Assembly: GCA_035510155.1 (NCBI GenBank) | Contig: DATKHR010000065.1 | Location: forward strand, 8,911-72,910 | DNA: 64,000 nt | Reading direction: 5' to 3' | Source: Vicinamibacterales bacterium | GTDB lineage: Bacteria; Acidobacteriota; Vicinamibacteria; Vicinamibacterales; CAVVIG01 | Shown here: positions 1-64,000 of the stretch, in pieces | How positions within the stretch are numbered: position 1 is the first letter of the stretch | Layout of the letters: each line of letters begins with the position of its first letter | Notes under the pieces: generated by a model | Seen by the model: the letters and a program-made list of their open reading frames with translations, nothing else | Databases searched by the model: none | Told to the model about the DNA's origin: nothing | Translations under genes and position numbers: made by a program

Positions 1-1238
1 AATTGGCCTGCCGGCACCGCTTCGAGCGCCGACCGGTAGATCTCGCTCTCGTAAGCGGCGTAGTTCAGCGCGAGGCCGAGGAGCGCCGCGACGAACGCCG
101 GCAGCCGGATTGCCGACGCGAGACCGTAGTACAGCACGAAGAGCTGCAAAAGAATCGGCGTTCCCCGAATCAGCTCGACATAGCCGGTCAACGAGACCCG
201 CGCCATCCGGTTCCCGTATACCCGGCCCGTTGCGATGAGGACGCCGATCCCGACGGCGACGGCCATCGAAAGGCACGACAGCGTGATGGTCACGATCGAG
301 GCCTGAAGCAGCGACGGCAAATAACGTCTCGCCGCTTCCCATCGCGAGGTTGTCGCGACCGTGATGTCCATCGCGTCGGTATCAGGGACTTGCGCGCCGG
401 GGATTGACGGGTTCACTCCCACGACCGGCGGCACGGGCTCGCCAGCCAGCACGCGCGCGAAGAGTCTGGGCTGGTCGTCGTTCCAGACGTTCCATTTCCG
501 GAAGATACGCTCGAGCGTGCCGTCGCGCATGGCGTCGCGAAGGATGCCGTCGATGACGTCGCGCAGCGGGGCGTTGGCGGTCGAGAGCACGCCAATGTAG
601 TGTCCCACCGCAATGGATTGCGACTGGACGGTGAAGCCCGGCATCGTGTGATGCCACCGCTCTGCGAGCACGTTGTCGAGCAGCACGCCGTCCACGCGTC
701 CGACCAGCAGGTCGCTGAACGGATGCACATCGTCATCGTACGAGACCGCGTGGAGGCCTGTGGCGCGCTCCGCGCGGAGCAGGATCTCATAGGCGATGGT
801 TCCGCCGAGGGTGCCCACCGTCTTGCCGCGGAAGTCGCCGAGGGTCCTGAACTTCTGCGCGTCGGCGTCTCGAACGCTCAGCACCTCACGGAACTCGTAG
901 TACGGCAGCGTCGTTGAGGAAGCCGTGCGTCGCGCCACGGTATCCTCGATGCCGCTCAGCGCGATCTCGGCATCGCCGCGCGCGATCGACTGATCGAGCG
1001 ACGTGAACGTCACGTTGACGAACTCGGGCGTGCGCCCCAAGCGCCGGGCAATCAGTTCGGCAATCTCCACGTCCATGCCGACCACCCTGTCCGGACGGAC
1101 GGGATCGGCCTGCTCAAACGGCGCGCCGCCTTCGGCATCGCCGGCCCACCGGAAGACGGATTGCGCATCCGCAACGGCGGGAGCGCCCAGCGACGCACCA
1201 AGCAGAGCGACGGTGAATCTGTACGCGACGCTGAACAC
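1..1238 (-). CDS. polar amino-acid ABC transporter, fused periplasmic substrate-binding domain + permease (C-terminal part runs off the left edge)
   Basis: Absent from the ORF track because there is no stop inside the window. My minus-strand translation from GTG 1238 gives MFSVAYRFTVALLGASLGAPAVADAQ (signal-like). It continues with SBP type-3-like VVGMDVEIAELIARRLGRTPEFVNVTFTSLDQSIARGDAEIALSGI, then TM segments and the permease motif YVELIRGTPILLQLFVLYYGLA. The frame stays open to nt 3, and an in-frame TAA lies ~30 nt upstream of the GTG. Confidence 0.8.
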   Translation of the reverse strand, partial: MFSVAYRFTVALLGASLGAPAVADAQSVFRWAGDAEGGAPFEQADPVRPDRVVGMDVEIAELIARRLGRTPEFVNVTFTSLDQSIARGDAEIALSGIEDTVARRTASSTTLPYYEFREVLSVRDADAQKFRTLGDFRGKTVGTLGGTIAYEILLRAERATGLHAVSYDDDVHPFSDLLVGRVDGVLLDNVLAERWHHTMPGFTVQSQSIAVGHYIGVLSTANAPLRDVIDGILRDAMRDGTLERIFRKWNVWNDDQPRLFARVLAGEPVPPVVGVNPSIPGAQVPDTDAMDITVATTSRWEAARRYLPSLLQASIVTITLSCLSMAVAVGIGVLIATGRVYGNRMARVSLTGYVELIRGTPILLQLFVLYYGLASAIRLPAFVAALLGLALNYAAYESEIYRSALEAVPAGQ

Positions 1239-1267
1239 CGAGGTAGATTGTAGCGGGAGGCCTCTTT

Positions 1268-2704
1268 ATGGCGAATGCGGCGTTGCTTCGGACGGGGCTG
1301 CTCACGGCGGCGACGTTGGTGGTCGTGCCCGAGACCTCGCTCCCCGCCCAGGCGCCCAACCCGAACGCGCGCGCCGCTTTCGTCAAGTTCGACGCGCCGG
1401 TGATTGCGCTCGCGCATACGCGGGTCATCGACGGAACCGGCGCCCCCGCTCGCGAGAACCAGGTCATTGTGATCCGCGGAGGCAACATCGCCGCAGTCGG
1501 CAACGCGGCTTCGATTCAGATCCCGGCCGGCGCCGTGACGATCGATCTGGCCGGCCGCTCTGTCATGCCTGGCCTGGTGATGATGCACGAGCACCTGTAC
1601 TACACCACGGGGCCGGGCGTGTACGGGCAGCTCGGCCTCAGCTTCTCAAGGCTGTATCTCGCAGGCGGCGTCACCACGATCCGCACGGGCGGAAATACGA
1701 ACGGCATCATGGATATCAACCTTGCCCGCCGTATCGCGGCGGGCGAGCTGGCGGGCCCATCAATCGACGCAACCGCGCCTTACTTGAACGGCCCGAACAC
1801 ATTTCTTCAGATGCACACGGTCAAAACGCCTGACGAGGCGCGCCGGCACGTGGCCTACTGGTTGGGCCAGGGCGCTACCTCGGTCAAGGCGTACATGCAG
1901 ATCTCACGCGAGGCGTTGAAGGCAGGTATCGACGAAGCGCATCGGCGCGGCGCGAAAGTCACGGGCCATCTCTGCTCGGTGACCTACGGCGAGGCAGCCG
2001 ACCTTGGCATCGATAACCTCGAGCATGGCTTCTTCGCGGCGACGGACTTTGTCGACCAGAAACAACCCGACGTCTGTCCGGGACAGGCGCAGGGGCAGCA
2101 GGCCGTCGCGGCGCTCGATGAGCACGGCGCGCCATTTCAGGCGCTCCTCAAGAAGCTGATCGACCGCGGGGTTGCTCTGACTTCCACTCTGACGGTTTTC
2201 GAGACTCTGACCCGTGCGCGTCCCACGCCGCCGGGCCTCGACGTGCTCGCGCCTCAACTCCGCGACGCGTTCATGCGCGCCTACGACCGCGCGCAGCAGA
2301 ACCAGCAATCCGTGTACTCGACGCTCTTCGCGAAAGGTATGGCGCTCGAGCGAGCCTTCGCGAAGGCAGGCGGCGTCCTGCTGGCTGGGACCGACCCGAC
2401 AGGGTCAGGCGGCGTGGTGCCTGGCTTCGCGGACCAGCGTCAGCTCGAGCTGCTGGTCGAAGAGGGTTTTTCACCCGTCGAGGCGATTTCCATCGCGACG
2501 TTGAACGGCGCAAGATACCTTGGCCGCGATGCGCGGATCGGATCGATCGCGGCCGGGAAACAGGCCGATCTCGTGGTCGTGCTCGGCGATCCGACGAAGA
2601 CCATCGGCGACGTGCGGCGCGTCGAGACGGTCTTCAGGGAAGGGGTCGGCTACGACCCGCAGAAACTCGTCGATTCGGTGAAAGGCCAAGTCGGGATCTG
2701 GTAA
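1268..2704 (+). CDS. secreted amidohydrolase family protein
   Basis: 478-aa ORF with a signal-like N-terminus. Metal-binding motif PGLVMMHEHLYY and C-terminal GSIAAGKQADLVVV are typical of the amidohydrolase superfamily. SD GGGAGG lies upstream. Confidence 0.85.
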   Translation: MANAALLRTGLLTAATLVVVPETSLPAQAPNPNARAAFVKFDAPVIALAHTRVIDGTGAPARENQVIVIRGGNIAAVGNAASIQIPAGAVTIDLAGRSVMPGLVMMHEHLYYTTGPGVYGQLGLSFSRLYLAGGVTTIRTGGNTNGIMDINLARRIAAGELAGPSIDATAPYLNGPNTFLQMHTVKTPDEARRHVAYWLGQGATSVKAYMQISREALKAGIDEAHRRGAKVTGHLCSVTYGEAADLGIDNLEHGFFAATDFVDQKQPDVCPGQAQGQQAVAALDEHGAPFQALLKKLIDRGVALTSTLTVFETLTRARPTPPGLDVLAPQLRDAFMRAYDRAQQNQQSVYSTLFAKGMALERAFAKAGGVLLAGTDPTGSGGVVPGFADQRQLELLVEEGFSPVEAISIATLNGARYLGRDARIGSIAAGKQADLVVVLGDPTKTIGDVRRVETVFREGVGYDPQKLVDSVKGQVGIW

Positions 2705-2749
2705 AAACCTGACGTGGCAAATGGCTGACGGCTAAAGCTCGACAGTCCT

Positions 2750-3988
2750 TCAACGAGCGGCCCGAAGCGTCACCTTCTGGACGCGCCAGTTCGTGAGCTC
2801 GCCCACCAAGAGCTCGTTCTCGTTTCGGCAGTCGAGGGAGTTCACCATCCCGAACTCTTTTGGCAGCTTGCCCGCGCGGCCAAACTTGCCGATGATCCTC
2901 CCGTCGAGAGCGATTTTGTAAATCTCACCGTTGTCGAGCGTCTCCGGGTCGTTGGAGTTCGAGCTGTACAGGTATTGCGACGCGCCGGACGTGATGCAGA
3001 GCGCCGATGGGACGCCGACGTTCTGGATCTGTGATTTCAGGTTCCCGTCGCTGTCGAACACTTGAATGCGCTGATTGCCGGCGTCGGCGACGTAGAGGTT
3101 GCCCTGCGCGTCGATGACGATCCCCCGGATGCCATTGAACTGGCCGGGGTCGGAGCCGCGAGACCCCCACGACCTGATGAAGTGACCGTCCTTGTCGAAC
3201 TTGGCGATGCGGGCGTTGCCGGCCGTACGGCTCGCTCCGTCTGCGACGTAGATATTGCCCGCGCGGTCCCACGTCACGTCCGCCGTGCGATTGAAGCTAT
3301 CGCCGGGGATGCCTGACCCGGGCGGTCCCGGGATCCCAAAGCGGCCGCCACCCGTTTGAGCCGCCGGCGCGCCTGCGCCTGGGTTGGAGGGACCACGACC
3401 CTCGGGTGGAGGTCCGCCAGCGCCCCGGCCGTCGGGCTGAGCGCCGCGGCCTTCGGGTGGGACGCCTCCGCGCCCCTCGGGCGGTGCGCCGCCGCGTCCG
3501 GCGCCACCGGCGGTGGGACGGACGCTAATCGCCTCCGGTTTGCGGCTCAGGACGAGCTGGAGGCGGCCGTCGGGATCGAACTTCATGACGTTGCTGGAGC
3601 CTTGATCGACCAGCCACAGGTTGTCCTGCGGATCCACGCGGGCGGCCTGCGCGAAATTGAATCCGTACACGCCCTGGCCGATCTCGCGCACGAACCTGCC
3701 GCTCTGATCGAACTCGAACAGCCGCGAGCCGCCCTTATAGAAGGTGCGAGACGAGCCGACTGTTGCGCCGGGTGCGCCCGTTCGCGTGTAGACGAAGATG
3801 TGTCCCTTGGAGTTGCTCGCCACGCCGGCGACTTCGCCCAGGTACATGTTGTCCGGCAGCTTCAGAAGATCGACGGTCGCGTCAAACGGGATATCGGGAA
3901 CCGACTGGGCGACGAGCGACGCGCCGTACGCGAGCGCGGCGGACGCAACGAGTCCGTTCAGCGTGCGGGATGCGAGCGGAAGCTTCAT
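2750..3988 (-). CDS. NHL-repeat six-bladed beta-propeller protein (peptidylamidoglycolate-lyase-like), with Gly/Pro/Arg-rich insertion
   Basis: 412-aa ORF with a signal peptide and NHL-type blades (GHIFVYTR, NLWLVDQGSSNVMKFD, GNIYVADG..ARIAKFDKDG, GNLYVADAGNQRIQVFD). Clear paralogue of 4010..5089. Confidence 0.85.
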   Translation of the reverse strand: MKLPLASRTLNGLVASAALAYGASLVAQSVPDIPFDATVDLLKLPDNMYLGEVAGVASNSKGHIFVYTRTGAPGATVGSSRTFYKGGSRLFEFDQSGRFVREIGQGVYGFNFAQAARVDPQDNLWLVDQGSSNVMKFDPDGRLQLVLSRKPEAISVRPTAGGAGRGGAPPEGRGGVPPEGRGAQPDGRGAGGPPPEGRGPSNPGAGAPAAQTGGGRFGIPGPPGSGIPGDSFNRTADVTWDRAGNIYVADGASRTAGNARIAKFDKDGHFIRSWGSRGSDPGQFNGIRGIVIDAQGNLYVADAGNQRIQVFDSDGNLKSQIQNVGVPSALCITSGASQYLYSSNSNDPETLDNGEIYKIALDGRIIGKFGRAGKLPKEFGMVNSLDCRNENELLVGELTNWRVQKVTLRAAR

Positions 3989-4009
3989 GATCGGGCTCCT
4001 ACCGAGCCT

Positions 4010-5089
4010 TCAGTGCTCGGGGGCGACAGGGGCCCGGGATCGGGACCCGTCCGATGGCTTGGCCGTCTGCGGGCGCAGGAGGATCTTCTGCACGCGCCAA
4101 GCCGTGATCTCGGACACGAACAGCTCGTTGGGGTTGCGGCAGTCGATTTCATGGACCGTGCTGAATTCCTTCAGCGCTTTGCCGGCCTTGCCGAACCGCC
4201 CGACGATCGTGCCGTCAAGCTCCATCTTGTAGATTTCGCCCGTTTGTGCCGCGGCACGGGAATCGCCGTTGTCGGGCACGGAATTCGAGACAAAGAGGTA
4301 CTGATGCGGCGGGGGCGAGATGCACACCGCCCACGGGTTCCCCACCTGATCGTAGATGGCCTTCGCGTTCAGGTCGTTGTCCCAGACCTGTACGCGCGCG
4401 TTGCTACGGTCGCCGATGTACACGTTGCCCTGCGCGTCCATGGCCATTGTGTGCGGCAGGCGCAGCTGTCCGGGTCCCGTGCCCTGCGTGCCCGCCGACT
4501 TGATGAACCGGCCGTTCTTGTCGTACTTGACCACGCGGTTGTCGCCGTAGCCATCCGTCACGAAGATGTTGCCCTGCGCGTCCCAGCCGACATCTGTCGG
4601 ACGGTTGAATGAGTAGGGTCTGTTCGAATTGGGCGCCGAGCCCTGCCCCGTGAAGTTCGTCAGCTCCTCCACGGCCTCCGGCCGCCGGCCCAGCGTCATG
4701 GCGACGCGCCCCGCGGGGTTGAACTTGATGACCATGTTTGACCCTTCGTCGACGACCCACACGTTATCGTCCTTGTCGACGCGGACGGCGTGCGCGAAGA
4801 CCAGACCATAAAGGCCCTGGCCGACCTCGCGCACGAAGTTCCCGTTCTGATCGAACTCGAACAAACGTGTCTCACCTGAGCGCGTGTAGACGAAGACATG
4901 TCCCTTGGAGTTCGTCGCAACGCCGATGCCTTCGCCGAAGTAGATGTTCGCCGGCGTCTTGAAGAAGTTGGCGACCGAATCGTAGGGAATCTCGGGAACG
5001 TTCTGCGCTTTGGCCTTGCTCTGCGCGAATGACGGCGCCGATAGGCAGAGAAGCACGAATGCGATGAGGACCGGCCGACACCCGTTCAT
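4010..5089 (-). CDS. NHL-repeat six-bladed beta-propeller protein (paralogue of previous gene)
   Basis: 359-aa ORF with a signal peptide. It shares blocks with 2750..3988: VPEIPYD/VPDIPFD, TNSKGHVFVYTR/SNSKGHIFVYTR, LFEFDQNGNFVREVGQG/LFEFDQSGRFVREIGQG. Confidence 0.85.
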   Translation of the reverse strand: MNGCRPVLIAFVLLCLSAPSFAQSKAKAQNVPEIPYDSVANFFKTPANIYFGEGIGVATNSKGHVFVYTRSGETRLFEFDQNGNFVREVGQGLYGLVFAHAVRVDKDDNVWVVDEGSNMVIKFNPAGRVAMTLGRRPEAVEELTNFTGQGSAPNSNRPYSFNRPTDVGWDAQGNIFVTDGYGDNRVVKYDKNGRFIKSAGTQGTGPGQLRLPHTMAMDAQGNVYIGDRSNARVQVWDNDLNAKAIYDQVGNPWAVCISPPPHQYLFVSNSVPDNGDSRAAAQTGEIYKMELDGTIVGRFGKAGKALKEFSTVHEIDCRNPNELFVSEITAWRVQKILLRPQTAKPSDGSRSRAPVAPEH

Positions 5090-5117
5090 AGGACCTCCGC
5101 TTGCTGGCGCGAATCTA

Positions 5118-6200
5118 TCACGGCTCCTTGGGAAAGATCACCGGCAACACCGCGTCAGTCGTGTAAACGCAGCGGTCGTTGTGGCCGCACTCGGGCACAA
5201 TTTGAATCGCATGCCTGGCGCCGAGCTGCTCATTGACGTACTTGACGAAAGCCTCGCCGCGCGCGCGGCGTGTCGCGCCCTGTGCCATGGCCGGGCACGA
5301 TGAGTCGAAGCCGCCGAGCGGGAGCGTGTCCACCTGGCCAAGGAGGTAGGTCGTCGGTCGCGAGACGAGCTGCTTCTTCAACTGGTCGTCGGAAATCTTC
5401 GCGGTATAGCCGCCGGTGCGGTCCACGAACCCGGCCGGCCACCTGTCGTAGTTGGGGCACGCGCTCGCATCGAACGGTCCATACGAGAAGTCCGTGTGCG
5501 GCTTCTCGGTATTCCATGCCGTGGTGGCGCGGTCCGGCGCGGCGTCGCCGGTGGCCAGCGGACGGGTGGCGCTCGGCCACGCATAGCTCGACGGGTTGGC
5601 GACGACGTAACTCACGGGCGTGCCAACCGTGTCGTGGACGCGGTTCGTCATCTGATAGCGCGCCACGAACTGCCCGCCCGCCGAGTGGCCGGCGACGACA
5701 ATGGCCTTGAGGTTGGGGAAGGATTGCTTGTTCGCGAGCCTGCGCAGAATCTCGTCGACGAAGTCGAAGGACGAGAGTGCGGGGTGGCTCACGGCCGCGC
5801 CGCCCGAGCGCCAGCTATCGCCCGTGCAGCTCCAGCTGACCTCGTTCAGAGCGAGCGCGTCCTTGCAACTGCCGGCGTTCGACGCGATTCGTGGTGCAAT
5901 GACCACCGTGTCCTGGAGCGCGCCCGCCAGAAACGCGGCCGTGGCGGCCGTGGTGAAGTAGTGGTCGGCGTTCCGGTTGGTGCCGTGAACCATTACCAGC
6001 GCGCGGCGGATGTTCGCGTTCGTCCCGGCGAGTGGGTAGGTGCGGTAGATCAGCGAACGCGCAGGTCCGCCGCCGAGCGTCACCCACTCAGTGCAGGCGG
6101 ATACGGCGGTCACGCATGGCGGCTCGGGCGTCGCCGCCGAGCCGCGTGAGTTGGTCGAAGCGATGACAAGGGCGGTAAAGGCGACCAGAACGATTCGCAT
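5118..6200 (-). CDS. secreted alpha/beta hydrolase
   Basis: 360-aa ORF with a signal-like N-terminus, the nucleophile elbow GHSAGG and a C-terminal ECGHND (His of the triad). Confidence 0.7.
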   Translation of the reverse strand: MRIVLVAFTALVIASTNSRGSAATPEPPCVTAVSACTEWVTLGGGPARSLIYRTYPLAGTNANIRRALVMVHGTNRNADHYFTTAATAAFLAGALQDTVVIAPRIASNAGSCKDALALNEVSWSCTGDSWRSGGAAVSHPALSSFDFVDEILRRLANKQSFPNLKAIVVAGHSAGGQFVARYQMTNRVHDTVGTPVSYVVANPSSYAWPSATRPLATGDAAPDRATTAWNTEKPHTDFSYGPFDASACPNYDRWPAGFVDRTGGYTAKISDDQLKKQLVSRPTTYLLGQVDTLPLGGFDSSCPAMAQGATRRARGEAFVKYVNEQLGARHAIQIVPECGHNDRCVYTTDAVLPVIFPKEP

Positions 6201-6317
6201 GGAGCGCGATCCTATCGCACTGTTGGGCCCCCTTTTGCCCCAACGTGGCAGAGAGCTGCCACGGACTGCGCACGCGACGGCCCTGCTGAGCCCCCCCGAG
6301 GCAGGCGCCTCACCGCA

Positions 6318-8303
6318 TCAAGGAAGACCAAGGGCGACAAACTCGGCGCTGCGAGGTTCGGTGCTGCCGACCGCGACGAGCACGTATTGTCTGCCCTCGT
6401 ACATGTATGTCATCGGGGCGCCCGTCGTCCCGGCGGGCAGTTCGGTCTCCCACAGCATGCCGCCCGTTGCTTTGTCGTACGCGCGAAATTTCCTGCCGCC
6501 GGCGCCTGGAACGAGAGACGGCGGCATCTCTGGCCGAAGCCGCGAGCCGAGCGTCGCCATGATAGGGTCGCCCTCCCCGACAAAGAGCAGTGTCTTCGTT
6601 ACGAGGGGGGAGCTGCGGCCAGGATTGCCCAGCCATGGAAGATTCAGCGACTTCAGCAGCGGATGGTTTCTGGGCCCCTCGCCGTTCGGCACCATCCACA
6701 CCTGATCGCCCTTGTTGAGATCGATGGCGGTGATGCGACCGTACGGGGGCTTCAACAGCGGCAGCCCCTCCGGCCCCGGTGTCCAGGCGCGCGTGCCCGA
6801 CACGTATTTCAAGTTCGAGATCCTGGGGTCGCCCTTGACAATATCTGCCGTGAACGGGCCGGTGATCGACTGGACGTACAAGATGCCGGTTTCGGGATCG
6901 AATGCCCCGCTCTGCCAATCTGCGCCCCCCACGGAGCCCGGTAACTGGATCGTGCCCCGGATGCCGTCGGGACCGTCGCCTCGCACGGTGGGCGGTGTGA
7001 AGACGGGACCGATTCGATAATATTTGAGGAGCTTGACCGCTTGCGCGCGCAATTCTGGCGTGAAATCGATGAGATCGTCGATGGTGACGCCTTGGCGATC
7101 GAAAGGCGGCGGCTTGGTGGGGAACGGCTGGGTCTGTGCAGTGCGCTCACCCGGCGTTTCCGAACGCGGAACGGGCCGCTCCTCGATTGGCCAGACAGGC
7201 TTTCCGGTCGTGCGATCAAACACGAACGCGAACGCCTGTTTCGTGAGCTGCACGACCGCTTGAATCGGCCTCCCCTCGACGGTGATGTTGGCGAGGATCG
7301 GAGCCGCCGGCAGGTCGTAATCCCACAAATCGTGGTGGACAATTTGATAGTGCCACACTCGTTCGCCCGTGAGACAGCTGACGCAGACGAGCGTGTTTGC
7401 AAAAACGTTGTCGCCGAGCCGATGCCCGCCGTACATGTCGTTGGTCGGAGCCGTCATCGGCAAATACGCAAGTCCCTGCTCTTCGTCGGAGCTGACAACC
7501 GACCAGAGATTTGCCTCGCCGCTGTACGACCATGAATCCTTCTCCCACGTCTCGTTGCCTACTTCGCCCGGCTGCGGAATCGGATTGAACGTCCACCGCG
7601 GCTTGCCGGTGCGCACATCGAATGCCTGCACGACTCCCGGCGCGGCCTCCATGCGCATTGGCCGATCCGTCATCGATCCCCCGAGTCCGACGCCGACGAT
7701 GACGACATCGCGACACACGTGGGCCGCGCCGGTCCATGCATATTGAGTCGCGCGGGGCCCCAGACCGGGTCGCAAGTTGACGCGTCCCATGTCACCAAAG
7801 GCTGTGACGGGCTGTCCCGTGCGCGAGTCCAGCGCGATCAAGTACTCCCCGCGGACAAGGAAGAGACGTTGCTCAGTCCCGTCGGTCCAGTAGGTCACGC
7901 TGCGCGTACTGTCCCCGCGAAGCCCCTGCGCCTGCTCGTCGGGAAACGGTTCCTGAACCCACAGCGTCTTGCCCGTACCCGGATGGAACGCCTCGACCAG
8001 CCCGATACCGTTTGGGCTGTATAGAACACCGCCGACCATCAGAGGCGTAGCGCGGAAATTGTTGGAATAGGAGAAGTCGGGGGCTCTCGAGCTGAGACCG
8101 GAGTCGACCGCCGGGCGCCGCCACACCACGCGAAGCCGCGAGACGTTGTCCTTGTTGATTTGATCGAGCGGCGCGTACTTCGTGGCTCCAGAATCTCCGT
8201 TATATCGAGCCCATTCGCCTCCACGCGCGCCCTGTTGCGCAACTGCGACCGCAGTCCCCAGAACGATGGCAGCGCCGACCAGAGTCCATCGAGGAATCGT
8301 CAT
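6318..8303 (-). CDS. PQQ-dependent dehydrogenase (glucose/quinate/shikimate quinoprotein family), periplasmic
   Basis: Track ORF is 6318..8417. I trimmed the start to ATG 8303 (MTIPRWTLVGAAIVLGTAVAVAQQ signal peptide, SD GGGAGG upstream). Contains the HHDLWDYDLPAAP motif and W-rich propeller repeats. Confidence 0.85.
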   Translation of the reverse strand: MTIPRWTLVGAAIVLGTAVAVAQQGARGGEWARYNGDSGATKYAPLDQINKDNVSRLRVVWRRPAVDSGLSSRAPDFSYSNNFRATPLMVGGVLYSPNGIGLVEAFHPGTGKTLWVQEPFPDEQAQGLRGDSTRSVTYWTDGTEQRLFLVRGEYLIALDSRTGQPVTAFGDMGRVNLRPGLGPRATQYAWTGAAHVCRDVVIVGVGLGGSMTDRPMRMEAAPGVVQAFDVRTGKPRWTFNPIPQPGEVGNETWEKDSWSYSGEANLWSVVSSDEEQGLAYLPMTAPTNDMYGGHRLGDNVFANTLVCVSCLTGERVWHYQIVHHDLWDYDLPAAPILANITVEGRPIQAVVQLTKQAFAFVFDRTTGKPVWPIEERPVPRSETPGERTAQTQPFPTKPPPFDRQGVTIDDLIDFTPELRAQAVKLLKYYRIGPVFTPPTVRGDGPDGIRGTIQLPGSVGGADWQSGAFDPETGILYVQSITGPFTADIVKGDPRISNLKYVSGTRAWTPGPEGLPLLKPPYGRITAIDLNKGDQVWMVPNGEGPRNHPLLKSLNLPWLGNPGRSSPLVTKTLLFVGEGDPIMATLGSRLRPEMPPSLVPGAGGRKFRAYDKATGGMLWETELPAGTTGAPMTYMYEGRQYVLVAVGSTEPRSAEFVALGLP

Positions 8304-8447
8304 GAAAGCCTCCCGGCTTTGACTATTGCCCCCAATAGCGCGCCCATTGTAGGCCTCTGGCGGCGCAGGAAGTCGCCTCTGGTGCTGACAATTCTTGAAT
8401 CGCGAGGCTCGCACCATGCGGCATGACGCTCGAACGAGTGAAAGGAC

Positions 8448-8475
8448 TTGACAGCGAAGTTCCGCGTGGGATGAT
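8448..8475 (+). promoter_or_regulatory. sigma70-like promoter candidate for the cytochrome c gene
   Basis: TTGACA (8448-8453), a 16-nt spacer, then GATGAT (8470-8475), ~50 nt upstream of ATG 8529. Confidence 0.35.
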
Positions 8476-8528
8476 CCGCTGAGTTTTGGTGGAAGATCTC
8501 GGGGATTCTCACAAGGGGGAAGCAGGCC

Positions 8529-9272
8529 ATGACACTCATGCAGCTCGTCAAACCAGCGGGGGCGGTCGCTACAGTTGCGTTACTCTGTTTCGCGGGTCTG
8601 TCGGTCACGTCGCCTCGCGTGCGTGCCGAGACGAATTCGAGTGTACAACTCGGTTTTGACATCGCGCCTGTCAAGCTCAATTTGAACGGCTTAAACCCGG
8701 CCCTCGTGGGAAAGGGCAGCTACATCGTCAACGCGAAGGGCGACTGCAACGGCTGTCATGTCAGCCCCGACCTTTCCCCCGCAGACCAAAACGGCTTCGT
8801 TCCGGGCCGCGATCCGTACTTGTTACCCTTCACGCCCCCTGCGAAGGTCAATCCGGCCTCCTACCTGGGCGGCGGCGCGACGTTCGGCCCGTTTCCGGGC
8901 AAAGGGATCGGGGGGAACGGTCCGCTGGTTATCTACAGCCGAAATTTGACGCCCGGGTGCGACAAGGCTCCGTGTAACAACCCGCTTCCTGAAGGCGGCC
9001 ACACGCTCGAAGAGTTCCAGCGGATCATCAGGACCGGCCACGACTTTGATCAGGCGCACCCGGCGTGTTCGACTGGAACCTTAGGTGCGCAAGGTTGTAT
9101 CCTTTCTCCTCCCTTCAACGCCGATCTCCTTCAGGTCATGCCGTGGCCGACCTACGGCAATATGTCGGACGATGACATCCGTGCTATCTACGAATACCTG
9201 AGGGCAATTCCCTGCATCTCCCATAAGGGCACGGTCGGCCTTCCGGCCAACCTGTACCAGGTCTGTCCTTGA
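8529..9272 (+). CDS. exported mono-haem c-type cytochrome
   Basis: 247-aa ORF with a signal peptide and a single CxxCH (DCNGCHVSP). Confidence 0.7.
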   Translation: MTLMQLVKPAGAVATVALLCFAGLSVTSPRVRAETNSSVQLGFDIAPVKLNLNGLNPALVGKGSYIVNAKGDCNGCHVSPDLSPADQNGFVPGRDPYLLPFTPPAKVNPASYLGGGATFGPFPGKGIGGNGPLVIYSRNLTPGCDKAPCNNPLPEGGHTLEEFQRIIRTGHDFDQAHPACSTGTLGAQGCILSPPFNADLLQVMPWPTYGNMSDDDIRAIYEYLRAIPCISHKGTVGLPANLYQVCP

Positions 9273-9279
9273 GACGCGG

Positions 9280-9317
9280 TTACGGGCCGGCGCCAACTGT
9301 CTGACGCCGGCCCGTAA
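9280..9317 (+). terminator. hairpin terminator candidate
   Basis: Perfect 13-bp inverted repeat TTACGGGCCGGCG / CGCCGGCCCGTAA with a 12-nt loop, 8 nt after the cytochrome c stop. No T-tract follows. Confidence 0.5.
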
Positions 9318-9347
9318 GCAGCTGTACTGACCGGTTGAGGTGTCCAC

Positions 9348-10271
9348 GTGAACTGCCCAAAATGCGCAGGAGCGAATTTTGGTTGGGCCAAGAAATGTGA
9401 TCACTGCGGTTCTGTGTTCACTGATGAAAACATCTCTCAGACGCATACAGCAAGGGACGCGGATGACGTGCGCCGAACGGCGAATTACGGCAATGACCAA
9501 GAGCGACTGAGACTCGAATCGAATCCGCCGGTCGACCGCGACGAGCTGCAGTTCGATCACGTGGTCCCTGAATCCAGCCCGTTGGACACGCGCGGCAGGG
9601 CCGGCGTGGTGTGCTCTGCTTGCCAGCAACTGATTCCCGACGAGTACTACGAGATTAACGGGCGTATCGCGTGTCAGCGCTGCCGGCTCGCCATCGAAGC
9701 GGCTGCCGCAACACCAACAGACGCGGGTCCGTTCATAACGGCTGCTCTGTTCGGCTTCGGCGCATGCATCGTTGGAGCCTTCATCTATTTTGCGGTACTT
9801 TACTTCGCCCATCTCCAAATCGGCATTTTGGCGATTCTGATCGGATACATGGTGGGATACACAGTCCGCAAAGGTGCCGGCGGTCGGGGTGGACTGCGCT
9901 TCCAGGCAATGGCTGTCGCGCTCACCTATGGATCGGTCGCTCTAGCGTATGTGCCAATCGTCGTGATCTCTAGCGTCAATGCGGCGCAGAGGGTGCAGCA
10001 TTCTGCAGGCGCGGCAGCTTCAGCTCCAGCCGCCGACCCGCGCCCGCGGGAAGGTCAACCGCGCAGTCCAGTCCCGGGCGTTGTTATGCTGCTGGCGTTT
10101 GTCGCGGTGCTACCCGTCCTTGTCGTGGTGAGCTCGCTTCCGTCGGGCCTCATCAGTGCGTTTATCATTCTGATCGGCATGCGGCAGGCCTGGCAGATGA
10201 CGGCTGCGGCGACGCTGAGCGTGTTCGGACCCTACAGGGTCGGGGCTGTTCCACGGTCCGAACCGTCGTGA
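9348..10271 (+). CDS. double zinc-ribbon membrane protein (function unknown)
   Basis: 307-aa ORF starting at GTG with SD GAGGTG. N-terminal CPKC..CDHC and a second CSAC..CQRC ribbon are followed by at least 4 predicted TM helices. Confidence 0.7.
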   Translation: MNCPKCAGANFGWAKKCDHCGSVFTDENISQTHTARDADDVRRTANYGNDQERLRLESNPPVDRDELQFDHVVPESSPLDTRGRAGVVCSACQQLIPDEYYEINGRIACQRCRLAIEAAAATPTDAGPFITAALFGFGACIVGAFIYFAVLYFAHLQIGILAILIGYMVGYTVRKGAGGRGGLRFQAMAVALTYGSVALAYVPIVVISSVNAAQRVQHSAGAAASAPAADPRPREGQPRSPVPGVVMLLAFVAVLPVLVVVSSLPSGLISAFIILIGMRQAWQMTAAATLSVFGPYRVGAVPRSEPS

Positions 10272-11248
10272 CGCCGGACTCCTGCTCAAGCTGCCGAACC
10301 GAACTACCGCCGTTCGCTCTAGCATGTCCTGCTTGCGGTGCGCTGATCTACGCTGACCGCTTGAAGGCGCTCGCTGCGAGCGCCGATGTGGCTGCCGAGT
10401 CTGGCGACCTCTCGGAATCGCGGGAGCGATTGGCGGACATGCTGAGGCTCTTGCCTGCTCACTCGCGACAGTACGCGACTGTTAGCGAGCGGATCCGCGA
10501 TCTCACCCAGCGCCTCGAAATCCCGACAAACGAAGGACTGTCGCCCTCGAGCGATGCGCGGCCGTGGTGGAAGCGCGGGGTTGCTGGCATCGTCGCGGTC
10601 GTCGTCCTGCTCCTCGGCAAGCTCAAGTTCCTTCTACTTGGTTTGACTAAGGCTGGCACGTTCCTCTCGATGTTTGCATTTTTCGCCGTGTATTGGTCGA
10701 CGTATGGCTGGCCGCTGGCGCTGGGCATCGTGTTGTCGATTTACATCCACGAGATGGGGCACGTGGCCATGCTGCGTGGGCTCGGCATCGATGCGGGCGC
10801 CCCCTTGTTTATTCCTGGGGTCGGCGCGTTTGTCATGTTGAGACAACAGGTCGACCCGCTGACTGACGCCAAGATCGGTCTCGCCGGCCCCGTCTGGGGT
10901 CTTGGCGCGGCGCTCGCCGCGCTTGGGCTCTACGCGGCAACCGAGGCGAAGATTTGGTTCGCCATCGCCCAATTGACCGCCTTCATGAACCTGTTCAATC
11001 TCATTCCGATCTGGCAGTTGGACGGCTCAAGAGGGCTTCACGCGCTCTCGCGGTCGCAGCGATGGACGCTGGTAGCAGCAATCGTGCTCGCGCTCATCCT
11101 CACCGAGCAGCGCATGCTGCTCATCGTTGGCGCCATTGCCGTGTGGCGGGCGGTGCAGCGCGAGGAAGGTCCCGGCGATACACGTGTGCTCGCCACGTTC
11201 GCGGCGCTCGTCTTCGCGTTGTCCCTTTTGGCGCGCGGCGTGGGTTGA
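10268..11248 (+). CDS. zinc-ribbon-fused site-2 protease (peptidase M50 family)
   Basis: 326-aa ORF whose start overlaps the upstream stop (GTGA). N-terminal CSSC..CPAC ribbon, HExxH (IHEMGHV) and the second M50 motif FNLIPIWQLDG within TM helices. Confidence 0.8.
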   Translation: MTPDSCSSCRTELPPFALACPACGALIYADRLKALAASADVAAESGDLSESRERLADMLRLLPAHSRQYATVSERIRDLTQRLEIPTNEGLSPSSDARPWWKRGVAGIVAVVVLLLGKLKFLLLGLTKAGTFLSMFAFFAVYWSTYGWPLALGIVLSIYIHEMGHVAMLRGLGIDAGAPLFIPGVGAFVMLRQQVDPLTDAKIGLAGPVWGLGAALAALGLYAATEAKIWFAIAQLTAFMNLFNLIPIWQLDGSRGLHALSRSQRWTLVAAIVLALILTEQRMLLIVGAIAVWRAVQREEGPGDTRVLATFAALVFALSLLARGVG

Positions 11249-11350
11249 GGCTCCGGTCAGCCAACTCCTCATGCGAAAGCCCGAGCCGGCCGCGCAATCC
11301 ATCCCTCGTTACGCACACATCCGACAAACCATCAGCCGATCCACAATCCT

Positions 11351-12184
11351 TTGAGAAGGGACAGTCATTTGACCCCAGACACGCGGCTCGCCTCCGAGCG
11401 GTTTCCCCGATCTTCTCAATACCACCCCGATTGGGTTCTCGCCAACGCCAGCGGGGGCGCCAATGCGCTATGGCTGACCGAATGGCTCACGACCGCGTTA
11501 GACCTGCGGCCCGGTATGAGGGTGTTGGACCTCGGTTGCGGGCGGGCGTCATCGTCAATCTTTCTGCGGCGAGAATTCGGAGTGCAGGTTTGGGCTGCCG
11601 ACCTTTGGTTCAGCGCGTCGGAGAACATGCAGCGCATCCGGGATGCAGGGGTCGAGGATGGCGTGTTTCCGCTTCACGTCGACGCCCGGGCGCTCCCATT
11701 CGCCTCGGACTTCTTCGACGCCGTTGTCTGTGTCGACTCCTTCCCTTATTTTGGGACGGATGATCTGTACCTGAACGACCTGGCGCGGCTTGTGAAGCCG
11801 GGTGCTCCCGTTGGAATCGCAGGTGCTGGACTGATGCGGGAGATCGAGGGTTTCCTTCCTGATCACCTTCGTGAGTGGTGGACCCAGGATCTCTGGTGCC
11901 TGCATTCAGCGGCTTGGTGGCGCTGGCATTGGGAACGGACAGGTATCATGGACATTGACCTGGCCGACACATTGCCCGATGGTTGGCAACGTTGGCTCGA
12001 CTGGCAAAGGGCTGTCGCGCCGGACAATGCAGCAGAAATCAAGGCGGTCGAAGCGGATCGTGGTACCTACCTCGGTTACGTTCGGCTCGTGGGTCGCCGC
12101 AATAGCCAGGCGGAGCTCGCCGATCATGTCATCTCCGTACCGCAACAGTACACAAAAAAGCCTTTGCTCCGGAACGAGGAGTAG
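11351..12184 (+). CDS. class I SAM-dependent methyltransferase
   Basis: 277-aa ORF with SAM-binding motif I VLDLGCGRASSS. The exact start is uncertain (TTG). Confidence 0.75.
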   Translation: MRRDSHLTPDTRLASERFPRSSQYHPDWVLANASGGANALWLTEWLTTALDLRPGMRVLDLGCGRASSSIFLRREFGVQVWAADLWFSASENMQRIRDAGVEDGVFPLHVDARALPFASDFFDAVVCVDSFPYFGTDDLYLNDLARLVKPGAPVGIAGAGLMREIEGFLPDHLREWWTQDLWCLHSAAWWRWHWERTGIMDIDLADTLPDGWQRWLDWQRAVAPDNAAEIKAVEADRGTYLGYVRLVGRRNSQAELADHVISVPQQYTKKPLLRNEE

Positions 12185-12579
12185 TAAATCGAGGGAAGCG
12201 ATGGGAGCTGTTCGCCGCAGCGACGGCTTTGGCCCTCGACGCGCGTTCCTAGCCGCGAGAGGTTCGATCCCGCGAAGCCTTACAACGGCTTGCCGCACAT
12301 AAGGTCGGCCACCGGACCATGTTCCTGATCGCGAGAACGACAAGGAGCACGCGCTTCAGAGCCGTCAACTGTGCACGAGGTTTTCGAGGCAACGGCTCGA
12401 CGCCCAGAGAAGATCAAGCCGATTGTCCGAAGGAAGACAACGACGGCCGTCAGCGTGGGCTATCTTGTCTGGATTCAGCGACCGATTCAACGGACCGGGT
12501 GGCCGCCTGGGTTATGGCGAAGGACAGGTACAAGAATAGCCAACTTGTTTCGTCCGACAGACGTGTGCGATAACGCGGC

Positions 12580-14724
12580 GTGCTCTATGCGCTGGACCAC
12601 ACTTTCCGCGTGGCCGCCACGGTCGGCCCGGTCGTACTAATCGCGTGGACCGTCGCGCGGCTCTTAGTGCGCGAAGCTGATACGCCGAAGCAATTGACGA
12701 TCGGGCTGCTGGCTGCGTTCACAACGGTCAGCGCCTCGAGTGGCGTACTTGGCGTGCTCGGCGTGTTGTCTTTCCGCGGCTACGTGGCGGTCCTGTGGCC
12801 GCTATTGGCTGCGGCATACCTCCTCTGGCGCAAGTACGGCTCAACGAAAACCCAGTCAGCAGCCAAGCTGAAACTCTCATGGCCGGTGGCGGCGGTTGCG
12901 ATCGTGTCGACGACCGTCACCATTGGAGCTCTAGGGGCAAGGCTTTCCTACCCGATTCCAGACTACGACGAGCTGACTTACCACCTGTTCTTCCCGAATC
13001 AATGGATCGCGCATCACCGTGTGTTTCTCATTGACACGCCATTCGGCGACGCGGCACCCGGGTACGCACCATCGGACGGCGAGCTCTGGTACGCCTGGCT
13101 CATGGCTCCGATGGCGGGGCCAGCGCCCCAGCTAGAGAGTAGTCTTCCCGAATTCGGGAGCACCGCGGTGAAGGGGCGTCACGTTCTCTTTCACGGAGGT
13201 ATCGGGTTGCTCGGGAAGGTCGGCCAGTTTCCGTTCCTGCTTCTTCTGGCTTTCTCACTCACCTTGCTCGCACGCCGCCTCGGAGCGAAGCCATCCATGG
13301 AGTACCTCCCGGCGGCGTTGCTTCCGTTCATTCCGTGGGTGCTTCGGGAGGCATCGTCGGGTTCGGTCGATCTGATGATGAGCGGCCTTCTTGTGTCGGC
13401 CCTGGCGTTCATCTTCGAGTATCGGACGACCGGCACGCTGATCGATGCAGTCGCTGCAGGCCTGTCGCTCGGCCTGGCATGCAGCGTGAAATTCGTATCG
13501 CTCCTCTACATGCCATTCGTACTTGTCGTAGCGGTGATCGGCTTCTTGCGAGCACGAGACGGAAAGGGCCTGCTGGCGTTCTCCCTCGCGTGCGTTGTCG
13601 CCGGCACCCCGTGGTACTGCCGCAACGCGTTGCTCACCAGCAATCCGCTTTTCCCGGCCGACGTATCACTGTTCGGACACGTTGTGTTTCCCGGCGCGTA
13701 CACCCGGGGCGCGATGACGGCGAGCAAGTTTCACGCGCCTGACTTCCGGTCGGCTGTCATCATCGCCACAAATGTGGTGGGATTCTGGTTCTCAGTGCTT
13801 TGCTCGGGTGGAATGGCCGCAAGCGTGATTCTCTCTCGGCGTCGTCCTGAATGGCGCTTGGTCGCGTGGATTGCGCCAGTGGCCCTCGTGTGGCACTTCC
13901 TCGTCGTACCGTACAACTCGCAGCAGCGTTTTCTGCTATGGGTAGGCGCCTTGACCCTACTCCCGCTCGCGTTCTGGGCGGACACGCCGCGAGGCCGCCT
14001 CTTGCTTGGACTTCTGCTCGCAGCGCTCGTCGACCTTTCACTGATTGGCTCGCGAGTGTCGTTTCATTTTGGACCCATCCAGGTCCCAGGTGACGGGCTT
14101 CTGATCGTCAACAGGCGCGCTTTTCTCGAAATGGCGCTCGTGGCTCTTGTTATCTGCGTAGGCTGGTACATCGGTCGATTGAACACGTGGGTGAGGTTTG
14201 CTGCCGTCGCGCTGACGATGACAGCCGTATTTGTTCTACCCATTCTCTTCGTGCGCCCCATGAGCGCCGCGCTTGTACCGCAACTTCCACTCACCGGCTA
14301 CCTTCGCCTGCTTCAGGAACATCCGAGAACCGTGGCCTATTCTGGGAACAACATTCCGTATTTTCTCGCGGGCGCGGAAGGTGAGACGCGTGTCTACTAT
14401 GTCAACGTCGATGGGCAGACGAACAAGCACCTGTATTCATACATCCGCGACGAGGCGCTCGCCAGCCGACTGGACAAGACAAAGGAGAAATCGGACTGGG
14501 CTCGGCGCAACCCCAACTTCGACGCGTGGCTGCACGCGATGGTCGCTCTCGGCGTTCAATGCCTATTTGTCGAACCGCTGAATCCTGTCGAGGGCGCGTA
14601 TCTTGCGCACGATGCCGATGGTTTTCCGATCGAACGCGTCTGGGCCAGAGGACATCCGGAAGCCTTGCCGCTCATCGCATCGAGCAAGAAATGGGAGATC
14701 TATAGAGTTCTGCCGCAGCATTGA
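12580..14724 (+). CDS. polytopic membrane protein, GT-C (family 39/83-like) glycosyltransferase candidate
   Basis: 714-aa ORF with many TM helices, an acidic first-loop motif YPIPDYDELTYHLF (the DE motif of ArnT/PMT-type GT-C enzymes) and a soluble C-terminal domain. Confidence 0.6.
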   Translation: MLYALDHTFRVAATVGPVVLIAWTVARLLVREADTPKQLTIGLLAAFTTVSASSGVLGVLGVLSFRGYVAVLWPLLAAAYLLWRKYGSTKTQSAAKLKLSWPVAAVAIVSTTVTIGALGARLSYPIPDYDELTYHLFFPNQWIAHHRVFLIDTPFGDAAPGYAPSDGELWYAWLMAPMAGPAPQLESSLPEFGSTAVKGRHVLFHGGIGLLGKVGQFPFLLLLAFSLTLLARRLGAKPSMEYLPAALLPFIPWVLREASSGSVDLMMSGLLVSALAFIFEYRTTGTLIDAVAAGLSLGLACSVKFVSLLYMPFVLVVAVIGFLRARDGKGLLAFSLACVVAGTPWYCRNALLTSNPLFPADVSLFGHVVFPGAYTRGAMTASKFHAPDFRSAVIIATNVVGFWFSVLCSGGMAASVILSRRRPEWRLVAWIAPVALVWHFLVVPYNSQQRFLLWVGALTLLPLAFWADTPRGRLLLGLLLAALVDLSLIGSRVSFHFGPIQVPGDGLLIVNRRAFLEMALVALVICVGWYIGRLNTWVRFAAVALTMTAVFVLPILFVRPMSAALVPQLPLTGYLRLLQEHPRTVAYSGNNIPYFLAGAEGETRVYYVNVDGQTNKHLYSYIRDEALASRLDKTKEKSDWARRNPNFDAWLHAMVALGVQCLFVEPLNPVEGAYLAHDADGFPIERVWARGHPEALPLIASSKKWEIYRVLPQH

Positions 14725-14939
14725 AGCTGACTGTAGAAAGGGGGAAAAGGGGTCGCGCAAATGTTGTGGTGCCGTTTCCGCGACTGTCGCCGTCGCGGGA
14801 TGTGTTTGACCAGGTCTCAATAGGGAGCGGGTTGGACGGGTCCGCGGATAATCCTCCACGGCCCCGCACACTACATATAGGGGTTATCTGCGTCAACTGG
14901 ATAACCAGCTCGCTCGATTCTGCGGGCCTTTTCGAGATC

Positions 14940-15025
14940 TGGTGCGGAAGCGGGGATTTGAACCCCGACCGGGTTGCCCCGACTAGCTCCTGAGGCTAGC
15001 GCGTCTGCCGTTCCGCCACTTCCGC
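14940..15025 (-). tRNA. tRNA-Leu (anticodon CAG)
   Basis: Minus strand reads GCGGAAGTGGCGGAACGGCAGACGCGCTAGCCTCAGGAGCTAGTCGGGGCAACCCGGTCGGGGTTCAAATCCCCGCTTCCGCACCA. Acceptor stem GCGGAAG/CTTCCGC. Anticodon stem CTAGC/GCTAG with loop CTCAGGA. Long variable arm CGGG-GCAA-CCCG. T-arm CGGGG-TTCAAAT-CCCCG. CCA is encoded. Confidence 0.93.
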
Positions 15026-15057
15026 AGTGGTGAGAATTTCCTCTGGCCGGAACACTC

Positions 15058-15063
15058 AGTATA
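15058..15063 (-). promoter_or_regulatory. -10 box candidate (GCTATACT) for tRNA-Leu
   Basis: Minus strand reads GAGCTATACTGAG, ~33 nt upstream of the mature tRNA 5' end. The same octamer recurs at 15158 and 54088. Confidence 0.3.
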
Positions 15064-15159
15064 GCTCATGCCCTCGCGCTGCGAGCCGTCGGAGGCACCG
15101 GTACCGCCTGGCCTCGCGCTTCTTCCATCGAGCCAACCGAGGCGCTGATCAAGAGGGGC

Positions 15160-15165
15160 TATACT
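15160..15165 (+). promoter_or_regulatory. -10 box candidate (GCTATACT) for sppA
   Basis: GGGGCTATACTCG lies 76 nt upstream of ATG 15241, followed by SD GAGG. Confidence 0.3.
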
Positions 15166-15240
15166 CGAAACGACCGCGCCCGTTTCACGGCTGTCTGACT
15201 CACTTGGGGCCTATCCCAAGTTTTTCACACCGAGGTTGCC

Positions 15241-17007
15241 ATGGCTCGTCGTGGTTTGACCCTCCTGTTCACGCTGCTCGGCGTCGCCGTGTTCGTCTCA
15301 ATCGCAGGTTTCGTCGCGCTCTATCTCCTCTTCGGCCGCGAGCCTGCCGTTGCCTCGAACACCACGCTCGTCCTGCAGGTCGGCGGCGATCTCGCCGAGG
15401 TCGCGCCCGGCGATGTTGTCGGTTACTTGCGCGGTGTCCGGACGCCCACCGTCCGTTCGGTGGTCGACAACCTCCGGAAAGCGAAGGCCGATTCGCGGAT
15501 TCGTGCGGTCCTGCTCAAGCCAGCGGGATTCAGCTCGCCGTTCTGGGGCAAGGTGCAGGAGATACGCGACGCCGTCCTCGAGTTCCGGAAGTCCGGAAAA
15601 CCGGTCTACGCGTACCTCGAATACGGCGGCGATCGCGACTACTATCTCGCGACGGCAGCGGAAAAGATCTTCCTGATGCCGTCTGCGCCGCTCGACCTGA
15701 CGGGCGTTGCGACCTACGAGCTGTTCCTCCGCGGAACCCTCGACAAAATCGGCGCCTACCCGGATCTCCACCACATCGGCGACTACAAAACGGCCATCAA
15801 TACCCTGACGCAGAAGGGTTTCACACCGGCGCACAAGGAAATGGACGAGTCGCTCAACCGCGATCTGTACGACCAGATCGTCCGCGGGATCGCCGACGGC
15901 CGAAAGAAAAACGACGCCGAAATCCGTCAGCGTTTCGACGAGGGTCCATTTCTGCCGGAGGACGCCCTTCACGCGGGCCTCATCGACGATGTCGCCTACG
16001 AGGATCAGGTGAACGACAAGCTCCAGGCGGGTGAGCGCCGGCGGCGCGTGGACGGTGATGAGTACGCGCGCGTCTCGCTGACGTCCGTTGGCTTGAATCG
16101 CGGACCGCGCGTCGCCGTGATCTACGCAACCGGCACGATCACCAGCGGCAAGAGCGGTTTCGATCCGATCAACGGCGCCGTTGTGGGCTCCGATACGCTC
16201 ATCGAGCACATCCGGCAGGCGCGCCGCGACAGCGGCGTGCGAGCCATCGTGCTCCGCGTCGACAGCCCCGGCGGATCGGCCGCGGCCTCCGACGCGATCT
16301 GGCGGGAGCTCGTCATCGCCAAGAACGAACGCGCGGATCGGCCTCTCGTCGTGTCGATGTCGGATCTCGCGGCGTCCGGCGGTTACTACATCGCGATGCC
16401 GGCGCAGGCGATCGTTGCGCAGCCGTCCACGCTGACCGGGTCGATTGGCATTTTTGGGGGAAAAGTCGTGACGGGCGGCGTCTACCAGAAGCTCGGCGCA
16501 CGCATCGAATCGACCAGCGTCGGCAGGAACGCCGAGCTCGATTCACCGGTGCGGCCCTACAACCCGAGCGAACTGAAAAAATTGAACGAGCAGCTGCAGG
16601 CCTTCTACGATCAGTTCGTCGAGAAAGTCGCCGAGTCCAGACACACGACGCCTGAGAAGATCGATGCGATTGCGCAGGGTCGTGTCTGGACGGGACGGCA
16701 GGCGAAAGAGAACCAGCTGGTCGACGAGCTCGGCGGGCTGGACCGTGCGATTGCGATCGCCAAGCAACGCGCGAAGATTCCTGCCGAGACGGAGGTCGAG
16801 CTCGTCGTGTACCCGGCGCGGCGGAGCTTCTACGAACTGTTGGCAGATCAGTTGAGCAGCCCGGGGGAGGGGATCGCCGTCGCGACGTGGTTGAATGCCA
16901 ACCTGTCGAAGAGCGAGATCGAGGCGTTGCGGGTGATGCGAAGTCCCCTTGCGCTGTTCAGGCGCGGCGAGGTTCTGGCGTTGATGCCGTTTACGTTCTT
17001 ACGCTGA
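15241..17007 (+). CDS. sppA: signal peptide peptidase SppA, 67K type
   Basis: 588-aa ORF with an N-terminal TM anchor and two S49 peptidase domains. Ser region SMSDLAASGGYYIA. Confidence 0.9.
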   Translation: MARRGLTLLFTLLGVAVFVSIAGFVALYLLFGREPAVASNTTLVLQVGGDLAEVAPGDVVGYLRGVRTPTVRSVVDNLRKAKADSRIRAVLLKPAGFSSPFWGKVQEIRDAVLEFRKSGKPVYAYLEYGGDRDYYLATAAEKIFLMPSAPLDLTGVATYELFLRGTLDKIGAYPDLHHIGDYKTAINTLTQKGFTPAHKEMDESLNRDLYDQIVRGIADGRKKNDAEIRQRFDEGPFLPEDALHAGLIDDVAYEDQVNDKLQAGERRRRVDGDEYARVSLTSVGLNRGPRVAVIYATGTITSGKSGFDPINGAVVGSDTLIEHIRQARRDSGVRAIVLRVDSPGGSAAASDAIWRELVIAKNERADRPLVVSMSDLAASGGYYIAMPAQAIVAQPSTLTGSIGIFGGKVVTGGVYQKLGARIESTSVGRNAELDSPVRPYNPSELKKLNEQLQAFYDQFVEKVAESRHTTPEKIDAIAQGRVWTGRQAKENQLVDELGGLDRAIAIAKQRAKIPAETEVELVVYPARRSFYELLADQLSSPGEGIAVATWLNANLSKSEIEALRVMRSPLALFRRGEVLALMPFTFLR

Positions 17008-17011
17008 CGAG

Positions 17012-18931
17012 CTACGAGGTCGCGCGCTGGAGTGACTCGCGGTTCACTTCGATCTTCATCTTCTGCTTGGCCTTCACCATATAGGCGCCGAAGAAGCGGT
17101 TGCGCCAGTCGGTCAGCACCTCTTCACGGAAGCGATCCTTGGCGTTCGCCCAGTCAGCCGACGTGACTTCCTGCTTGTCGAGGACTTTCACGATGGCAGT
17201 GCCGTTGTCGGTGGCGATCGGACCGCTGACGCCGCCAACCGGAAGCTTGAACGCCGCGTCCTCGACGGCTTTGGCGACACCGAGATCCGGAATCGGTGAA
17301 TCGCGGGCGATGAGCTCCGTCGTCTTGGCTTCCAGTCCGGAGGCTTTCGCGGCCTTCTCGAAGTCGGGCGCGTTCTTGAGCTTGAGGGCAATCTCGGCCG
17401 CCCGCTGCTGACTCAGATCGCGTGCCTTACGCTTGATCACTTCCTCGCGCACGCGCTCCTTGACCTCATCGAGCTTGGGCACGTAGGGATCCTGTTTCGC
17501 GACCATCGTCTCAAAGATGAAACCGCGTGACGCTCGGAGCGGCCCAGCCACATCACCCTGCTTCATCTCGAATGCGCGGCTTGCGGCTTCAGGAGACTGC
17601 CCGAGTCCGAGAATCGGCTCGTCACGGGCGAAGAACCCCGACTCCTGGACGGTGAGCCCTTTTTCCTTCGCGACCCGGTCGAGGTCCGAGGGCTTCGTAA
17701 TCTCCTTTTCGAGGGCCTGAGCCAGGTCCGAGGCCTGAGCCTGCGCGCGCTCGTAGGCGAGCTGATCCTGAATCTGCTGTCGCACGTCCGCCAGCGGCCT
17801 GGTCGTCGCCGCCTTCTTGTCCACGACTTTGATGATGTGGTACCCGTACTGCGTCTTGACCAGATCGCTGATTTTTCCCGGCTCGAGCGCGAACGCCGCC
17901 TGGTCGAATTCCGCCACCATCCGTCCGCGGCCGAAGTAGTCGAGGTCGCCACCGTTCTTCTGGCTGGCTTCGTCCTCGGAGTATTTCTTCGCAAGCTCCG
18001 CGAAGTCGGCGCCCGCTCGGGCCTGCTTGAGGATGTCCTCTGCCTTGGCCTTGACCGCGGCGTCGTCTTTGCCCTCGGTCTTCAACAGAATGTGGCTCGC
18101 GCGCACCTGCTCCGGCGTCGAGTACTGCTCGAGGTTGTTGTTGTAGGTCCGCTCGATCTCGGACGGCGGGACGACGACCTTCGCACGAAGCGCATCGATA
18201 TCGATCAGGAGATATCGGATCTTGCGCTTCTCGGGAATCTTGAACTCGTCCTTATGATCAGCGAAGTATCCCGCGATGTCTCCGTCACTCACCGTCACTT
18301 GCGTTCGGAAGCTGTCGGCCGTCAGGCTGACCACCGCGAGCTTGACCTTGTCGTTGCGCCGCCGGTACTCCTGTTCGAGATCCTTGTCCGTAACCGACAT
18401 CCAATCGGTGACCGACGACCGAAGCTTCTGTACGGTGAGCTGGCGACGCACGTTGTCCTCGAACTCCGCGGCCGTCATGGGAGGTCGCTGCATCCTCAGC
18501 AACTGCTGGTACCGCTGGTCGCCGATAAAGGCGCCGTTTTCCTGAAAAGCGGGAATCGAGAGAATTCGCTCGCGCACCTCGGCATCGCTGACGGAGACGC
18601 CCAAGCGCCGTGCCTCCGCGAGCTGCGCCCGCTCGTCGACCATCTGCTGAAGAATCTGTTGCTCGACGCCGAGCTGTTTGAGCAGCTGCTCGCTCATCTG
18701 CCCGCCGTAGGCGGATCGATAAGCCTGCAGCTGCGCTTGATAGGTGCGTCGGAATTCGTTGGCGGTAATGTCCTGGCCTTCGACTCGAGCGATAGTCTCG
18801 CCCGACGCCGCGTCCGCGCCGCTTCCGCGAAGGAAATCAGGAATATAAAAAATGATGAACGCCAGCACGACGATGCCAAGGCTCCATTTGAGCCAGCTCA
18901 TATGCCGACGCATCCGATTGAGCATGGTCAT
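17012..18931 (-). CDS. ppiD: periplasmic chaperone / peptidyl-prolyl isomerase, PpiD-like
   Basis: 639-aa ORF with an N-terminal TM anchor, a SurA-N-like region and a parvulin domain (ASHILLK...GGDLDYFGRGRMVAEFDQAAF...YGYHIIKV). Confidence 0.85.
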   Translation of the reverse strand: MTMLNRMRRHMSWLKWSLGIVVLAFIIFYIPDFLRGSGADAASGETIARVEGQDITANEFRRTYQAQLQAYRSAYGGQMSEQLLKQLGVEQQILQQMVDERAQLAEARRLGVSVSDAEVRERILSIPAFQENGAFIGDQRYQQLLRMQRPPMTAAEFEDNVRRQLTVQKLRSSVTDWMSVTDKDLEQEYRRRNDKVKLAVVSLTADSFRTQVTVSDGDIAGYFADHKDEFKIPEKRKIRYLLIDIDALRAKVVVPPSEIERTYNNNLEQYSTPEQVRASHILLKTEGKDDAAVKAKAEDILKQARAGADFAELAKKYSEDEASQKNGGDLDYFGRGRMVAEFDQAAFALEPGKISDLVKTQYGYHIIKVVDKKAATTRPLADVRQQIQDQLAYERAQAQASDLAQALEKEITKPSDLDRVAKEKGLTVQESGFFARDEPILGLGQSPEAASRAFEMKQGDVAGPLRASRGFIFETMVAKQDPYVPKLDEVKERVREEVIKRKARDLSQQRAAEIALKLKNAPDFEKAAKASGLEAKTTELIARDSPIPDLGVAKAVEDAAFKLPVGGVSGPIATDNGTAIVKVLDKQEVTSADWANAKDRFREEVLTDWRNRFFGAYMVKAKQKMKIEVNRESLQRATS

Positions 18932-19135
18932 AAGAACAGCTTTCGGCTCTCAGCGACTCTCGGAATTCCTCGACCTTCAGCCATCCGCCTTCTTACGTGC
19001 CAGCCCGTGCCGGAGCATGGCGGGCGGCACCAGAACGCTGGTGGGAAACTACGATCGTATGTCATGAAGTGACGACGTGGCAAGCAGTTACCGGCGTCCG
19101 TATGATATATTTGCAGATCACAGAAGCACTTACGG

Positions 19136-20302
19136 ATGCCTCCAGCCAGTCGAGCCACGAGGATGCCGGTGCCCTTTTATCAGGCTGTCGGCTCCGCCGG
19201 GAAAAGCGGGTCAAGACTGCGCCGGGCGAGCGAAATCTCGTTAACGACGCCGGGGCTCGATCTGTCTACGAAGCTGCGCGTGTTTCAGCGCACCTTGCGC
19301 GGCCGTGTCGAGCGGCGGGACGCGCTGGTCGACATCGTCCGGGCGGTCAACGGAACGCTCGAGCCCGAGAAGATTGCGGAGCTCGTGATCGATCGCGCCG
19401 CAACATGGATACCCGCACCCTGCTGGGCTGTCGTCTCGTCGGATCTATCGGGTCAGCTCTCCGTGCTCGCGGCTCGCGCGCTGACGCCGGACATGGGTCC
19501 CGCGTTGACGGCGATTGCCCGATGGGCAATGGCGCGAGGTCAGGAATTCGCGTCGGCCAACCTGCGCGATGACGAACGGCTGCACGACCCGTCGGTTGGC
19601 GCTGTTCTCGCATTTCCGCTGAGTTGCCGCGGTCGGGATGTCGGAGCCCTGCTGGCGCTGGATCGAGCGTCGTCGGTGCGCGCGCCACAACTGTCGCCGG
19701 GAATGCTCCGCGCGGTGCGTATTCTGCTCGAGCCCGTGGCAGTCGCTCTGGACAACGCGCTCCAGCTCAAGCGCGTCGAAGCCTTGTCGGTGACCGACGA
19801 TCTCACGCAGCTGTACAACTCACGGTACCTGAATGCCGTGCTGCGCCGTGAAACCAAGCGCGCCTCACGAAACGGGCGGCCGCTCTCTCTGCTCTTCATC
19901 GACCTGGACGGATTCAAGGGGGTGAACGACGCCCACGGGCACGTGTGCGGTAGCCGCGCGCTCGTCGAGGCGGCCGCGGTCATTCGCGGCAGCGCGCGTG
20001 AAACCGACGTCGTGTCACGATTCGGGGGGGACGAGTTTGCGCTGGTGCTGCCCGACACCGGGCGCGAGGGCGCGTTCGCGGTCGGTGAGCGCATTCGTGA
20101 GCGCATCGCGGCTCACGTATTTCTCGACGGCGAGGGTTTCGGAACGCGGCTGACGTGCTCGGTGGGCGTCGCCACGCTGCCTGATTCCGCCGAATCCGCG
20201 GATGGGCTCATCCACGCCGCGGACCAGGCGATGTATGCCGTGAAGGCGGCGGGAAAGAACGGTATTCAGGCCGCTGTCGCTCCAGCCGATACAAGCGAAT
20301 AG
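19136..20302 (+). CDS. GAF-domain diguanylate cyclase (GGDEF)
   Basis: 388-aa ORF with an intact RFGGDEFALVL active site. An RxxD I-site (RETD) lies 5 residues upstream. The N-terminal half is GAF-like. Confidence 0.85.
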   Translation: MPPASRATRMPVPFYQAVGSAGKSGSRLRRASEISLTTPGLDLSTKLRVFQRTLRGRVERRDALVDIVRAVNGTLEPEKIAELVIDRAATWIPAPCWAVVSSDLSGQLSVLAARALTPDMGPALTAIARWAMARGQEFASANLRDDERLHDPSVGAVLAFPLSCRGRDVGALLALDRASSVRAPQLSPGMLRAVRILLEPVAVALDNALQLKRVEALSVTDDLTQLYNSRYLNAVLRRETKRASRNGRPLSLLFIDLDGFKGVNDAHGHVCGSRALVEAAAVIRGSARETDVVSRFGGDEFALVLPDTGREGAFAVGERIRERIAAHVFLDGEGFGTRLTCSVGVATLPDSAESADGLIHAADQAMYAVKAAGKNGIQAAVAPADTSE

Positions 20303-20330
20303 CCAGCAGTCATTGATCGATAGTCACTCG

Positions 20331-20500
20331 TTGATGGTTGGAGTCGTGAAGTATGAGTCGTGAAGTGTCAGCCATTGGCGCGGTTGTTCGCCATGTTGCA
20401 CGCTTCTGCATCGGGGAAGGGCTCGCCGAAGGCCAGTCACGTTGACCAACCGCCAACCGCCAGTCCGTTCAACGACGAACCGCCAACGCCAACCACCAAC
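20331..20500. repeat. GT-rich/CA-rich heptamer-periodic intergenic element with 12-bp terminal inverted repeat
   Basis: Direct GAGTCGTGAAGT at 20341-20352 and 20355-20366. Tandem CCAACCG x2 at 20446-20459. Ends GTTGATGGTTGG (20331-20342) and CCAACCACCAAC (20489-20500) are complementary at 11 of 12 positions. Confidence 0.6.
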
Positions 20501-20530
20501 TATCTATCGTGACGACGTGAGGAGTTCTGT

Positions 20531-21556
<1,026 letters not shown>

Positions 21557-21584
21557 ACGGAAGGGCGTTTGAGCTCCGAGCTTG

Positions 21585-22442
21585 ATGGCTGTTGCCGATA
21601 TTCGCAGTCGCACCGGTTACCTGTTCCTCGGAATCATCCTGGGGCATATCCTCCTCATCTCCGCGCAGGTCAATGCGCGAAGCGGCGTGCCGGTGCTCGA
21701 GTCGGTGACGTTCGGGGTGTTCTCCGCAGTGCAGCGGGTCGTGTTTGGCGGCACGAGCAGCGTCGCCAGGGTGTGGAACGGCTACATCGGGCTGCGCCAC
21801 GTCAAGTCCGAGAACGACGGGTTGAAGCAGCAGCTCTCCACCGCTCAGATCGCGCTCCAGGAGCAACGGGCGCTGGCCGACCGCGCTCGCGGACTCGAGG
21901 AGCTCCTGGATCTTCGCGATCGCTCCAGCCTCCAGACGACCGCGGCAGAGATTGTCGGCGCCGCGGCGACGCCTGACTTTCGAACGGTGACGATCGACAA
22001 GGGGACTGCCGCAGGTCTGCGGACCGACATGGCCGTGATCGCACCCGCGGGCGTCGTTGGACGCGTCATCCTGCCCGGCAGCTACGCGTCGAAAGTCCAG
22101 CTGCTCATCGATCGCAACGCCGCCGCCGGCGCTCTCATCGAACGGTCGCGTGCGCAAGGCATTGTCATAGGGGCCGGCGACGGCCGCCTCCTGCTCGAGT
22201 ACATGTCGGAAGTGTTCGATGTCGTCGTTGGCGACGATGTGGTGACGTCCGGTATTGACGGCATCTACCCCAAGGGCTTCGCCATCGGCAAAGTGGACAG
22301 TGTGGAGAAGTCCGGCTCGGCGTACAAACGAATCAGTCTACGCCCTGCGGTCGACTTCGACACGCTCGAAGAGGTGCTCGTGATTCTGACGCCGACGCCT
22401 GCTGGTCAGGCCGCTGCGGGGGCCGCAGGGAGCAAGGAGTGA
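21585..22442 (+). CDS. mreC: rod shape-determining protein MreC
   Basis: Position directly after mreB, with a TM anchor, a coiled-coil (LKQQLSTAQIALQEQRALADRARGLEELL) and a beta-rich C-terminus. ATG 21585 is preferred over TTG 21582. Confidence 0.88.
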   Translation: MAVADIRSRTGYLFLGIILGHILLISAQVNARSGVPVLESVTFGVFSAVQRVVFGGTSSVARVWNGYIGLRHVKSENDGLKQQLSTAQIALQEQRALADRARGLEELLDLRDRSSLQTTAAEIVGAAATPDFRTVTIDKGTAAGLRTDMAVIAPAGVVGRVILPGSYASKVQLLIDRNAAAGALIERSRAQGIVIGAGDGRLLLEYMSEVFDVVVGDDVVTSGIDGIYPKGFAIGKVDSVEKSGSAYKRISLRPAVDFDTLEEVLVILTPTPAGQAAAGAAGSKE

Positions 22443-22945
22443 AGGCGGCGACCGTCATCCTGGCCATCCTGTTGGCTCTCGTGCTGCAAACAACGGTGGC
22501 CCGCTTTCTCGTTCGCGGGACCGTGGCGGTGGATCTGGTCTTGGTGGCGGTCGTGTACGTAGCGCTGTCGTACGGCCCCGTCACTGGACTTCTGACGGGG
22601 ACCTTTGCCGGCCTCGTTCAAGATGCGATGTCGAGCGGCGTCATCGGCATCGGCGGCCTGGCGAAGACCGTCGTCGGATTTCTGGCGGGCATCATCGGGA
22701 CGCAGTTCATCGTGACGCACTCGCTGCCGCGCTTCGTGGTGTTCTTCGGGGCGACCGTGTTGCATGCGGCAGTCTTCATGGGTTTGTACATGCTGCTCGA
22801 TCTGCGCCATTTCGAGTCACCGTATGCCGTCGTTGCGGGCCAAGCGCTCGGGAACGCCATTGTGGGCATTGTGGCCTTTCAAATTGCTGAGCTTGTGCCC
22901 GGGGCGATGGAGCGGCGGCACAGCAGGGGGCGGCTGCGCCGATAA
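22439..22945 (+). CDS. mreD: rod shape-determining protein MreD
   Basis: 168-aa polytopic membrane ORF with a GTGA overlap onto mreC, in the conserved mreBCD position. Confidence 0.85.
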   Translation: MKAATVILAILLALVLQTTVARFLVRGTVAVDLVLVAVVYVALSYGPVTGLLTGTFAGLVQDAMSSGVIGIGGLAKTVVGFLAGIIGTQFIVTHSLPRFVVFFGATVLHAAVFMGLYMLLDLRHFESPYAVVAGQALGNAIVGIVAFQIAELVPGAMERRHSRGRLRR

Positions 22946-24849
22946 TGGTTCAGGAAGCGACCATGGTTATTGAAGATCGGCGCCGGGCGGGGCAACGGCT
23001 GACAGTCCTCCAGTATGTGATTACGGCCGTGTTCTCGATGCTGGCGGTGAGCTTCTGGGTGCTGCAGGTCGTGCAGCATCCGAAGTACGAAGAGCTGGCG
23101 GAGAACAACCATCAGCGAACGCTCGCCTTGCGCGCACCGCGCGGGTTGGTGTTCGACCGCGACGGCCGGGTGCTCATTGTCAACCGCGGGTCGTACAGCA
23201 TCTCGATCGTGCGCGAGCACACCAAGGACATGAACCGCACGATCGCGCTCCTCGCCTCGGTACTCGGCCTCGACGAGGCGAGCATCCACGGCATCGTGGA
23301 CCGCCACCGCCGCGAGCCGGTGTACCGGCCGATCACGATCGTGCAGGACGCGACGCTCGCGCAGGTGGCGGCGGTTATCGCACGACGGCTCGACTTCGAA
23401 TCCGGTGTCCTCGTGGAGCAGGTGCCGACCCGCCGCTACCCCGAAACACTCGCCGCCCATCTGTTCGGATACGTCGGCGAGGTCAGCGACAAAGACGTGG
23501 CGGAGGGTGACAGCCTCAAGAGCGGCGACATCGTCGGCCAGGCGGGGGTCGAAAAAATCTACAACGCGCTCCTGATGGGCGAGGACGGCGCCAAGCGCGT
23601 CGTCGTGAACAGCGTTGGCCGCGAAATCCGGACGCTCGAAGAGGACGAGCCGCGCGAGGGCAAGCGGCTCCAGCTGACGATCGACCTGGACATGCAGGAA
23701 GCGGTCGAGGACGCGATCAAGGCCACGCCCTTCAACGGCGCGGCTGTGGTGCTCGATCCGAAAGATGGGGCTGTCCTCGCGTTCGCCAGCCTGCCTGCCT
23801 ACGACCCGAATGCGTTCGCCGTCGGGATTGATCGAGCGACCTGGGCATCGCTCAACACGGACGAGCTCCGCCCGCTGAACGACCGCGCGATCCAGGGGCG
23901 CTACTCGCCGGGCTCGACGTTCAAGATGGCCGTCGGACTGGCGGCACTCGAGGAGGGCGTCATCACGCCGGAGTTCCGTGTCAGTTGTGCCGGCCACGCC
24001 AACTTCTACGGCCGGGACTTCAAGTGCTGGAAAAAGGGGGGCCATGGGTCGGTCGACCTGCGGCAGGCGATCGAACAGTCGTGCGACGTGTACTTCTACA
24101 CCGTCGGCAACATGGTCGGCATCGACAAGATCAACAAATGGGCGACGGCGCTCGGCCTGGGCGTGAAGAGCGGCATCGATCTGCCCAATGAAGTTCAAGG
24201 GCTCGTACCTTCAACAGAGTGGAAGCGCGAGCGGATGCACGAGAAGTGGTACGCGGGCGAGACTATCTCGGTGGCGATCGGTCAAGGCCAGGTGTCCGTG
24301 ACGCCGGTGTCGATGGCTGTGTACATGGCCACGCTCGCGAACGGCGGGACACGAATTACGCCGCACCTTCTCAAGGCCGTGGACGATGGGAGCGGGTGGA
24401 AGCCGGTGCCGGTGCCGGCGCCGCAATCCCAGGTGTCAATCGATCAGAAGAAGCTGCAGGCGATCCGCGACGGGTTGTGGGGCGTGGTCAACGGCGGCGG
24501 CACCGGCGGTCGGGCGCGCCTTGTCGGGTACGACGTGGCCGGCAAGACGGGGACGGCACAGGTGATTTCCAATACGGGTCGCGCCGCCGCCCGAACGAGC
24601 AAGAACCTGCGCGACCACGGGTGGTTCGTGTTTTTCGCGCCCCGTGACAACCCCCAGGTCGCCGGAGTCGTCTTCCTGGAGCACGGCATTCACGGGCCGA
24701 ACGCCGCAATCGTGGCCCACCACATCCTCGAGACCTTCTTTGCGAAGAAGGAAGGGCGACCTCTTCCGGCCATGCCGGCGGAATTGCCACTGGACTTCAA
24801 GGATCCGCTGGCGAGAGGCGCGTCTGCCGAGACTGGCGCAGAGCGCTGA
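22945..24849 (+). CDS. mrdA: penicillin-binding protein 2 (elongasome transpeptidase)
   Basis: 634-aa ORF with a TAATG overlap onto mreD, a TM anchor and motifs SPGSTFKMA (SxxK) and GKTGTAQV (KTG). Confidence 0.92.
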   Translation: MVQEATMVIEDRRRAGQRLTVLQYVITAVFSMLAVSFWVLQVVQHPKYEELAENNHQRTLALRAPRGLVFDRDGRVLIVNRGSYSISIVREHTKDMNRTIALLASVLGLDEASIHGIVDRHRREPVYRPITIVQDATLAQVAAVIARRLDFESGVLVEQVPTRRYPETLAAHLFGYVGEVSDKDVAEGDSLKSGDIVGQAGVEKIYNALLMGEDGAKRVVVNSVGREIRTLEEDEPREGKRLQLTIDLDMQEAVEDAIKATPFNGAAVVLDPKDGAVLAFASLPAYDPNAFAVGIDRATWASLNTDELRPLNDRAIQGRYSPGSTFKMAVGLAALEEGVITPEFRVSCAGHANFYGRDFKCWKKGGHGSVDLRQAIEQSCDVYFYTVGNMVGIDKINKWATALGLGVKSGIDLPNEVQGLVPSTEWKRERMHEKWYAGETISVAIGQGQVSVTPVSMAVYMATLANGGTRITPHLLKAVDDGSGWKPVPVPAPQSQVSIDQKKLQAIRDGLWGVVNGGGTGGRARLVGYDVAGKTGTAQVISNTGRAAARTSKNLRDHGWFVFFAPRDNPQVAGVVFLEHGIHGPNAAIVAHHILETFFAKKEGRPLPAMPAELPLDFKDPLARGASAETGAER

Positions 24850-24850
24850 C

Positions 24851-25945
24851 GTGTTCGAACGCCGCCTCTACTATCACATCGATTGGGCGTTGGTCGTTGC
24901 GATTCTGGCGCTGTGCGCGCTCGGGGTCGTGATGATCTACAGCACGACGTCGGACCCGACGCGTGGCGCCTCGAAGCTGTTCCTCATCCAGCTCTACGCG
25001 ATCATCATCGGGTTGGGCGCAATGGTGGCCACGTTGACGCTCGACTATCGAACGCTCACCGATAAGTCGCACCTGATCTACGTGGCGCTTCTCGGGCTGC
25101 TTGTGTACGTCATGCTCTTCGGCATGGTGCAAATGGGCGCGCGACGTTGGATCGCTCTGCGCGGGTTCAACCTCCAGCCGTCCGAATTCGCCAAGATCGG
25201 TGTGGCGCTGGTGCTGGCGAAGTTCTTCGGAGAAAATCGCGGCGCTCCCGGCTGGACCGATCTGGCGATCGGCGGGATGCTCACCGCCATTCCATTCCTG
25301 CTCATCGTCAAGGAACCGGACCTTGGCACGGCGGTGACGCTGCTGCCGATCTTTCTCGCGGTCGCGTATCTCTCGGGCATGAGGATGCGCATCCTCGGGG
25401 TCCTCACGCTCTGCGCGTTGCTCGCCGCACCCATCGCGTGGAAATTCGCGATGAAAGACTACCAGAAAACACGCATCTCCACGTTTCTCGATCCGTCACA
25501 GGACGCCAAAGGCGCCGGATACCAGCAGATCCAGGCTCGTATCACCGTCGGGTCGGGCGGTCTGTCGGGGAAAGGTTTCAGGCAGGGAACCCAAGGGCAG
25601 CTGCGCTTCCTGCCCGTGGCGCACAACGATTTCATCTTCTCGGTGCTTGCCGAGGAACAAGGTTTTGCCGGCGTCCTCGTGGCGCTCGGCTTGTATTTAT
25701 TCGTGATTCTGCGCACGCTTGAGGCCGCCCGGCTCGCGAAAGATCGCATCGGCGCCTACCTCGTGCTGGGCGTGCTCGCCAGCTTTGCTTTTCAGGTGGT
25801 CTACAACATCACCATGTCGGCAGGGCTTGCGCCGGTCAAAGGACTCACGCTCCCGCTCATGAGCTACGGGGGATCATCGATGATCGCGACCCTCGCGTCG
25901 TTCGGGCTGGTGCTCAACGTCCGTATGCGCAGATTCACGAACTGA
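24851..25945 (+). CDS. rodA: rod shape-determining protein RodA (SEDS family)
   Basis: The track ORF 24644.. overlaps mrdA. In-frame GTG 24851 lies 2 nt after the mrdA stop and gives VFERRLYYHIDWALVVAILALCALG. FtsW/RodA motif PVAHNDFIFSVLAEEQGF. Confidence 0.9.
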   Translation: MFERRLYYHIDWALVVAILALCALGVVMIYSTTSDPTRGASKLFLIQLYAIIIGLGAMVATLTLDYRTLTDKSHLIYVALLGLLVYVMLFGMVQMGARRWIALRGFNLQPSEFAKIGVALVLAKFFGENRGAPGWTDLAIGGMLTAIPFLLIVKEPDLGTAVTLLPIFLAVAYLSGMRMRILGVLTLCALLAAPIAWKFAMKDYQKTRISTFLDPSQDAKGAGYQQIQARITVGSGGLSGKGFRQGTQGQLRFLPVAHNDFIFSVLAEEQGFAGVLVALGLYLFVILRTLEAARLAKDRIGAYLVLGVLASFAFQVVYNITMSAGLAPVKGLTLPLMSYGGSSMIATLASFGLVLNVRMRRFTN

Positions 25946-26006
25946 CGGGACGCTCGGGTCCGGCAAAGCCGCGGAGGCTGCCGGCCGCGCGTTCGAGGAG
26001 TTCGTG

Positions 26007-27641
26007 ATGAACAAGGAGATGATCGTCTCCACCAACGGCCACGAAACGATAGTGGCCATTCTCGAAGACGATCTCGTCGCTGAAGTCTTCGTCGAGCGTG
26101 AACGCCAGCGCGGCGTCGTCGGCAATGTCTACAAGGGCCGGGTTTCGAAGGTCCTTCCCGGCATGCAATCATCATTCATCGACATCGGCCTGGAGCGCGA
26201 CGGGTTCCTGTACGTCGCCGAGGTGATCGACACGCTCGAAGAGTTCGAGAAGCTCGAGGCGGACGACGAGCCGAAAGGCGAGTCGAGTGATAAAGCCGAG
26301 CCGAGAGGCGAGTCGAGTGACAAAGCCGAGCCGAGAGGCGCGTCGAGTGATAAAGCCGAGCCGAGAGGCGCGTCGGGTAATAAAGGCGAGCCGAAGAGCG
26401 ACCGGGCCCGCGACCGGGCCACGCAGAAGATCGAGGAGCTCCTGAAGCCAGGTCAGGAGATCCTGGTGCAGGTCGTCAAGGAACCGCTGGGCACCAAGGG
26501 CGCAAGGCTCACCTCTCACGTCACCATGGCGGGGCGCTTCCTCGTGTTCATGCCCACCGTCGACCACGTCGGCGTCTCACGCAAGATCGAGTCGCGCGAC
26601 GAGCGCAGCCGCCTGCGCGGCATCGTCCGCGAGTTCCGCGAGGCCCACGGGTTCACGGGCGGCGTCATCATCCGCACGGCCGCGGCCGGCCGCCCGAAGG
26701 AGGACATCGTCAGCGACCTCCAGGGCTTTCACAAGATTTGGACGGAGATCCGCCAGAAAACAGAATCACAGCGCGCGCCGGCGGTCGTGTATCGCGAGGC
26801 AAGTCTGGTCTCGAAGCTGCTGCGCGACCTGCTGACCGAGGAGTACCAATCGATCCGCATCGACAACGAGGCCGAGTACAAGCGCGTCATCGAGCTGGTC
26901 GAGCGCATCATGCCGAGCCTGGCGCCGAGGGTGAAGCTCTACACGAAGCCGTTCCCCATCTTCGACGAGTACGGCGTGCAGGCCGAGATCGACAAGGCGC
27001 TCAAGAGCAAGGTGTGGCTGAAATCGGGCGGGTCGATCGTCATCAATCAGACCGAGGCGCTCGTGGCCATCGACGTCAATACGGGACGGTATGTCGGCAA
27101 GAAGTCATCCGGCCGGCTCGAGGACACCATCGTCAAAACCAATCTCGAGGCGGTCAAAGAGATCGTCCGTCAGGTCCGCCTTCGGGATCTCGGCGGCATC
27201 ATCGTGCTCGATTTCATCGACATGGAGGAGAAGAAAAACCGCCAGAAGGTCTTCCAGGCGGTGGAGCAGGAGCTGAAGAAAGATCGGTCGCCGTCCAAGG
27301 CGCTGCAGGTGTCGGACTTCGGGCTGATCATCATCACCCGCAAGCGGGTGAAGCAGAGCCTGGAGCGCGTGTTGACCGAGCCGTGCCCCTACTGCTCAGG
27401 CACGGGCGTGATCAAGTCGAGCGCGACGATCTGCTACGAGATCCTCTCGGAAGTGAGAAAAATAGGCCCGGACCTCAACGGCCATCGCCTGCTGCTTCGG
27501 GTCAATCCTGACATCGCGCGGGCGCTTAAAGAAGAGGAGAGCGCGGTGCTGACCGATCTGCGGCAGTCCATCGGCAAGGACGTCACGATCAAGTCCGACG
27601 TCCATCTCCACCACGAGCAGTTCGATGTGATGGCTGTGTGA
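26007..27641 (+). CDS. rng: ribonuclease G/E family endoribonuclease with acidic repeat insertion
   Basis: S1 domain VGNVYKGRVSKVLPGMQSSFIDIG, catalytic core ALVAIDVNTGRYVGK, CPYCSGTG. ATG 26007 has SD GAGGAG 6 nt upstream. Confidence 0.9.
   Translation: MNKEMIVSTNGHETIVAILEDDLVAEVFVERERQRGVVGNVYKGRVSKVLPGMQSSFIDIGLERDGFLYVAEVIDTLEEFEKLEADDEPKGESSDKAEPRGESSDKAEPRGASSDKAEPRGASGNKGEPKSDRARDRATQKIEELLKPGQEILVQVVKEPLGTKGARLTSHVTMAGRFLVFMPTVDHVGVSRKIESRDERSRLRGIVREFREAHGFTGGVIIRTAAAGRPKEDIVSDLQGFHKIWTEIRQKTESQRAPAVVYREASLVSKLLRDLLTEEYQSIRIDNEAEYKRVIELVERIMPSLAPRVKLYTKPFPIFDEYGVQAEIDKALKSKVWLKSGGSIVINQTEALVAIDVNTGRYVGKKSSGRLEDTIVKTNLEAVKEIVRQVRLRDLGGIIVLDFIDMEEKKNRQKVFQAVEQELKKDRSPSKALQVSDFGLIIITRKRVKQSLERVLTEPCPYCSGTGVIKSSATICYEILSEVRKIGPDLNGHRLLLRVNPDIARALKEEESAVLTDLRQSIGKDVTIKSDVHLHHEQFDVMAV
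26280..26399 (+). repeat. 4 x 30-bp in-frame tandem repeat inside rng
   Basis: Units GAGTCGAGTGATAAAGCCGAGCCGAGAGGC at 26280, 26310 and 26340 are near-identical. The unit at 26370 is degenerate. They encode (E/A)SSDKAEPRG x4. Confidence 0.9.
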
Positions 27642-27649
27642 TTCCGGTC

Positions 27650-27780
27650 AGGTCGGTCGAGTAGGTCGCGTGAGTCGGGTGGTCGGTTGAGTCGAGTGGG
27701 TCAGGTAAGTCAGGTGGGTCGGGCGAGTCAACTCGCGAGCCGCTGTCCGACCCGTCCCACCAGACCTACCCGACCATCGC
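27650..27780. repeat. GT-rich/CA-rich imperfect long hairpin; probable bidirectional terminator between convergent genes
   Basis: The left half is G/T-rich with ~7-nt periodicity (..GGTCAGGTAAGTCAGGTGGGTCGGGCGAGTC). The right half is its imperfect complement (GTCCGACCCGTCCCACCAGACCTACCCGACC). It shares the exact 13-mer GACCTACCCGACC and 12-mer AGGTGGGTCGGG with 50914-50997. Confidence 0.6.
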
Positions 27781-27786
27781 GACTCC

Positions 27787-28212
27787 TCAGGCCGGGGGCA
27801 TGTTGATGATGTAATTGTTGCCGCCGTGGTTGATCCACACGCGGAGGTACTTACCGCCCTTCAGCATTTCCACCGAGGACGAATTGGCGCCCGGCTTCTT
27901 GCCCTTCGCGACCTGGCTCATGTCAGCAGCCGACACGACCGTCGCGACCTCGCGGCCCATGACCTTTCCGCCCCGGACAAACTCCACGTATTTTTCGGCT
28001 TCGGCACCCTGGCCTGCGCCCGGTTTCGGTGGCGCCTCGTTCGTCAGCCGCACCTGATACGTGCCGGCCGCCAGCGGCTTGCCGTCGGCCATGACTTTCT
28101 TGGTGAGATTCACGGTGCCCAGCGAAGTGCCCGTCGACGTCGTGCCCTGGGCGTAGACAGTGCTCGCAGCGAACACACCGGCGAGGGCTCCAACGAGAAC
28201 CAATCGCTTCAT
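27787..28212 (-). CDS. small secreted protein, unknown function
   Basis: 141-aa ORF with signal peptide MKRLVLVGALAGVFAASTVYAQG, SD GGAGG and its own TGTATAAT promoter-like box upstream. Confidence 0.7.
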   Translation of the reverse strand: MKRLVLVGALAGVFAASTVYAQGTTSTGTSLGTVNLTKKVMADGKPLAAGTYQVRLTNEAPPKPGAGQGAEAEKYVEFVRGGKVMGREVATVVSAADMSQVAKGKKPGANSSSVEMLKGGKYLRVWINHGGNNYIINMPPA

Positions 28213-28282
28213 TCTGGCCTCCAGGCTCCAGGGGGAAGACCCTCAAGAGTAGCACTCCAGGGGTCCGACCTCGTCATTTCCA

Positions 28283-28311
28283 ATTATACAGACTCCAATG
28301 AGGGAGCAAGC
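28283..28311 (-). promoter_or_regulatory. sigma70-like promoter candidate (extended -10 TGTATAAT)
   Basis: Minus strand reads GCTTGCTCCCTCATTGGAGTCTGTATAAT. The -10 TATAAT is at 28283-28288, a TTGCTC-like -35 lies upstream, and it sits ~70 nt before ATG 28212. Confidence 0.45.
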
Positions 28312-28323
28312 CGGAGGCCAACC

Positions 28324-29301
28324 TCAGCGTTTGGAAATAATGATGTCCCCTGAAAAGGTTCGAAGCGTCAACGTCGCGCTGCCATCGCCGTAAGTTGCGG
28401 TCATCGAGTGGTTACTAAGGCCTGTGCGGCGGCCGGGGCGCCCGCGGGTACTGCTGTCGCCGCCGATGGTCAGCGGCAAGTCGGACCGGATCGAACCGCT
28501 GAAGCTGTTGGCGTTCAAGACGAATCCTGCCGGGTTCGCCAGGGTCAACCTGATGTCACCCGAGTGGGCATTGACCTCGTAGGAGCCTCCTTTGGTGATT
28601 GTGCCGGAGTACTCGACCGTGCCGCTGATGGACTTGGCGGCAAGACGGTCGCAGCTCACATCAGTCAAGCGGACGTCGCCGCTCACCGAGCCAAGCTCCA
28701 GCGCGTGAGCCTTAATGGACTTTCCAACCAGGTTGCCGCTGACGCTCGCTGCCGACAGATCGCCGTCGGTCGCCACGCCGCCGAGCGTGACGTTGCCGGA
28801 GACGCTCTTGGCCATTTCGAGCCTTGGCGTATCCGCCATCGTCACGTCGCCGCTGATGGTTTCGCCCCGGGCGGCCCCATGTACGCCGGTCACCTTGACG
28901 TTGCCCGAGACCGAGTGGACCTCGATGGCCGCCGAGGCCGGCATCGCGATGGTGTAATCGACCGACACGCGATCATTTCTCGCAGTGTGCGTTGTGTGCA
29001 CGAATACGCTGCCGCCGCGTTCCTCGACGTCGATGTGGACCGTCTGGAGCTGTCCTCGGTCACGCCCGCGCTTCACGGCTTCGATCGAGACTTCATTTCC
29101 TGATGCGGCGGTGACGACGATGTCGCCCGAGATGTTGGAGATGCTGACGCGCCCGTCTGGGCTGACGCGCACCCTGCGCGAGAAGCGCTCGCTCTGATCG
29201 GACCCGCCGCTTCGACCTTGGTACGGGTGGGCTGCCAGCGGTGGCGCCGCAGGCATTGCCAGAATGGCCGCGGCTATGACCGAAAAGAGTGTGCGTCGCA
29301 T
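28324..29301 (-). CDS. DUF4097-type beta-strand repeat protein (putative adhesin-like), exported
   Basis: Track ORF is 28324..29511. I trimmed it to ATG 29301 (MRRTLFSVIAAAILAMPAAPPLAA signal), 1 nt after the anti-sigma stop. Contains repeated SGDI/SGNV beta-strand units (ISGDIVV, VSGNVKV, ISGDVTM, VSGNVTL, VSGDVRL, HSGDIRL). Confidence 0.8.
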   Translation of the reverse strand: MRRTLFSVIAAAILAMPAAPPLAAHPYQGRSGGSDQSERFSRRVRVSPDGRVSISNISGDIVVTAASGNEVSIEAVKRGRDRGQLQTVHIDVEERGGSVFVHTTHTARNDRVSVDYTIAMPASAAIEVHSVSGNVKVTGVHGAARGETISGDVTMADTPRLEMAKSVSGNVTLGGVATDGDLSAASVSGNLVGKSIKAHALELGSVSGDVRLTDVSCDRLAAKSISGTVEYSGTITKGGSYEVNAHSGDIRLTLANPAGFVLNANSFSGSIRSDLPLTIGGDSSTRGRPGRRTGLSNHSMTATYGDGSATLTLRTFSGDIIISKR

Positions 29302-29302
29302 C

Positions 29303-30067
29303 TCAGTCGCCCTTTTCCTTGAGGCCTGACACGATGCGCGCTGTGCCGGCCTCGTCGCCTTTGCGCATTTCGTTGATGAGTGCCACCGTATCCTGCAGCA
29401 GCGCGAGCTTCGTCTTGAAATTCTCCATGAGGCTGTTTGCAGCCGGCGCGCTCGACGGCTCCGCGCGGACCGCCGCGCGGCTCTCGTTGATGGCCTGGTC
29501 GATGACCGCAAGATTCTTCTGCAGCGTCTTCGCGGTCTTCGGGTCCAATGTCTTCTCTCCGGCGCCCGCGATTTGCTCCAGGCCTTTGATCGCGCGCTCG
29601 TAGTGGGCCTCGGCGGCGCGCAGCTCTGCCTCGACGGCCTCCGCGGACACTTCGTCGGCGGACGGCGCGGGGTTCGTCGCCGATGCCGAGGGCTGAGCGC
29701 CGGTCTGCGGTGCGAGGCGGCTGGTCAAGCCATAACGAAGCCCAGCGGCTGTTGCGAGGACGAGGACGGCCGCTGCCGCCATCCAGGCATACCGCGAGGC
29801 CCTGGACATCGTCGTGCGGGAGGCACCCGAAACACCACCGCGCTCTGCGCGCCGCTCCAGCTCGATTGCCCGTTCGATGCGCAGCCAGACGCGTGCCGGC
29901 GGCTCCCGCAGATCGAGCGACGAGGCGACCTGGCGGATTTCGGCCAGGTCAGCGACCAGCTGCTTGCAGTCGGCGCAGTCCTGGAGGTGCCGTTCGACGT
30001 CGGCGCGAGCGGACGCGTCGAGCGCATTCTCGATGTAGGCGTGAATGTCGTCTTCCCTCGGATGCAT
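29303..30067 (-). CDS. zf-HC2 anti-sigma factor, single-pass membrane protein
   Basis: Track ORF is 29303..30505. I trimmed it to ATG 30067 (MHPREDDIHAYIENALD...). Contains the HxxxCxxC motif HLQDCADCKQL and one TM helix (YAWMAAAAVLVLATAAGL). It lies 14 nt downstream of the sigma gene. Confidence 0.8.
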   Translation of the reverse strand: MHPREDDIHAYIENALDASARADVERHLQDCADCKQLVADLAEIRQVASSLDLREPPARVWLRIERAIELERRAERGGVSGASRTTMSRASRYAWMAAAAVLVLATAAGLRYGLTSRLAPQTGAQPSASATNPAPSADEVSAEAVEAELRAAEAHYERAIKGLEQIAGAGEKTLDPKTAKTLQKNLAVIDQAINESRAAVRAEPSSAPAANSLMENFKTKLALLQDTVALINEMRKGDEAGTARIVSGLKEKGD

Positions 30068-30081
30068 ACCTCTGGCTTTGC

Positions 30082-30738
30082 CTACTTCAGCAGCGCGCGG
30101 AGCTTGAGCCGGGCCTTGAACACCTGCGACTTCGACGTCCCTTCCGCGACGCCAAGCAGCCGAGCGACTTCCTTGTGATCGAATCCTTCGACGTCGTGCA
30201 GGACGAATGCCTCGCGGGCGCCGTCCGGTAGCCGCTCCAGCGCGCGGTCCAGGTCGATGCGGGCGATCGGCGTGGCTCTCCGCGCTGGCGGGACCATGGC
30301 CGGTTGGGCGTCGAGCGATTCGGTAACCTTCCTCATTTTTGCCTGCCGGCTCCTCACGTAGTCGAGACAATGGTTGAGCGCAAGCCGATACAGCCAGGTT
30401 CCAATCGTCGAGTCGCCTTTGAAGCTCCCGAGCTTCCGGTACGCTTGCAGGAAAATCTCCTGCACGAGATCTTCGCCATCCTCGGGAGACCCCGCCATGC
30501 GGCACGCCAGCGAATAGATTCGAGGCGCCTGTTGGCGATAGATCGCTTCAAAGCCTTCACGAGCCGCTGCCTCCGGGTCCCCAGGCCCCTCAACCTCGGG
30601 TTTCGCCGTCACTCCTTTAGACGGGAAGGGGATCGGGCCACGTTGCTTTCCACTGCTCACGTCTTGAAGATACGAGGAAAATCGGCGCGCAAGTTCATTG
30701 CCGCCTGGGGCGCAGTGACCATAAAACGCGCCTGACAT
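30082..30738 (-). CDS. ECF-type RNA polymerase sigma-70 factor
   Basis: Region 2 DLVQEIFLQAYRKL...WLYRLALNHCLDYVR and region 4 REAFVLHDVEGFDHKEVARLLGVAEGTSKSQVFKAR. The ATG 30738 start would overlap the upstream MGMT gene by 44 nt. In-frame GTGs at 30660 and 30612 are alternative starts. Confidence 0.85.
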   Translation of the reverse strand: MSGAFYGHCAPGGNELARRFSSYLQDVSSGKQRGPIPFPSKGVTAKPEVEGPGDPEAAAREGFEAIYRQQAPRIYSLACRMAGSPEDGEDLVQEIFLQAYRKLGSFKGDSTIGTWLYRLALNHCLDYVRSRQAKMRKVTESLDAQPAMVPPARRATPIARIDLDRALERLPDGAREAFVLHDVEGFDHKEVARLLGVAEGTSKSQVFKARLKLRALLK

Positions 30739-31036
30739 CGCGAATCCTGCGGCCTGAAACCAGGATGCCCTCCGCGACGAGCAGCGCTCGTTTCAGGGCT
30801 TCGCTCCCACCGTACCCGCCAAGGCGTCCGCCGGACGCGATCACGCGGTGGCACGGCACGTCGCGATAGCGGCAAGTCTTCATGATATTGCCGACGGCGC
30901 GGGCCGCGCGCGGGCGGCCGGCCATCCGAGCGACATCGCCATAAGTCGCAACGCGCCCGGGCGGAATGCTTCGCACCACGGTCAGCACGCGCCGGGAAAA
31001 GACGTCCGTTCGAGGGAGCGTGGGTCTCACGGCCAT
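30695..31036 (-). CDS. MGMT-family methylated-DNA--protein-cysteine methyltransferase (short, DNA-binding/active-site domain only)
   Basis: Trimmed to ATG 31036 (MAVRPTLPRTDVFSRRVL...). Active-site PCHRV and helix-turn-helix ATYGDVARMAG. Confidence 0.8.
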   Translation of the reverse strand: MAVRPTLPRTDVFSRRVLTVVRSIPPGRVATYGDVARMAGRPRAARAVGNIMKTCRYRDVPCHRVIASGGRLGGYGGSEALKRALLVAEGILVSGRRIRDVRRVLWSLRPRRQ

Positions 31037-31108
31037 CGGGAGGTGTCGGCGGTCGTCGCGAGCAAAGTATACTGCGCACGCCCCGCGAACCAGGCCCAAG
31101 GACCAGAC

Positions 31109-32428
31109 GTGCGAGCCGTCGACATCATCGTGAGCAAACGGGACGGTCGCGCCCTGTCCCGCGATCAAATCCGCTCGTTCGTCTCAGGCGTCACAGAGGG
31201 GACACTTCCTGATTATCAGGCGTCGGCGTTGTTGATGGCGATTGTCCTCCGCGGGATGAGCGCGGAGGAGACTGCGTGGTTGACCGACGCGATGGTGCAC
31301 TCGGGTGTTCGCGTGGATCTCAGCGGCATCCCGGGCGTGAAAGTGGACAAGCACAGTACTGGAGGCGTCGGCGACAAGGCGTCGCTCGTGCTGGCGCCGC
31401 TCGCGGCGGCGTGTGGCGTGCCCGTGCCGATGATGTCCGGCCGGGGCCTTGGCCATACCGGCGGCACGCTCGACAAGCTGGAAGCCATACCCGGGTTCCG
31501 CGTGAACCTGTCGCTCGAGGAGATGAAAGCCGCGCTCGCCCGCACCGGTTGCGCGATGCTCGGCCAAACCGAGCAAATTGCGCCCGCCGACAAGAAGCTG
31601 TATGCCCTGCGCGACGTCACCGGCACCGTCGAGAGCATCCCTCTCATCAGCGCATCGATCATGAGCAAGAAGATTGCCGAGGGGATCGACGCGCTCGTGC
31701 TCGACGTCAAGACCGGCAGCGGCGCGTTCATGAAGACCGAAGCCGATTCGCGACGGCTGGCGGAATCGCTCGTGTCGATCGGCAACGCCTCCGGCGTGCG
31801 CACCGAAGCCATCATCACGGCGATGGACGCTCCGCTCGGCTGCGCCGTCGGCAACGCGCTCGAAGTGATCGAATGTATCGAGGTGCTGAAGGGTCGAGGG
31901 CCGGCCGATCTCGTCGAGGTGTCGCTCGAGCTCGCTGAACGCATGCTCCTGCTCGGCAAAGTGGCGCCTGATCGTCCCGACGCGAAGCGGCGGGTCGCCG
32001 AGGCGCGAGCGTCGGGCGCGGGGCTCGAACGTTTTCGACGCATCATCGAGGGCCAGGGGGGCGATCCGCGGGTCGTCGATGACTACGGCCGCCTGCCACA
32101 TGTCCCCGGCCGCCACGAGGTGACGGCGGATCGCGGGGGATATGTTGTTCGGCTGGACGCCGAGCTCGTCGGTCGCGCATCAGTCGCCCTCGGAGCTGGG
32201 CGCGACCGGATCGAGGACTCCATCGACCCCGCCGTCGGGATCATGGTTCGCGCCACGGTAGGCGATCGGGTCGGCGCCGGAGATCCCGTGCTGGAGCTGC
32301 ACTACCGCGACCCCGGGCGGCTCAATGCGGCTCTGGCTCTCCTGGCGCGCGCGGTCACGATCGGTGACGACCGGCCAGTCGTCCGCAGACGGCTCGTTGG
32401 AGAGGTGTCTGGAGAGGTGCCTTCGTGA
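31109..32428 (+). CDS. deoA: thymidine (pyrimidine-nucleoside) phosphorylase
   Basis: The track ORF 30848.. is 5'-extended over the divergent gene. In-frame GTG 31109 gives VRAVDIIVSKRDG. Motifs KHSTGGVGDK and GLGHTGGTLDKLE. Confidence 0.9.
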   Translation: MRAVDIIVSKRDGRALSRDQIRSFVSGVTEGTLPDYQASALLMAIVLRGMSAEETAWLTDAMVHSGVRVDLSGIPGVKVDKHSTGGVGDKASLVLAPLAAACGVPVPMMSGRGLGHTGGTLDKLEAIPGFRVNLSLEEMKAALARTGCAMLGQTEQIAPADKKLYALRDVTGTVESIPLISASIMSKKIAEGIDALVLDVKTGSGAFMKTEADSRRLAESLVSIGNASGVRTEAIITAMDAPLGCAVGNALEVIECIEVLKGRGPADLVEVSLELAERMLLLGKVAPDRPDAKRRVAEARASGAGLERFRRIIEGQGGDPRVVDDYGRLPHVPGRHEVTADRGGYVVRLDAELVGRASVALGAGRDRIEDSIDPAVGIMVRATVGDRVGAGDPVLELHYRDPGRLNAALALLARAVTIGDDRPVVRRRLVGEVSGEVPS

Positions 32429-33672
32429 CGCCGCTCGGAACCTTGCGACCCGTAGTCGGCGCCGTCGTGATACTCGGTATCGCGTACGCCTGCTCCACGA
32501 ATCGCCGCGCCATCAACTGGACGACCGTGGCATGGGGTGTGGGCCTCCAGGTGCTCTTTGCGATTATCGTGCTCAAGACGTCGGTGGGGCAGCGTGTGTT
32601 CAGCACGCTCGGAGACCTGATTACGCGCCTCCTGGGCTTCGCGGGCGTGGGCGCGGCGTTCGTGTTCGGACCGCTCGGCAGCGGAACAGTCTGGGGGCGC
32701 GTCATGACGAGCGCGCTTGGCGACGAGGGCGCGCAGTACGCGACGATCTTTGCGTTCCAGGTCCTCCCGACGATCATCTTCATCGCCGCACTGTTCGCCA
32801 TACTCTATTACTTCGGCCTCATGCAGCTCGTCGTGCGGTTTTTCGCGATGATCATGCACCGCGTCATGCGCGCGAGCGGCGCGGAGTCGTTGAATGTCGC
32901 GGCGAGCATCTTCATGGGACAGACCGAGGCGCCGCTGACGATCCGGCCGTACCTGCCGGAGATGACGCAGTCCGAGCTGATGACCGTCATGACTTCGGGG
33001 ATGGCGCACATCTCGGGAGGCATCATGGCCGCCTACATCCTCTTCGGGATCGAGGCCAAGCACCTGTTGACCGCGGTCATCATGACCGCGCCCGGCACCA
33101 TCATGATGGCCAAGATGCTGGTCCCTGAGACGGAGATGCCGAAGACGATGGGGACGGTGCGCTTGGAGGTGGAGCAGACCGATGTCAACGTCATCGATGC
33201 GGCAGGGCGCGGCACGGGCGAAGGGTTGCACCTCGCGCTGAACGTCGGGGCCATGCTCATCTCGTTCCTGGCGCTGATTGCGCTCGTCAACGCGCTGCTC
33301 GGGCTCGCGCACCTCAGCCTCGAAATGATTTTTGGCTGGGTGTTCGCGCCCGTGGCGTGGGCGATGGGCGTCCCATGGCGTGATGCGCCTCAGATCGGCA
33401 ACCTGCTCGGGACGCGGATGGCGCTGAACGAGTTTGTGGCCTACTCCAAGCTCGGCCCGCTCAGACCGTCGCTCGATCCCAAGTCATTCACGATTGCGAC
33501 GTTCGCGCTGTGCGGGTTCGCAAACTTCAGCTCTATCGGGATTCAGATTGGCGGGATCGGCGCGCTCGCGCCGAACCGGCGTCACGATCTCGCGCGGCTC
33601 GGGCTGCGGGCGATGTTTGCGGGGACGCTGGCGAACTTCATGACCGCGACCATCGCCGGGTTTCTTCTGTGA
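32425..33672 (+). CDS. nupC: NupC/NupG-family concentrative nucleoside transporter
   Basis: 415-aa polytopic ORF with a 4-nt start/stop overlap (GTGA) with deoA and the CNT motif GFANFSSIGIQIGGIGALAP. Confidence 0.88.
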   Translation: MTPLGTLRPVVGAVVILGIAYACSTNRRAINWTTVAWGVGLQVLFAIIVLKTSVGQRVFSTLGDLITRLLGFAGVGAAFVFGPLGSGTVWGRVMTSALGDEGAQYATIFAFQVLPTIIFIAALFAILYYFGLMQLVVRFFAMIMHRVMRASGAESLNVAASIFMGQTEAPLTIRPYLPEMTQSELMTVMTSGMAHISGGIMAAYILFGIEAKHLLTAVIMTAPGTIMMAKMLVPETEMPKTMGTVRLEVEQTDVNVIDAAGRGTGEGLHLALNVGAMLISFLALIALVNALLGLAHLSLEMIFGWVFAPVAWAMGVPWRDAPQIGNLLGTRMALNEFVAYSKLGPLRPSLDPKSFTIATFALCGFANFSSIGIQIGGIGALAPNRRHDLARLGLRAMFAGTLANFMTATIAGFLL

Positions 33673-33688
33673 ATGGAAAGGAAGTTGG

Positions 33689-34540
33689 GTGAGCTTCTAC
33701 GATCAGGTGCGCGAGGCCGCGGACGCGGTGCAGGCGAGGGTCGACGAAACTCCGATCGCCGCGATCGTGCTCGGCTCCGGGCTGGGCGAGTTCGCCAACC
33801 GGCTCGCGGATGCGGTGTCGCTGCGGTACAGCGACCTGCCGCATTGGCCCGTCTCACGGGTGGTGGGTCACGAGGGTCGACTTGTCGTCGGGCGCATCGG
33901 ACACTCGAACGGGAAACGAGCGGTCGTTCTCTCGGGGCGGAGCCATCTGTACGAGGGGCACAGCGCGCAGACGGTGACGTTCGGCGTTCGGGTCCTGGGC
34001 CTCCTCGGCGTGAAAACAATCGTGCTGACGAATGCGGCCGGCGGTGTGAACACCACGTTTTCGGAGGGCGCGCTTATGGTCATCGACGATCACATCAATC
34101 TGATGGGCGCCAACCCGCTTGCGGGGCCCAACGATGACCGCTTTGGGCCGCGGTTTCCGGACATGACCGAGGTGTACTCGCTCGATCTCCGCGGAGTCGC
34201 CGATCGCGCGGCCAGGGCGAACAACCTCCGCTTGGCGCACGGCGTCTATGCGGCGTTGCTGGGTCCGAGCTATGAAACGCCTGCCGAGATTCGATACCTC
34301 CGCGCTATCGGCGCCGACGCCGTCGGCATGTCGACCGTGCCCGAGGCAATCGCCGCCCGGCATATGGGTATGAAGGTTCTCGGCATCTCGTGCATTACGA
34401 ACATGGCGGCGGGAGTCCTGCCGGGGCCGCTCAATCACGAGGACGTGTTGGCGACGACCCGGCGAGTTCGCGGGCAGTTCATGGCTCTGCTAGAAGGCAT
34501 TCTGGAGGGCATCCCGGAAGGCGTCGATGCCCGGCTCTGA
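33689..34540 (+). CDS. purine-nucleoside phosphorylase (trimeric PNP/PunA type)
   Basis: 283-aa ORF with motifs LGSGLG, RSHLYEGH and MSTVPEAIAARHMGMKVLGISCITNMAAG. Confidence 0.9.
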   Translation: MSFYDQVREAADAVQARVDETPIAAIVLGSGLGEFANRLADAVSLRYSDLPHWPVSRVVGHEGRLVVGRIGHSNGKRAVVLSGRSHLYEGHSAQTVTFGVRVLGLLGVKTIVLTNAAGGVNTTFSEGALMVIDDHINLMGANPLAGPNDDRFGPRFPDMTEVYSLDLRGVADRAARANNLRLAHGVYAALLGPSYETPAEIRYLRAIGADAVGMSTVPEAIAARHMGMKVLGISCITNMAAGVLPGPLNHEDVLATTRRVRGQFMALLEGILEGIPEGVDARL

Positions 34541-35030
34541 GCGCCCCTCAGGCGGCGAGCGTCGTTCGGGCAGCGACCGACGCTCAGGCCGCGATCGCCG
34601 GCTCGCCTCGCGACCGCGTGAGGGCCCCGATCTCGACCTCGTGGCGGCCGCGCGGCGGGCGCGCGAGCACGCCTCCGCGGCGTTCTCGAACTTCAAGGTA
34701 GGCGCCGCCCTTGAGGCCGAGGACGGGACGGTCATCACGGGTTGCAACATCGAAAACGCGACGTACGGTCTGACGATCTGCGCTGAGCGCGTCGCGATGT
34801 TCAAAGCTCTCTCAGAGGGATATCGGGCCTTCACGCGCATCGCGATTGTGGCGGACACGAGCGAGCCGACGCCGCCGTGCGGCGCATGCCGCCAGATTCT
34901 CTGGGAGTTCGGCGGCAACCTTGAGGTCCGCCTGGCAAACCTCGAGGTAGAGAAGGGCACCTATCGCCTGCAGGACCTGCTGCCGCTGCCCTTCGACGCG
35001 CGGTCCTTGGAAGCTCCGCCGCGGTTCTAG
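34527..35030 (+). CDS. cdd: cytidine deaminase
   Basis: Zinc motifs CAERVA and PCGACRQ. The first ~38 codons ([21 protein letters not shown]...) are low-complexity and overlap the PNP gene, so in-frame GTG 34641 ([11 protein letters not shown]..) is a plausible true start. Confidence 0.85.
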
Positions 35031-35116
35031 GTGCGCTGTTAGGGTCGTGCGCCCCCTGCCTTCGAGATGATCGCGCGCTCTGTAAGTACGACGCGCGCTC
35101 TTGTAAGATCAATTCG

Positions 35117-36226
35117 ATGCTGCCGACGATAGTTCGCGAGGGCGACGCGGTCGTGATGATCGACCAGCGCAAGCTTCCGGTCGAGGAAATCTACGTGCGC
35201 GCGAAGACAGCGGCCGAGGTCGCGCGCGCGATCAAGACGATGGTGATTCGGGGCGCGCCGGCGATTGGCGTGGCGGCGGCGATGGGCATCGCACTCGCGA
35301 TGCGCAAGAGCAAAGCCACCGGCACGCAGAAATTTGCCGCCGAGCTCCAGAAGACGTGCGATCTGATGGCGGCGACGCGGCCGACGGCTGTCAATCTGTT
35401 TTGGGCCATCGATCGCATGAAGCGGACGTTCGCGTCCGCGGTTCAGGCGGGCGAGTCGGTCGATCAGATCAAGGACCGCCTCGATCAGGAGGCCCAGGCC
35501 ATTCACGATGAGGACGTCGCCAGCTGTCGCGCGATGGGCGCCTTCGGCGCGGAGGTCGTGCCGGCGGACGCCCGCGTGCTGACACACTGCAATGCGGGAG
35601 CCCTGGCGACGGCCGGCTACGGGACCGCGCTCGGTGTCATTCGCGGCGCCGTCGAGCGGGGCAAGCGCGTGGCGGTCTTTGCCGACGAAACGCGCCCGTT
35701 TCTTCAGGGGGCCAGACTGACGGCGTGGGAGCTCGTCCGCGACGGCATCGAGACCACCGTCATCGCCGACAACATGAGCGGCGCGCTCATGCGCCAGCGC
35801 CGCATCGACCTGGTGATCGTCGGCGCGGATCGCATCGCGGCCAACGGGGACACGGCGAACAAGATCGGCACCTACGGCCTGGCGGTTCTCGCGCGTGAGC
35901 ACAAGATTCCGTTCTATGTCGCCGCGCCGCTCTCCACGATCGATCTCAGCACGCCGGACGGCGACCACATCCCGATCGAGGAGCGGAGCAGCAAGGAGAT
36001 CACGCACGTGGCCGGATCGCAGGTCGCGCCGGCAGGCGCCCTCGTCTGGAATCCTGCCTTCGACGTCACGCCGCATCACCTTATTGCCGGCATCATCACC
36101 GAACGCGGCATCTTCCGGGCCCCGTACATCGACTCCCTGAGAGCGGCATTCAACGCCGAGGTCCCCAGCCCGGAGGCCCCGGAGCGGCACCCACGCTGGG
36201 GTGGAAGCGCGACAGCCCCGGGCTAG
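35117..36226 (+). CDS. mtnA: S-methyl-5-thioribose-1-phosphate isomerase
   Basis: 369-aa ORF of the eIF-2B-like family with motifs [12 protein letters not shown] and [18 protein letters not shown]. Confidence 0.9.
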
Positions 36227-36227
36227 C

Positions 36228-37310
36228 ATGCGCATCCTCGGGATCGAGACCTCGTGCGACGAGACCGCCGCCGCCGTTGTCGAAGAAACGGGTGACGGAT
36301 TCAAGCCATGGGCGATCCGTTCGAACGTCATTGCCTCACAGGTCCCAATCCATCGTGACTGGGGAGGCGTCGTTCCCGAGCTGGCATCGCGCCAGCACAT
36401 TCGCGACATCTCCGGCGTCGTCGAGCGCGCGCTCGACGACGCGCAGACGTCGTGGCGCGATCTCGGCGCTGTAGCCGTGACCCAGGGGCCCGGGCTGGTC
36501 GGCTCCTTGCTCATCGGCGTGTCGTTCGCCAAGGCCGCGGCAGCCGCCGCCCGGCTGCCTCTTGTGGCCGTGCATCACCTTGCCGGCCACATCGAGTCGC
36601 TCGTGCTGGAGAACGGCGAGATGCCTCTCCCGGCCGTGGTTCTCGTCGTTTCCGGTGGCCACACCAGCCTTTATCACGTCGATCGGCCGGGACATTACGC
36701 GCTCATCAGTCGAACGCGTGACGATGCGGCGGGCGAGGCGTACGACAAGGTGGCGAAGCTGCTCGGTCTCGGGTACCCCGGCGGGCCGATCATCGACCGA
36801 CTCGCCGCGCGGGGGAATGATCGTGCGGTCGCGTTGCCGACGACGAGGCTGACGCATGCGGACAGGAATGCGCCGGATCTGCGGGGCGATCTGGACTTCA
36901 GCTTCAGCGGGCTGAAGACGGCCGTAATGCGCTACGTTCGGGGGAGAGGCGCCGCCCGTTTTCCGGGCGAAACAGGCGGCGCGCCGCCGCCCTTCACTGA
37001 AAGCGAAATCGCGGATATCTGCGCCAGCTTTCAGCGGGTGGTCGTGGCCGTGCTGGTCGAGCGGTTATTCGATGCGGCCAGGCGGTTTCAGGCCAGAAGC
37101 GTGGGGATTTCCGGCGGAGTCTCCGCGAACAGCCGCTTGCGCGCGGAGCTCGAGGCGCGCGGCAGGGCGCGCGAGGTTCCGACCTTCGTGCCGAGCCTGG
37201 CGCTGGCGACCGACAACGCGGCCATGATCGCGGCGGCTGGTCTGCGCAGGCTTCACACAGGGCTCGTCGCGCCGGCCGATCTCAACGCGGACGCCGCGTT
37301 GTCGCTCTGA
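36228..37310 (+). CDS. tsaD: tRNA N6-adenosine threonylcarbamoyltransferase TsaD
   Basis: ATG 36228 lies 2 nt after the mtnA stop (the track ORF starts at 36201). Motifs ILGIETSCDETAAAV, HHLAGH, VSGGHTSL and GGVSANSRLR. Confidence 0.92.
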   Translation: MRILGIETSCDETAAAVVEETGDGFKPWAIRSNVIASQVPIHRDWGGVVPELASRQHIRDISGVVERALDDAQTSWRDLGAVAVTQGPGLVGSLLIGVSFAKAAAAAARLPLVAVHHLAGHIESLVLENGEMPLPAVVLVVSGGHTSLYHVDRPGHYALISRTRDDAAGEAYDKVAKLLGLGYPGGPIIDRLAARGNDRAVALPTTRLTHADRNAPDLRGDLDFSFSGLKTAVMRYVRGRGAARFPGETGGAPPPFTESEIADICASFQRVVVAVLVERLFDAARRFQARSVGISGGVSANSRLRAELEARGRAREVPTFVPSLALATDNAAMIAAAGLRRLHTGLVAPADLNADAALSL

Positions 37311-37320
37311 CGACGATCTG

Positions 37321-37830
37321 ATGGCCCGCGAGTTCCCGTCTCACCCCATTGTCGGCGTTGGCGCCGTGGTGGTGGACGGCGAGTCCGTTCTGCTCATCCG
37401 GCGCGGACAGGAACCGCTGAAGGGCGAGTGGAGTCTGCCGGGCGGGGCTGTGGAGCTCGGCGAAACGCTCGATGCCGCCATAGTGCGCGAGGTGCGCGAG
37501 GAGACAGGGCTCGACATCGCGGTTGGTCCCGTCGTCGAAGTACTCGATCGGCTGCGCCTGGCGTCCGACGGCCGGGTCCGCTTTCACTATGTGCTCATCG
37601 ACTTTCTGTGCCGGCCGGCGGCGTCAGCATCAGGACCGCGCTCAGCCTCAACCTCCTCAACCGCGCCGATCGCCTCCGCGTCCGACGCGGACGCCGCCGA
37701 GTGGGTTGACGTGAAGGATCTGGCTGCCTACCGGGTCGCCGACGCGACGGTCCGGGTCATTCGCAAGGCTTTCGATCGCTCTCGGGCCGGATCGTGGGCT
37801 CCCCTCGGCGGGTATCAGAAGGGCGAATAG
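37321..37830 (+). CDS. NUDIX hydrolase
   Basis: Nudix box GGAVELGETLDAAIVREVREETGL. Confidence 0.85.
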   Translation: MAREFPSHPIVGVGAVVVDGESVLLIRRGQEPLKGEWSLPGGAVELGETLDAAIVREVREETGLDIAVGPVVEVLDRLRLASDGRVRFHYVLIDFLCRPAASASGPRSASTSSTAPIASASDADAAEWVDVKDLAAYRVADATVRVIRKAFDRSRAGSWAPLGGYQKGE

Positions 37831-37834
37831 CTGA

Positions 37835-39337
37835 TCACTGCGCCCTTGGCTTCCACGCCAGGTATACAGGCACGCCCATCAGCACGATGATCAGGCCCGG
37901 CCAGGTGGTCGCCGTTCGGTACACGAACAGGACGAGCAAGATGGTCGCGGCGCCCGCGATATAGAGTGCAGGGACGACGGGATAACCCACGGCTCGATAG
38001 GGTCGATCGACGCCGGGTCGTGTCACGCGCAGCCGAAAGATGCCTGCGATGGTCAGGATGTAGAAGATCAACGCCGCGGAGATCACGTAGTTGAGCAAGT
38101 TGCTGTACAGGTTGCCGTACGTGCGCGCGGCTGCGTCGTAGGTGCGCGGCAGCACCAGGAACGCGGCCCAGCATCCCTGCAAGACCAGCGCCCACGCCGG
38201 TACTTTTGCGGCGTTCAATTGTCCCGACCTCCGGAAGAACAAGCCATCCCGTGCCATGGCGTAGTACGCGCGCGCCCCGGCGAGGATCAGCCCGTTCATG
38301 CAGCCAAAGGTCGAGATCATGATCGCGATCGCCATGATTGTCGGGCCGAGCCCACGGAAGATGGCGTTCACGGTGGCCGTTGCGACGCGATCGCCGGCCG
38401 CATGTTGAATCTGATCGAAAGGCAGCGTCACCAGGTACGCGACGTTTGCGAGCAGATACAAGCCGATCACGACGCCGGTGCCAAGAGCCAGTGACAGCGG
38501 GATGTTGCGGCGCGGATCTTTGACCTCGCCCGCCGTGAACGTGATGTTGTTCCAGGCGTCGGCGGAAAAGAGCGATCCGGTCTGCGACACGCAAATGGCG
38601 ACGAACAAACCGAACGCGGTGACCGCCGTGAGGCCCGGCACGATCTCCACGACGCCTCGCACCTCCAACAGACGGCCGAAATTGTCGGCAATCGCCCGGC
38701 TGTTCCAGCCGAGCAGCAGCCCGACGAGGATCAGACCCGCGAGCGCGCCGGTCTTCGCGGTCGTGAACACATTCTGAATAATCTTTCCGTATTCGAGACC
38801 GCGTGTGTTCGTCCACGTCAGGAGCGCGATCACCAGGACGCCGATCGCCTGCGTGGTCGAGAGCGACAGCGCGTAGCCGGCCGAGACGTGGATCGGTCCA
38901 ATGAGGTAGTTGTCGTCGCGGATCCACGGGACGAGCGCGCCGAAGTAACGCGCGAAGCCGACGGCGACGGCGGCAATTGTGCCGGTCTGAATCACCAGGA
39001 ACAGCGTCCACCCGTAGAGAAACCCCCACAGCGGCGAGAACGCCTCGCGCAGATAGACGTATTGGCCGCCCGCCCGTGGCATCATGGCGGCCAACTCGCC
39101 GTAAGAAAGCGCGCCGACTACGGTGAGGAGGCCGGTGAGGACCCAGGCACCCAGCAGCCACCCGGGACTCCCGACGGTGCGTGCCATGTCGGCCGAAACA
39201 ATGAAGATGCCGGATCCGATCATCGAGCCGACGACGACCATCGTGGAATCGTAGAGGCCGAGGCCGCGGTGAAATTCGGTATCGAGGGCTATGGCGACCG
39301 GCTCGACGCGGGTTGCCTGCACAGTGGAATTGGCCAT
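37835..39337 (-). CDS. APC-superfamily amino-acid permease
   Basis: 500-aa ORF with ~12 TM helices and N-terminal GSGIFIVSADMAR typical of APC transporters. The overlapping same-strand ORF 37815..39374 is Arg-rich junk. Confidence 0.85.
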   Translation of the reverse strand: MANSTVQATRVEPVAIALDTEFHRGLGLYDSTMVVVGSMIGSGIFIVSADMARTVGSPGWLLGAWVLTGLLTVVGALSYGELAAMMPRAGGQYVYLREAFSPLWGFLYGWTLFLVIQTGTIAAVAVGFARYFGALVPWIRDDNYLIGPIHVSAGYALSLSTTQAIGVLVIALLTWTNTRGLEYGKIIQNVFTTAKTGALAGLILVGLLLGWNSRAIADNFGRLLEVRGVVEIVPGLTAVTAFGLFVAICVSQTGSLFSADAWNNITFTAGEVKDPRRNIPLSLALGTGVVIGLYLLANVAYLVTLPFDQIQHAAGDRVATATVNAIFRGLGPTIMAIAIMISTFGCMNGLILAGARAYYAMARDGLFFRRSGQLNAAKVPAWALVLQGCWAAFLVLPRTYDAAARTYGNLYSNLLNYVISAALIFYILTIAGIFRLRVTRPGVDRPYRAVGYPVVPALYIAGAATILLVLFVYRTATTWPGLIIVLMGVPVYLAWKPRAQ

Positions 39338-39394
39338 CAGGCGCTCCTGAACTAAGATTCCGGAACGTTATCACGGGTTGTTGAAAGCGAGTCT

Positions 39395-39967
39395 ATGTCC
39401 TTGAATCGCAGCGAAGCCTGGCAACTGTTGACCGAGTACACGAAGAGCGAGAGCCTCCTGAAACATGCACTGGCCGTCGAAGCGGCCTTGCGTGGCTACG
39501 CGCGCAAGTTCGGTGAGGATGAAGACGATTGGGGCGTCACTGCGCTCCTACACGACTTTGACTACGAGCGATGGCCGACGCTCGGCGACCATCCCAACAA
39601 AGGCAGCGAGATCCTGCGGGCGAAGGGGTACCCGGACTGGATGATCCGGGCGATCCTGTCGCATGCCATGGAGATCACCGGCGTAACGCGCGAGAGCCGG
39701 CTCGAAAAGACGCTCTTTGCCTGCGACGAGCTTGCCGGCTTCATAACCGCAGCGGCGCTCGTCCGGCCGAGCAGGAGCGTGCTGGATCTGGAGGCCAGCT
39801 CGGTGAAAAAGCGGATGAAGGACAAGGCGTTTGCCCGTGGCGTCAAACGAGAAGACCTCGTCTCGGGCGCCGAGATCCTCGGGTTGGCGCTCGACGACCA
39901 CGTCACGAATGTCATTGGATTCATGCGTGAGCGCGCCGGCGAGCTCGGGTTGCGGGGTTCGCTCTGA
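39395..39967 (+). CDS. HD-domain (HDIG-like) phosphohydrolase
   Basis: 190-aa ORF with LKHALAVEAA...LLHDFDY (H...HD motif). Confidence 0.75.
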   Translation: MSLNRSEAWQLLTEYTKSESLLKHALAVEAALRGYARKFGEDEDDWGVTALLHDFDYERWPTLGDHPNKGSEILRAKGYPDWMIRAILSHAMEITGVTRESRLEKTLFACDELAGFITAAALVRPSRSVLDLEASSVKKRMKDKAFARGVKREDLVSGAEILGLALDDHVTNVIGFMRERAGELGLRGSL

Positions 39968-40059
39968 CAGGCTCATGACGAGCCGTACGGAGCTTCCATC
40001 GGCGCGCGGTTCGGACCTTTTCGCCCTCAGGCGCCGTATATCCCCGTATATCGAACTCC

Positions 40060-41034
40060 ATGGCTGAAGCCTCTCCCGCGGCGTCGACCGTGACGCTCGA
40101 TGGCGTGACCGTGGCCTACGGCGCGAGCCGGAGGGCGGGAGCCCGCGGATCGGACAATGTCGCGCTTCGCGACGTGACGGCGTCGTTCCTGCCGGGCGCC
40201 GTCGGGCTGCTCGGGCCGAATGGCGCCGGCAAGAGCACCATGATCAAGTCGCTTCTGGGCTTTCTCATGCCGGAGCGGGGCCGCATGCGCGTGCTCGGGC
40301 TGGACGTTGCCGAGGCGCCGCTCGAAATTCGCGCGCGCGTGGGCTACATGCCGGAGACGGACGGGCACATCCCGGGGATGAACGCTGTGTCCTTCGTGGC
40401 GTATTGCGGCGAGCTCGCCGGCTTGCCGCACGTCGACGCCATGCAGCGCGCGCACGAAGTGTTGTTCTATGTCGGCCTCGGGGAAGCGCGGTACCGGAAC
40501 GTCGAGACGTACTCGACCGGCATGAAGCAGCGCATCAAGCTCGCGCAGGCGCTTGTTCACGATCCGGATCTGCTGTTTCTGGACGAGCCGACCAACGGGA
40601 TGGATCCCAGGGGGCGCGACGAGATGCTCGAGCTCGTGCGCGACCTGGCCCATAACAAGGGCGTCAACCTGATTCTCTCGTCACATCTGCTTCCCGACGT
40701 CGAATACACCTGCGAGCACGTCGTCGTCATGGACAAGGGCCGCGTGGCCACGGCAGGACCGATTGCGGCGTTGAAGCAGCCACGCGGACGCGTCTACGAG
40801 CTGCGCGTGAAGACTCCCAACGGCGATCTCGAAGCGTTTCTCGAACGGTTGCGCGCCGCTGGTCTCGATTGTCACGCGACCGACGAGGACGTCATGAGGG
40901 TGTTCGTCCCCGGCGAAGGCGGGGCTCGAGAAATCTTCGCCCTGGCCGCGTCCGATCACGTCCAGGTTCGTCATTTGCGGCCAAGCGTGCCGACGCTCGA
41001 AGACGTATTCGCCAAAGCGGTGGGGGAAGAGTAA
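40060..41034 (+). CDS. ABC transporter ATP-binding protein (ABC-2/CcmA-like) 1
   Basis: Walker A GPNGAGKST, signature YSTGMKQR, Walker B LLFLDEPTNGMD and a ~100-aa C-terminal extension. Confidence 0.9.
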   Translation: MAEASPAASTVTLDGVTVAYGASRRAGARGSDNVALRDVTASFLPGAVGLLGPNGAGKSTMIKSLLGFLMPERGRMRVLGLDVAEAPLEIRARVGYMPETDGHIPGMNAVSFVAYCGELAGLPHVDAMQRAHEVLFYVGLGEARYRNVETYSTGMKQRIKLAQALVHDPDLLFLDEPTNGMDPRGRDEMLELVRDLAHNKGVNLILSSHLLPDVEYTCEHVVVMDKGRVATAGPIAALKQPRGRVYELRVKTPNGDLEAFLERLRAAGLDCHATDEDVMRVFVPGEGGAREIFALAASDHVQVRHLRPSVPTLEDVFAKAVGEE

Positions 41035-41056
41035 CGGTGAGCGCGTCGCACCTGAA

Positions 41057-41098
41057 GCCACGAGCCACGAGTACCGAGCCACGAGCCACGAGTACCGA
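41057..41098. repeat. perfect 2 x 21-bp (6 x heptamer) tandem repeat in the ATPase-permease spacer
   Basis: GCCACGA GCCACGA GTACCGA repeated twice, at 41057-41077 and 41078-41098. It ends 3 nt before ATG 41102. Confidence 0.9.
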
Positions 41099-41101
41099 GT
41101 A

Positions 41102-41938
41102 ATGCCCATCCACGATCAGGGCTATCGCCGATACAGCGGCGGCAAGACGCGCGGGCGCGGATGGACGGTCATCGCCCGGAACGGCATCCGGTCGTTTCTC
41201 GGGAAGAAGGCGTTTCTGGGCCTGATGCTGCTGTCGTGGTTTCCTTTTTTCGTCCGCGCCGTGCAGATCTACGCGGCGGCCAATCTGCCGCAAGCGGCGT
41301 TTCTCGCACCCAAAGCCGAGACGTTCCGCCAGTTTCTCGATCAGCAGGAAATCTTCGTATTCTTCGTCACCGTGTATATCGGCGCGGGCCTCATCGCCAA
41401 CGACCGCCGGGCCAATGCGCTCCAGATCTATCTGTCGAAGCCGCTCACACGCGCCGAGTACGTCTTCGGCAAGCTCGCGATCCTCATGACGTTCCTGCTG
41501 CTGGTCACATGGGTGCCGGCCATCCTGCTGCTGCTCATTCAGATTGCGTTCGCCGGCAGCCTGACGTTCATCAAGAACAACGCCTTCCTGCTTCCGGCCA
41601 TTACCGTGTTTGCCTTCGTACAGGCGGCGGTCGTCGCCGCGACCATGCTTGCGTTGTCGTCGCTGTCGAACAGCAGCCGCTACGTTGGCATCCTGTACGC
41701 AGCCGTCCTGTTCTTCACGCAGGCGATCTACGGCGTGGTCTACGCCGTGACACGGAGCACGGGCATGTCGTGGATTTCCCTGTCGGCGGATCTCACGCAG
41801 GTTGGCGACGTCATCTTCCGTCTGCCGCCGAAGTACGACACACCGTCCGTCGTGTCGTTCATGGTGATCGTGGCGGTGACCGCGGGTTCCGCGCTCATCC
41901 TCGATCGCCGGATCCGCGGGGTCGAGGTCATACGGTGA
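41102..41938 (+). CDS. ABC-2-type transporter permease 1
   Basis: 278-aa ORF with 6 predicted TM helices and N-terminus MPIHDQGYRRYSG. Confidence 0.75.
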   Translation: MPIHDQGYRRYSGGKTRGRGWTVIARNGIRSFLGKKAFLGLMLLSWFPFFVRAVQIYAAANLPQAAFLAPKAETFRQFLDQQEIFVFFVTVYIGAGLIANDRRANALQIYLSKPLTRAEYVFGKLAILMTFLLLVTWVPAILLLLIQIAFAGSLTFIKNNAFLLPAITVFAFVQAAVVAATMLALSSLSNSSRYVGILYAAVLFFTQAIYGVVYAVTRSTGMSWISLSADLTQVGDVIFRLPPKYDTPSVVSFMVIVAVTAGSALILDRRIRGVEVIR

Positions 41939-42897
41939 TTGACCACCCGCACGACCGTGTGGCGGACGGGCAGGCCGTTCCGGCCATCGCCGCCGATCAC
42001 CTCTCCAAGTGGTATGGACAGGTCATCGGATTGAACGACGTGTCGGTGTCGGTTCCCTCCGGCGTCACGGGTCTGCTCGGCCCAAACGGAGCCGGCAAGT
42101 CCACGTTCATGAAGCTCATGACCGGCCAGTTGAAGCCGAGCAAAGGCGCCATTACCGTCCTTGGTGAGCCGATCTGGGAGAATCCAAGGCTATTCTTCCG
42201 GATCGGGTTCTGCCCCGAGCAGGATGCGTTCTACGAGCGCATGACGGGGCTCGAGTGGGTGAGCGCGCTCGTCCGCTTGAACGGGTTCGCCGAGGATGAC
42301 GCGCGGGCGACGGCGAGCCGGGCGATCGAAGCGGTCGATTTGACCGAGGCGGCGAACAAGAAAATCGGCGCCTACAGCAAAGGCATGCGGCAGCGCGTCA
42401 AGATGGCGCAGGCGCTCGCCCACGACCCGGAGCTCCTGATTCTGGACGAACCGCTGGCGGGCATGGATCCCATCATGCGGCGCAGGACCATCCGAATGAT
42501 CAGAGACTGGGGCCGCGCCGGCAAGACCATCATCGTCTCGAGCCACATCCTGCACGAGATCGAGTCGATGACGTCCAACATCCTGCTCATCAATCAGGGC
42601 CGGATTCTCGCCGAGGGCAACGTCCACCAGATTCGGGATCTCATCGATGATCATCCCCATACGATTTACGTCAGGGCCGACGAGACGCGAGCGCTCGCCC
42701 GGGAATTTCTTGGCTACGACGACGTACTGAGCCTGAGGTTCGAGGACAATGCGGTCGTCGTGCAGACGGGACGCCCGGATGCCTTCTACGCGCGATTGAC
42801 CGACCTCGCGGCGTCGGGCGCAGCCGGCGCGATTCATGAGGTCACGTCACCGGACGACAACCTTCAGGCGGTTTTCCAGTATCTGGTCAGGACATAG
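41935..42897 (+). CDS. ABC transporter ATP-binding protein 2
   Basis: The track ORF 41161.. is 5'-extended in another frame of the permease. In-frame GTG 41935 overlaps the permease stop (GTGA). Walker A GPNGAGKST, signature YSKGMRQR, Walker B LLILDEPLAGMD. Confidence 0.88.
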   Translation: MIDHPHDRVADGQAVPAIAADHLSKWYGQVIGLNDVSVSVPSGVTGLLGPNGAGKSTFMKLMTGQLKPSKGAITVLGEPIWENPRLFFRIGFCPEQDAFYERMTGLEWVSALVRLNGFAEDDARATASRAIEAVDLTEAANKKIGAYSKGMRQRVKMAQALAHDPELLILDEPLAGMDPIMRRRTIRMIRDWGRAGKTIIVSSHILHEIESMTSNILLINQGRILAEGNVHQIRDLIDDHPHTIYVRADETRALAREFLGYDDVLSLRFEDNAVVVQTGRPDAFYARLTDLAASGAAGAIHEVTSPDDNLQAVFQYLVRT

Positions 42898-42944
42898 TCC
42901 AGAGAACACGGCCACAGAGGCACAGAGAAGGCGCTCACCGAACC

Positions 42945-43778
42945 ATGCGAAGCCAGCGAACTCCCGCCCTCGTGCCATCGGCGATGCGCATCTTCGATTT
43001 GTCGCTGGGGCAGATGCTCTGGTCCCGCCGATCGGTGTTTCTTGGCGTGCTGCTGGGCGGTCCGGTCCTGCTCGCCCTCGGGCTTCGTGTGATCTCCGCG
43101 CTGTACCTGTCGGGCTTCCGGATCAACGGCGCGATGGCTGGCGGGGCGACCATCTTCGGGATGATGATCTGGTTGCTGTATCTGCGGTTCATTATTCCGG
43201 TGCTGGGCGTCTTCTACGGGACGGCGCTCATCGCCGATGAAGTCGAGGACAAGACGATTACCTATCTTTTCACGCGGCCGATTCCGCGGAGAGCCGTGCT
43301 CGTCGGCAAGTACTTCGCGTACCTCGTGTGCACGTCGCTTCTGATCCTGCCTTCCGTCGTGCTCGTCTATTTCTTGATTGTCCCGATCGGGGACGGAAGC
43401 ATCGGCGCAGCTTTTCCGTCGCTCGTGAAGGATCTCGGCATGCTCGTCGTGGGCCTCGCCGCGTACGGCGCAGTCTTCGCGCTCGTCGGCACGCGACTCA
43501 AGCGCCCGCTCGTCGCGGGACTTGTATTTGCGTTCGGGTGGGAGCCGGGCGTCATGTTTTTTCCGGGTTACCTGAGGCGCGCGACGGTGGCCTATTATCT
43601 GCAAGCACTTGTCACGCACGAGATGCCGCAGGACTCCGCCGTCAGCGTCCTGCTGCAGGTGTTTCGCGAGGTGCCGGACGTTCTGACGAGTCTGGCATCG
43701 CTCGGACTCATCACGGTGGCGGCATTGTGGGTGGCGGGGCGATCGGTCGAACAGCGGGAATACGTTCTCGATCAATAA
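42945..43778 (+). CDS. ABC-2-type transporter permease 2
   Basis: 277-aa polytopic ORF directly following ATPase 2. Confidence 0.75.
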   Translation: MRSQRTPALVPSAMRIFDLSLGQMLWSRRSVFLGVLLGGPVLLALGLRVISALYLSGFRINGAMAGGATIFGMMIWLLYLRFIIPVLGVFYGTALIADEVEDKTITYLFTRPIPRRAVLVGKYFAYLVCTSLLILPSVVLVYFLIVPIGDGSIGAAFPSLVKDLGMLVVGLAAYGAVFALVGTRLKRPLVAGLVFAFGWEPGVMFFPGYLRRATVAYYLQALVTHEMPQDSAVSVLLQVFREVPDVLTSLASLGLITVAALWVAGRSVEQREYVLDQ

Positions 43779-43828
43779 TTTGGGAACGTGGCGCAAGGCC
43801 CGTCCGTATAAGAGTATCGAGGGGCCCT

Positions 43829-44911
43829 ATGACGGCGAGAACCCGGTATTTCGTGATTGTTTCGCTTCTGGTGCTTAGTGTGGGGCTTGGCACCGGCCTC
43901 GTCGCCTACTACATCGGATTCCCAGCCGGCGCGTTTACGCGCACGGGCGGCCCTGAGGAATTGCAGTTTATTCCGCGCGACGCAACGGTTGTGGCCTATG
44001 CGGATGTTCGTGAAGTCATGGCGTCGGAGTTGAGGCAGAAGCTCCAAGCCTCCGTCCCCGTGGCTCCCGACGGGCGGCGCGAATTCGAAGACAAGACCGG
44101 CATCAACATCGAAACCGACGTCGACCGCGTCGTCGCGTGCCTCAATCCCTCCCGTCACAGCACGAAGCCGGAAAACGCTCAAGGCGCGGGTATGGTCCTC
44201 GCGCGCGGGCGCTTCAATGAGACGAAGATTGAGGCTTTGATGCGGGAGCACGGCGCGGGAGTCGAGGACTACCGTGGGAAGCGATTGATCACCGGCACCA
44301 TGCTCGCCGATCGGAACGGCGACAACAGCGGCGACAACATCCACGCCGGACAGAATCACGAGCTCGCCGTGGTTTTTCTCGAGCCCGGACTCCTCGCAAT
44401 TGGGACCCCCGTCCTCGTCCGGTCAGCTGTCGACCTTCACCAGGCAGGCGACAATCCGCAAGCCGGCCTGCAGAGCGTTGCGAGCAACGATGAGCTGATG
44501 AGCCTCGTGCGATCGCTCGAAGCCGGCAACCTGTGGGCGGTCGGTCGCTTCGACGTGCTCGAATCGCAGGCACATCTCCCGCCGGAAGTCACGACGCGCC
44601 TGCCCGCGATCACGTGGTTTGCCGTCAGCGGTCACGTCAACGGAGGGCTGCGCGGCCTGATTCGCGCGGAGGCGCGAGACGAGGAAGCCGCCAACAACCT
44701 GCGTGACGTCGTGCGTGGTTTCGTCGCGCTCGGCAAGATGCAGGCCGGCTCGCGATCCGATGTCCAAGCGTTGATGCAGTCGCTCGAACTCGGCGGCACG
44801 GGCAAAACGGTTGCGCTCTCGTTCAACGTGCCGGCCGAAATCTTCGAGGCTGTTGCCGCCGCAGCCGGGAGTCGCGCACCCCGGGGAGAGAAGAAGCCCG
44901 AGATTCGGTAA
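43829..44911 (+). CDS. membrane-anchored periplasmic protein, unknown function (fifth gene of the ABC cluster)
   Basis: Track ORF 43328.. trimmed to ATG 43829 (MTARTRYFVIVSLLVLSVGLGTGLVAYYIG anchor), with SD GAGGGG upstream. I recognise no motif. Confidence 0.65.
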   Translation: MTARTRYFVIVSLLVLSVGLGTGLVAYYIGFPAGAFTRTGGPEELQFIPRDATVVAYADVREVMASELRQKLQASVPVAPDGRREFEDKTGINIETDVDRVVACLNPSRHSTKPENAQGAGMVLARGRFNETKIEALMREHGAGVEDYRGKRLITGTMLADRNGDNSGDNIHAGQNHELAVVFLEPGLLAIGTPVLVRSAVDLHQAGDNPQAGLQSVASNDELMSLVRSLEAGNLWAVGRFDVLESQAHLPPEVTTRLPAITWFAVSGHVNGGLRGLIRAEARDEEAANNLRDVVRGFVALGKMQAGSRSDVQALMQSLELGGTGKTVALSFNVPAEIFEAVAAAAGSRAPRGEKKPEIR

Positions 44912-44956
44912 CACACGGCCCGCGTTTGTCATCATTTTTTCACACATCCGCGCCGG

Positions 44957-45397
44957 TTGACGCACTCGCGCCGTGCACCTACACTCCACGGCAGGTTGAC
45001 CGATCTCGTTTTTTTCTACGGCACGCTCATGAGCGGCTTCAAGCGCGAGGGACGTGCGCGCCTGGACGCCATGCTCGAGCCTCAAGGCCGCGGATCGATT
45101 CAAGCGGCGCTTTTTGATCTCGGTATTTATCCCGCAGCGGTTCCCGCGACCGACAGCAAAGTGTGGGGCGAAGTGCACCGTATGGTGGATACGGATGCGG
45201 TGCTGGCGTCGCTCGACGAAATCGAAGGCTTCCGCTCGAGCGAGCCGGACGCCAGCCTCTATCGACGGGTCGAGGCCGCCGTGCGTTTGGAGGACGGCCG
45301 CGACGCGACCGTATGGACGTATTTCTACAATGCCCCGCTTGGCCGCGCCGAGCGGATCGAGTCGGGCGACTACCTCCAACACCTCAAGGTAAAGTGA
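44957..45397 (+). CDS. gamma-glutamylcyclotransferase (GGACT/AIG2-like) family protein
   Basis: FFYGTLMSG motif followed by GxxxxxYP-type core. Start is ambiguous between TTG 44957 and TTG 44996. Confidence 0.75.
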   Translation: MTHSRRAPTLHGRLTDLVFFYGTLMSGFKREGRARLDAMLEPQGRGSIQAALFDLGIYPAAVPATDSKVWGEVHRMVDTDAVLASLDEIEGFRSSEPDASLYRRVEAAVRLEDGRDATVWTYFYNAPLGRAERIESGDYLQHLKVK

Positions 45398-45408
45398 CGA
45401 TCAAAGAG

Positions 45409-45756
45409 TCATGACGGGGGTAGGCGGCCGTCCGTGATTGCCTGCACGAAGTCGGCGACCGCATCGTCTACGCGGTCGGGCGGGTCGACGAATTCGAGGC
45501 CGGATCGGTAGACGATAAGCTCCTGGTCGGCGTGGCTGATACTGCAGTGCACGACCCGTCCTTTGAGCACGACGGATTGCTCGCCGAGCATCAGACGACA
45601 CTCGTAGAGCAAGTCGAGGTGCAGTGGAAAGGCCGTTTCGACCTGGATGCCGCCGCGGCTGATTTCCTTGATGGCCATGGGCTGAAAGACCATCACCTCG
45701 CCAAACAGCTCGCCCAATATCTGAACGCGTTTCCGGTCCCGGTTATTCTTTATCAA
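45409..45756 (-). CDS. PilZ-domain protein (c-di-GMP receptor candidate)
   Basis: 115-aa ORF with a TTG start 6 nt after the upstream stop. Contains RDRKR (RxxxR) and EISRGGIQV ([D/N]xSxxG-like). Confidence 0.7.
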   Translation of the reverse strand: MIKNNRDRKRVQILGELFGEVMVFQPMAIKEISRGGIQVETAFPLHLDLLYECRLMLGEQSVVLKGRVVHCSISHADQELIVYRSGLEFVDPPDRVDDAVADFVQAITDGRLPPS

Positions 45757-45762
45757 GCTCGA

Positions 45763-46161
45763 TCAGTTCATCCACATCGCCGGCTTTGGCGCGAACATCT
45801 CATTATCCGACGGCTCACCGACCTCTTCCTGCGCCGCTTGGGCCTGGTCACCAGTCGTGTAGGTCAGAACGGGGATCGCGCGCGTGTCCTGGTCGAGCTT
45901 CAGCATCGAGAGCACTCGCAGTCCGTCAGCATCGTCGGCACTCACGCACAGGATCGCGAGGTCCGGTTGGACCCGCTTAATCTGCGAGTAGGCGTGTGCC
46001 GTCGACTCGACGAAAACGACGTCGTAGTGACCGGCGTCCAATACGGTCTCGAGCCGGGCCAGAACCTCGGCGTTGCCGTTGATGATTACGACTCTTTGCG
46101 TCGTCGTGGCCGGCGGTGCCGGCCAGGCAGCGGTTCGGACGGTGTCGGTGGCGTTGGTCAT
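45763..46161 (-). CDS. receiver-like (pseudo-receiver) domain protein
   Basis: CheY-like fold pattern RVVIINGN / DLAILCVSADDADG / PVLTYTT / APKPA. Asp12, Asp13 and Asp57 equivalents are N, G and C. Start chosen at ATG 46161 (SD GGGGAG), while the track ORF extends to 46242. Confidence 0.6.
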   Translation of the reverse strand: MTNATDTVRTAAWPAPPATTTQRVVIINGNAEVLARLETVLDAGHYDVVFVESTAHAYSQIKRVQPDLAILCVSADDADGLRVLSMLKLDQDTRAIPVLTYTTGDQAQAAQEEVGEPSDNEMFAPKPAMWMN

Positions 46162-46413
46162 CGTTGTCCGCTCCCCGGACGCCTCAATCATTTTCAGGAT
46201 CCGTGCCATGGCCGGTTCGTGTAATTGGCGGCATTTCCGCACCGTTTTTCTCCTTCGGATTTCCCTGAAATCCGGGATATCGCAGAGTTGGCCACGAAAA
46301 GTTCCACCGCAGGCGGGCCCGCAACTCGCTCTTCCTGCGGCGGTTTAACTGCTGATCACCTTATCGGCAGAAAGGCGTCCCAAAAACCGTAAGCGGCGTT
46401 CGACTAGAATTGA

Positions 46414-47622
46414 GTGTTTATGCGCAGTCCGGACAGCCGCGACATTGTCATCCTAAGCGCCCGGCGAACGCCGATTGGCAAGTACGGCGGATCGTTCCGC
46501 GATCTTCACCCGGCCGAGCTTGGCGCAGTTGCCGCGCGCGCGGCCCTGGAGCAGTCGGGCCTCGATGCTGCTGACGTCGACGAAGTCCTCGTCGGACACG
46601 GGCGGCAGGCGGGCTCCGGACCCAATCCCGCTCGACAGGTCGCTCACCGCGCAGGTGTCCCGGCGAGCGCGCCAGCCTACACCATCAACAAGGCGTGCGC
46701 GTCAGGACTGCAGGCGATCGTCTCCGGCGCGCAGTCGATCATGCTCGGGGAATCCGCTGTCGTTCTCGCAGGCGGCATCGAATCCATGAGCCGGATGCCC
46801 TACTTGATTGACGCGATGGACGGGCGGTGGGGCCACAAGATGGGAAGCTTCGCTCTCGTTGACGCAATGTACCGCGACGGCTTCCAGTGCCCGCTGTCGG
46901 GCCTGATCATGGGTGAGACCGCGGAAATACTGGCGCGGCAGTATGCGATTTCGCGCGAGGAGTCCGATTGCTTTGCGCTCGAGAGCCAGCGGAAAGCCGC
47001 CGCTGCCATCGCCGCCGGGCATTTCAGGGGCGAAATTGCGCCTGTGGCGATTGGCGGAGTCACCATCGATCGTGATGAACACCCGCGGGCCGACACCACG
47101 ATCGAGAGCTTGCGCCGGCTGCCGGTTGCGTTCGGGGATGTCGAAGGTCAGCCGGGGATCATCACCGCAGGGTCATCGTCGGGCATCACCGACGGTGGCG
47201 CCGCCGTCGTGCTCTGCGGATCTGACGTGGCCAAGGCACGCCGATTGAAGCCGCGCGCAACGCTGCTCGGCTGGGCGAGCGCAGGGGTTGACCCCCGGAT
47301 CATGGGTATTGGGCCGGTGCCCGCGATTCAAAAGCTCACCCGGCGCCTGGGGATCGGCGTGGGTGACTTCGATCTCGTCGAGCTGAACGAGGCATTTGCA
47401 CCGCAGGTCCTGGCGGTCCTCAAAGACATTCCCATCTCGGCGGGTCTGCTGAACGTGAATGGCGGCGCGATCGCGCTCGGCCACCCCGTCGGCTGTACAG
47501 GAGCGCGCATCGTCGTGACACTTCTTCATGAGCTCGAGCGTCGAGGCGCGCGGCGTGGGCTGGCCGCGTTGTGCGTCAGCGGCGGCATGGGCATGGCACT
47601 CGCGATCGAGCTGTCGGATTGA
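46414..47622 (+). CDS. acetyl-CoA C-acetyltransferase (thiolase II)
   Basis: Motifs [22 protein letters not shown] and CVSGGMGMA. The start is GTG 46414 or ATG 46420. Confidence 0.92.
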
Positions 47623-48686
47623 CGCGCATCGCTGTCATTCCTGGCGACGGGATCGGCGTCGAGGTGACCGCCGAGGCTCTCAAAGTCCTGCGCCGCGTGG
47701 GCGACGTCTTCGGCCGCCGGTTCGACGTCGAGATGCTGCCCTGGAGCGCCGACTACTATCTCGAAACAGGGGTCACCGTCCCGCCAAACGGCTACGCGAT
47801 GCTGCGGGACGATTTCGACGCGATCTTCATCGGCGCGCTCGGCGATCCGCGCGTGCCGGACAACAGACACGCGCGCGACATCCTGCTCGGCACGAGAGTC
47901 GAGCTCGATCTGTACGTCAACTATCGTCCGGTCAAGCTGCTCGACGAGCGGTTGTGTCCGCTCAAGACTCGAACGCCGGCTGACGTCAATTTCGTGGTCT
48001 TCCGCGAAAACACCGAAGGGCTCTACGTCGGTATCGGCGGCCGGTTCAAGGCGGGGACCGACGATGAGGTTGCGGTGCAGGAAGAGGTGAACACCTACAA
48101 AGGGGTACACCGGATTCTCCGGCACGCCTTCGAGTACGCGCGAGCAAACGGGCGCCGCCGAGTCTGCATGGCGGACAAGAGCAACGCGATGACCGAGGGG
48201 CACGCGCTCTGGCAGCGCGTGTTCAAAAGCGTGTCGGCCGAGTACCCGGATCGGCAATCGAGACACGTGTACATCGACGCGCTCGCCTTGTTGATGGTTC
48301 AGGACCCTTCCCAGTTCGATGTCATCGTCACGAACAACCTCTTCGGCGACATCATCACTGACCTCGGGGCGGCGCTTCAGGGCGGCCTGGGACTCGCGGC
48401 GTCCGGCAACCTGCACCCTGGCCGCACGTCGATGTTCGAGCCGGTGCACGGATCAGCCCCGCCGCTCGCGGGGAAAAACGTGGCGAACCCGATGGGCGCC
48501 ATTCTGTCGGCTGCGCTGATGCTCCAGGCGCTCGGCTTGACGCTCGAAGGCGCGTCGGTCGAGGCCGCCGTGAAGCACGCCGTCGTGAACGGCCAGGGGA
48601 CGAAAGAAATCGGCGGCACGCTCGGCACGGCCGAAACGGGCGATGCCATCGTTCGCGCGATCACGGGGGACCATAGACGGACTTAG
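47619..48686 (+). CDS. isopropylmalate/tartrate (D-malate) dehydrogenase-family oxidative decarboxylase
   Basis: TTG 47619 overlaps the thiolase stop (TTGA). Motifs RIAVIPGDGIG, NLFGDIITDLGAAL and EPVHGSAPPLAGKNVANP. The N-terminal region resembles tartrate dehydrogenases more than LeuB, judged from memory only. Confidence 0.8.
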   Translation: MTRIAVIPGDGIGVEVTAEALKVLRRVGDVFGRRFDVEMLPWSADYYLETGVTVPPNGYAMLRDDFDAIFIGALGDPRVPDNRHARDILLGTRVELDLYVNYRPVKLLDERLCPLKTRTPADVNFVVFRENTEGLYVGIGGRFKAGTDDEVAVQEEVNTYKGVHRILRHAFEYARANGRRRVCMADKSNAMTEGHALWQRVFKSVSAEYPDRQSRHVYIDALALLMVQDPSQFDVIVTNNLFGDIITDLGAALQGGLGLAASGNLHPGRTSMFEPVHGSAPPLAGKNVANPMGAILSAALMLQALGLTLEGASVEAAVKHAVVNGQGTKEIGGTLGTAETGDAIVRAITGDHRRT

Positions 48687-48704
48687 GACCAAGGACCATT
48701 TTCA

Positions 48705-49553
48705 ATGACGATCCAGACCGTCGGCGTGTTGGGTTGCGGCTTGATGGGATCGGGGATTGCCCAAGTGAGCGCGGCGGCCGGCTACCAGACGATTGTTCGC
48801 GAAGTCGACGACAGCCTGCTTGAGAAGGGGCTCGGACGGCTCAAGAAGTCGCTCGAGGACAGCGTGGCGAAAGGGCGAGCGACAGCCGAAGTCCGCGACA
48901 AGACACTTGCCAACCTGTCGGGCACCACGAAGCTCGAGGCTCTGGCAGACTGCGACCTGATCCTGGAGGCCATCGTCGAGAATCTGGAGGCTAAACAGCG
49001 CACCTACGCGGCGCTCGAGGCGATCGCGAGGAATCACACGATCTTCGCGTCAAACACGTCGTCGCTCTGCATCACCGAGCTGGCGGCCGCGACAAAACGG
49101 CCCGACCGTTTCGCCGGGCTTCACTTCTTCAATCCGGTTCCGCGCATGAAGCTCGTCGAAGTCATCCGGGCGTTGACGACCACCGATGAGACCTACCAAA
49201 TGGTGTTCGGGTTCGCCGCGTCGCTCGACAAGGAGCCGATTACGGCGCCGGACCGTCCGGGCTTCATCGTAAACCGCCTGCTCGTGCCCTACCTGCTCGA
49301 CGCGGTTCGCGCGTACGAAAACGGATTGGGCACGCTCGAGGACATCGACAAGGGCATGACCCTCGGCTGCGGCTACCCGATGGGACCGTTCACGCTGCTC
49401 GACTTCGTTGGCCTGGACACGACCTATTTCATCGCGAACATCATGTTCGATGAGTTCCGGGAGCCGGCGTACGCGCCGCCCCCGCTGCTCAAGCGGATGG
49501 TGCTGGCCGGACGCCTGGGGCGGAAGAGCGGCCACGGCTTTTACAAGTACTAA
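48705..49553 (+). CDS. hbd: 3-hydroxybutyryl-CoA (3-hydroxyacyl-CoA) dehydrogenase
   Basis: Rossmann motif VGVLGCGLMGSGIAQ, plus HFFNPVPRMKLVEV and PGFIVNRLL. Confidence 0.92.
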   Translation: MTIQTVGVLGCGLMGSGIAQVSAAAGYQTIVREVDDSLLEKGLGRLKKSLEDSVAKGRATAEVRDKTLANLSGTTKLEALADCDLILEAIVENLEAKQRTYAALEAIARNHTIFASNTSSLCITELAAATKRPDRFAGLHFFNPVPRMKLVEVIRALTTTDETYQMVFGFAASLDKEPITAPDRPGFIVNRLLVPYLLDAVRAYENGLGTLEDIDKGMTLGCGYPMGPFTLLDFVGLDTTYFIANIMFDEFREPAYAPPPLLKRMVLAGRLGRKSGHGFYKY

Positions 49554-49566
49554 CCGAGCGGAACGG

Positions 49567-50276
49567 TCAGCGCTTCGCGAGCCGCGTGCGCGCCTGCTCT
49601 TTGAATTCGTTATCCTCGGAGTCCAGTTGGGATCAGGCGGCGCGTCGAGCACCCGCTGCAGCTCGGTGCGCCCCTCCTCCTTGCGCCCGGCACCGAGCAG
49701 CACCTCGGCGAGGAAGAAGTGCGACGCCGTGCTGTTCGGGTTGTACTTCAGCGACGTGCGCAGGTGCGCTTCCGCCTCCTTGTTGCTGCCACCGAAGAGT
49801 CCTGGCACCTTGAAGTAGTAACGACCGAGCGCGCGATCCGCCGATCCTTCCATGAAGGCGGGATCGAGGCGCAGCGTCGTTTCGAGCTCCTCCTTGATCG
49901 CCTTGCGGTATTTCAGGCCCTGCCGCAGGCCAAACGATTCAGCGAACGTTCCCATATCGGCGGCCAGCCAGAAGTGTCCCTCCGGACGATTGGGCCGCAG
50001 CGCGATCGCCCTCCGGGCCGCCTCCATCCCGTTTTCCAGAAACTTGCGGCGCTCGTGTTCCGGCGCATGGCCCCCGAGCCAGTAGTCGACGCGCGCGAGC
50101 TTCCACGCGGCGTCGAAGTTTTCGCCGGGAGCCCCCTCCCCCCGGTGTGTCTCCTCAGGCGACGATGAGCGCGTGAGTTCGGCGGCCCACAGGTCTGCTG
50201 CCTTCCGCGCGCTGGCGATGTTCGCGCGATCTCGATACAGGGCGTCGGCAGTCGCGACATCCTGGGCCGCGCGCAC
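49567..50276 (-). pseudogene. TPR/TatT-like helical-repeat protein with apparent 1-nt frameshift near the 3' end
   Basis: Track ORF 49050..50438 runs ~500 nt antisense into hbd with Arg-rich junk. A 1-nt shift at CCGAG (49615-49619) yields ..DPNWTP-EDNEFKEQARTRLAKR-stop at 49567-49569. Start candidates are GVG-free: GTG 50276 or TTG 50327. Confidence 0.5.
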
Positions 50277-50304
50277 AGGCAGTGAGGGTGTCGAGATATA
50301 GAAT

Positions 50305-50913
50305 ATGAGGATGCAGGAGCTGATCAAGAAGCTGCTGGCGGAGCTCGGCGAGGACCCGGATCGTGAAGGCTTACGCGACACGCCCGCGCGCGTGGCGAAC
50401 GCGTACAAATTTCTCACCAGCGGGTATCGGGCCGACATCGATCAAGTGCTGAACAACGCTCTCTTTACCGTCGATTATAGCGAGATGGTGATCGTGAAGG
50501 ACATCGACTTCTTCAGTCTGTGCGAGCATCATCTGCTGCCATTTTTCGGGAAGTGTCACGTCGCCTACATCCCCAGCGACCGAGTGATCGGCCTCAGCAA
50601 GATCCCCCGCCTCGTCGACGTGTTCGCGCGGCGCCTGCAGGTGCAGGAGCGCCTGACCAATCAGATCGCCGACACCATCCGCGACACGATCAACCCTATC
50701 GGAGTGGCCGTGGTCATGGAGGCCGCGCACCTCTGCATGTCCATGCGCGGCGTCGAGAAGCAGAACTCGTTCGCGGTGACCAGCGCGATGCTCGGCGCGT
50801 TCCGCGAGCAGTCGCGGACACGCATGGAGTTTCTCGAGCTGATCAAGCTGCGAAACGCGGCACCCGCCCTGCGCGAGAGTCCAGCGGGGCTCGCGTGCGT
50901 CGAGGACGATTAG
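50305..50913 (+). CDS. folE: GTP cyclohydrolase I (FolE type 1)
   Basis: Motifs CEHHLLPF and PQVQERLT-like [13 protein letters not shown]. The start is ATG 50305 or ATG 50311. Confidence 0.92.
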
Positions 50914-50997
50914 CTGAAAGGCAGGAAGGGCAGGAGGGGCGCGGGCGTTGTCCCACCTGACCTACCCGACCCACCTGTCCCACCCGACCTGCTTCCG
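50914..50997. repeat. purine-rich/CA-rich intergenic repeat of the same family as 27650-27780, between convergent genes
   Basis: GGCAGGAAGGGCAGGAGGGG ... CCCACCTGACCTACCCGACCCACCTGTCCCACCCGACCTGC. It contains GACCTACCCGACC (50959-50971) and the complement of AGGTGGGTCGGG (50965-50976). Confidence 0.6.
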
Positions 50998-53865
50998 TCA
51001 GAACTTGAAGTTCGCCCTCAGCACGACCGTCCGCGGCGGCAGGATGGCCGCCGGCGACATGAATTGCTGCAAGGTCTGCGTGATGCCCGTCGTCGGGTCC
51101 GTGAACTTTGCCGCCGGCGTCAGCGAGCGCGCTTGCCAGACCCAATCGGCGTTGAAGATGTTGTCGAAATCTATCGACCCCTCGAGTGAGCGGTTGTTGG
51201 CGAACTTGAACACCTTCCCGACGCGCAGGTCGAGCCGGTTCTCGAAGGGGAGACGATCGGTGCCGATCGGTTCGAGGTTGATGGTCTCCGTAAAGCCAAA
51301 GCCCACGCTGCGGGTAATCTGTCGCGTAATCGGCGGTCCGCTCAGACCGCTGTAGTTGGCGCTGGTGATGATGTCGTACCAGGGCAGCATGTAGATCCCG
51401 GTCAGCTTGAACTGGTTCGGGCGATCGGCATTGCTCGCGCCGCAGCCGCTGCAGCGGGCGTCCGGGCTGATGTTGCCTGACGCGTTGATGAGGTAGTTCG
51501 GAGACACGTCCACAGAGACGTTCGAGATCTCGTTCTTCGAGCGGGTGTACCCGGCGAGCACCGACCAGTTCTTCGTGAACCGCCGCGTGACCGTGATCTC
51601 GAGGCCCTTGTAGCTCTGCAGGACGTTCGGATCGTTGGTGATCACGGTAGAGTTCTTGTTCGAGGTCCGCTGGTAGTACTGAAAGGTGCTGTCGTCAGCC
51701 GTTCCGACCAGGCCGTCGGGACCGGGATCGATCGCCGGCGTGGGCGTTGCGGCGTACGGGTTGTCCTGGATGTACGACGCCTGCGTATTCTTCTCGCGCC
51801 GATACGTGTACACGACACTCAGCCTGGTGTTCGGCACGACTTCGTGGTCCACGCCGAAGCTGTACTCATCGGTGTAGGGGCGGCTGAAATTCGGGTCGAT
51901 CGTCGTCGTCGTCCCGGAGGTCAAGGTGCCCGCCCCAGTCTGTTCGCCCGGCTGGAACTTCAGGTCGCCGTTCGCGTCGTTCCACACGTAGGTCGTGAAG
52001 TAGTTCGAGTTCGGGTTGACGTTGCTGACGCCGCCGCCACCGGTCGACAGGATGTAGTAATAACGTCCCCAGGACGCTTTGGCCGCTGTCCTTCCATCAC
52101 CCATGACGTCGTAGACGCCGCTCACCCGGGGGCCGGCCGTGTGCCAAAGGACGACGTTGCGCACTTCCGGCCAGACGCGCTGAATCGTTGGGTAGTACGC
52201 GCTCGCCGGACTGCTCTGAGCCGGGAGGTAGCCCTCGAGCCGCTCCCACCGGAGACCCGCTGTGAGTGTGAACCGCTTGATCGAGTAGCTGTCCTGCGCG
52301 AAGAGCGCGGTGACGTTGAGCGCCGAGATGTCGATGAGCGGCGTGGCGTAGATTCTCACGCTTTGCGATTGGGGCGTTTTCGTGCTGTCGTAGAACGTCT
52401 GCACATCGTCCACGCGCGTCGTGTTGTTCTGCGTGACGGCGTGCGTGGAGTCGAAACCGAAACGAATCTCGTGGCGGCCGCCAAGCGCCTGGTCGATGTA
52501 GTACTGGCCGGTCGCGTTGGCCTGGTAGCGGTCCCGGTTGCGGATCACCTGAGAGGGGTTGTTCCCGTAAATGATGCCGGTGGCGTTGTCCGTGAGAGAC
52601 TGCTGGTTGCCGCCGTTGAAATAGGTCGGGAACAGAATCTTGTTCACACCGAACCGGGCGTCTACGAACAGGTTCTTGCCGACGACCGAGTTCCACAGCG
52701 CCTGGTAGACGTCGAACCGGTCTTCCTCGTCCACAGTGGAGTCGGTGACCGTCACCGACGCGTTGTTCAGAAGCCGGTTCGGCTTGCTGTAGCGCTGATG
52801 CGAGTAGAAGCCGGTGATCTTGTTGTTCTGATTCACCTGCCAGGTCGCGTTCACGAGGCCGGACGTGATGTTGGTCTGGTCGAGCACGACTTGCGACAAC
52901 TGCACCGGCACGTTCTGATGCACGCGCCAGTCGCGGAACGATCCGAACGCGCGCAGCTTGTTCTGGATGACCGGGCCGCCAATCGTGAAGTTCACGTCGG
53001 AGACAAAATTCGACGTATTGCTGTCCGGGCGAATGCCGTACTGCTGCAGATAAGGGTTGTGATCATTTCTGGCCTGCAGATTGTCCCCGGTCCACGTGAA
53101 GGTCGTCCCGCCGCGCCACGTATCGGCACCGGTCTTGGTCACCATGTTCAGGAAGACGCCCGAGGTCGGCACGGAGATGTCGTGCGCGCCGGTCGAAACC
53201 TGAATATCGTCGAACGCATCGAAATCGTAGTAATAACCCGCGGCGCCAATAGCTGCCGGATCCCCGACATTGATGCCGTTCAGGAACTGAGAATTCTGCG
53301 CACTCGCCGTCCCACGCGCGCTGTAGGTTCCCTGAAGCCCACCCGACGTCCCACCCACGTCAGGGCGGCTTATGACCAGGCCGGGCACCTTGGCTTCGAC
53401 GAGCGCCCAGATATCGCGGCCGCCCGGCGTTCCCTGAATGAGCTGTTCACTCAAGTTCACGCTCACGTTGGCGCTCGTCGTGTCGACCGTCGGTGACGCA
53501 CCGGCCACCGTCACGGTTTCTGCCAACGTCGCCACGGTCAGCTGCATGTCGATGGGCGTCGTCTGACCGACGAGAACCACGATGCCGTCGCGGACGACGG
53601 TCTTGAAGCCGGAGAGCTCGAGCTTGACGGAGTACGTCCCTGGGACGAGCGATGGAAACCTGTAGACCCCGACGGCGTCGGTCACGCCCGTCATCGAACT
53701 GGACACCAGCACCGGACTGCTGATGGTCACCGTGGCGCCCGGCGTCGCGGCGCCCTGCTCGTCGGTGGCCTTCACCAGGATGCTGCCGGTCTGCACCTGA
53801 GCGCTCGCCGACGTTGCGACGCCCGCGAGCGCAAGCACAGCGAGAAACCTGAGCGCGTACTGCAT
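50998..53865 (-). CDS. TonB-dependent-receptor-like outer-membrane protein with N-terminal carboxypeptidase-regulatory-like domain
   Basis: Trimmed to ATG 53865 (MQYALRFLAVLALAGVATSASAQ, SD GAGGAGG). CarboxypepD_reg-like VKATDEQGAATPGATVTISS...GVYRFPSLVPGTYSVKLELSGFK. Long beta-barrel ending in an aromatic residue (..LRANFKF). Confidence 0.85.
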   Translation of the reverse strand: MQYALRFLAVLALAGVATSASAQVQTGSILVKATDEQGAATPGATVTISSPVLVSSSMTGVTDAVGVYRFPSLVPGTYSVKLELSGFKTVVRDGIVVLVGQTTPIDMQLTVATLAETVTVAGASPTVDTTSANVSVNLSEQLIQGTPGGRDIWALVEAKVPGLVISRPDVGGTSGGLQGTYSARGTASAQNSQFLNGINVGDPAAIGAAGYYYDFDAFDDIQVSTGAHDISVPTSGVFLNMVTKTGADTWRGGTTFTWTGDNLQARNDHNPYLQQYGIRPDSNTSNFVSDVNFTIGGPVIQNKLRAFGSFRDWRVHQNVPVQLSQVVLDQTNITSGLVNATWQVNQNNKITGFYSHQRYSKPNRLLNNASVTVTDSTVDEEDRFDVYQALWNSVVGKNLFVDARFGVNKILFPTYFNGGNQQSLTDNATGIIYGNNPSQVIRNRDRYQANATGQYYIDQALGGRHEIRFGFDSTHAVTQNNTTRVDDVQTFYDSTKTPQSQSVRIYATPLIDISALNVTALFAQDSYSIKRFTLTAGLRWERLEGYLPAQSSPASAYYPTIQRVWPEVRNVVLWHTAGPRVSGVYDVMGDGRTAAKASWGRYYYILSTGGGGVSNVNPNSNYFTTYVWNDANGDLKFQPGEQTGAGTLTSGTTTTIDPNFSRPYTDEYSFGVDHEVVPNTRLSVVYTYRREKNTQASYIQDNPYAATPTPAIDPGPDGLVGTADDSTFQYYQRTSNKNSTVITNDPNVLQSYKGLEITVTRRFTKNWSVLAGYTRSKNEISNVSVDVSPNYLINASGNISPDARCSGCGASNADRPNQFKLTGIYMLPWYDIITSANYSGLSGPPITRQITRSVGFGFTETINLEPIGTDRLPFENRLDLRVGKVFKFANNRSLEGSIDFDNIFNADWVWQARSLTPAAKFTDPTTGITQTLQQFMSPAAILPPRTVVLRANFKF

Positions 53866-54089
53866 GCGATACCTCCTCAAAACAGCGTTGTTTCGAGATA
53901 CCCGCAAGAGTTCTAACAGGTTCTGGCAGGCGGAACAACGAGGACGAGCGGACATTTCACGAGAATTTCAACGATCCGAGAGGCGACGTACGGAAACTTG
54001 AATCGAATTGCCTCGATTCAGACAGGAATGTGCCTCATCCGGGCAAATCTGACGAGAATGTCGTCACAATGAGGCGGATGATTTCTCGC

Positions 54090-54095
54090 TATACT
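54090..54095 (+). promoter_or_regulatory. -10 box candidate (GCTATACT) for the S9 peptidase operon
   Basis: CTCGCTATACTCC lies 30 nt upstream of ATG 54125, followed by SD GGAGG. Confidence 0.3.
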
Positions 54096-54124
54096 CCGGC
54101 CCATCCATCGCGGAGGCACGAAAC

Positions 54125-56380
54125 ATGAGCGCACGCGCGGCTTGCAGTCCACAGTCGGCCGCAATACTCCTGTCCGGCTTGATTCTCGCTGTATCGGCGG
54201 CTGGATGCACCGCTCACGCGGTACAAAACGACGGTCGCCACCGACTCACCATCGAGCAACTGATTGATATCCGGCACCCGTCGAACCCCATGTGGAGCCC
54301 TGACGGGCAGTCGGTGGTGTTCGTCTGGGATCGTGCGGGGGTCTCCAAGGTCTTCGTGGCCCGAGCGGCGGAGGCCGGGACAAATGGCGGGCCAGCCCCG
54401 GCACTGCGGGAGTTGTCCGAGGCAGGCGCGACGCTGGCGGGGGCGTTCTGGAGCGCCGACGGCCGCGCCCTGATGATTCCGCGGGGCGGCGACCTCTGGC
54501 GCGTGCCGATCGACGGCCGCGCGGCGTCAGCCGTCTGGACCACGCCGCAAGCCGAGCGGGCCATCACCCCCTCGCCTGACGGCACTCGCGTCGCGTTCGT
54601 TCGGCCCATCGCCGAGCCGGCGACAGGCACGCTGCAGGGCGCCGGTCCCGCGACGGATGGGAGCGACCTCATTGTTCGCTCGCTTGCCGATGGCCACGAG
54701 ACCCGCGTCCTTCGCGCCGACAACCACGCAATCGGCAGCATCAGCTGGTCACCCGACGGTCAGTACCTCGTGGTCGGCGACGCGCCGCGCGGGATCCGCC
54801 ACGATCAAACACCCTCGTACTCCGGCGCGAAAATCATCTACACCATCACTGAAAATGTCCCCGGCGAGACCGTCGTCGTGCCGGCCGCGGGCGGGCAGCC
54901 GCGACACCTTGCGGTAACCGCCAGCGGCTTTGGCGGCAATGCCGCCCGCCGGTGGGTGGACGCCAGACACTTCGTGTTCGACCGCACGTCCCCTGATTTC
55001 AAGAAACGAACAACCTATCTGGTCGACATCGCAGGCGGTGAGCCGAAGGTCTTGCACGAGGACGTCGAAGACAAGTTCTGGAGCGTAACCGGCGACGCCG
55101 GCGCGAACGCGCAGCCGTCGCCCGATGGGAAGTGGATCGCGTTTCTCAGCGATCGCGACGGCTGGGATCACCTCTACGTGATGCCGGCACACGCCGGTTC
55201 GTCGGGCGAGCCGGCCGCGCCCATCCAAATCACGAAGGGGAAGTTCGAAGCCTGGCGCCCGACGTGGTCGCCCGACAGCCAGCGGATCGCGTTCGACGCG
55301 AACGAGCCTGGTCGCTACGGCACTCGTCACCTCTACGTTGCCACCATCGGGAATGATCCGGCGCGCGCGACGATTGCGGCGATGACCACGGGGCGTGGCA
55401 CCAACATCGCCCCGGTCTGGTCGCCTGACGGCAAGCGGATCGTCTATCAGCACACCGATCCGCAGAACTCGGCGGACTTGTATGCGGTCGACACGTCCAC
55501 CAAGCAGGCCACCCGGCTGTCGGATTCCATGCCGATGTCAATGGACCGATCGCAGTTCGTCGAGCCGGAGACGGTACAGTATGCCGGCCCAGACGGGCAG
55601 CAGGTGCCGGCGTGGCTGTTCGTGCCGAAGGGCCTCGATCGCTCGAAAAAGCATCCCGCCATCGTCTGGATTCACGGCGACGGCGTGAACCAGAACTACG
55701 ACGGCTGGCACGTTCAGCGGAACTACGCGGTTTACTACAGCTTCCATCAATACCTGCTCCAACAGGGGTACATCGTCATTGCGCCCGACTATCGCGGGAG
55801 CATTGGTTACGGCCGCGCCTGGCGGGAGGGCGTCTATATGGACGTCGGCGGCAGCGATGCCAAGGACGCCTGGATGGCAGCAAATTATCTGAAGACTCTG
55901 CCGTTCGTGGATACCACGCGGATCGGCGTCTGGGGATTGAGCTACGGCGGGTTCTTCACCCTGATTGCCGTGACCGATCAACCCAAACTGTTCCGCGCGG
56001 CGGTGGACGTGGCAGGTGTGGTGGATTACGCGATGTACTATGATGATCCGTATCACGGCGGTTGGACCGCGAGCCGTATCGGCACGCCGGAGCAGCATCC
56101 GGACGTGTACGCCAAGGCATCGCCGATCTCCAACGTCTCACGGCTCGAGACGCCGCTGCTCGTATTGCACGGCACGGCGGACGTCAACGTTCCGTACTTG
56201 CACTCGGTGCGGCTGATCGATGAGCTCATGAAGAAGGATAAGAGTCATCTCGTGTCGTTCATGACGTATCCAGGCGAGTTCCATTACTTCACGCGCGAGC
56301 ACGTCCTTCGCGATGCGTGGCACCGTGTGGACGATTTCTTTGCTGCGCAGTTGAAGGGCAGCGTGACGACCAACCACTGA
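54125..56380 (+). CDS. S9-family serine peptidase (TolB-like beta-propellers + prolyl-oligopeptidase catalytic domain)
   Basis: 751-aa ORF with a lipoprotein/signal-like N-terminus and repeated WSPDG propeller motifs. Nucleophile GVWGLSYGGFF, then HGTADVNVP and GEFHYF. Confidence 0.88.
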   Translation: MSARAACSPQSAAILLSGLILAVSAAGCTAHAVQNDGRHRLTIEQLIDIRHPSNPMWSPDGQSVVFVWDRAGVSKVFVARAAEAGTNGGPAPALRELSEAGATLAGAFWSADGRALMIPRGGDLWRVPIDGRAASAVWTTPQAERAITPSPDGTRVAFVRPIAEPATGTLQGAGPATDGSDLIVRSLADGHETRVLRADNHAIGSISWSPDGQYLVVGDAPRGIRHDQTPSYSGAKIIYTITENVPGETVVVPAAGGQPRHLAVTASGFGGNAARRWVDARHFVFDRTSPDFKKRTTYLVDIAGGEPKVLHEDVEDKFWSVTGDAGANAQPSPDGKWIAFLSDRDGWDHLYVMPAHAGSSGEPAAPIQITKGKFEAWRPTWSPDSQRIAFDANEPGRYGTRHLYVATIGNDPARATIAAMTTGRGTNIAPVWSPDGKRIVYQHTDPQNSADLYAVDTSTKQATRLSDSMPMSMDRSQFVEPETVQYAGPDGQQVPAWLFVPKGLDRSKKHPAIVWIHGDGVNQNYDGWHVQRNYAVYYSFHQYLLQQGYIVIAPDYRGSIGYGRAWREGVYMDVGGSDAKDAWMAANYLKTLPFVDTTRIGVWGLSYGGFFTLIAVTDQPKLFRAAVDVAGVVDYAMYYDDPYHGGWTASRIGTPEQHPDVYAKASPISNVSRLETPLLVLHGTADVNVPYLHSVRLIDELMKKDKSHLVSFMTYPGEFHYFTREHVLRDAWHRVDDFFAAQLKGSVTTNH

Positions 56381-56382
56381 CC

Positions 56383-57138
56383 ATGAAAAGAGCGGGACGC
56401 AGGCCATCCCTGCCGGGAACCTCACGTGTGACGTCGGCGGCCCGTCTCCTCCTCGCGATCGTCGTCGCAGCTTGCCAGATTTTGCCGGCCGGCGCGCAGA
56501 CACGGGGATCCCAGGCGCCCGTGAAGAAGCCTGCGCCTGCGCCGCCCACGCCGGCGCCGGCCAAGCTGGTGCCGCAGACGACCTGCCCCGCGCCGCTCGG
56601 CGTCGGGATCAAGACCAGGATCGCGTTCTGCGAAGTGCTGGCGGACCGCGACCCGCTTCGCGGCATCCTCATCAAGATCCCGCCGCATCGCGGCCCGGTG
56701 ACGCTGACCTTCGATCTGCACAACCTCCACGTCTATTCGGACGAGCTCGTGAAGACCAAGCGCGCATTCACGCGCTATACCGCGACAATCGGCGTGTTGA
56801 CGATGGACAACACGCTGATTGCCCGGGCGGTCGTGCAGAATGAATTCCGCACCGCGGCGGATTTCGTGGATCGCGTCGGGGGCGGTGCCGGTCCCGGCGG
56901 AGTAAAGGCGGTCGCGCCGACGGGCACCGAATCGATCGTCGTGGCGATCCCCGAGAGCGAAGATCAGGTGAGCCTGCTCGGCGAGAAGCTGACCGTTGAG
57001 GGGATGAGCACGCCGCCGGCGACGTTCTCGCAGGAGGGCCGCCCGATCGCCGCGGTCAGCAATCTGATGATCGAGTACCGGCCGGCGCCACCCAAGCCAG
57101 CCACGCCAACAAAGCCGACGAAGAAGGGCGGGGGGTGA
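56383..57138 (+). CDS. secreted protein of unknown function with Pro-rich termini
   Basis: ATG 56383 lies 2 nt after the peptidase stop (the track ORF is 5'-extended). Signal-like LLLAIVVAACQILPAGAQ. PAPAPPTPAPA near the N-terminus and PAPPKPATPTKPTKK at the C-terminus. Confidence 0.65.
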   Translation: MKRAGRRPSLPGTSRVTSAARLLLAIVVAACQILPAGAQTRGSQAPVKKPAPAPPTPAPAKLVPQTTCPAPLGVGIKTRIAFCEVLADRDPLRGILIKIPPHRGPVTLTFDLHNLHVYSDELVKTKRAFTRYTATIGVLTMDNTLIARAVVQNEFRTAADFVDRVGGGAGPGGVKAVAPTGTESIVVAIPESEDQVSLLGEKLTVEGMSTPPATFSQEGRPIAAVSNLMIEYRPAPPKPATPTKPTKKGGG

Positions 57139-57172
57139 CGGAGGAAGTAAGGAAGTAAGCAAGTTACGAAGG

Positions 57173-57676
57173 ATGGAGACACCTATGCGATTCGGACTCT
57201 TGACCCTGGTTCTGCTGGTTCCGGTTCTCGCGCTTGCGCAGTCGGGCTCGCCGCACATCAAGCGCACGAATCCTCCGTCGCTCTCGCAGCCGACCGGCTA
57301 CACCCACGTGGTCGAAACGGTCGGTCCCGTCAAGATGGTCTACATCTCTGGCCAGATTGCCTTCGACGCATCGGGCAACGTGGTCGGACCGGGCGACATG
57401 AAGGCGCAGGCCGAGCAGGTCTTCAAGAACCTCGACGCCGCGCTCAAAGCGGCCGGCGCGACGTTCGGGGACATCGTCAAGATGAACAGCTACATCACCG
57501 ATATGAGCAAGGCGCCGGCGGTTCGTGAGGTCAGAGCCCGATATTTTGGCAACGTGACGCCGGCCAGCACGTTCGTCGAGGTCAAAGGACTCGCTCGTCC
57601 CGAGCTGATGCTGGAGATCGAGGTGACTGCGGCCGTGCGTGAGGGTGTGCGGGTCGTGCCGGCGACGAAAGATTAG
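57173..57676 (+). CDS. RidA/YjgF-family protein with signal peptide
   Basis: RidA core VYISGQIAFDASGNVVGPGDMKAQAEQVFKNLDAALKAAG...EIEVTA. N-terminal MRFGLLTLVLLVPVLALAQS. ATG 57185 (GGAG 6 nt upstream) may be the true start. Confidence 0.85.
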   Translation: METPMRFGLLTLVLLVPVLALAQSGSPHIKRTNPPSLSQPTGYTHVVETVGPVKMVYISGQIAFDASGNVVGPGDMKAQAEQVFKNLDAALKAAGATFGDIVKMNSYITDMSKAPAVREVRARYFGNVTPASTFVEVKGLARPELMLEIEVTAAVREGVRVVPATKD

Positions 57677-57691
57677 TTGCGGCCATTCGTA

Positions 57692-57720
57692 GTTGGTGAT
57701 GAGTTCGCCTCATCACCAAC
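57692..57720. terminator. bidirectional hairpin terminator candidate
   Basis: Perfect 12-bp stem GTTGGTGATGAG / CTCATCACCAAC with a 5-nt loop, between the convergent RidA gene (stop 57676) and the OMP gene (stop 57737). Confidence 0.55.
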
Positions 57721-57736
57721 CACGTCCTCCCAGCGA

Positions 57737-60700
57737 CTAGAAGAGAAACTTCGCCGCGAACTGCACTTGACGCGCCGACCCGGAATCGCCGGTCGGGAAG
57801 CGCGTATTCGAGATCACGCCGAACGAGGTGCTGCCGACCGTGGCGATCCGGCCCGGCTGGCCGAAGTTTGCCTGATTGAACAGGTTGAACACCTCGACGC
57901 GCAGCTGCGCGCGGGACGAGCCCACCAGTCCGATGTTTTTGATCAGCGACAGGTCGGTGTTGCCAAAGCCGGGACCGTACAGGACGTTCCTCGGCATATT
58001 TCCGAAGTGCGCCACTCCGGCTGCGTTATACGGAAGCGCGAAGACCGAGGACGACGTGCACGCGCCGGCAGTGCCTGCCGCCTTCGTCGGATCGCAGACC
58101 GTCGTCCCGTCGAACCACTGATAGCTGACCGGGAAACCGTTCTTGTCCAGATTCGGCGTCGCGACGATCGAGGGCAGCGGGCCGATCAGATCGGGCCGCA
58201 CCGACGAGACGCCCGTAATCGTCGAGATGTTCGTGATGACATTGAATGGATTTCCGGTCTGCAGCTGTTCGACGACGACCACCTGCCAGCCGTCCTTCCA
58301 GCGGTTGCCCGAGAACGGCAGATCGTAGCTGGCGTTGAGCGCGAAGCGATGCCGGACGTCGAAGTCCGACGGTCCGACGCTGCCGGCCAGGTTGGTGCTG
58401 TCCTGAAGCGAGCCGTTACCGCCGGCGCCCGTGCCGTCGTACGAGTTGGTGTCGGTCGACTTCGACAGCGTATACGAGCCCTGCAGCTGGAGTCCATGCG
58501 TCAGCCGGCGATTCGCCGTGATCCAGAGGCCCTTGTAATTCGACCAGCCGAGGCTCGTCGACTCGATGATGTTGCCGAGCGCGGTGCCCGGAAGAATCGG
58601 GCTGGTGGCCGAAAGTTTGGGATACGGTCGGACCGTCCCGCCGGGCGTGACGAACTGGTTGAGGTTGATCGGAATGCGCTGCCGATCGCCGTGGGACCCG
58701 AAATAGCCGACCATCACGCCCGTGCCGCCGAACTCGCGTTCGACGTTGACGTTCCACGACTGCATCCGTGCCGGGAGGAAGTTCGGATCCGTGAACGACG
58801 GCGTGAGGGACGCAGCCGACGCGCCGCCGATCGCATTGTCAAGCTTGATGTTGCTTGATGTCGTCCCGGAGGCCTGCGCGGAGAACGGCGACACGATCGG
58901 CGGGTTCCCGGTTTCACCCGTGAAGTAGCCGGTGTTGCTCTGATTCACCAGAACCGCATAGGCGCCACGGACGACGGTCTTGCCGTCTGCTTTGGGATTC
59001 CAGATAACGCCGAGGCGTGGCTGGAAGTCGCTGCCGTTCTTGGTCACCTGCGTGAAGCCGTTTGTGCCGATCTGAATCAATGAAACCGTCGCGGGTTCGA
59101 ACGTGACGAGCTTGTTGTCCTGCTCGGTCGGCGACGGGAGGTAGTCGTAGCGCAGACCGAGATCGAACTTGAGCGTCGATCCCACGGAAATCGAGTCCTG
59201 GACGAAGCCACCGATGGCGTTCACGTACACGTTGAACGCCTGGGTGCCAAGCGTGATGCCAAACACGCTGCCGAATCCTTGCTGGAACGCCTGAACGCTC
59301 GGATAGGTGAAGCGCCCGGGATCCTGACTGAACCCGTAGTGTTTGACGTGTCTGACTTCGCCGCCGAACTTGATGATCTGGTTTCCATGGAGGTAGGTCG
59401 CCGTATCACCGACCGCAAACGTCGTCACTTCGCGTCCGCTCGGAAAACCGGCCGGGCCGCCGAAGTTCAGGTTGGGACCCGAGACGGTGATCGACGGCAG
59501 GGCGATCGGCATCTCAGTCTGGCCTACGTTGATCCCCAGTGCATTCGTATCGACGAGAGTGTTGGGGATGAAGGTAATGTGGATGCGATTGAAACCGCCG
59601 CGGACTTCGTTCACGAGCGCCGGGCTGAAGACGTGGGTCTCGTTGATCGTCAGGATCTGACGGTGGCCCCCGCGTGTATCGCTGTAGCCGGCGACAGTCT
59701 GTCCCTGCGCGTTCGACTCGATGCGGGAGTCGGACTGGAACGCGTAGTAGACATGGAGCTCGTCGCTCTGCCGCAGACTGTTGCGCGAGTCGATGGTGTA
59801 CTGGTCGATCGTGACCGGCGCCAGCGGCGAGCTGATGGCGCGGGTGCCGGTGAGGTCGTTCGCGGCAGGTATGTACTGAAGCAGATTCTTCGCGACCGGA
59901 TCGGTGACCCCCGCACGCTGGGCGTTCGTCAGTGTCCCCGAGTTGAGATCCACGCCCTGCTCGTGCCGGAGGCCTTCGTAGCTGCCGAAATAGAATGACC
60001 GGTTCGAGACGATCGCCCCACCGAGGTTCGCGCCGAACTGCTTGCGGTTGAACACCGACTTCGGCGTGACACTCCCGTCGGGCTGAATGCTGGGCGGATT
60101 GAAATAGTTGCGCGAGTCGAGCGCATCGTTCCGGTAGAAATCGAACGCCTCGCCGTGCAACTGGTTCGCGCCCGAGCGGGTCGCGACGTTGACGATCGCG
60201 CCCGAGTTCCGGCCGTATTCCGCGCTGAACGTCGAGTTGTCGACCTTGAATTCAGACACGGTGTTGATCGACGGCTGGAACGTCACCTGGCTGTTCGACA
60301 GGTCGTTCAGATTGATGCCGTTCACCATCATGTTGACCGCGGTCTCGCGGTTGCCGGCCGACATGAACGAGAACGATCCCTGGCCGCGCAGCGGCGCGCT
60401 GAGCCCCGCGTTCTGGGGCGAGGTCGACCCGCCGGGCATCAGCGGACCGAGATCCACGAAATGCCGCCCGTTCAGTGGAATCTCCTGGACGGTTTTCTCA
60501 GCCATCGACTGGCCAACCGAAACGGTCGCCGTGTCGATGAGAGGCGACGACCCGATGACAGTGACATTCTCGGTCAGCGCAGCGACGCCCAGCCTGAAGT
60601 TGAGCACGGCGGTCTGCGCCGGTCCGAGGTCGGTCTCGCCGTTCTGATCCTTGAAGCCTTCGAGGTGCGCGACGACGAGATAGTGGCCCGGGTCGAGCGA

Positions 60701-60898
60701 CGCGGCAACGTACTGGCCGGCTGAATCCGAGACCGCCGTACGCTCGATGCCAGTCGCGGCATTCCGGATCGTCACGGTCACGCCCGGCATGACCGCGTTT
60801 TGTGCGTCAGTGACCGCTCCCTGAAGAGTAGCCGTGGACTGCGCTCTGACCGGAGCCGCGACGAATGTGAGGGCCAAGGCGAGACAGACCAGCTTCAT
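57737..60898 (-). CDS. TonB-dependent-receptor-like outer-membrane protein with N-terminal carboxypeptidase-regulatory-like domain
   Basis: 1053-aa ORF with signal MKLVCLALALTFVAAPVRAQ. CarboxypepD_reg-like GAVTDAQNAVMPGVTVTIRN...GQYVAASLDPGHYLVVAHLEGFK, a plug-like segment and C-terminal ..FAAKFLF. Confidence 0.88.
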   Translation of the reverse strand: MKLVCLALALTFVAAPVRAQSTATLQGAVTDAQNAVMPGVTVTIRNAATGIERTAVSDSAGQYVAASLDPGHYLVVAHLEGFKDQNGETDLGPAQTAVLNFRLGVAALTENVTVIGSSPLIDTATVSVGQSMAEKTVQEIPLNGRHFVDLGPLMPGGSTSPQNAGLSAPLRGQGSFSFMSAGNRETAVNMMVNGINLNDLSNSQVTFQPSINTVSEFKVDNSTFSAEYGRNSGAIVNVATRSGANQLHGEAFDFYRNDALDSRNYFNPPSIQPDGSVTPKSVFNRKQFGANLGGAIVSNRSFYFGSYEGLRHEQGVDLNSGTLTNAQRAGVTDPVAKNLLQYIPAANDLTGTRAISSPLAPVTIDQYTIDSRNSLRQSDELHVYYAFQSDSRIESNAQGQTVAGYSDTRGGHRQILTINETHVFSPALVNEVRGGFNRIHITFIPNTLVDTNALGINVGQTEMPIALPSITVSGPNLNFGGPAGFPSGREVTTFAVGDTATYLHGNQIIKFGGEVRHVKHYGFSQDPGRFTYPSVQAFQQGFGSVFGITLGTQAFNVYVNAIGGFVQDSISVGSTLKFDLGLRYDYLPSPTEQDNKLVTFEPATVSLIQIGTNGFTQVTKNGSDFQPRLGVIWNPKADGKTVVRGAYAVLVNQSNTGYFTGETGNPPIVSPFSAQASGTTSSNIKLDNAIGGASAASLTPSFTDPNFLPARMQSWNVNVEREFGGTGVMVGYFGSHGDRQRIPINLNQFVTPGGTVRPYPKLSATSPILPGTALGNIIESTSLGWSNYKGLWITANRRLTHGLQLQGSYTLSKSTDTNSYDGTGAGGNGSLQDSTNLAGSVGPSDFDVRHRFALNASYDLPFSGNRWKDGWQVVVVEQLQTGNPFNVITNISTITGVSSVRPDLIGPLPSIVATPNLDKNGFPVSYQWFDGTTVCDPTKAAGTAGACTSSSVFALPYNAAGVAHFGNMPRNVLYGPGFGNTDLSLIKNIGLVGSSRAQLRVEVFNLFNQANFGQPGRIATVGSTSFGVISNTRFPTGDSGSARQVQFAAKFLF

Positions 60899-60952
60899 GC
60901 ACCCAACCTCCTACTCTCGTGCAAACGGACAAACGTCCGAAATTGGGAGGTG

Positions 60953-60958
60953 ATTGTA
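60953..60958 (-). promoter_or_regulatory. -10 box candidate (TACAAT) for the 57737..60898 OMP gene
   Basis: Minus strand reads GCATACAATCACC, ~55 nt upstream of ATG 60898, followed by SD GGAGG. Confidence 0.3.
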
Positions 60959-60980
60959 TGCGCTCGTCTGGCGATTGAGA

Positions 60981-61017
60981 CAACGAAAAACAAGAAGGCC
61001 GGCAGAATCTGCCGGCC
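60981..61017 (-). terminator. rho-independent terminator of the radical-SAM gene
   Basis: Minus strand has a 9-bp perfect stem GGCCGGCAG-ATT-CTGCCGGCC followed by TTCTTGTTTTTCG, ~40 nt after the stop at 61056. Confidence 0.75.
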
Positions 61018-61055
61018 CGAACGGAAAAAAAGCGTCGGAATCTGGAAGTTTGGAT

Positions 61056-63347
61056 CTAGACGATCGGCTTGTGCAGAACCTCCACGGGCTGCGAAGCCTT
61101 CTTCTTGCCGCCCAGCCCCTGAATCTGGAGGGTCGGCTGCTCCTTCAGCACGTGCTGCCGGTACAGCTTTGCCATTTCTTCGTGATGTGCCGCCTCACGC
61201 GCAACTTCCTCGGGCGCCTTCGTTCGTTCCGGCGTCACTCCCGCCGAATGCGCGCGCGCCCTTAGCTTTTCTTCACGCGCGTTCTTGGCGATCCCGAGCA
61301 GGTCGAGGTCGGTTTGAGCACCAGCCCGGACCGCCTCTTCGTTCAGCACGAGCGAATGCTCGGTCGAGTTGAGAGGCACGCTCTTGTTGCCGGCGAAGAT
61401 CTCGTGACGGCCGTGCTCCTCGTACCACCTGGTCAGCGTGGCGGTCATGTGCATCTTCTCGATGATGTTGCGCCAGCCGAGGCCCGTGTTGTACGCGCAG
61501 AAGGAAATCTCGCCCTGCTGCGTGGCATAAGGAATGATGCACATCTCGGTGCGTCGGAAGTCGTAGTTGAAGAGATCCTGGAACCACATGCCGGCAATGA
61601 ACAGGAAGTTCCAGCGGTCGGCCCGCCGCTTGTCGATGTCGGCCGAGGTGCGATCGCCTTCGACCCTGCCGTACTTGCCCCTTTCCGCCGACCGGGTCGC
61701 GCCAAACGTCTTGTCGAACTTCTTCAGCAGGTCGACGAGCTTGAAGTGCCTCGGCGACTTGAACGAATCGTAGTTGCGCATCAGCGCCAGCGCCATGCCG
61801 ACGTTCGACAGCAAGCGCCCTCGGCCCGCGTCGGTCACAGCGGCCACGTCCTTGGCGAGCTGCTCGGCCTTGAGGAACGCGGTGACCGGAACGGCCTCCT
61901 TCGTCTGCTTGTCGATCATGACCGCCATGCCAACGCCGCAGTTCGGGTGGCAGCCGCACGTCAGCTGACCGAACTCCTTTTCGGCGCCGTGCGTCACGTC
62001 AGCCCAGTCGGTAAAGGTGCCCATGAACGAGATCGGGAACCAGTCGCGAGTCGGCTCGCCGATGCCCGTCTGCGATTTCACGTCGTGGGCGAGATGGGAG
62101 AGCGTGTAGCGCTGCGCGGCGCGGCGCTCCGGAGTGACCTCCTCGTCGCGGCCGGTGAAGCTGACCGGTTGAAACGAGAGGAAGTTGATCTTCTTCGGGT
62201 TGTCGAGCGCGAACTCGATGACGCGGCCGACCTGCTCGTTGTTGACGCCGTTCACGATCGTGATGACTGGCACGATGTCGACGCCGGCGTTGTAGAGGTT
62301 CTCAATCGCCCGGAGCTTGACGTCGAACAGGTTCCCGACGCGGCGGTGCGAGTTGGCGGCGTTGCCGATGCCGTCGAACTGCAGGTAGGCGTACCGAAGT
62401 CCCGCTTCGGCCGCAGCCTTCGCAAACTCCGGGTTCTTCGCGAACTCGATGCCGTTGGTGGCGGCCTGGACGCTGTTGTAGCCGACCTTCCGTGCATAGC
62501 GCACCGCGTCGAGGAAGTGGGGGGAAATCGTCGGTTCACCGCCGGAGAACTGCACGGACATCTGCCGCCGCGGTTTGATCGTGATCGCGTTGTCCAGCAC
62601 CGTTTTGATGTCTTCCCACGTCAGCTCGTGGACGAACCCGACCTGGTTCGCGTCCATGAAGCACGGGTCGCACATCATGTTGCAGCGGTTGGTCAGGTCG
62701 ACGGTCAGCACCGACCCGCGGCCGTGCTGGATCGTGCTGCTGCCATGGTTGTGCAGGGTCTCGTCGTTGTGCGCGCGGATATCGCGGCCGGGAAAGACTT
62801 CTTCCAGGTGCTTGAAGAACGCCGTGTCGATGGCCATCACGTCCTCGAAGCGGCCATGGATGGGGCAGTCCTTCACCATCATGATCTTGCCGTCGCGCTC
62901 GAGAATCGTCGCCTTGATCTCGCCGACCTTCTCGTTGAGCAGGTCGTTGACGTCCTTCTTGCCGTCGAGAATGGCCTGGCGCGCCTCGCGCGTACAGGTC
63001 GGGCAGAGCGAGTCGGTCTCGCGCGGCCAGCCAAGCGGCGGCTTGGTCTTTTCGTAAGACTTCAGCAAAGGCTTGTCCGACCATTTCGGGACAAACGACG
63101 GCCGCTGATTGATCTTGTTCAGATTGTTGAACACGACCCATGCGCCGTTGGCCGCTATCGACAAACCCTTCTCGACGTACTTGATCGGCTTGTGCATGCG
63201 CCAAATGATAGAAGATACGCGCCTTAGTTCGATTACGTTTTTCGCGAACGGGTTGTAGGGAGTGCCGAGCGGGCAGCAGGGCCACCGGGTGGCCAATAGA
63301 CGACCGAAATGGTCGGGTATCTCCGTCCCGTTTTCGGGCAAGGCCAT
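61056..63347 (-). CDS. large radical-SAM enzyme, tetraether-lipid-synthase (Tes/GDGT-MAS)-like architecture
   Basis: Radical-SAM CxxxCxxC (LTNRCNMMCDPCF). N-terminal knuckle pair SLCPTC...DCPIHGRF. Downstream Cys clusters LTCGCHPNCG and MCIIPY..SFCAYN. Charged ~110-aa C-terminal tail. ATG 63197 (MHKPIKYVEKG) is an alternative start. Confidence 0.85.
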   Translation of the reverse strand: MALPENGTEIPDHFGRLLATRWPCCPLGTPYNPFAKNVIELRRVSSIIWRMHKPIKYVEKGLSIAANGAWVVFNNLNKINQRPSFVPKWSDKPLLKSYEKTKPPLGWPRETDSLCPTCTREARQAILDGKKDVNDLLNEKVGEIKATILERDGKIMMVKDCPIHGRFEDVMAIDTAFFKHLEEVFPGRDIRAHNDETLHNHGSSTIQHGRGSVLTVDLTNRCNMMCDPCFMDANQVGFVHELTWEDIKTVLDNAITIKPRRQMSVQFSGGEPTISPHFLDAVRYARKVGYNSVQAATNGIEFAKNPEFAKAAAEAGLRYAYLQFDGIGNAANSHRRVGNLFDVKLRAIENLYNAGVDIVPVITIVNGVNNEQVGRVIEFALDNPKKINFLSFQPVSFTGRDEEVTPERRAAQRYTLSHLAHDVKSQTGIGEPTRDWFPISFMGTFTDWADVTHGAEKEFGQLTCGCHPNCGVGMAVMIDKQTKEAVPVTAFLKAEQLAKDVAAVTDAGRGRLLSNVGMALALMRNYDSFKSPRHFKLVDLLKKFDKTFGATRSAERGKYGRVEGDRTSADIDKRRADRWNFLFIAGMWFQDLFNYDFRRTEMCIIPYATQQGEISFCAYNTGLGWRNIIEKMHMTATLTRWYEEHGRHEIFAGNKSVPLNSTEHSLVLNEEAVRAGAQTDLDLLGIAKNAREEKLRARAHSAGVTPERTKAPEEVAREAAHHEEMAKLYRQHVLKEQPTLQIQGLGGKKKASQPVEVLHKPIV

Positions 63348-63389
63348 CCTTCATAATTCACGCGAAATTGGACGGTAGAGGAGGTGCGA

Positions 63390-64000
63390 GTGGACGTAAA
63401 AGCGCTCTCGGTTCCGACAATTGCCGCAACGGCGTGGCTGATGCATTTGTCTCTCGCGGTTTTCGCGAGTCAAACGCCGCAGGGTCCGGCGTCGCCGCCG
63501 CGCCTCACGCTCGTCAACGCCAACATCGTCAACGTCAGGGACGGCAGCATCAGACGCGGCGCCACCATTGAGCTGTCCGGGGGGCGCATCGCGTCTATCG
63601 GTGCATCGAGCGGGACCGCGACCGGCGCACGCGTGCTCGATCTGAAGGGCAAATACGTGCTGCCGGGCCTGATCGATGCGCATACTCACGCCTCGGATTT
63701 CGCCGCGTTCCGCCGCGCCCTCGAATCGGGCGTCACGACGGTTCGGAGCGCCGGGGTGTCGAACTTCGTCGATGTCGGCTTTCATCGGCTTGTCAGCGAC
63801 GGCGTGGTCGCGGGTCCCGACGTCATCTCGGCCGGATACCACGTCCGTCCCCAGATGGCGCAGGAAGCGTTTCTCGAGCATCCGGAACTCGCCGACCTGA
63901 TGTCCGGCGTGACGACGATCGAGCGGATCCGCAAGGCCGTGCAGATGAACCTGTCGCACGGCGTCAACTGGATCAAGGTTCTCGCGACCGATCGCGCGGG
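63390..64000 (+). CDS. secreted amidohydrolase family protein (3' end runs off the right edge)
   Basis: Absent from the ORF track. My translation from GTG 63390 (SD GAGGAGG upstream) gives VDVKALSVPTIAATAWLMHLSLAVFASQ...LTLVNANIVNVRDGSIRRGATIELSGGRIASIG...KGKYVLPGLIDAHTHA. The frame is open to the window end. Confidence 0.8.
   Translation, partial: MDVKALSVPTIAATAWLMHLSLAVFASQTPQGPASPPRLTLVNANIVNVRDGSIRRGATIELSGGRIASIGASSGTATGARVLDLKGKYVLPGLIDAHTHASDFAAFRRALESGVTTVRSAGVSNFVDVGFHRLVSDGVVAGPDVISAGYHVRPQMAQEAFLEHPELADLMSGVTTIERIRKAVQMNLSHGVNWIKVLATDRA

What the first reader, a model, noticed from the sequence alone, without database searches (positions are those of the whole stretch)
61056..63347. 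Monocistronic large radical-SAM enzyme with Tes/GDGT-MAS-like architecture: candidate bacterial membrane-spanning (brGDGT / iso-diabolic acid) lipid synthase
Seen in the sequence: a 763-aa ORF with the canonical CxxxCxxC motif (CNMMCDPC). An N-terminal knuckle pair precedes it (SLCPTC, then KDCPIHGRFED). Two further Cys-rich segments follow (LTCGCHPNCGVG; MCIIPYATQQGEISFCAYN) that could hold auxiliary Fe-S clusters, and there is a ~110-aa highly charged C-terminal tail. The gene has its own strong rho-independent terminator (60981-61017), so it is not part of an obvious operon.

Established knowledge: archaeal tetraether synthase (Tes, also called GDGT-MAS) is a radical-SAM enzyme with extra Fe-S clusters and a rubredoxin-like site. 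It joins two lipid tails C-C. Acidobacteria make membrane-spanning iso-diabolic acid and branched GDGTs, and the bacterial enzyme remains only partly resolved.

Inference: the motif order here matches that family as I remember it (tESxCPxC...dgkv.m.K.CP.HG.f..., then the radical-SAM core). In an Acidobacteria-like genome this makes it a prime candidate.
Basis: partly seen in the sequence, partly recalled or inferred. Interest (0 to 1): 0.7.

Follow-up and report, generated by a model that had tools for sequence, protein, structure and literature searches.

The report
Acidobacterial Tes-like lipid-coupling radical-SAM enzyme
This stand-alone gene in a soil Acidobacteria genome encodes a real but divergent relative of the archaeal enzyme that joins two lipid tails into membrane-spanning lipids; it is a reasonable candidate for the bacterial equivalent, but that idea was published in 2022 and is still untested.

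Summary
The ORF is real, but the protein starts at M51 (ATG 63197), giving 713 aa rather than 763. It is monocistronic: the upstream neighbour is divergent and a strong terminator lies at 61018-60986.

It is a full-length homologue of tetraether synthase Tes/GDGT-MAS. PDB 7TOL gives E=1e-64, the AF2 model matches 7TOM with TM 0.87, and the NCBIfam Tes profile is covered 2-483/486. It is not a Tes equivalog (314 bits against a 450-bit cutoff).

It belongs to a very conserved Acidobacteriota subfamily ("type B", about 700 aa, 73-92% identity across classes; the length and divergence of S. usitatus Acid_2410). This subfamily keeps three of GDGT-MAS's four metal sites:
- the radical-SAM cluster;
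- the rubredoxin-like Cys3His site, with a 22-aa insertion;
- the catalytic C-terminal [4Fe-4S] cluster ligands (3 Cys plus Met).

It lacks the N-terminal [4Fe-4S] cluster motif CX3CX2CX2H in 0 of ~316 members. A conserved His-rich segment sits in that position.

No lipid genes are nearby, and no neighbour is conserved across 80 loci. The function (tail-to-tail coupling of iso-C15 chains to give iso-diabolic acid/brGDGT cores) is inferred only. It was already proposed by Zeng 2022 and Halamka 2022 and had not been confirmed by 2025-26.

Verdict: a divergent variant of a known kind, of moderate interest.

The parts
61056..63197 (-). Corrected CDS of the Tes-like radical-SAM protein (713 aa plus stop).
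   Evidence: stop codons just upstream of the conserved MHKPIKY Met in most of 80 loci; homologues 690-712 aa.
63018..63197 (-). Subfamily-specific N-terminal extension (residues 1-60). It holds a predicted helix at 3-29 and the conserved motif PxWSDKPLLKSYEKTKPPLGWPRE. Bona fide Tes lacks this region.
   Evidence: pLDDT 81-92; mean identity 0.74; no TM segment; only moderately amphipathic.
62823..63017 (-). Rubredoxin-like Cys3His knuckle domain (C65, C68 ... C111, H114). It corresponds to C9X2C12X20C33X2H36 of GDGT-MAS but carries a 22-aa insertion (residues ~71-92, window 62922-62987).
   Evidence: Pfam PF23545. Ligand assignment. Knuckle gap is 42 against 20 in true Tes. Both knuckles are present in 318/318 type-B sequences.
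62718..62780 (-). Conserved His-rich, Cys-free segment (IRAHNDETLHNHGSSTIQHGR, residues 140-160). It occupies the position of the N-terminal [4Fe-4S] cluster motif CX3CX2CX2H of GDGT-MAS/Tes.
   Evidence: 0 of ~316 type-B sequences have the motif; 12/12 bona fide Tes representatives do; mean identity 0.85; LHxHG in 317/318.
62163..62711 (-). Radical-SAM core (residues 163-345). It contains the CX3CX2C motif C172/C176/C179 (window 62661-62684), GGEPT at 219, TNG at 247, and the SAM-lid loop FQPVSFTGR at 342. The lid loop equals Q268/S271/R275 of GDGT-MAS.
61458..61970 (-). C-terminal auxiliary-cluster and lipid-pocket domain (residues ~410-580). Ligand equivalents of [4Fe-4S]C are C420 (HPNCG), C553 (MCIIPY) and C567 (FCAYN), plus M537 (AGMWFQD), which equals the labile Met439 of GDGT-MAS.
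   Evidence: all four motifs in 317-318 of 318 type-B sequences; mean identity 0.94 for residues 530-580.
61278..61457 (-). Conserved subfamily-specific C-terminal extension (residues 581-640), including WYEEHGRHEIFAG.
   Evidence: mean identity 0.76; motif in 311/318 type B and 0/12 type A.
61059..61277 (-). Variable, charged, low-confidence C-terminal tail (residues 641-713; 14 K/R and 10 D/E).
   Evidence: pLDDT ~31-75 per 10-residue block; mean identity 0.38, many gaps.
60986..61018 (-). Intrinsic terminator: GGGCCGGCAG-ATT-CTGCCGGCC followed by TTCTTGTTTTT.
63205..63210 (-). -10-like box TATCAT, 7 nt upstream of the ATG at 63197. This suggests a leaderless or near-leaderless mRNA. It is part of the conserved TCTATCATTT element.
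   Evidence: Inference only; no TSS data.
63244..63274 (-). Two phased direct repeats of the operator-like motif tGCCCGTTCGC, 21 nt apart (GCCCGCTCGG at 63274-63265 and ACCCGTTCGC at 63253-63244).
   Evidence: A phased pair occurs in 16 of 77 homologous upstream regions against 0.26% of background 260-nt tiles.

Best explanation
The gene encodes a 713-aa radical-SAM enzyme of a distinct, Acidobacteriota-wide subfamily ('type B') of the tetraether-synthase (Tes/GDGT-MAS) family.

Shown:
- It shares the whole GDGT-MAS fold.
- It keeps the CX3CX2C radical-SAM cluster motif, the SAM-lid loop, the rubredoxin-like Cys3His site and all four ligand positions (3 Cys plus the labile Met) of the C-terminal [4Fe-4S] cluster.
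- It has lost the surface N-terminal [4Fe-4S] cluster.
- It has gained an N-terminal helix and extension, a 22-aa knuckle insertion and a conserved C-terminal extension.

Inferred mechanism, by analogy with GDGT-MAS:
1. Reductive cleavage of SAM gives a 5'-deoxyadenosyl radical.
2. That radical abstracts H from the terminal methyl of a lipid tail.
3. The lipid radical is parked as a C-S adduct on the C-terminal cluster.
4. A second SAM activates a second tail, which attacks to form a C(sp3)-C(sp3) bond.

The likely substrates are the isopropyl-terminated iso-C15 chains of bacterial glycerolipids. The products would be iso-diabolic-acid-type membrane-spanning lipids, which form the core of brGDGTs.

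The gene is expressed as a monocistronic unit. In its Vicinamibacterales clade it probably sits under a transcription factor that binds phased GCCCGTTCGC repeats.
For: Homology and fold:
- NCBIfam Tes profile covered 2-483/486, E=1.5e-93.
- 7TOL E=1.4e-64 over query residues 143-642.
- AF2 model pTM 0.81.
- Foldseek 7TOM TM 0.87 (normalised to target), rmsd 3.5 A. All other PDB hits match only the radical-SAM core.

Catalytic residues:
- Ligand assignments come from Lloyd et al. 2022, mapped through.
- The RS motif, GGEPT, FQPVSFTGR lid, HPxCG, CxIxY, FCxYN and MWFQD are each present in 316-318 of 318 type-B sequences.

Selection:
- 73-92% identity across Vicinamibacterales, Bryobacterales, Korobacteraceae/Terriglobia and Blastocatellia.
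- At least 596 GTDB species encode a relative of the query by tblastn; the best 80 are type-B genes.

Distribution and literature:
- These lineages correspond to subdivisions 1, 3, 4 and 6, which are the ones reported to make iso-diabolic acid (PMC13274423).
- Acidobacteria lack the alternative synthase Mss (PMC13159169).
- E. aggregans makes iso-DA and brGDGT, and its single Tes homologue has type-B-like similarity (32%, 4e-61).
- iso-C15 and phytanyl tails have the same terminal structure (Zeng 2022).
Against: - No experiment exists for any bacterial Tes homologue.
- No lipid-biosynthesis gene is adjacent here or conserved next to the gene in 80 loci.
- The protein is below NCBIfam's Tes cutoff and lacks one cofactor site, so its redox wiring must differ from GDGT-MAS.
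- Sahonero-Canavesi et al. found Tes homologues in only 3 of 14 iso-DA-producing acidobacterial genomes and suggested an alternative pathway. Type B lies only just above their thresholds (29-34% identity, E 1e-55 to 1e-64 against MJ0619), so absence is not established.
- S. usitatus and K. versatilis also carry a closer Tes homologue ('type A', 40-42% to MA_1486) that could be the real tetraether synthase.
- Terriglobus roseus carries a sister form ('type C'). In most type-C sequences, including the T. roseus protein, the C-terminal cluster cysteines are lost.
- I could not establish presence or absence in cultured, lipid-typed strains.
Confidence: 0.5

Rival explanations
1. Type B is a Tes-derived paralogue that performs a different radical reaction on lipids or other hydrophobic substrates. 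Examples would be another C-C cross-link, coupling at a different carbon, or a modification of hopanoids or other polyprenyl compounds. Under this reading the real acidobacterial membrane-spanning-lipid synthase is the closer 'type A' Tes homologue or an unrelated enzyme.
For: - Two paralogues coexist in S. usitatus, and type A is far closer to archaeal Tes (type A 35-45% against type B 29-34% identity to MJ0619).
- Type B has subfamily-specific extensions and a changed cofactor set.
- A published survey reports that Tes homologues do not track iso-DA production in Acidobacteria.
- Paralogous rSAM lipid enzymes with different chemistry are common (Gms, Grs).
Against: - The complete catalytic apparatus for the Tes reaction (RS cluster, lid, C-cluster 3 Cys plus Met) is invariant in type B.
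- Type B is far more widespread in Acidobacteriota than would be expected for a niche modification.
- Per Zeng 2022, E. aggregans has only one Tes homologue, at type-B-level similarity, yet makes brGDGT.
Confidence: 0.33
2. The protein is a non-lipid enzyme. This would fit the JGI annotation '7,8-dihydro-6-hydroxymethylpterin dimethyltransferase' inherited from the original MJ0619 assignment, or another cofactor or small-molecule radical-SAM function.
For: Several JGI annotations of family members carry this name. The Pfam domain name (HMPTM) reflects the same history.
Against: [quoted passage not shown]
- Fold and ligand conservation point to the same lipid-coupling architecture.
- No pterin or methanopterin gene context was found.
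Confidence: 0.04
3. The gene is a decaying or non-functional relic of an archaeal tes acquired by horizontal transfer.
For: One cofactor site has been lost. The sister type C shows further loss of cluster ligands.
Against: - Purifying selection is extreme: RS core 0.90 and C-cluster region 0.94 mean identity across classes.
- The ORF is intact in 77 of 80 loci.
- A conserved promoter/operator and a dedicated terminator are present.
Confidence: 0.02

Closest known systems
GDGT-MAS / tetraether synthase Tes (MJ0619, PDB 7TOL/7TOM; MA_1486; NCBIfam NF045702)
   Same: - Full-length fold (TM 0.87 to 7TOM).
- Same domain order: rubredoxin-like knuckles, then the radical-SAM 3/4 TIM barrel, then the C-terminal cluster and lipid-pocket domain.
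- CX3CX2C motif and FQPVSFTGR SAM lid.
- C-terminal [4Fe-4S] ligands, including the labile Met.
- The predicted chemistry is therefore the same: terminal C(sp3)-C(sp3) coupling via a cluster-bound C-S intermediate.
   Different: - 29-34% identity; 314 bits against a 450-bit equivalog cutoff.
- No N-terminal [4Fe-4S] cluster motif; a conserved His-rich segment sits in its place.
- 22-aa insertion in the rubredoxin-like domain.
- ~60-aa N-terminal extension and ~130-aa C-terminal extension.
- Bacterial host, mostly aerobic soil lineages.
- The presumed substrate is iso-C15 acyl/alkyl glycerolipid, not archaeol.
- Activity is untested.
Acid_2410 (Q025C7) of Ca. Solibacter usitatus and the E. aggregans Tes homologue (literature candidates for brGDGT synthesis)
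   Same: - Same length class (714 aa) and same level of similarity to archaeal Tes (30-32% identity, E about 1e-61).
- Bryobacterales/Solibacter-labelled MAG orthologues are 74-77% identical to the window protein.
   Different: - Orthology to Acid_2410 is inferred from length, similarity level and taxon, because the sequence itself was not available to the tools.
- The window's gene comes from an uncultured Vicinamibacterales-like genome (subdivision 6).
Acid_5929-type ('type A') bacterial Tes homologues
   Same: Same superfamily. They also occur in Acidobacteria and are also proposed for brGDGT synthesis.
   Different: - Type A is ~545 aa and 40-42% identical to MA_1486.
- The type-A-like representatives examined here score above the Tes cutoff and keep the CX3CX2CX2H N-cluster motif and the short knuckle spacing.
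- The window protein has none of these features.
Mss, membrane-spanning lipid synthase of Thermotoga maritima / Thermoanaerobacter ethanolicus
   Same: Mss is a radical-SAM enzyme shown to couple fatty-acyl tails into diabolic acids. This is the functional analogue of what is proposed here, and it is described as remotely related to Tes.
   Different: - It is a different radical-SAM family.
- No mss homologues are reported in Acidobacteria.
- No Mss sequence was available here for direct comparison.
Terriglobus roseus-type ('type C') Tes-like proteins (WP_014786616.1)
   Same: Sister group: 43% identity, and it shares the long knuckle insertion, loss of the N-cluster motif and the C-terminal W..GRH extension.
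   Different: - ~625 aa.
- Most members have lost the C-terminal cluster cysteines (HxxCG in 2-3 of ~115).
- They carry a C..C..H.H motif where type B has HNDE..LHxHG.

Membership tests
Tes / GDGT-MAS (tetraether synthase sensu stricto) | Radical-SAM CX3CX2C cluster motif plus SAM-binding elements | tested here: met
   C172/C176/C179, GGEPT and the FQPVSFTGR lid are present. Pfam Radical_SAM E=1.2e-19.
Tes / GDGT-MAS (tetraether synthase sensu stricto) | N-terminal rubredoxin-like mononuclear Fe site CX2C...CX2H | tested here: met
   C65, C68, C111 and H114 are present. PF23545 E=5.6e-14. The spacing is 42 rather than 20 residues because of an insertion.
Tes / GDGT-MAS (tetraether synthase sensu stricto) | N-terminal auxiliary [4Fe-4S] cluster ligated by CX3CX2C plus His (C73/C77/C80/His in MJ0619) | tested here: not met
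   There is no Cys in the 45 residues before the RS motif. The motif is in 0 of ~316 type-B sequences and in 12/12 bona fide Tes representatives.
Tes / GDGT-MAS (tetraether synthase sensu stricto) | C-terminal auxiliary [4Fe-4S] cluster with 3 Cys plus a labile Met (Met439) | tested here: met
   C420, C553, C567 and M537 align to the GDGT-MAS positions and are conserved in 317-318 of 318 sequences. Cluster binding itself was not measured.
Tes / GDGT-MAS (tetraether synthase sensu stricto) | Score at or above the curated equivalog cutoff (NF045702, 450 bits) | tested here: not met
   314.1 bits. Bona fide representatives P0184, P0187 and P0193 score 474-545.
Tes / GDGT-MAS (tetraether synthase sensu stricto) | Whole-chain structural similarity to 7TOL/7TOM | tested here: met
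   Foldseek E=5e-36, TM 0.87 (normalised to target), 563 aligned columns. The model is predicted, with pTM 0.81.
Tes / GDGT-MAS (tetraether synthase sensu stricto) | Catalyses tail-to-tail C-C coupling of glycerolipid chains | not testable with these tools
   Requires expression or knockout plus lipid MS. The literature reports no test of a bacterial homologue.
TrsS radical-SAM (seleno)protein (NF045646) | Score at or above the curated cutoff (490 bits) | tested here: not met
   209 bits.
Mss membrane-spanning lipid synthase (Thermotoga / Thermoanaerobacter) | Sequence homology to the confirmed Mss proteins (six conserved blocks, per Sahonero-Canavesi 2022) | not tested
   No Mss sequence or profile is available in the tools. 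The literature reports no mss homologues in Acidobacteria.
SPASM/twitch peptide-maturase radical-SAM enzymes | C-terminal SPASM domain with CX9-15GX4C...CX2CX5CX3C motifs; best hits to maturases | tested here: not met
   Hits to SPASM families cover only the RS core (residues ~205-420) at 27-73 bits, against cutoffs of 265-650. The C-terminal domain instead aligns with GDGT-MAS.

The most novel reading that the evidence does not exclude
Type B is the long-sought iso-diabolic-acid / brGDGT-core synthase of Acidobacteria. On this reading it is a streamlined three-cofactor Tes derivative, with the surface [4Fe-4S] cluster replaced by a His-rich element, perhaps as an adaptation to oxic soils. It would act on iso-C15 glycerolipids and be controlled by an environmental-signal-responsive regulator through phased GCCCGTTCGC operators. 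The closer 'type A' Tes homologue, known from Solibacter and Koribacter, would then have a separate role, such as ether-substrate coupling.
Probability: 0.3. Interest if true: 0.8.

Novelty: new variant of a known kind. Interest (0 to 1): 0.45.

Why it matters
brGDGTs are among the most widely used terrestrial palaeotemperature and pH proxies, but the enzyme that builds their membrane-spanning core in Acidobacteria has not been demonstrated.

This analysis does not discover the candidate; it was flagged in 2022. It does sharpen the question in three ways:
- The form that appears across the four iso-DA-producing acidobacterial lineages is a distinct, extremely conserved subfamily. It has a defined start, three predicted metal sites instead of four, and its own extensions.
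- This subfamily sits right at the similarity thresholds used in published gene surveys, so it can be miscounted.
- Acidobacteria hold at least three Tes-like types (A, B, C), which should be tested and counted separately in metagenomic 'brGDGT potential' studies.

The report also gives a concrete construct (ATG 63197 to stop 61056) and predictions for biochemical tests: about 8 Fe in clusters plus 1 mononuclear Fe.

Tried and rejected
- **763-aa ORF as the protein.** Rejected in favour of M51.
- **Genomic-context support.** I clustered all ORFs in 80 loci with 8-kb flanks. Nothing recurs in more than 12 loci, and the recurrent neighbours are QueG, MsrPQ-like proteins, an amidohydrolase, GTP cyclohydrolase I and a pyridine-nucleotide oxidoreductase, none lipid-related. 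A Pfam survey of 40 ORFs across the window found housekeeping genes only.
- **RNA element in the 5' region.** Rfam found nothing in 60800-64000 at E<=1.
- **Linking type B to cultured, lipid-typed strains.**
  - Two further protein searches (L048 and P0135 as queries) and two cluster look-ups returned almost only MAG or metagenome proteins. The one exception was T. roseus, which is type C.
  - The single genome-collection scan shows only the top 80 of at least 596 hits.
  - The Sahonero-Canavesi supplement is not held, and the Sinninghe Damste 2011 paper is not held.
- **AFDB fold search for named UniProt orthologues.** The library was unavailable.
- **Ligand geometry in the AF2 model.** Coordinates are not exposed to the sandbox.
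- **N-terminal helix as a membrane anchor.** The hydrophobic-moment analysis was inconclusive and no TM segment was found.
- **My first regex for the N-cluster motif** mis-assigned the RS motif, because the N-cluster motif is itself CX3CX2C. It was corrected.
Full report
**Observation**

Pfam finds a Radical_SAM domain (residues 218-380 of the 763-aa reading, E=1.2e-19). It also finds the 'HMPTM N-terminal zinc ribbon' PF23545 over the two knuckles (E=5.6e-14).

A strong intrinsic terminator follows the stop codon: a 10-bp stem with 8 G-C pairs plus a T-tract at 61018-60986. The next gene downstream is a 1053-aa outer-membrane beta-barrel/CarboxypepD_reg protein with its own GGAGG. The upstream neighbour is a divergently transcribed amidohydrolase (+ strand, GTG 63390 preceded by GAGGAGG). 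The 'monocistronic' description is therefore correct.

**Start codon**

In 80 related loci from GTDB genomes, most tblastn matches begin at query residue ~51. Translating upstream of the conserved Met of MHKPIKY shows a stop codon within a few codons in most loci, and unrelated 'peptides' in the rest. Database homologues are 690-712 aa. The protein therefore starts at ATG 63197 and is 713 aa. The extra 50 codons of the long ORF overlap the promoter region.

**What it is**

The protein matches NCBIfam's Tes equivalog model over essentially the whole profile (positions 2-483 of 486, E=1.5e-93). It scores 314 bits against a curated cutoff of 450.

The only strong PDB match is GDGT-MAS (MJ0619, 7TOL/7TOM), with E=1.4e-64 over residues 143-642. 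The next hit is MoaA at 7e-06, over the radical-SAM core only.

An AlphaFold2 model (pTM 0.81, mean pLDDT 80) superposes on 7TOM with TM 0.87 (normalised to target) and rmsd 3.5 A. Every other PDB hit covers only the core barrel.

**Cofactor sites**

Lloyd et al. 2022 (PMC9433317) describe four metal sites in GDGT-MAS:
- a rubredoxin-like Fe (C9X2C12X20C33X2H36);
- an N-terminal [4Fe-4S] cluster (C73, C77, C80 plus His);
- the radical-SAM cluster;
- a C-terminal [4Fe-4S] cluster with a labile Met439. This cluster carries the C-S intermediate during C-C bond formation.

I mapped these through the HMMER alignment and a 20-sequence alignment (A1). The results, in 713-aa numbering:

| GDGT-MAS site | Window protein | Status |
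|---|---|---|
| Rubredoxin-like Fe | C65, C68, C111, H114 | Kept, with a 22-aa insertion |
| Radical-SAM cluster | C172, C176, C179, plus the SAM-lid loop FQPVSFTGR | Kept |
| C-terminal [4Fe-4S] | C420, C553, C567, M537 | Kept |
| N-terminal [4Fe-4S] | IRAHNDETLHNHGSSTIQHGR | Cys-free, His-rich segment in its place |

The two C-terminal 'Cys-rich segments' of the finding thus form one cluster site, and one of GDGT-MAS's two auxiliary clusters is missing.

**Subfamilies**

An exhaustive HMMER search of 1.84 billion representatives gave 617 clusters at E<=1e-30. NCBIfam scores, motif censuses and BLAST against MJ0619 together define three types.

| | Type A (bona fide Tes) | Type B (this gene) | Type C (T. 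roseus-like) |
|---|---|---|---|
| Length | ~500-550 aa | ~700 aa | ~625 aa |
| NCBIfam Tes score | 474-545 bits | 314 bits | 239 bits (P0135) |
| Identity to MJ0619 | 35-45% | 29-34% | ~27% |
| N-cluster motif CX3CX2CX2H | 12/12 | 0 of ~316 | Absent; many carry a C..C..H.H pattern instead |
| Knuckle spacing | 20 | 42 | 41 |
| C-terminal cluster ligands | Present | 317-318 of 318 | HxxCG in 2-3 of ~115 |
| Other | | LHxHG in 317/318; W..EHGRH extension in 311/318 | 43% identical to type B |

Type C includes Terriglobus roseus WP_014786616.1. P0136 is an intermediate form (46% identical to the query, 414 bits).

**Taxonomy and conservation**

The window's nearest relatives are Vicinamibacterales and other Acidobacteriota MAGs at 84-92% identity. 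Type B is 73-78% identical even in Bryobacterales, Korobacteraceae/Terriglobia and Blastocatellia.

Mean identity to the window protein, by region, across 75 orthologues:

| Region | Mean identity |
|---|---|
| N-terminal extension | 0.74 |
| His-rich segment | 0.85 |
| Radical-SAM core | 0.90 |
| C-terminal cluster region | 0.94 |
| Residues 581-640 | 0.76 |
| Residues 641-713 | 0.38 |

This is an enzyme under very strong purifying selection, not a relic.

**Context**

There is no lipid-biosynthesis neighbour. The window is a housekeeping chromosomal region: mreC/PBP2/rodA/RNase G, TsaD, a SurA-like protein, a PQQ dehydrogenase, ABC transporters, and a thiolase/3-hydroxyacyl-CoA dehydrogenase group 12-15 kb away. 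Across 80 loci no neighbouring gene family recurs in more than 12 loci, and the recurrent ones are unrelated to lipids. Context therefore neither supports nor contradicts the proposed function.

**Literature**

- Zeng et al. 2022 (PMC8941075) reported 456 bacterial Tes homologues. They explicitly proposed the acidobacterial ones (Koribacter 42%, Solibacter 40%, E. aggregans 32% identity to MA_1486) as brGDGT synthase candidates.
- Halamka et al. 2022 (PMC10087280) list two S. usitatus homologues and propose that one or both make tetraethers:
  - Acid_5929: 545 aa, 40.2% identity, E=1e-139.
  - Acid_2410: 714 aa, 30.1% identity, E=4e-62.
  The window protein has the length and divergence of Acid_2410.
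- Sahonero-Canavesi et al. 2022 (PMC13159169) identified a different radical-SAM enzyme, Mss, in Thermotoga and Thermoanaerobacter. They found no mss in Acidobacteria. They detected Tes homologues in only 3 of 14 iso-DA-producing acidobacterial genomes at >=30% identity and E<=1e-50, and suggested an alternative pathway.
- Type B lies just above those thresholds against MJ0619 (median 31.9% identity, E 1e-55 to 1e-64), and type C lies below them. That count cannot be read as clean absence or presence of type B.
- Papers from 2025-2026 still state that bacterial Tes homologues are experimentally unconfirmed.

**Mechanism**

Shown: the fold and all residues needed for the GDGT-MAS reaction, except the surface N-terminal cluster.

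Inferred:
1. SAM cleavage at the radical-SAM cluster.
2. H-abstraction from a terminal methyl of a lipid tail.
3. Capture of the lipid radical on a sulfide of the C-terminal cluster.
4. A second SAM-dependent activation and C-C bond formation.

The substrate is likely the isopropyl-terminated iso-C15 chains of bacterial glycerolipids, whose termini are structurally identical to phytanyl termini (Zeng 2022). The product would be iso-diabolic-acid-type membrane-spanning lipids.

Type-B genes occur in lineages corresponding to subdivisions 1, 3, 4 and 6, which are those reported to make iso-DA. Acidobacteria also lack Mss. Both observations favour this reading. The coexistence of a closer paralogue in some species, the missing cofactor, the lack of context and the 3-of-14 survey count against it.

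I put the specific lipid-coupling function at about 0.5. Membership of the Tes superfamily is near certain.

**Side observation**

Upstream of the ATG the window carries two copies of an operator-like motif (GCCCGCTCGG at 63274-63265 and ACCCGTTCGC at 63253-63244) exactly 21 nt apart. A -10-like TATCAT follows at 63210-63205, only 7 nt before the ATG.

The same architecture, with 2-3 copies of tGCCCGTTCGC spaced 20-21 nt followed by TCTATCATTT, recurs in Vicinamibacteria-type loci. A phased pair is present in 16 of 77 upstream regions, against 0.26% of background tiles. In some loci the -10 box abuts the ATG, which suggests a leaderless mRNA. In others a 55-80-nt leader with an AGGAGA Shine-Dalgarno sequence intervenes. 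This suggests regulated expression through a transcription factor that binds direct repeats; the factor is unknown.

**Verdict**

The gene represents a distinct three-cofactor variant of a known enzyme kind. Interest is moderate. It bears on a long-standing open question, but the candidate has been known since 2022, and nothing here beyond conserved catalytic residues ties it to the lipid phenotype.

Noticed in passing
window 63205-63274 (minus strand); also L001-L008, L018, L020, L021, L023, L026, L036, L046 upstream of the gene: Phased direct repeats of tGCCCGTTCGC (2-3 copies, 20-21 nt apart) are followed by a conserved TCTATCATTT (-10-like). A phased pair occurs in 16 of 77 homologous upstream regions against 0.26% of background tiles. 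This looks like an operator array for an unknown transcription factor.
   Followed up: partly
window 63195-63210; L001, L002 versus L003-L008, L021: In the window, L001 and L002 the -10-like box lies 7 nt before the ATG, which suggests a leaderless mRNA with no Shine-Dalgarno sequence. In sister loci a 55-80-nt leader with AGGAGA is inserted between the same -10 box and the ATG. In L006 and L008 that leader includes a GGGGCCGTACCCTTTT hairpin-like stretch.
   Followed up: partly
P0135 (Terriglobus roseus WP_014786616.1) and P0401-P0519: A sister 'type C' Tes-like subfamily (~625 aa) has lost the C-terminal [4Fe-4S] cysteines in most members (HxxCG in 2-3 of ~115). Many members carry a C..C..H.H pattern where type B has its His-rich segment. 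This implies a different or lost chemistry in some subdivision-1 Acidobacteria.
   Followed up: partly
L003, L008, L015; P0317, P0399: Near-identical type-B genes (78-96%) sit in MAGs labelled Betaproteobacteria, proteobacterium, Bifidobacteriaceae, Verrucomicrobiae or Binatia. Several 'Acidobacteriaceae' MAG proteins also share 90% clusters with 'Bryobacteraceae' ones. These are probably binning or labelling errors rather than transfer.
   Followed up: no
(annotations of family members): Public annotation of this subfamily is inconsistent. NCBI names it 'radical SAM protein'. JGI variously uses 'tetraether lipid synthase', '7,8-dihydro-6-hydroxymethylpterin dimethyltransferase' (the superseded MJ0619 function) or 'uncharacterized radical SAM...'.
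   Followed up: no
window 11351-12184 (+): A 277-aa SAM-dependent methyltransferase has a weak match to the cyclopropane/mycolic-acid synthase family (CMAS, E=1.2e-06). It lies 50 kb from the Tes-like gene, and no link was established.
   Followed up: no
window 46414-49553 (+): Three adjacent genes encode a thiolase, an isocitrate/isopropylmalate dehydrogenase-family protein and a 3-hydroxyacyl-CoA dehydrogenase. This is a fatty-acid or branched-chain catabolism-like trio 12-15 kb from the gene of interest.
   Followed up: no
window 12580-14724 (+), 37815-39374 (-), 35039-36532 (-), 43328-44911 (+): Several long ORFs (497-714 aa) have no Pfam match at E<=1e-5. Some may be shadow ORFs in this 63% GC sequence, and others may be uncharacterised proteins.
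   Followed up: no
window 57737-60898 (-) and 50998-53955 (-): Two large CarboxypepD_reg plus outer-membrane beta-barrel (TonB-dependent-receptor-like) proteins, typical of Acidobacteriota, flank an S9 peptidase gene (54125-56380).
   Followed up: no
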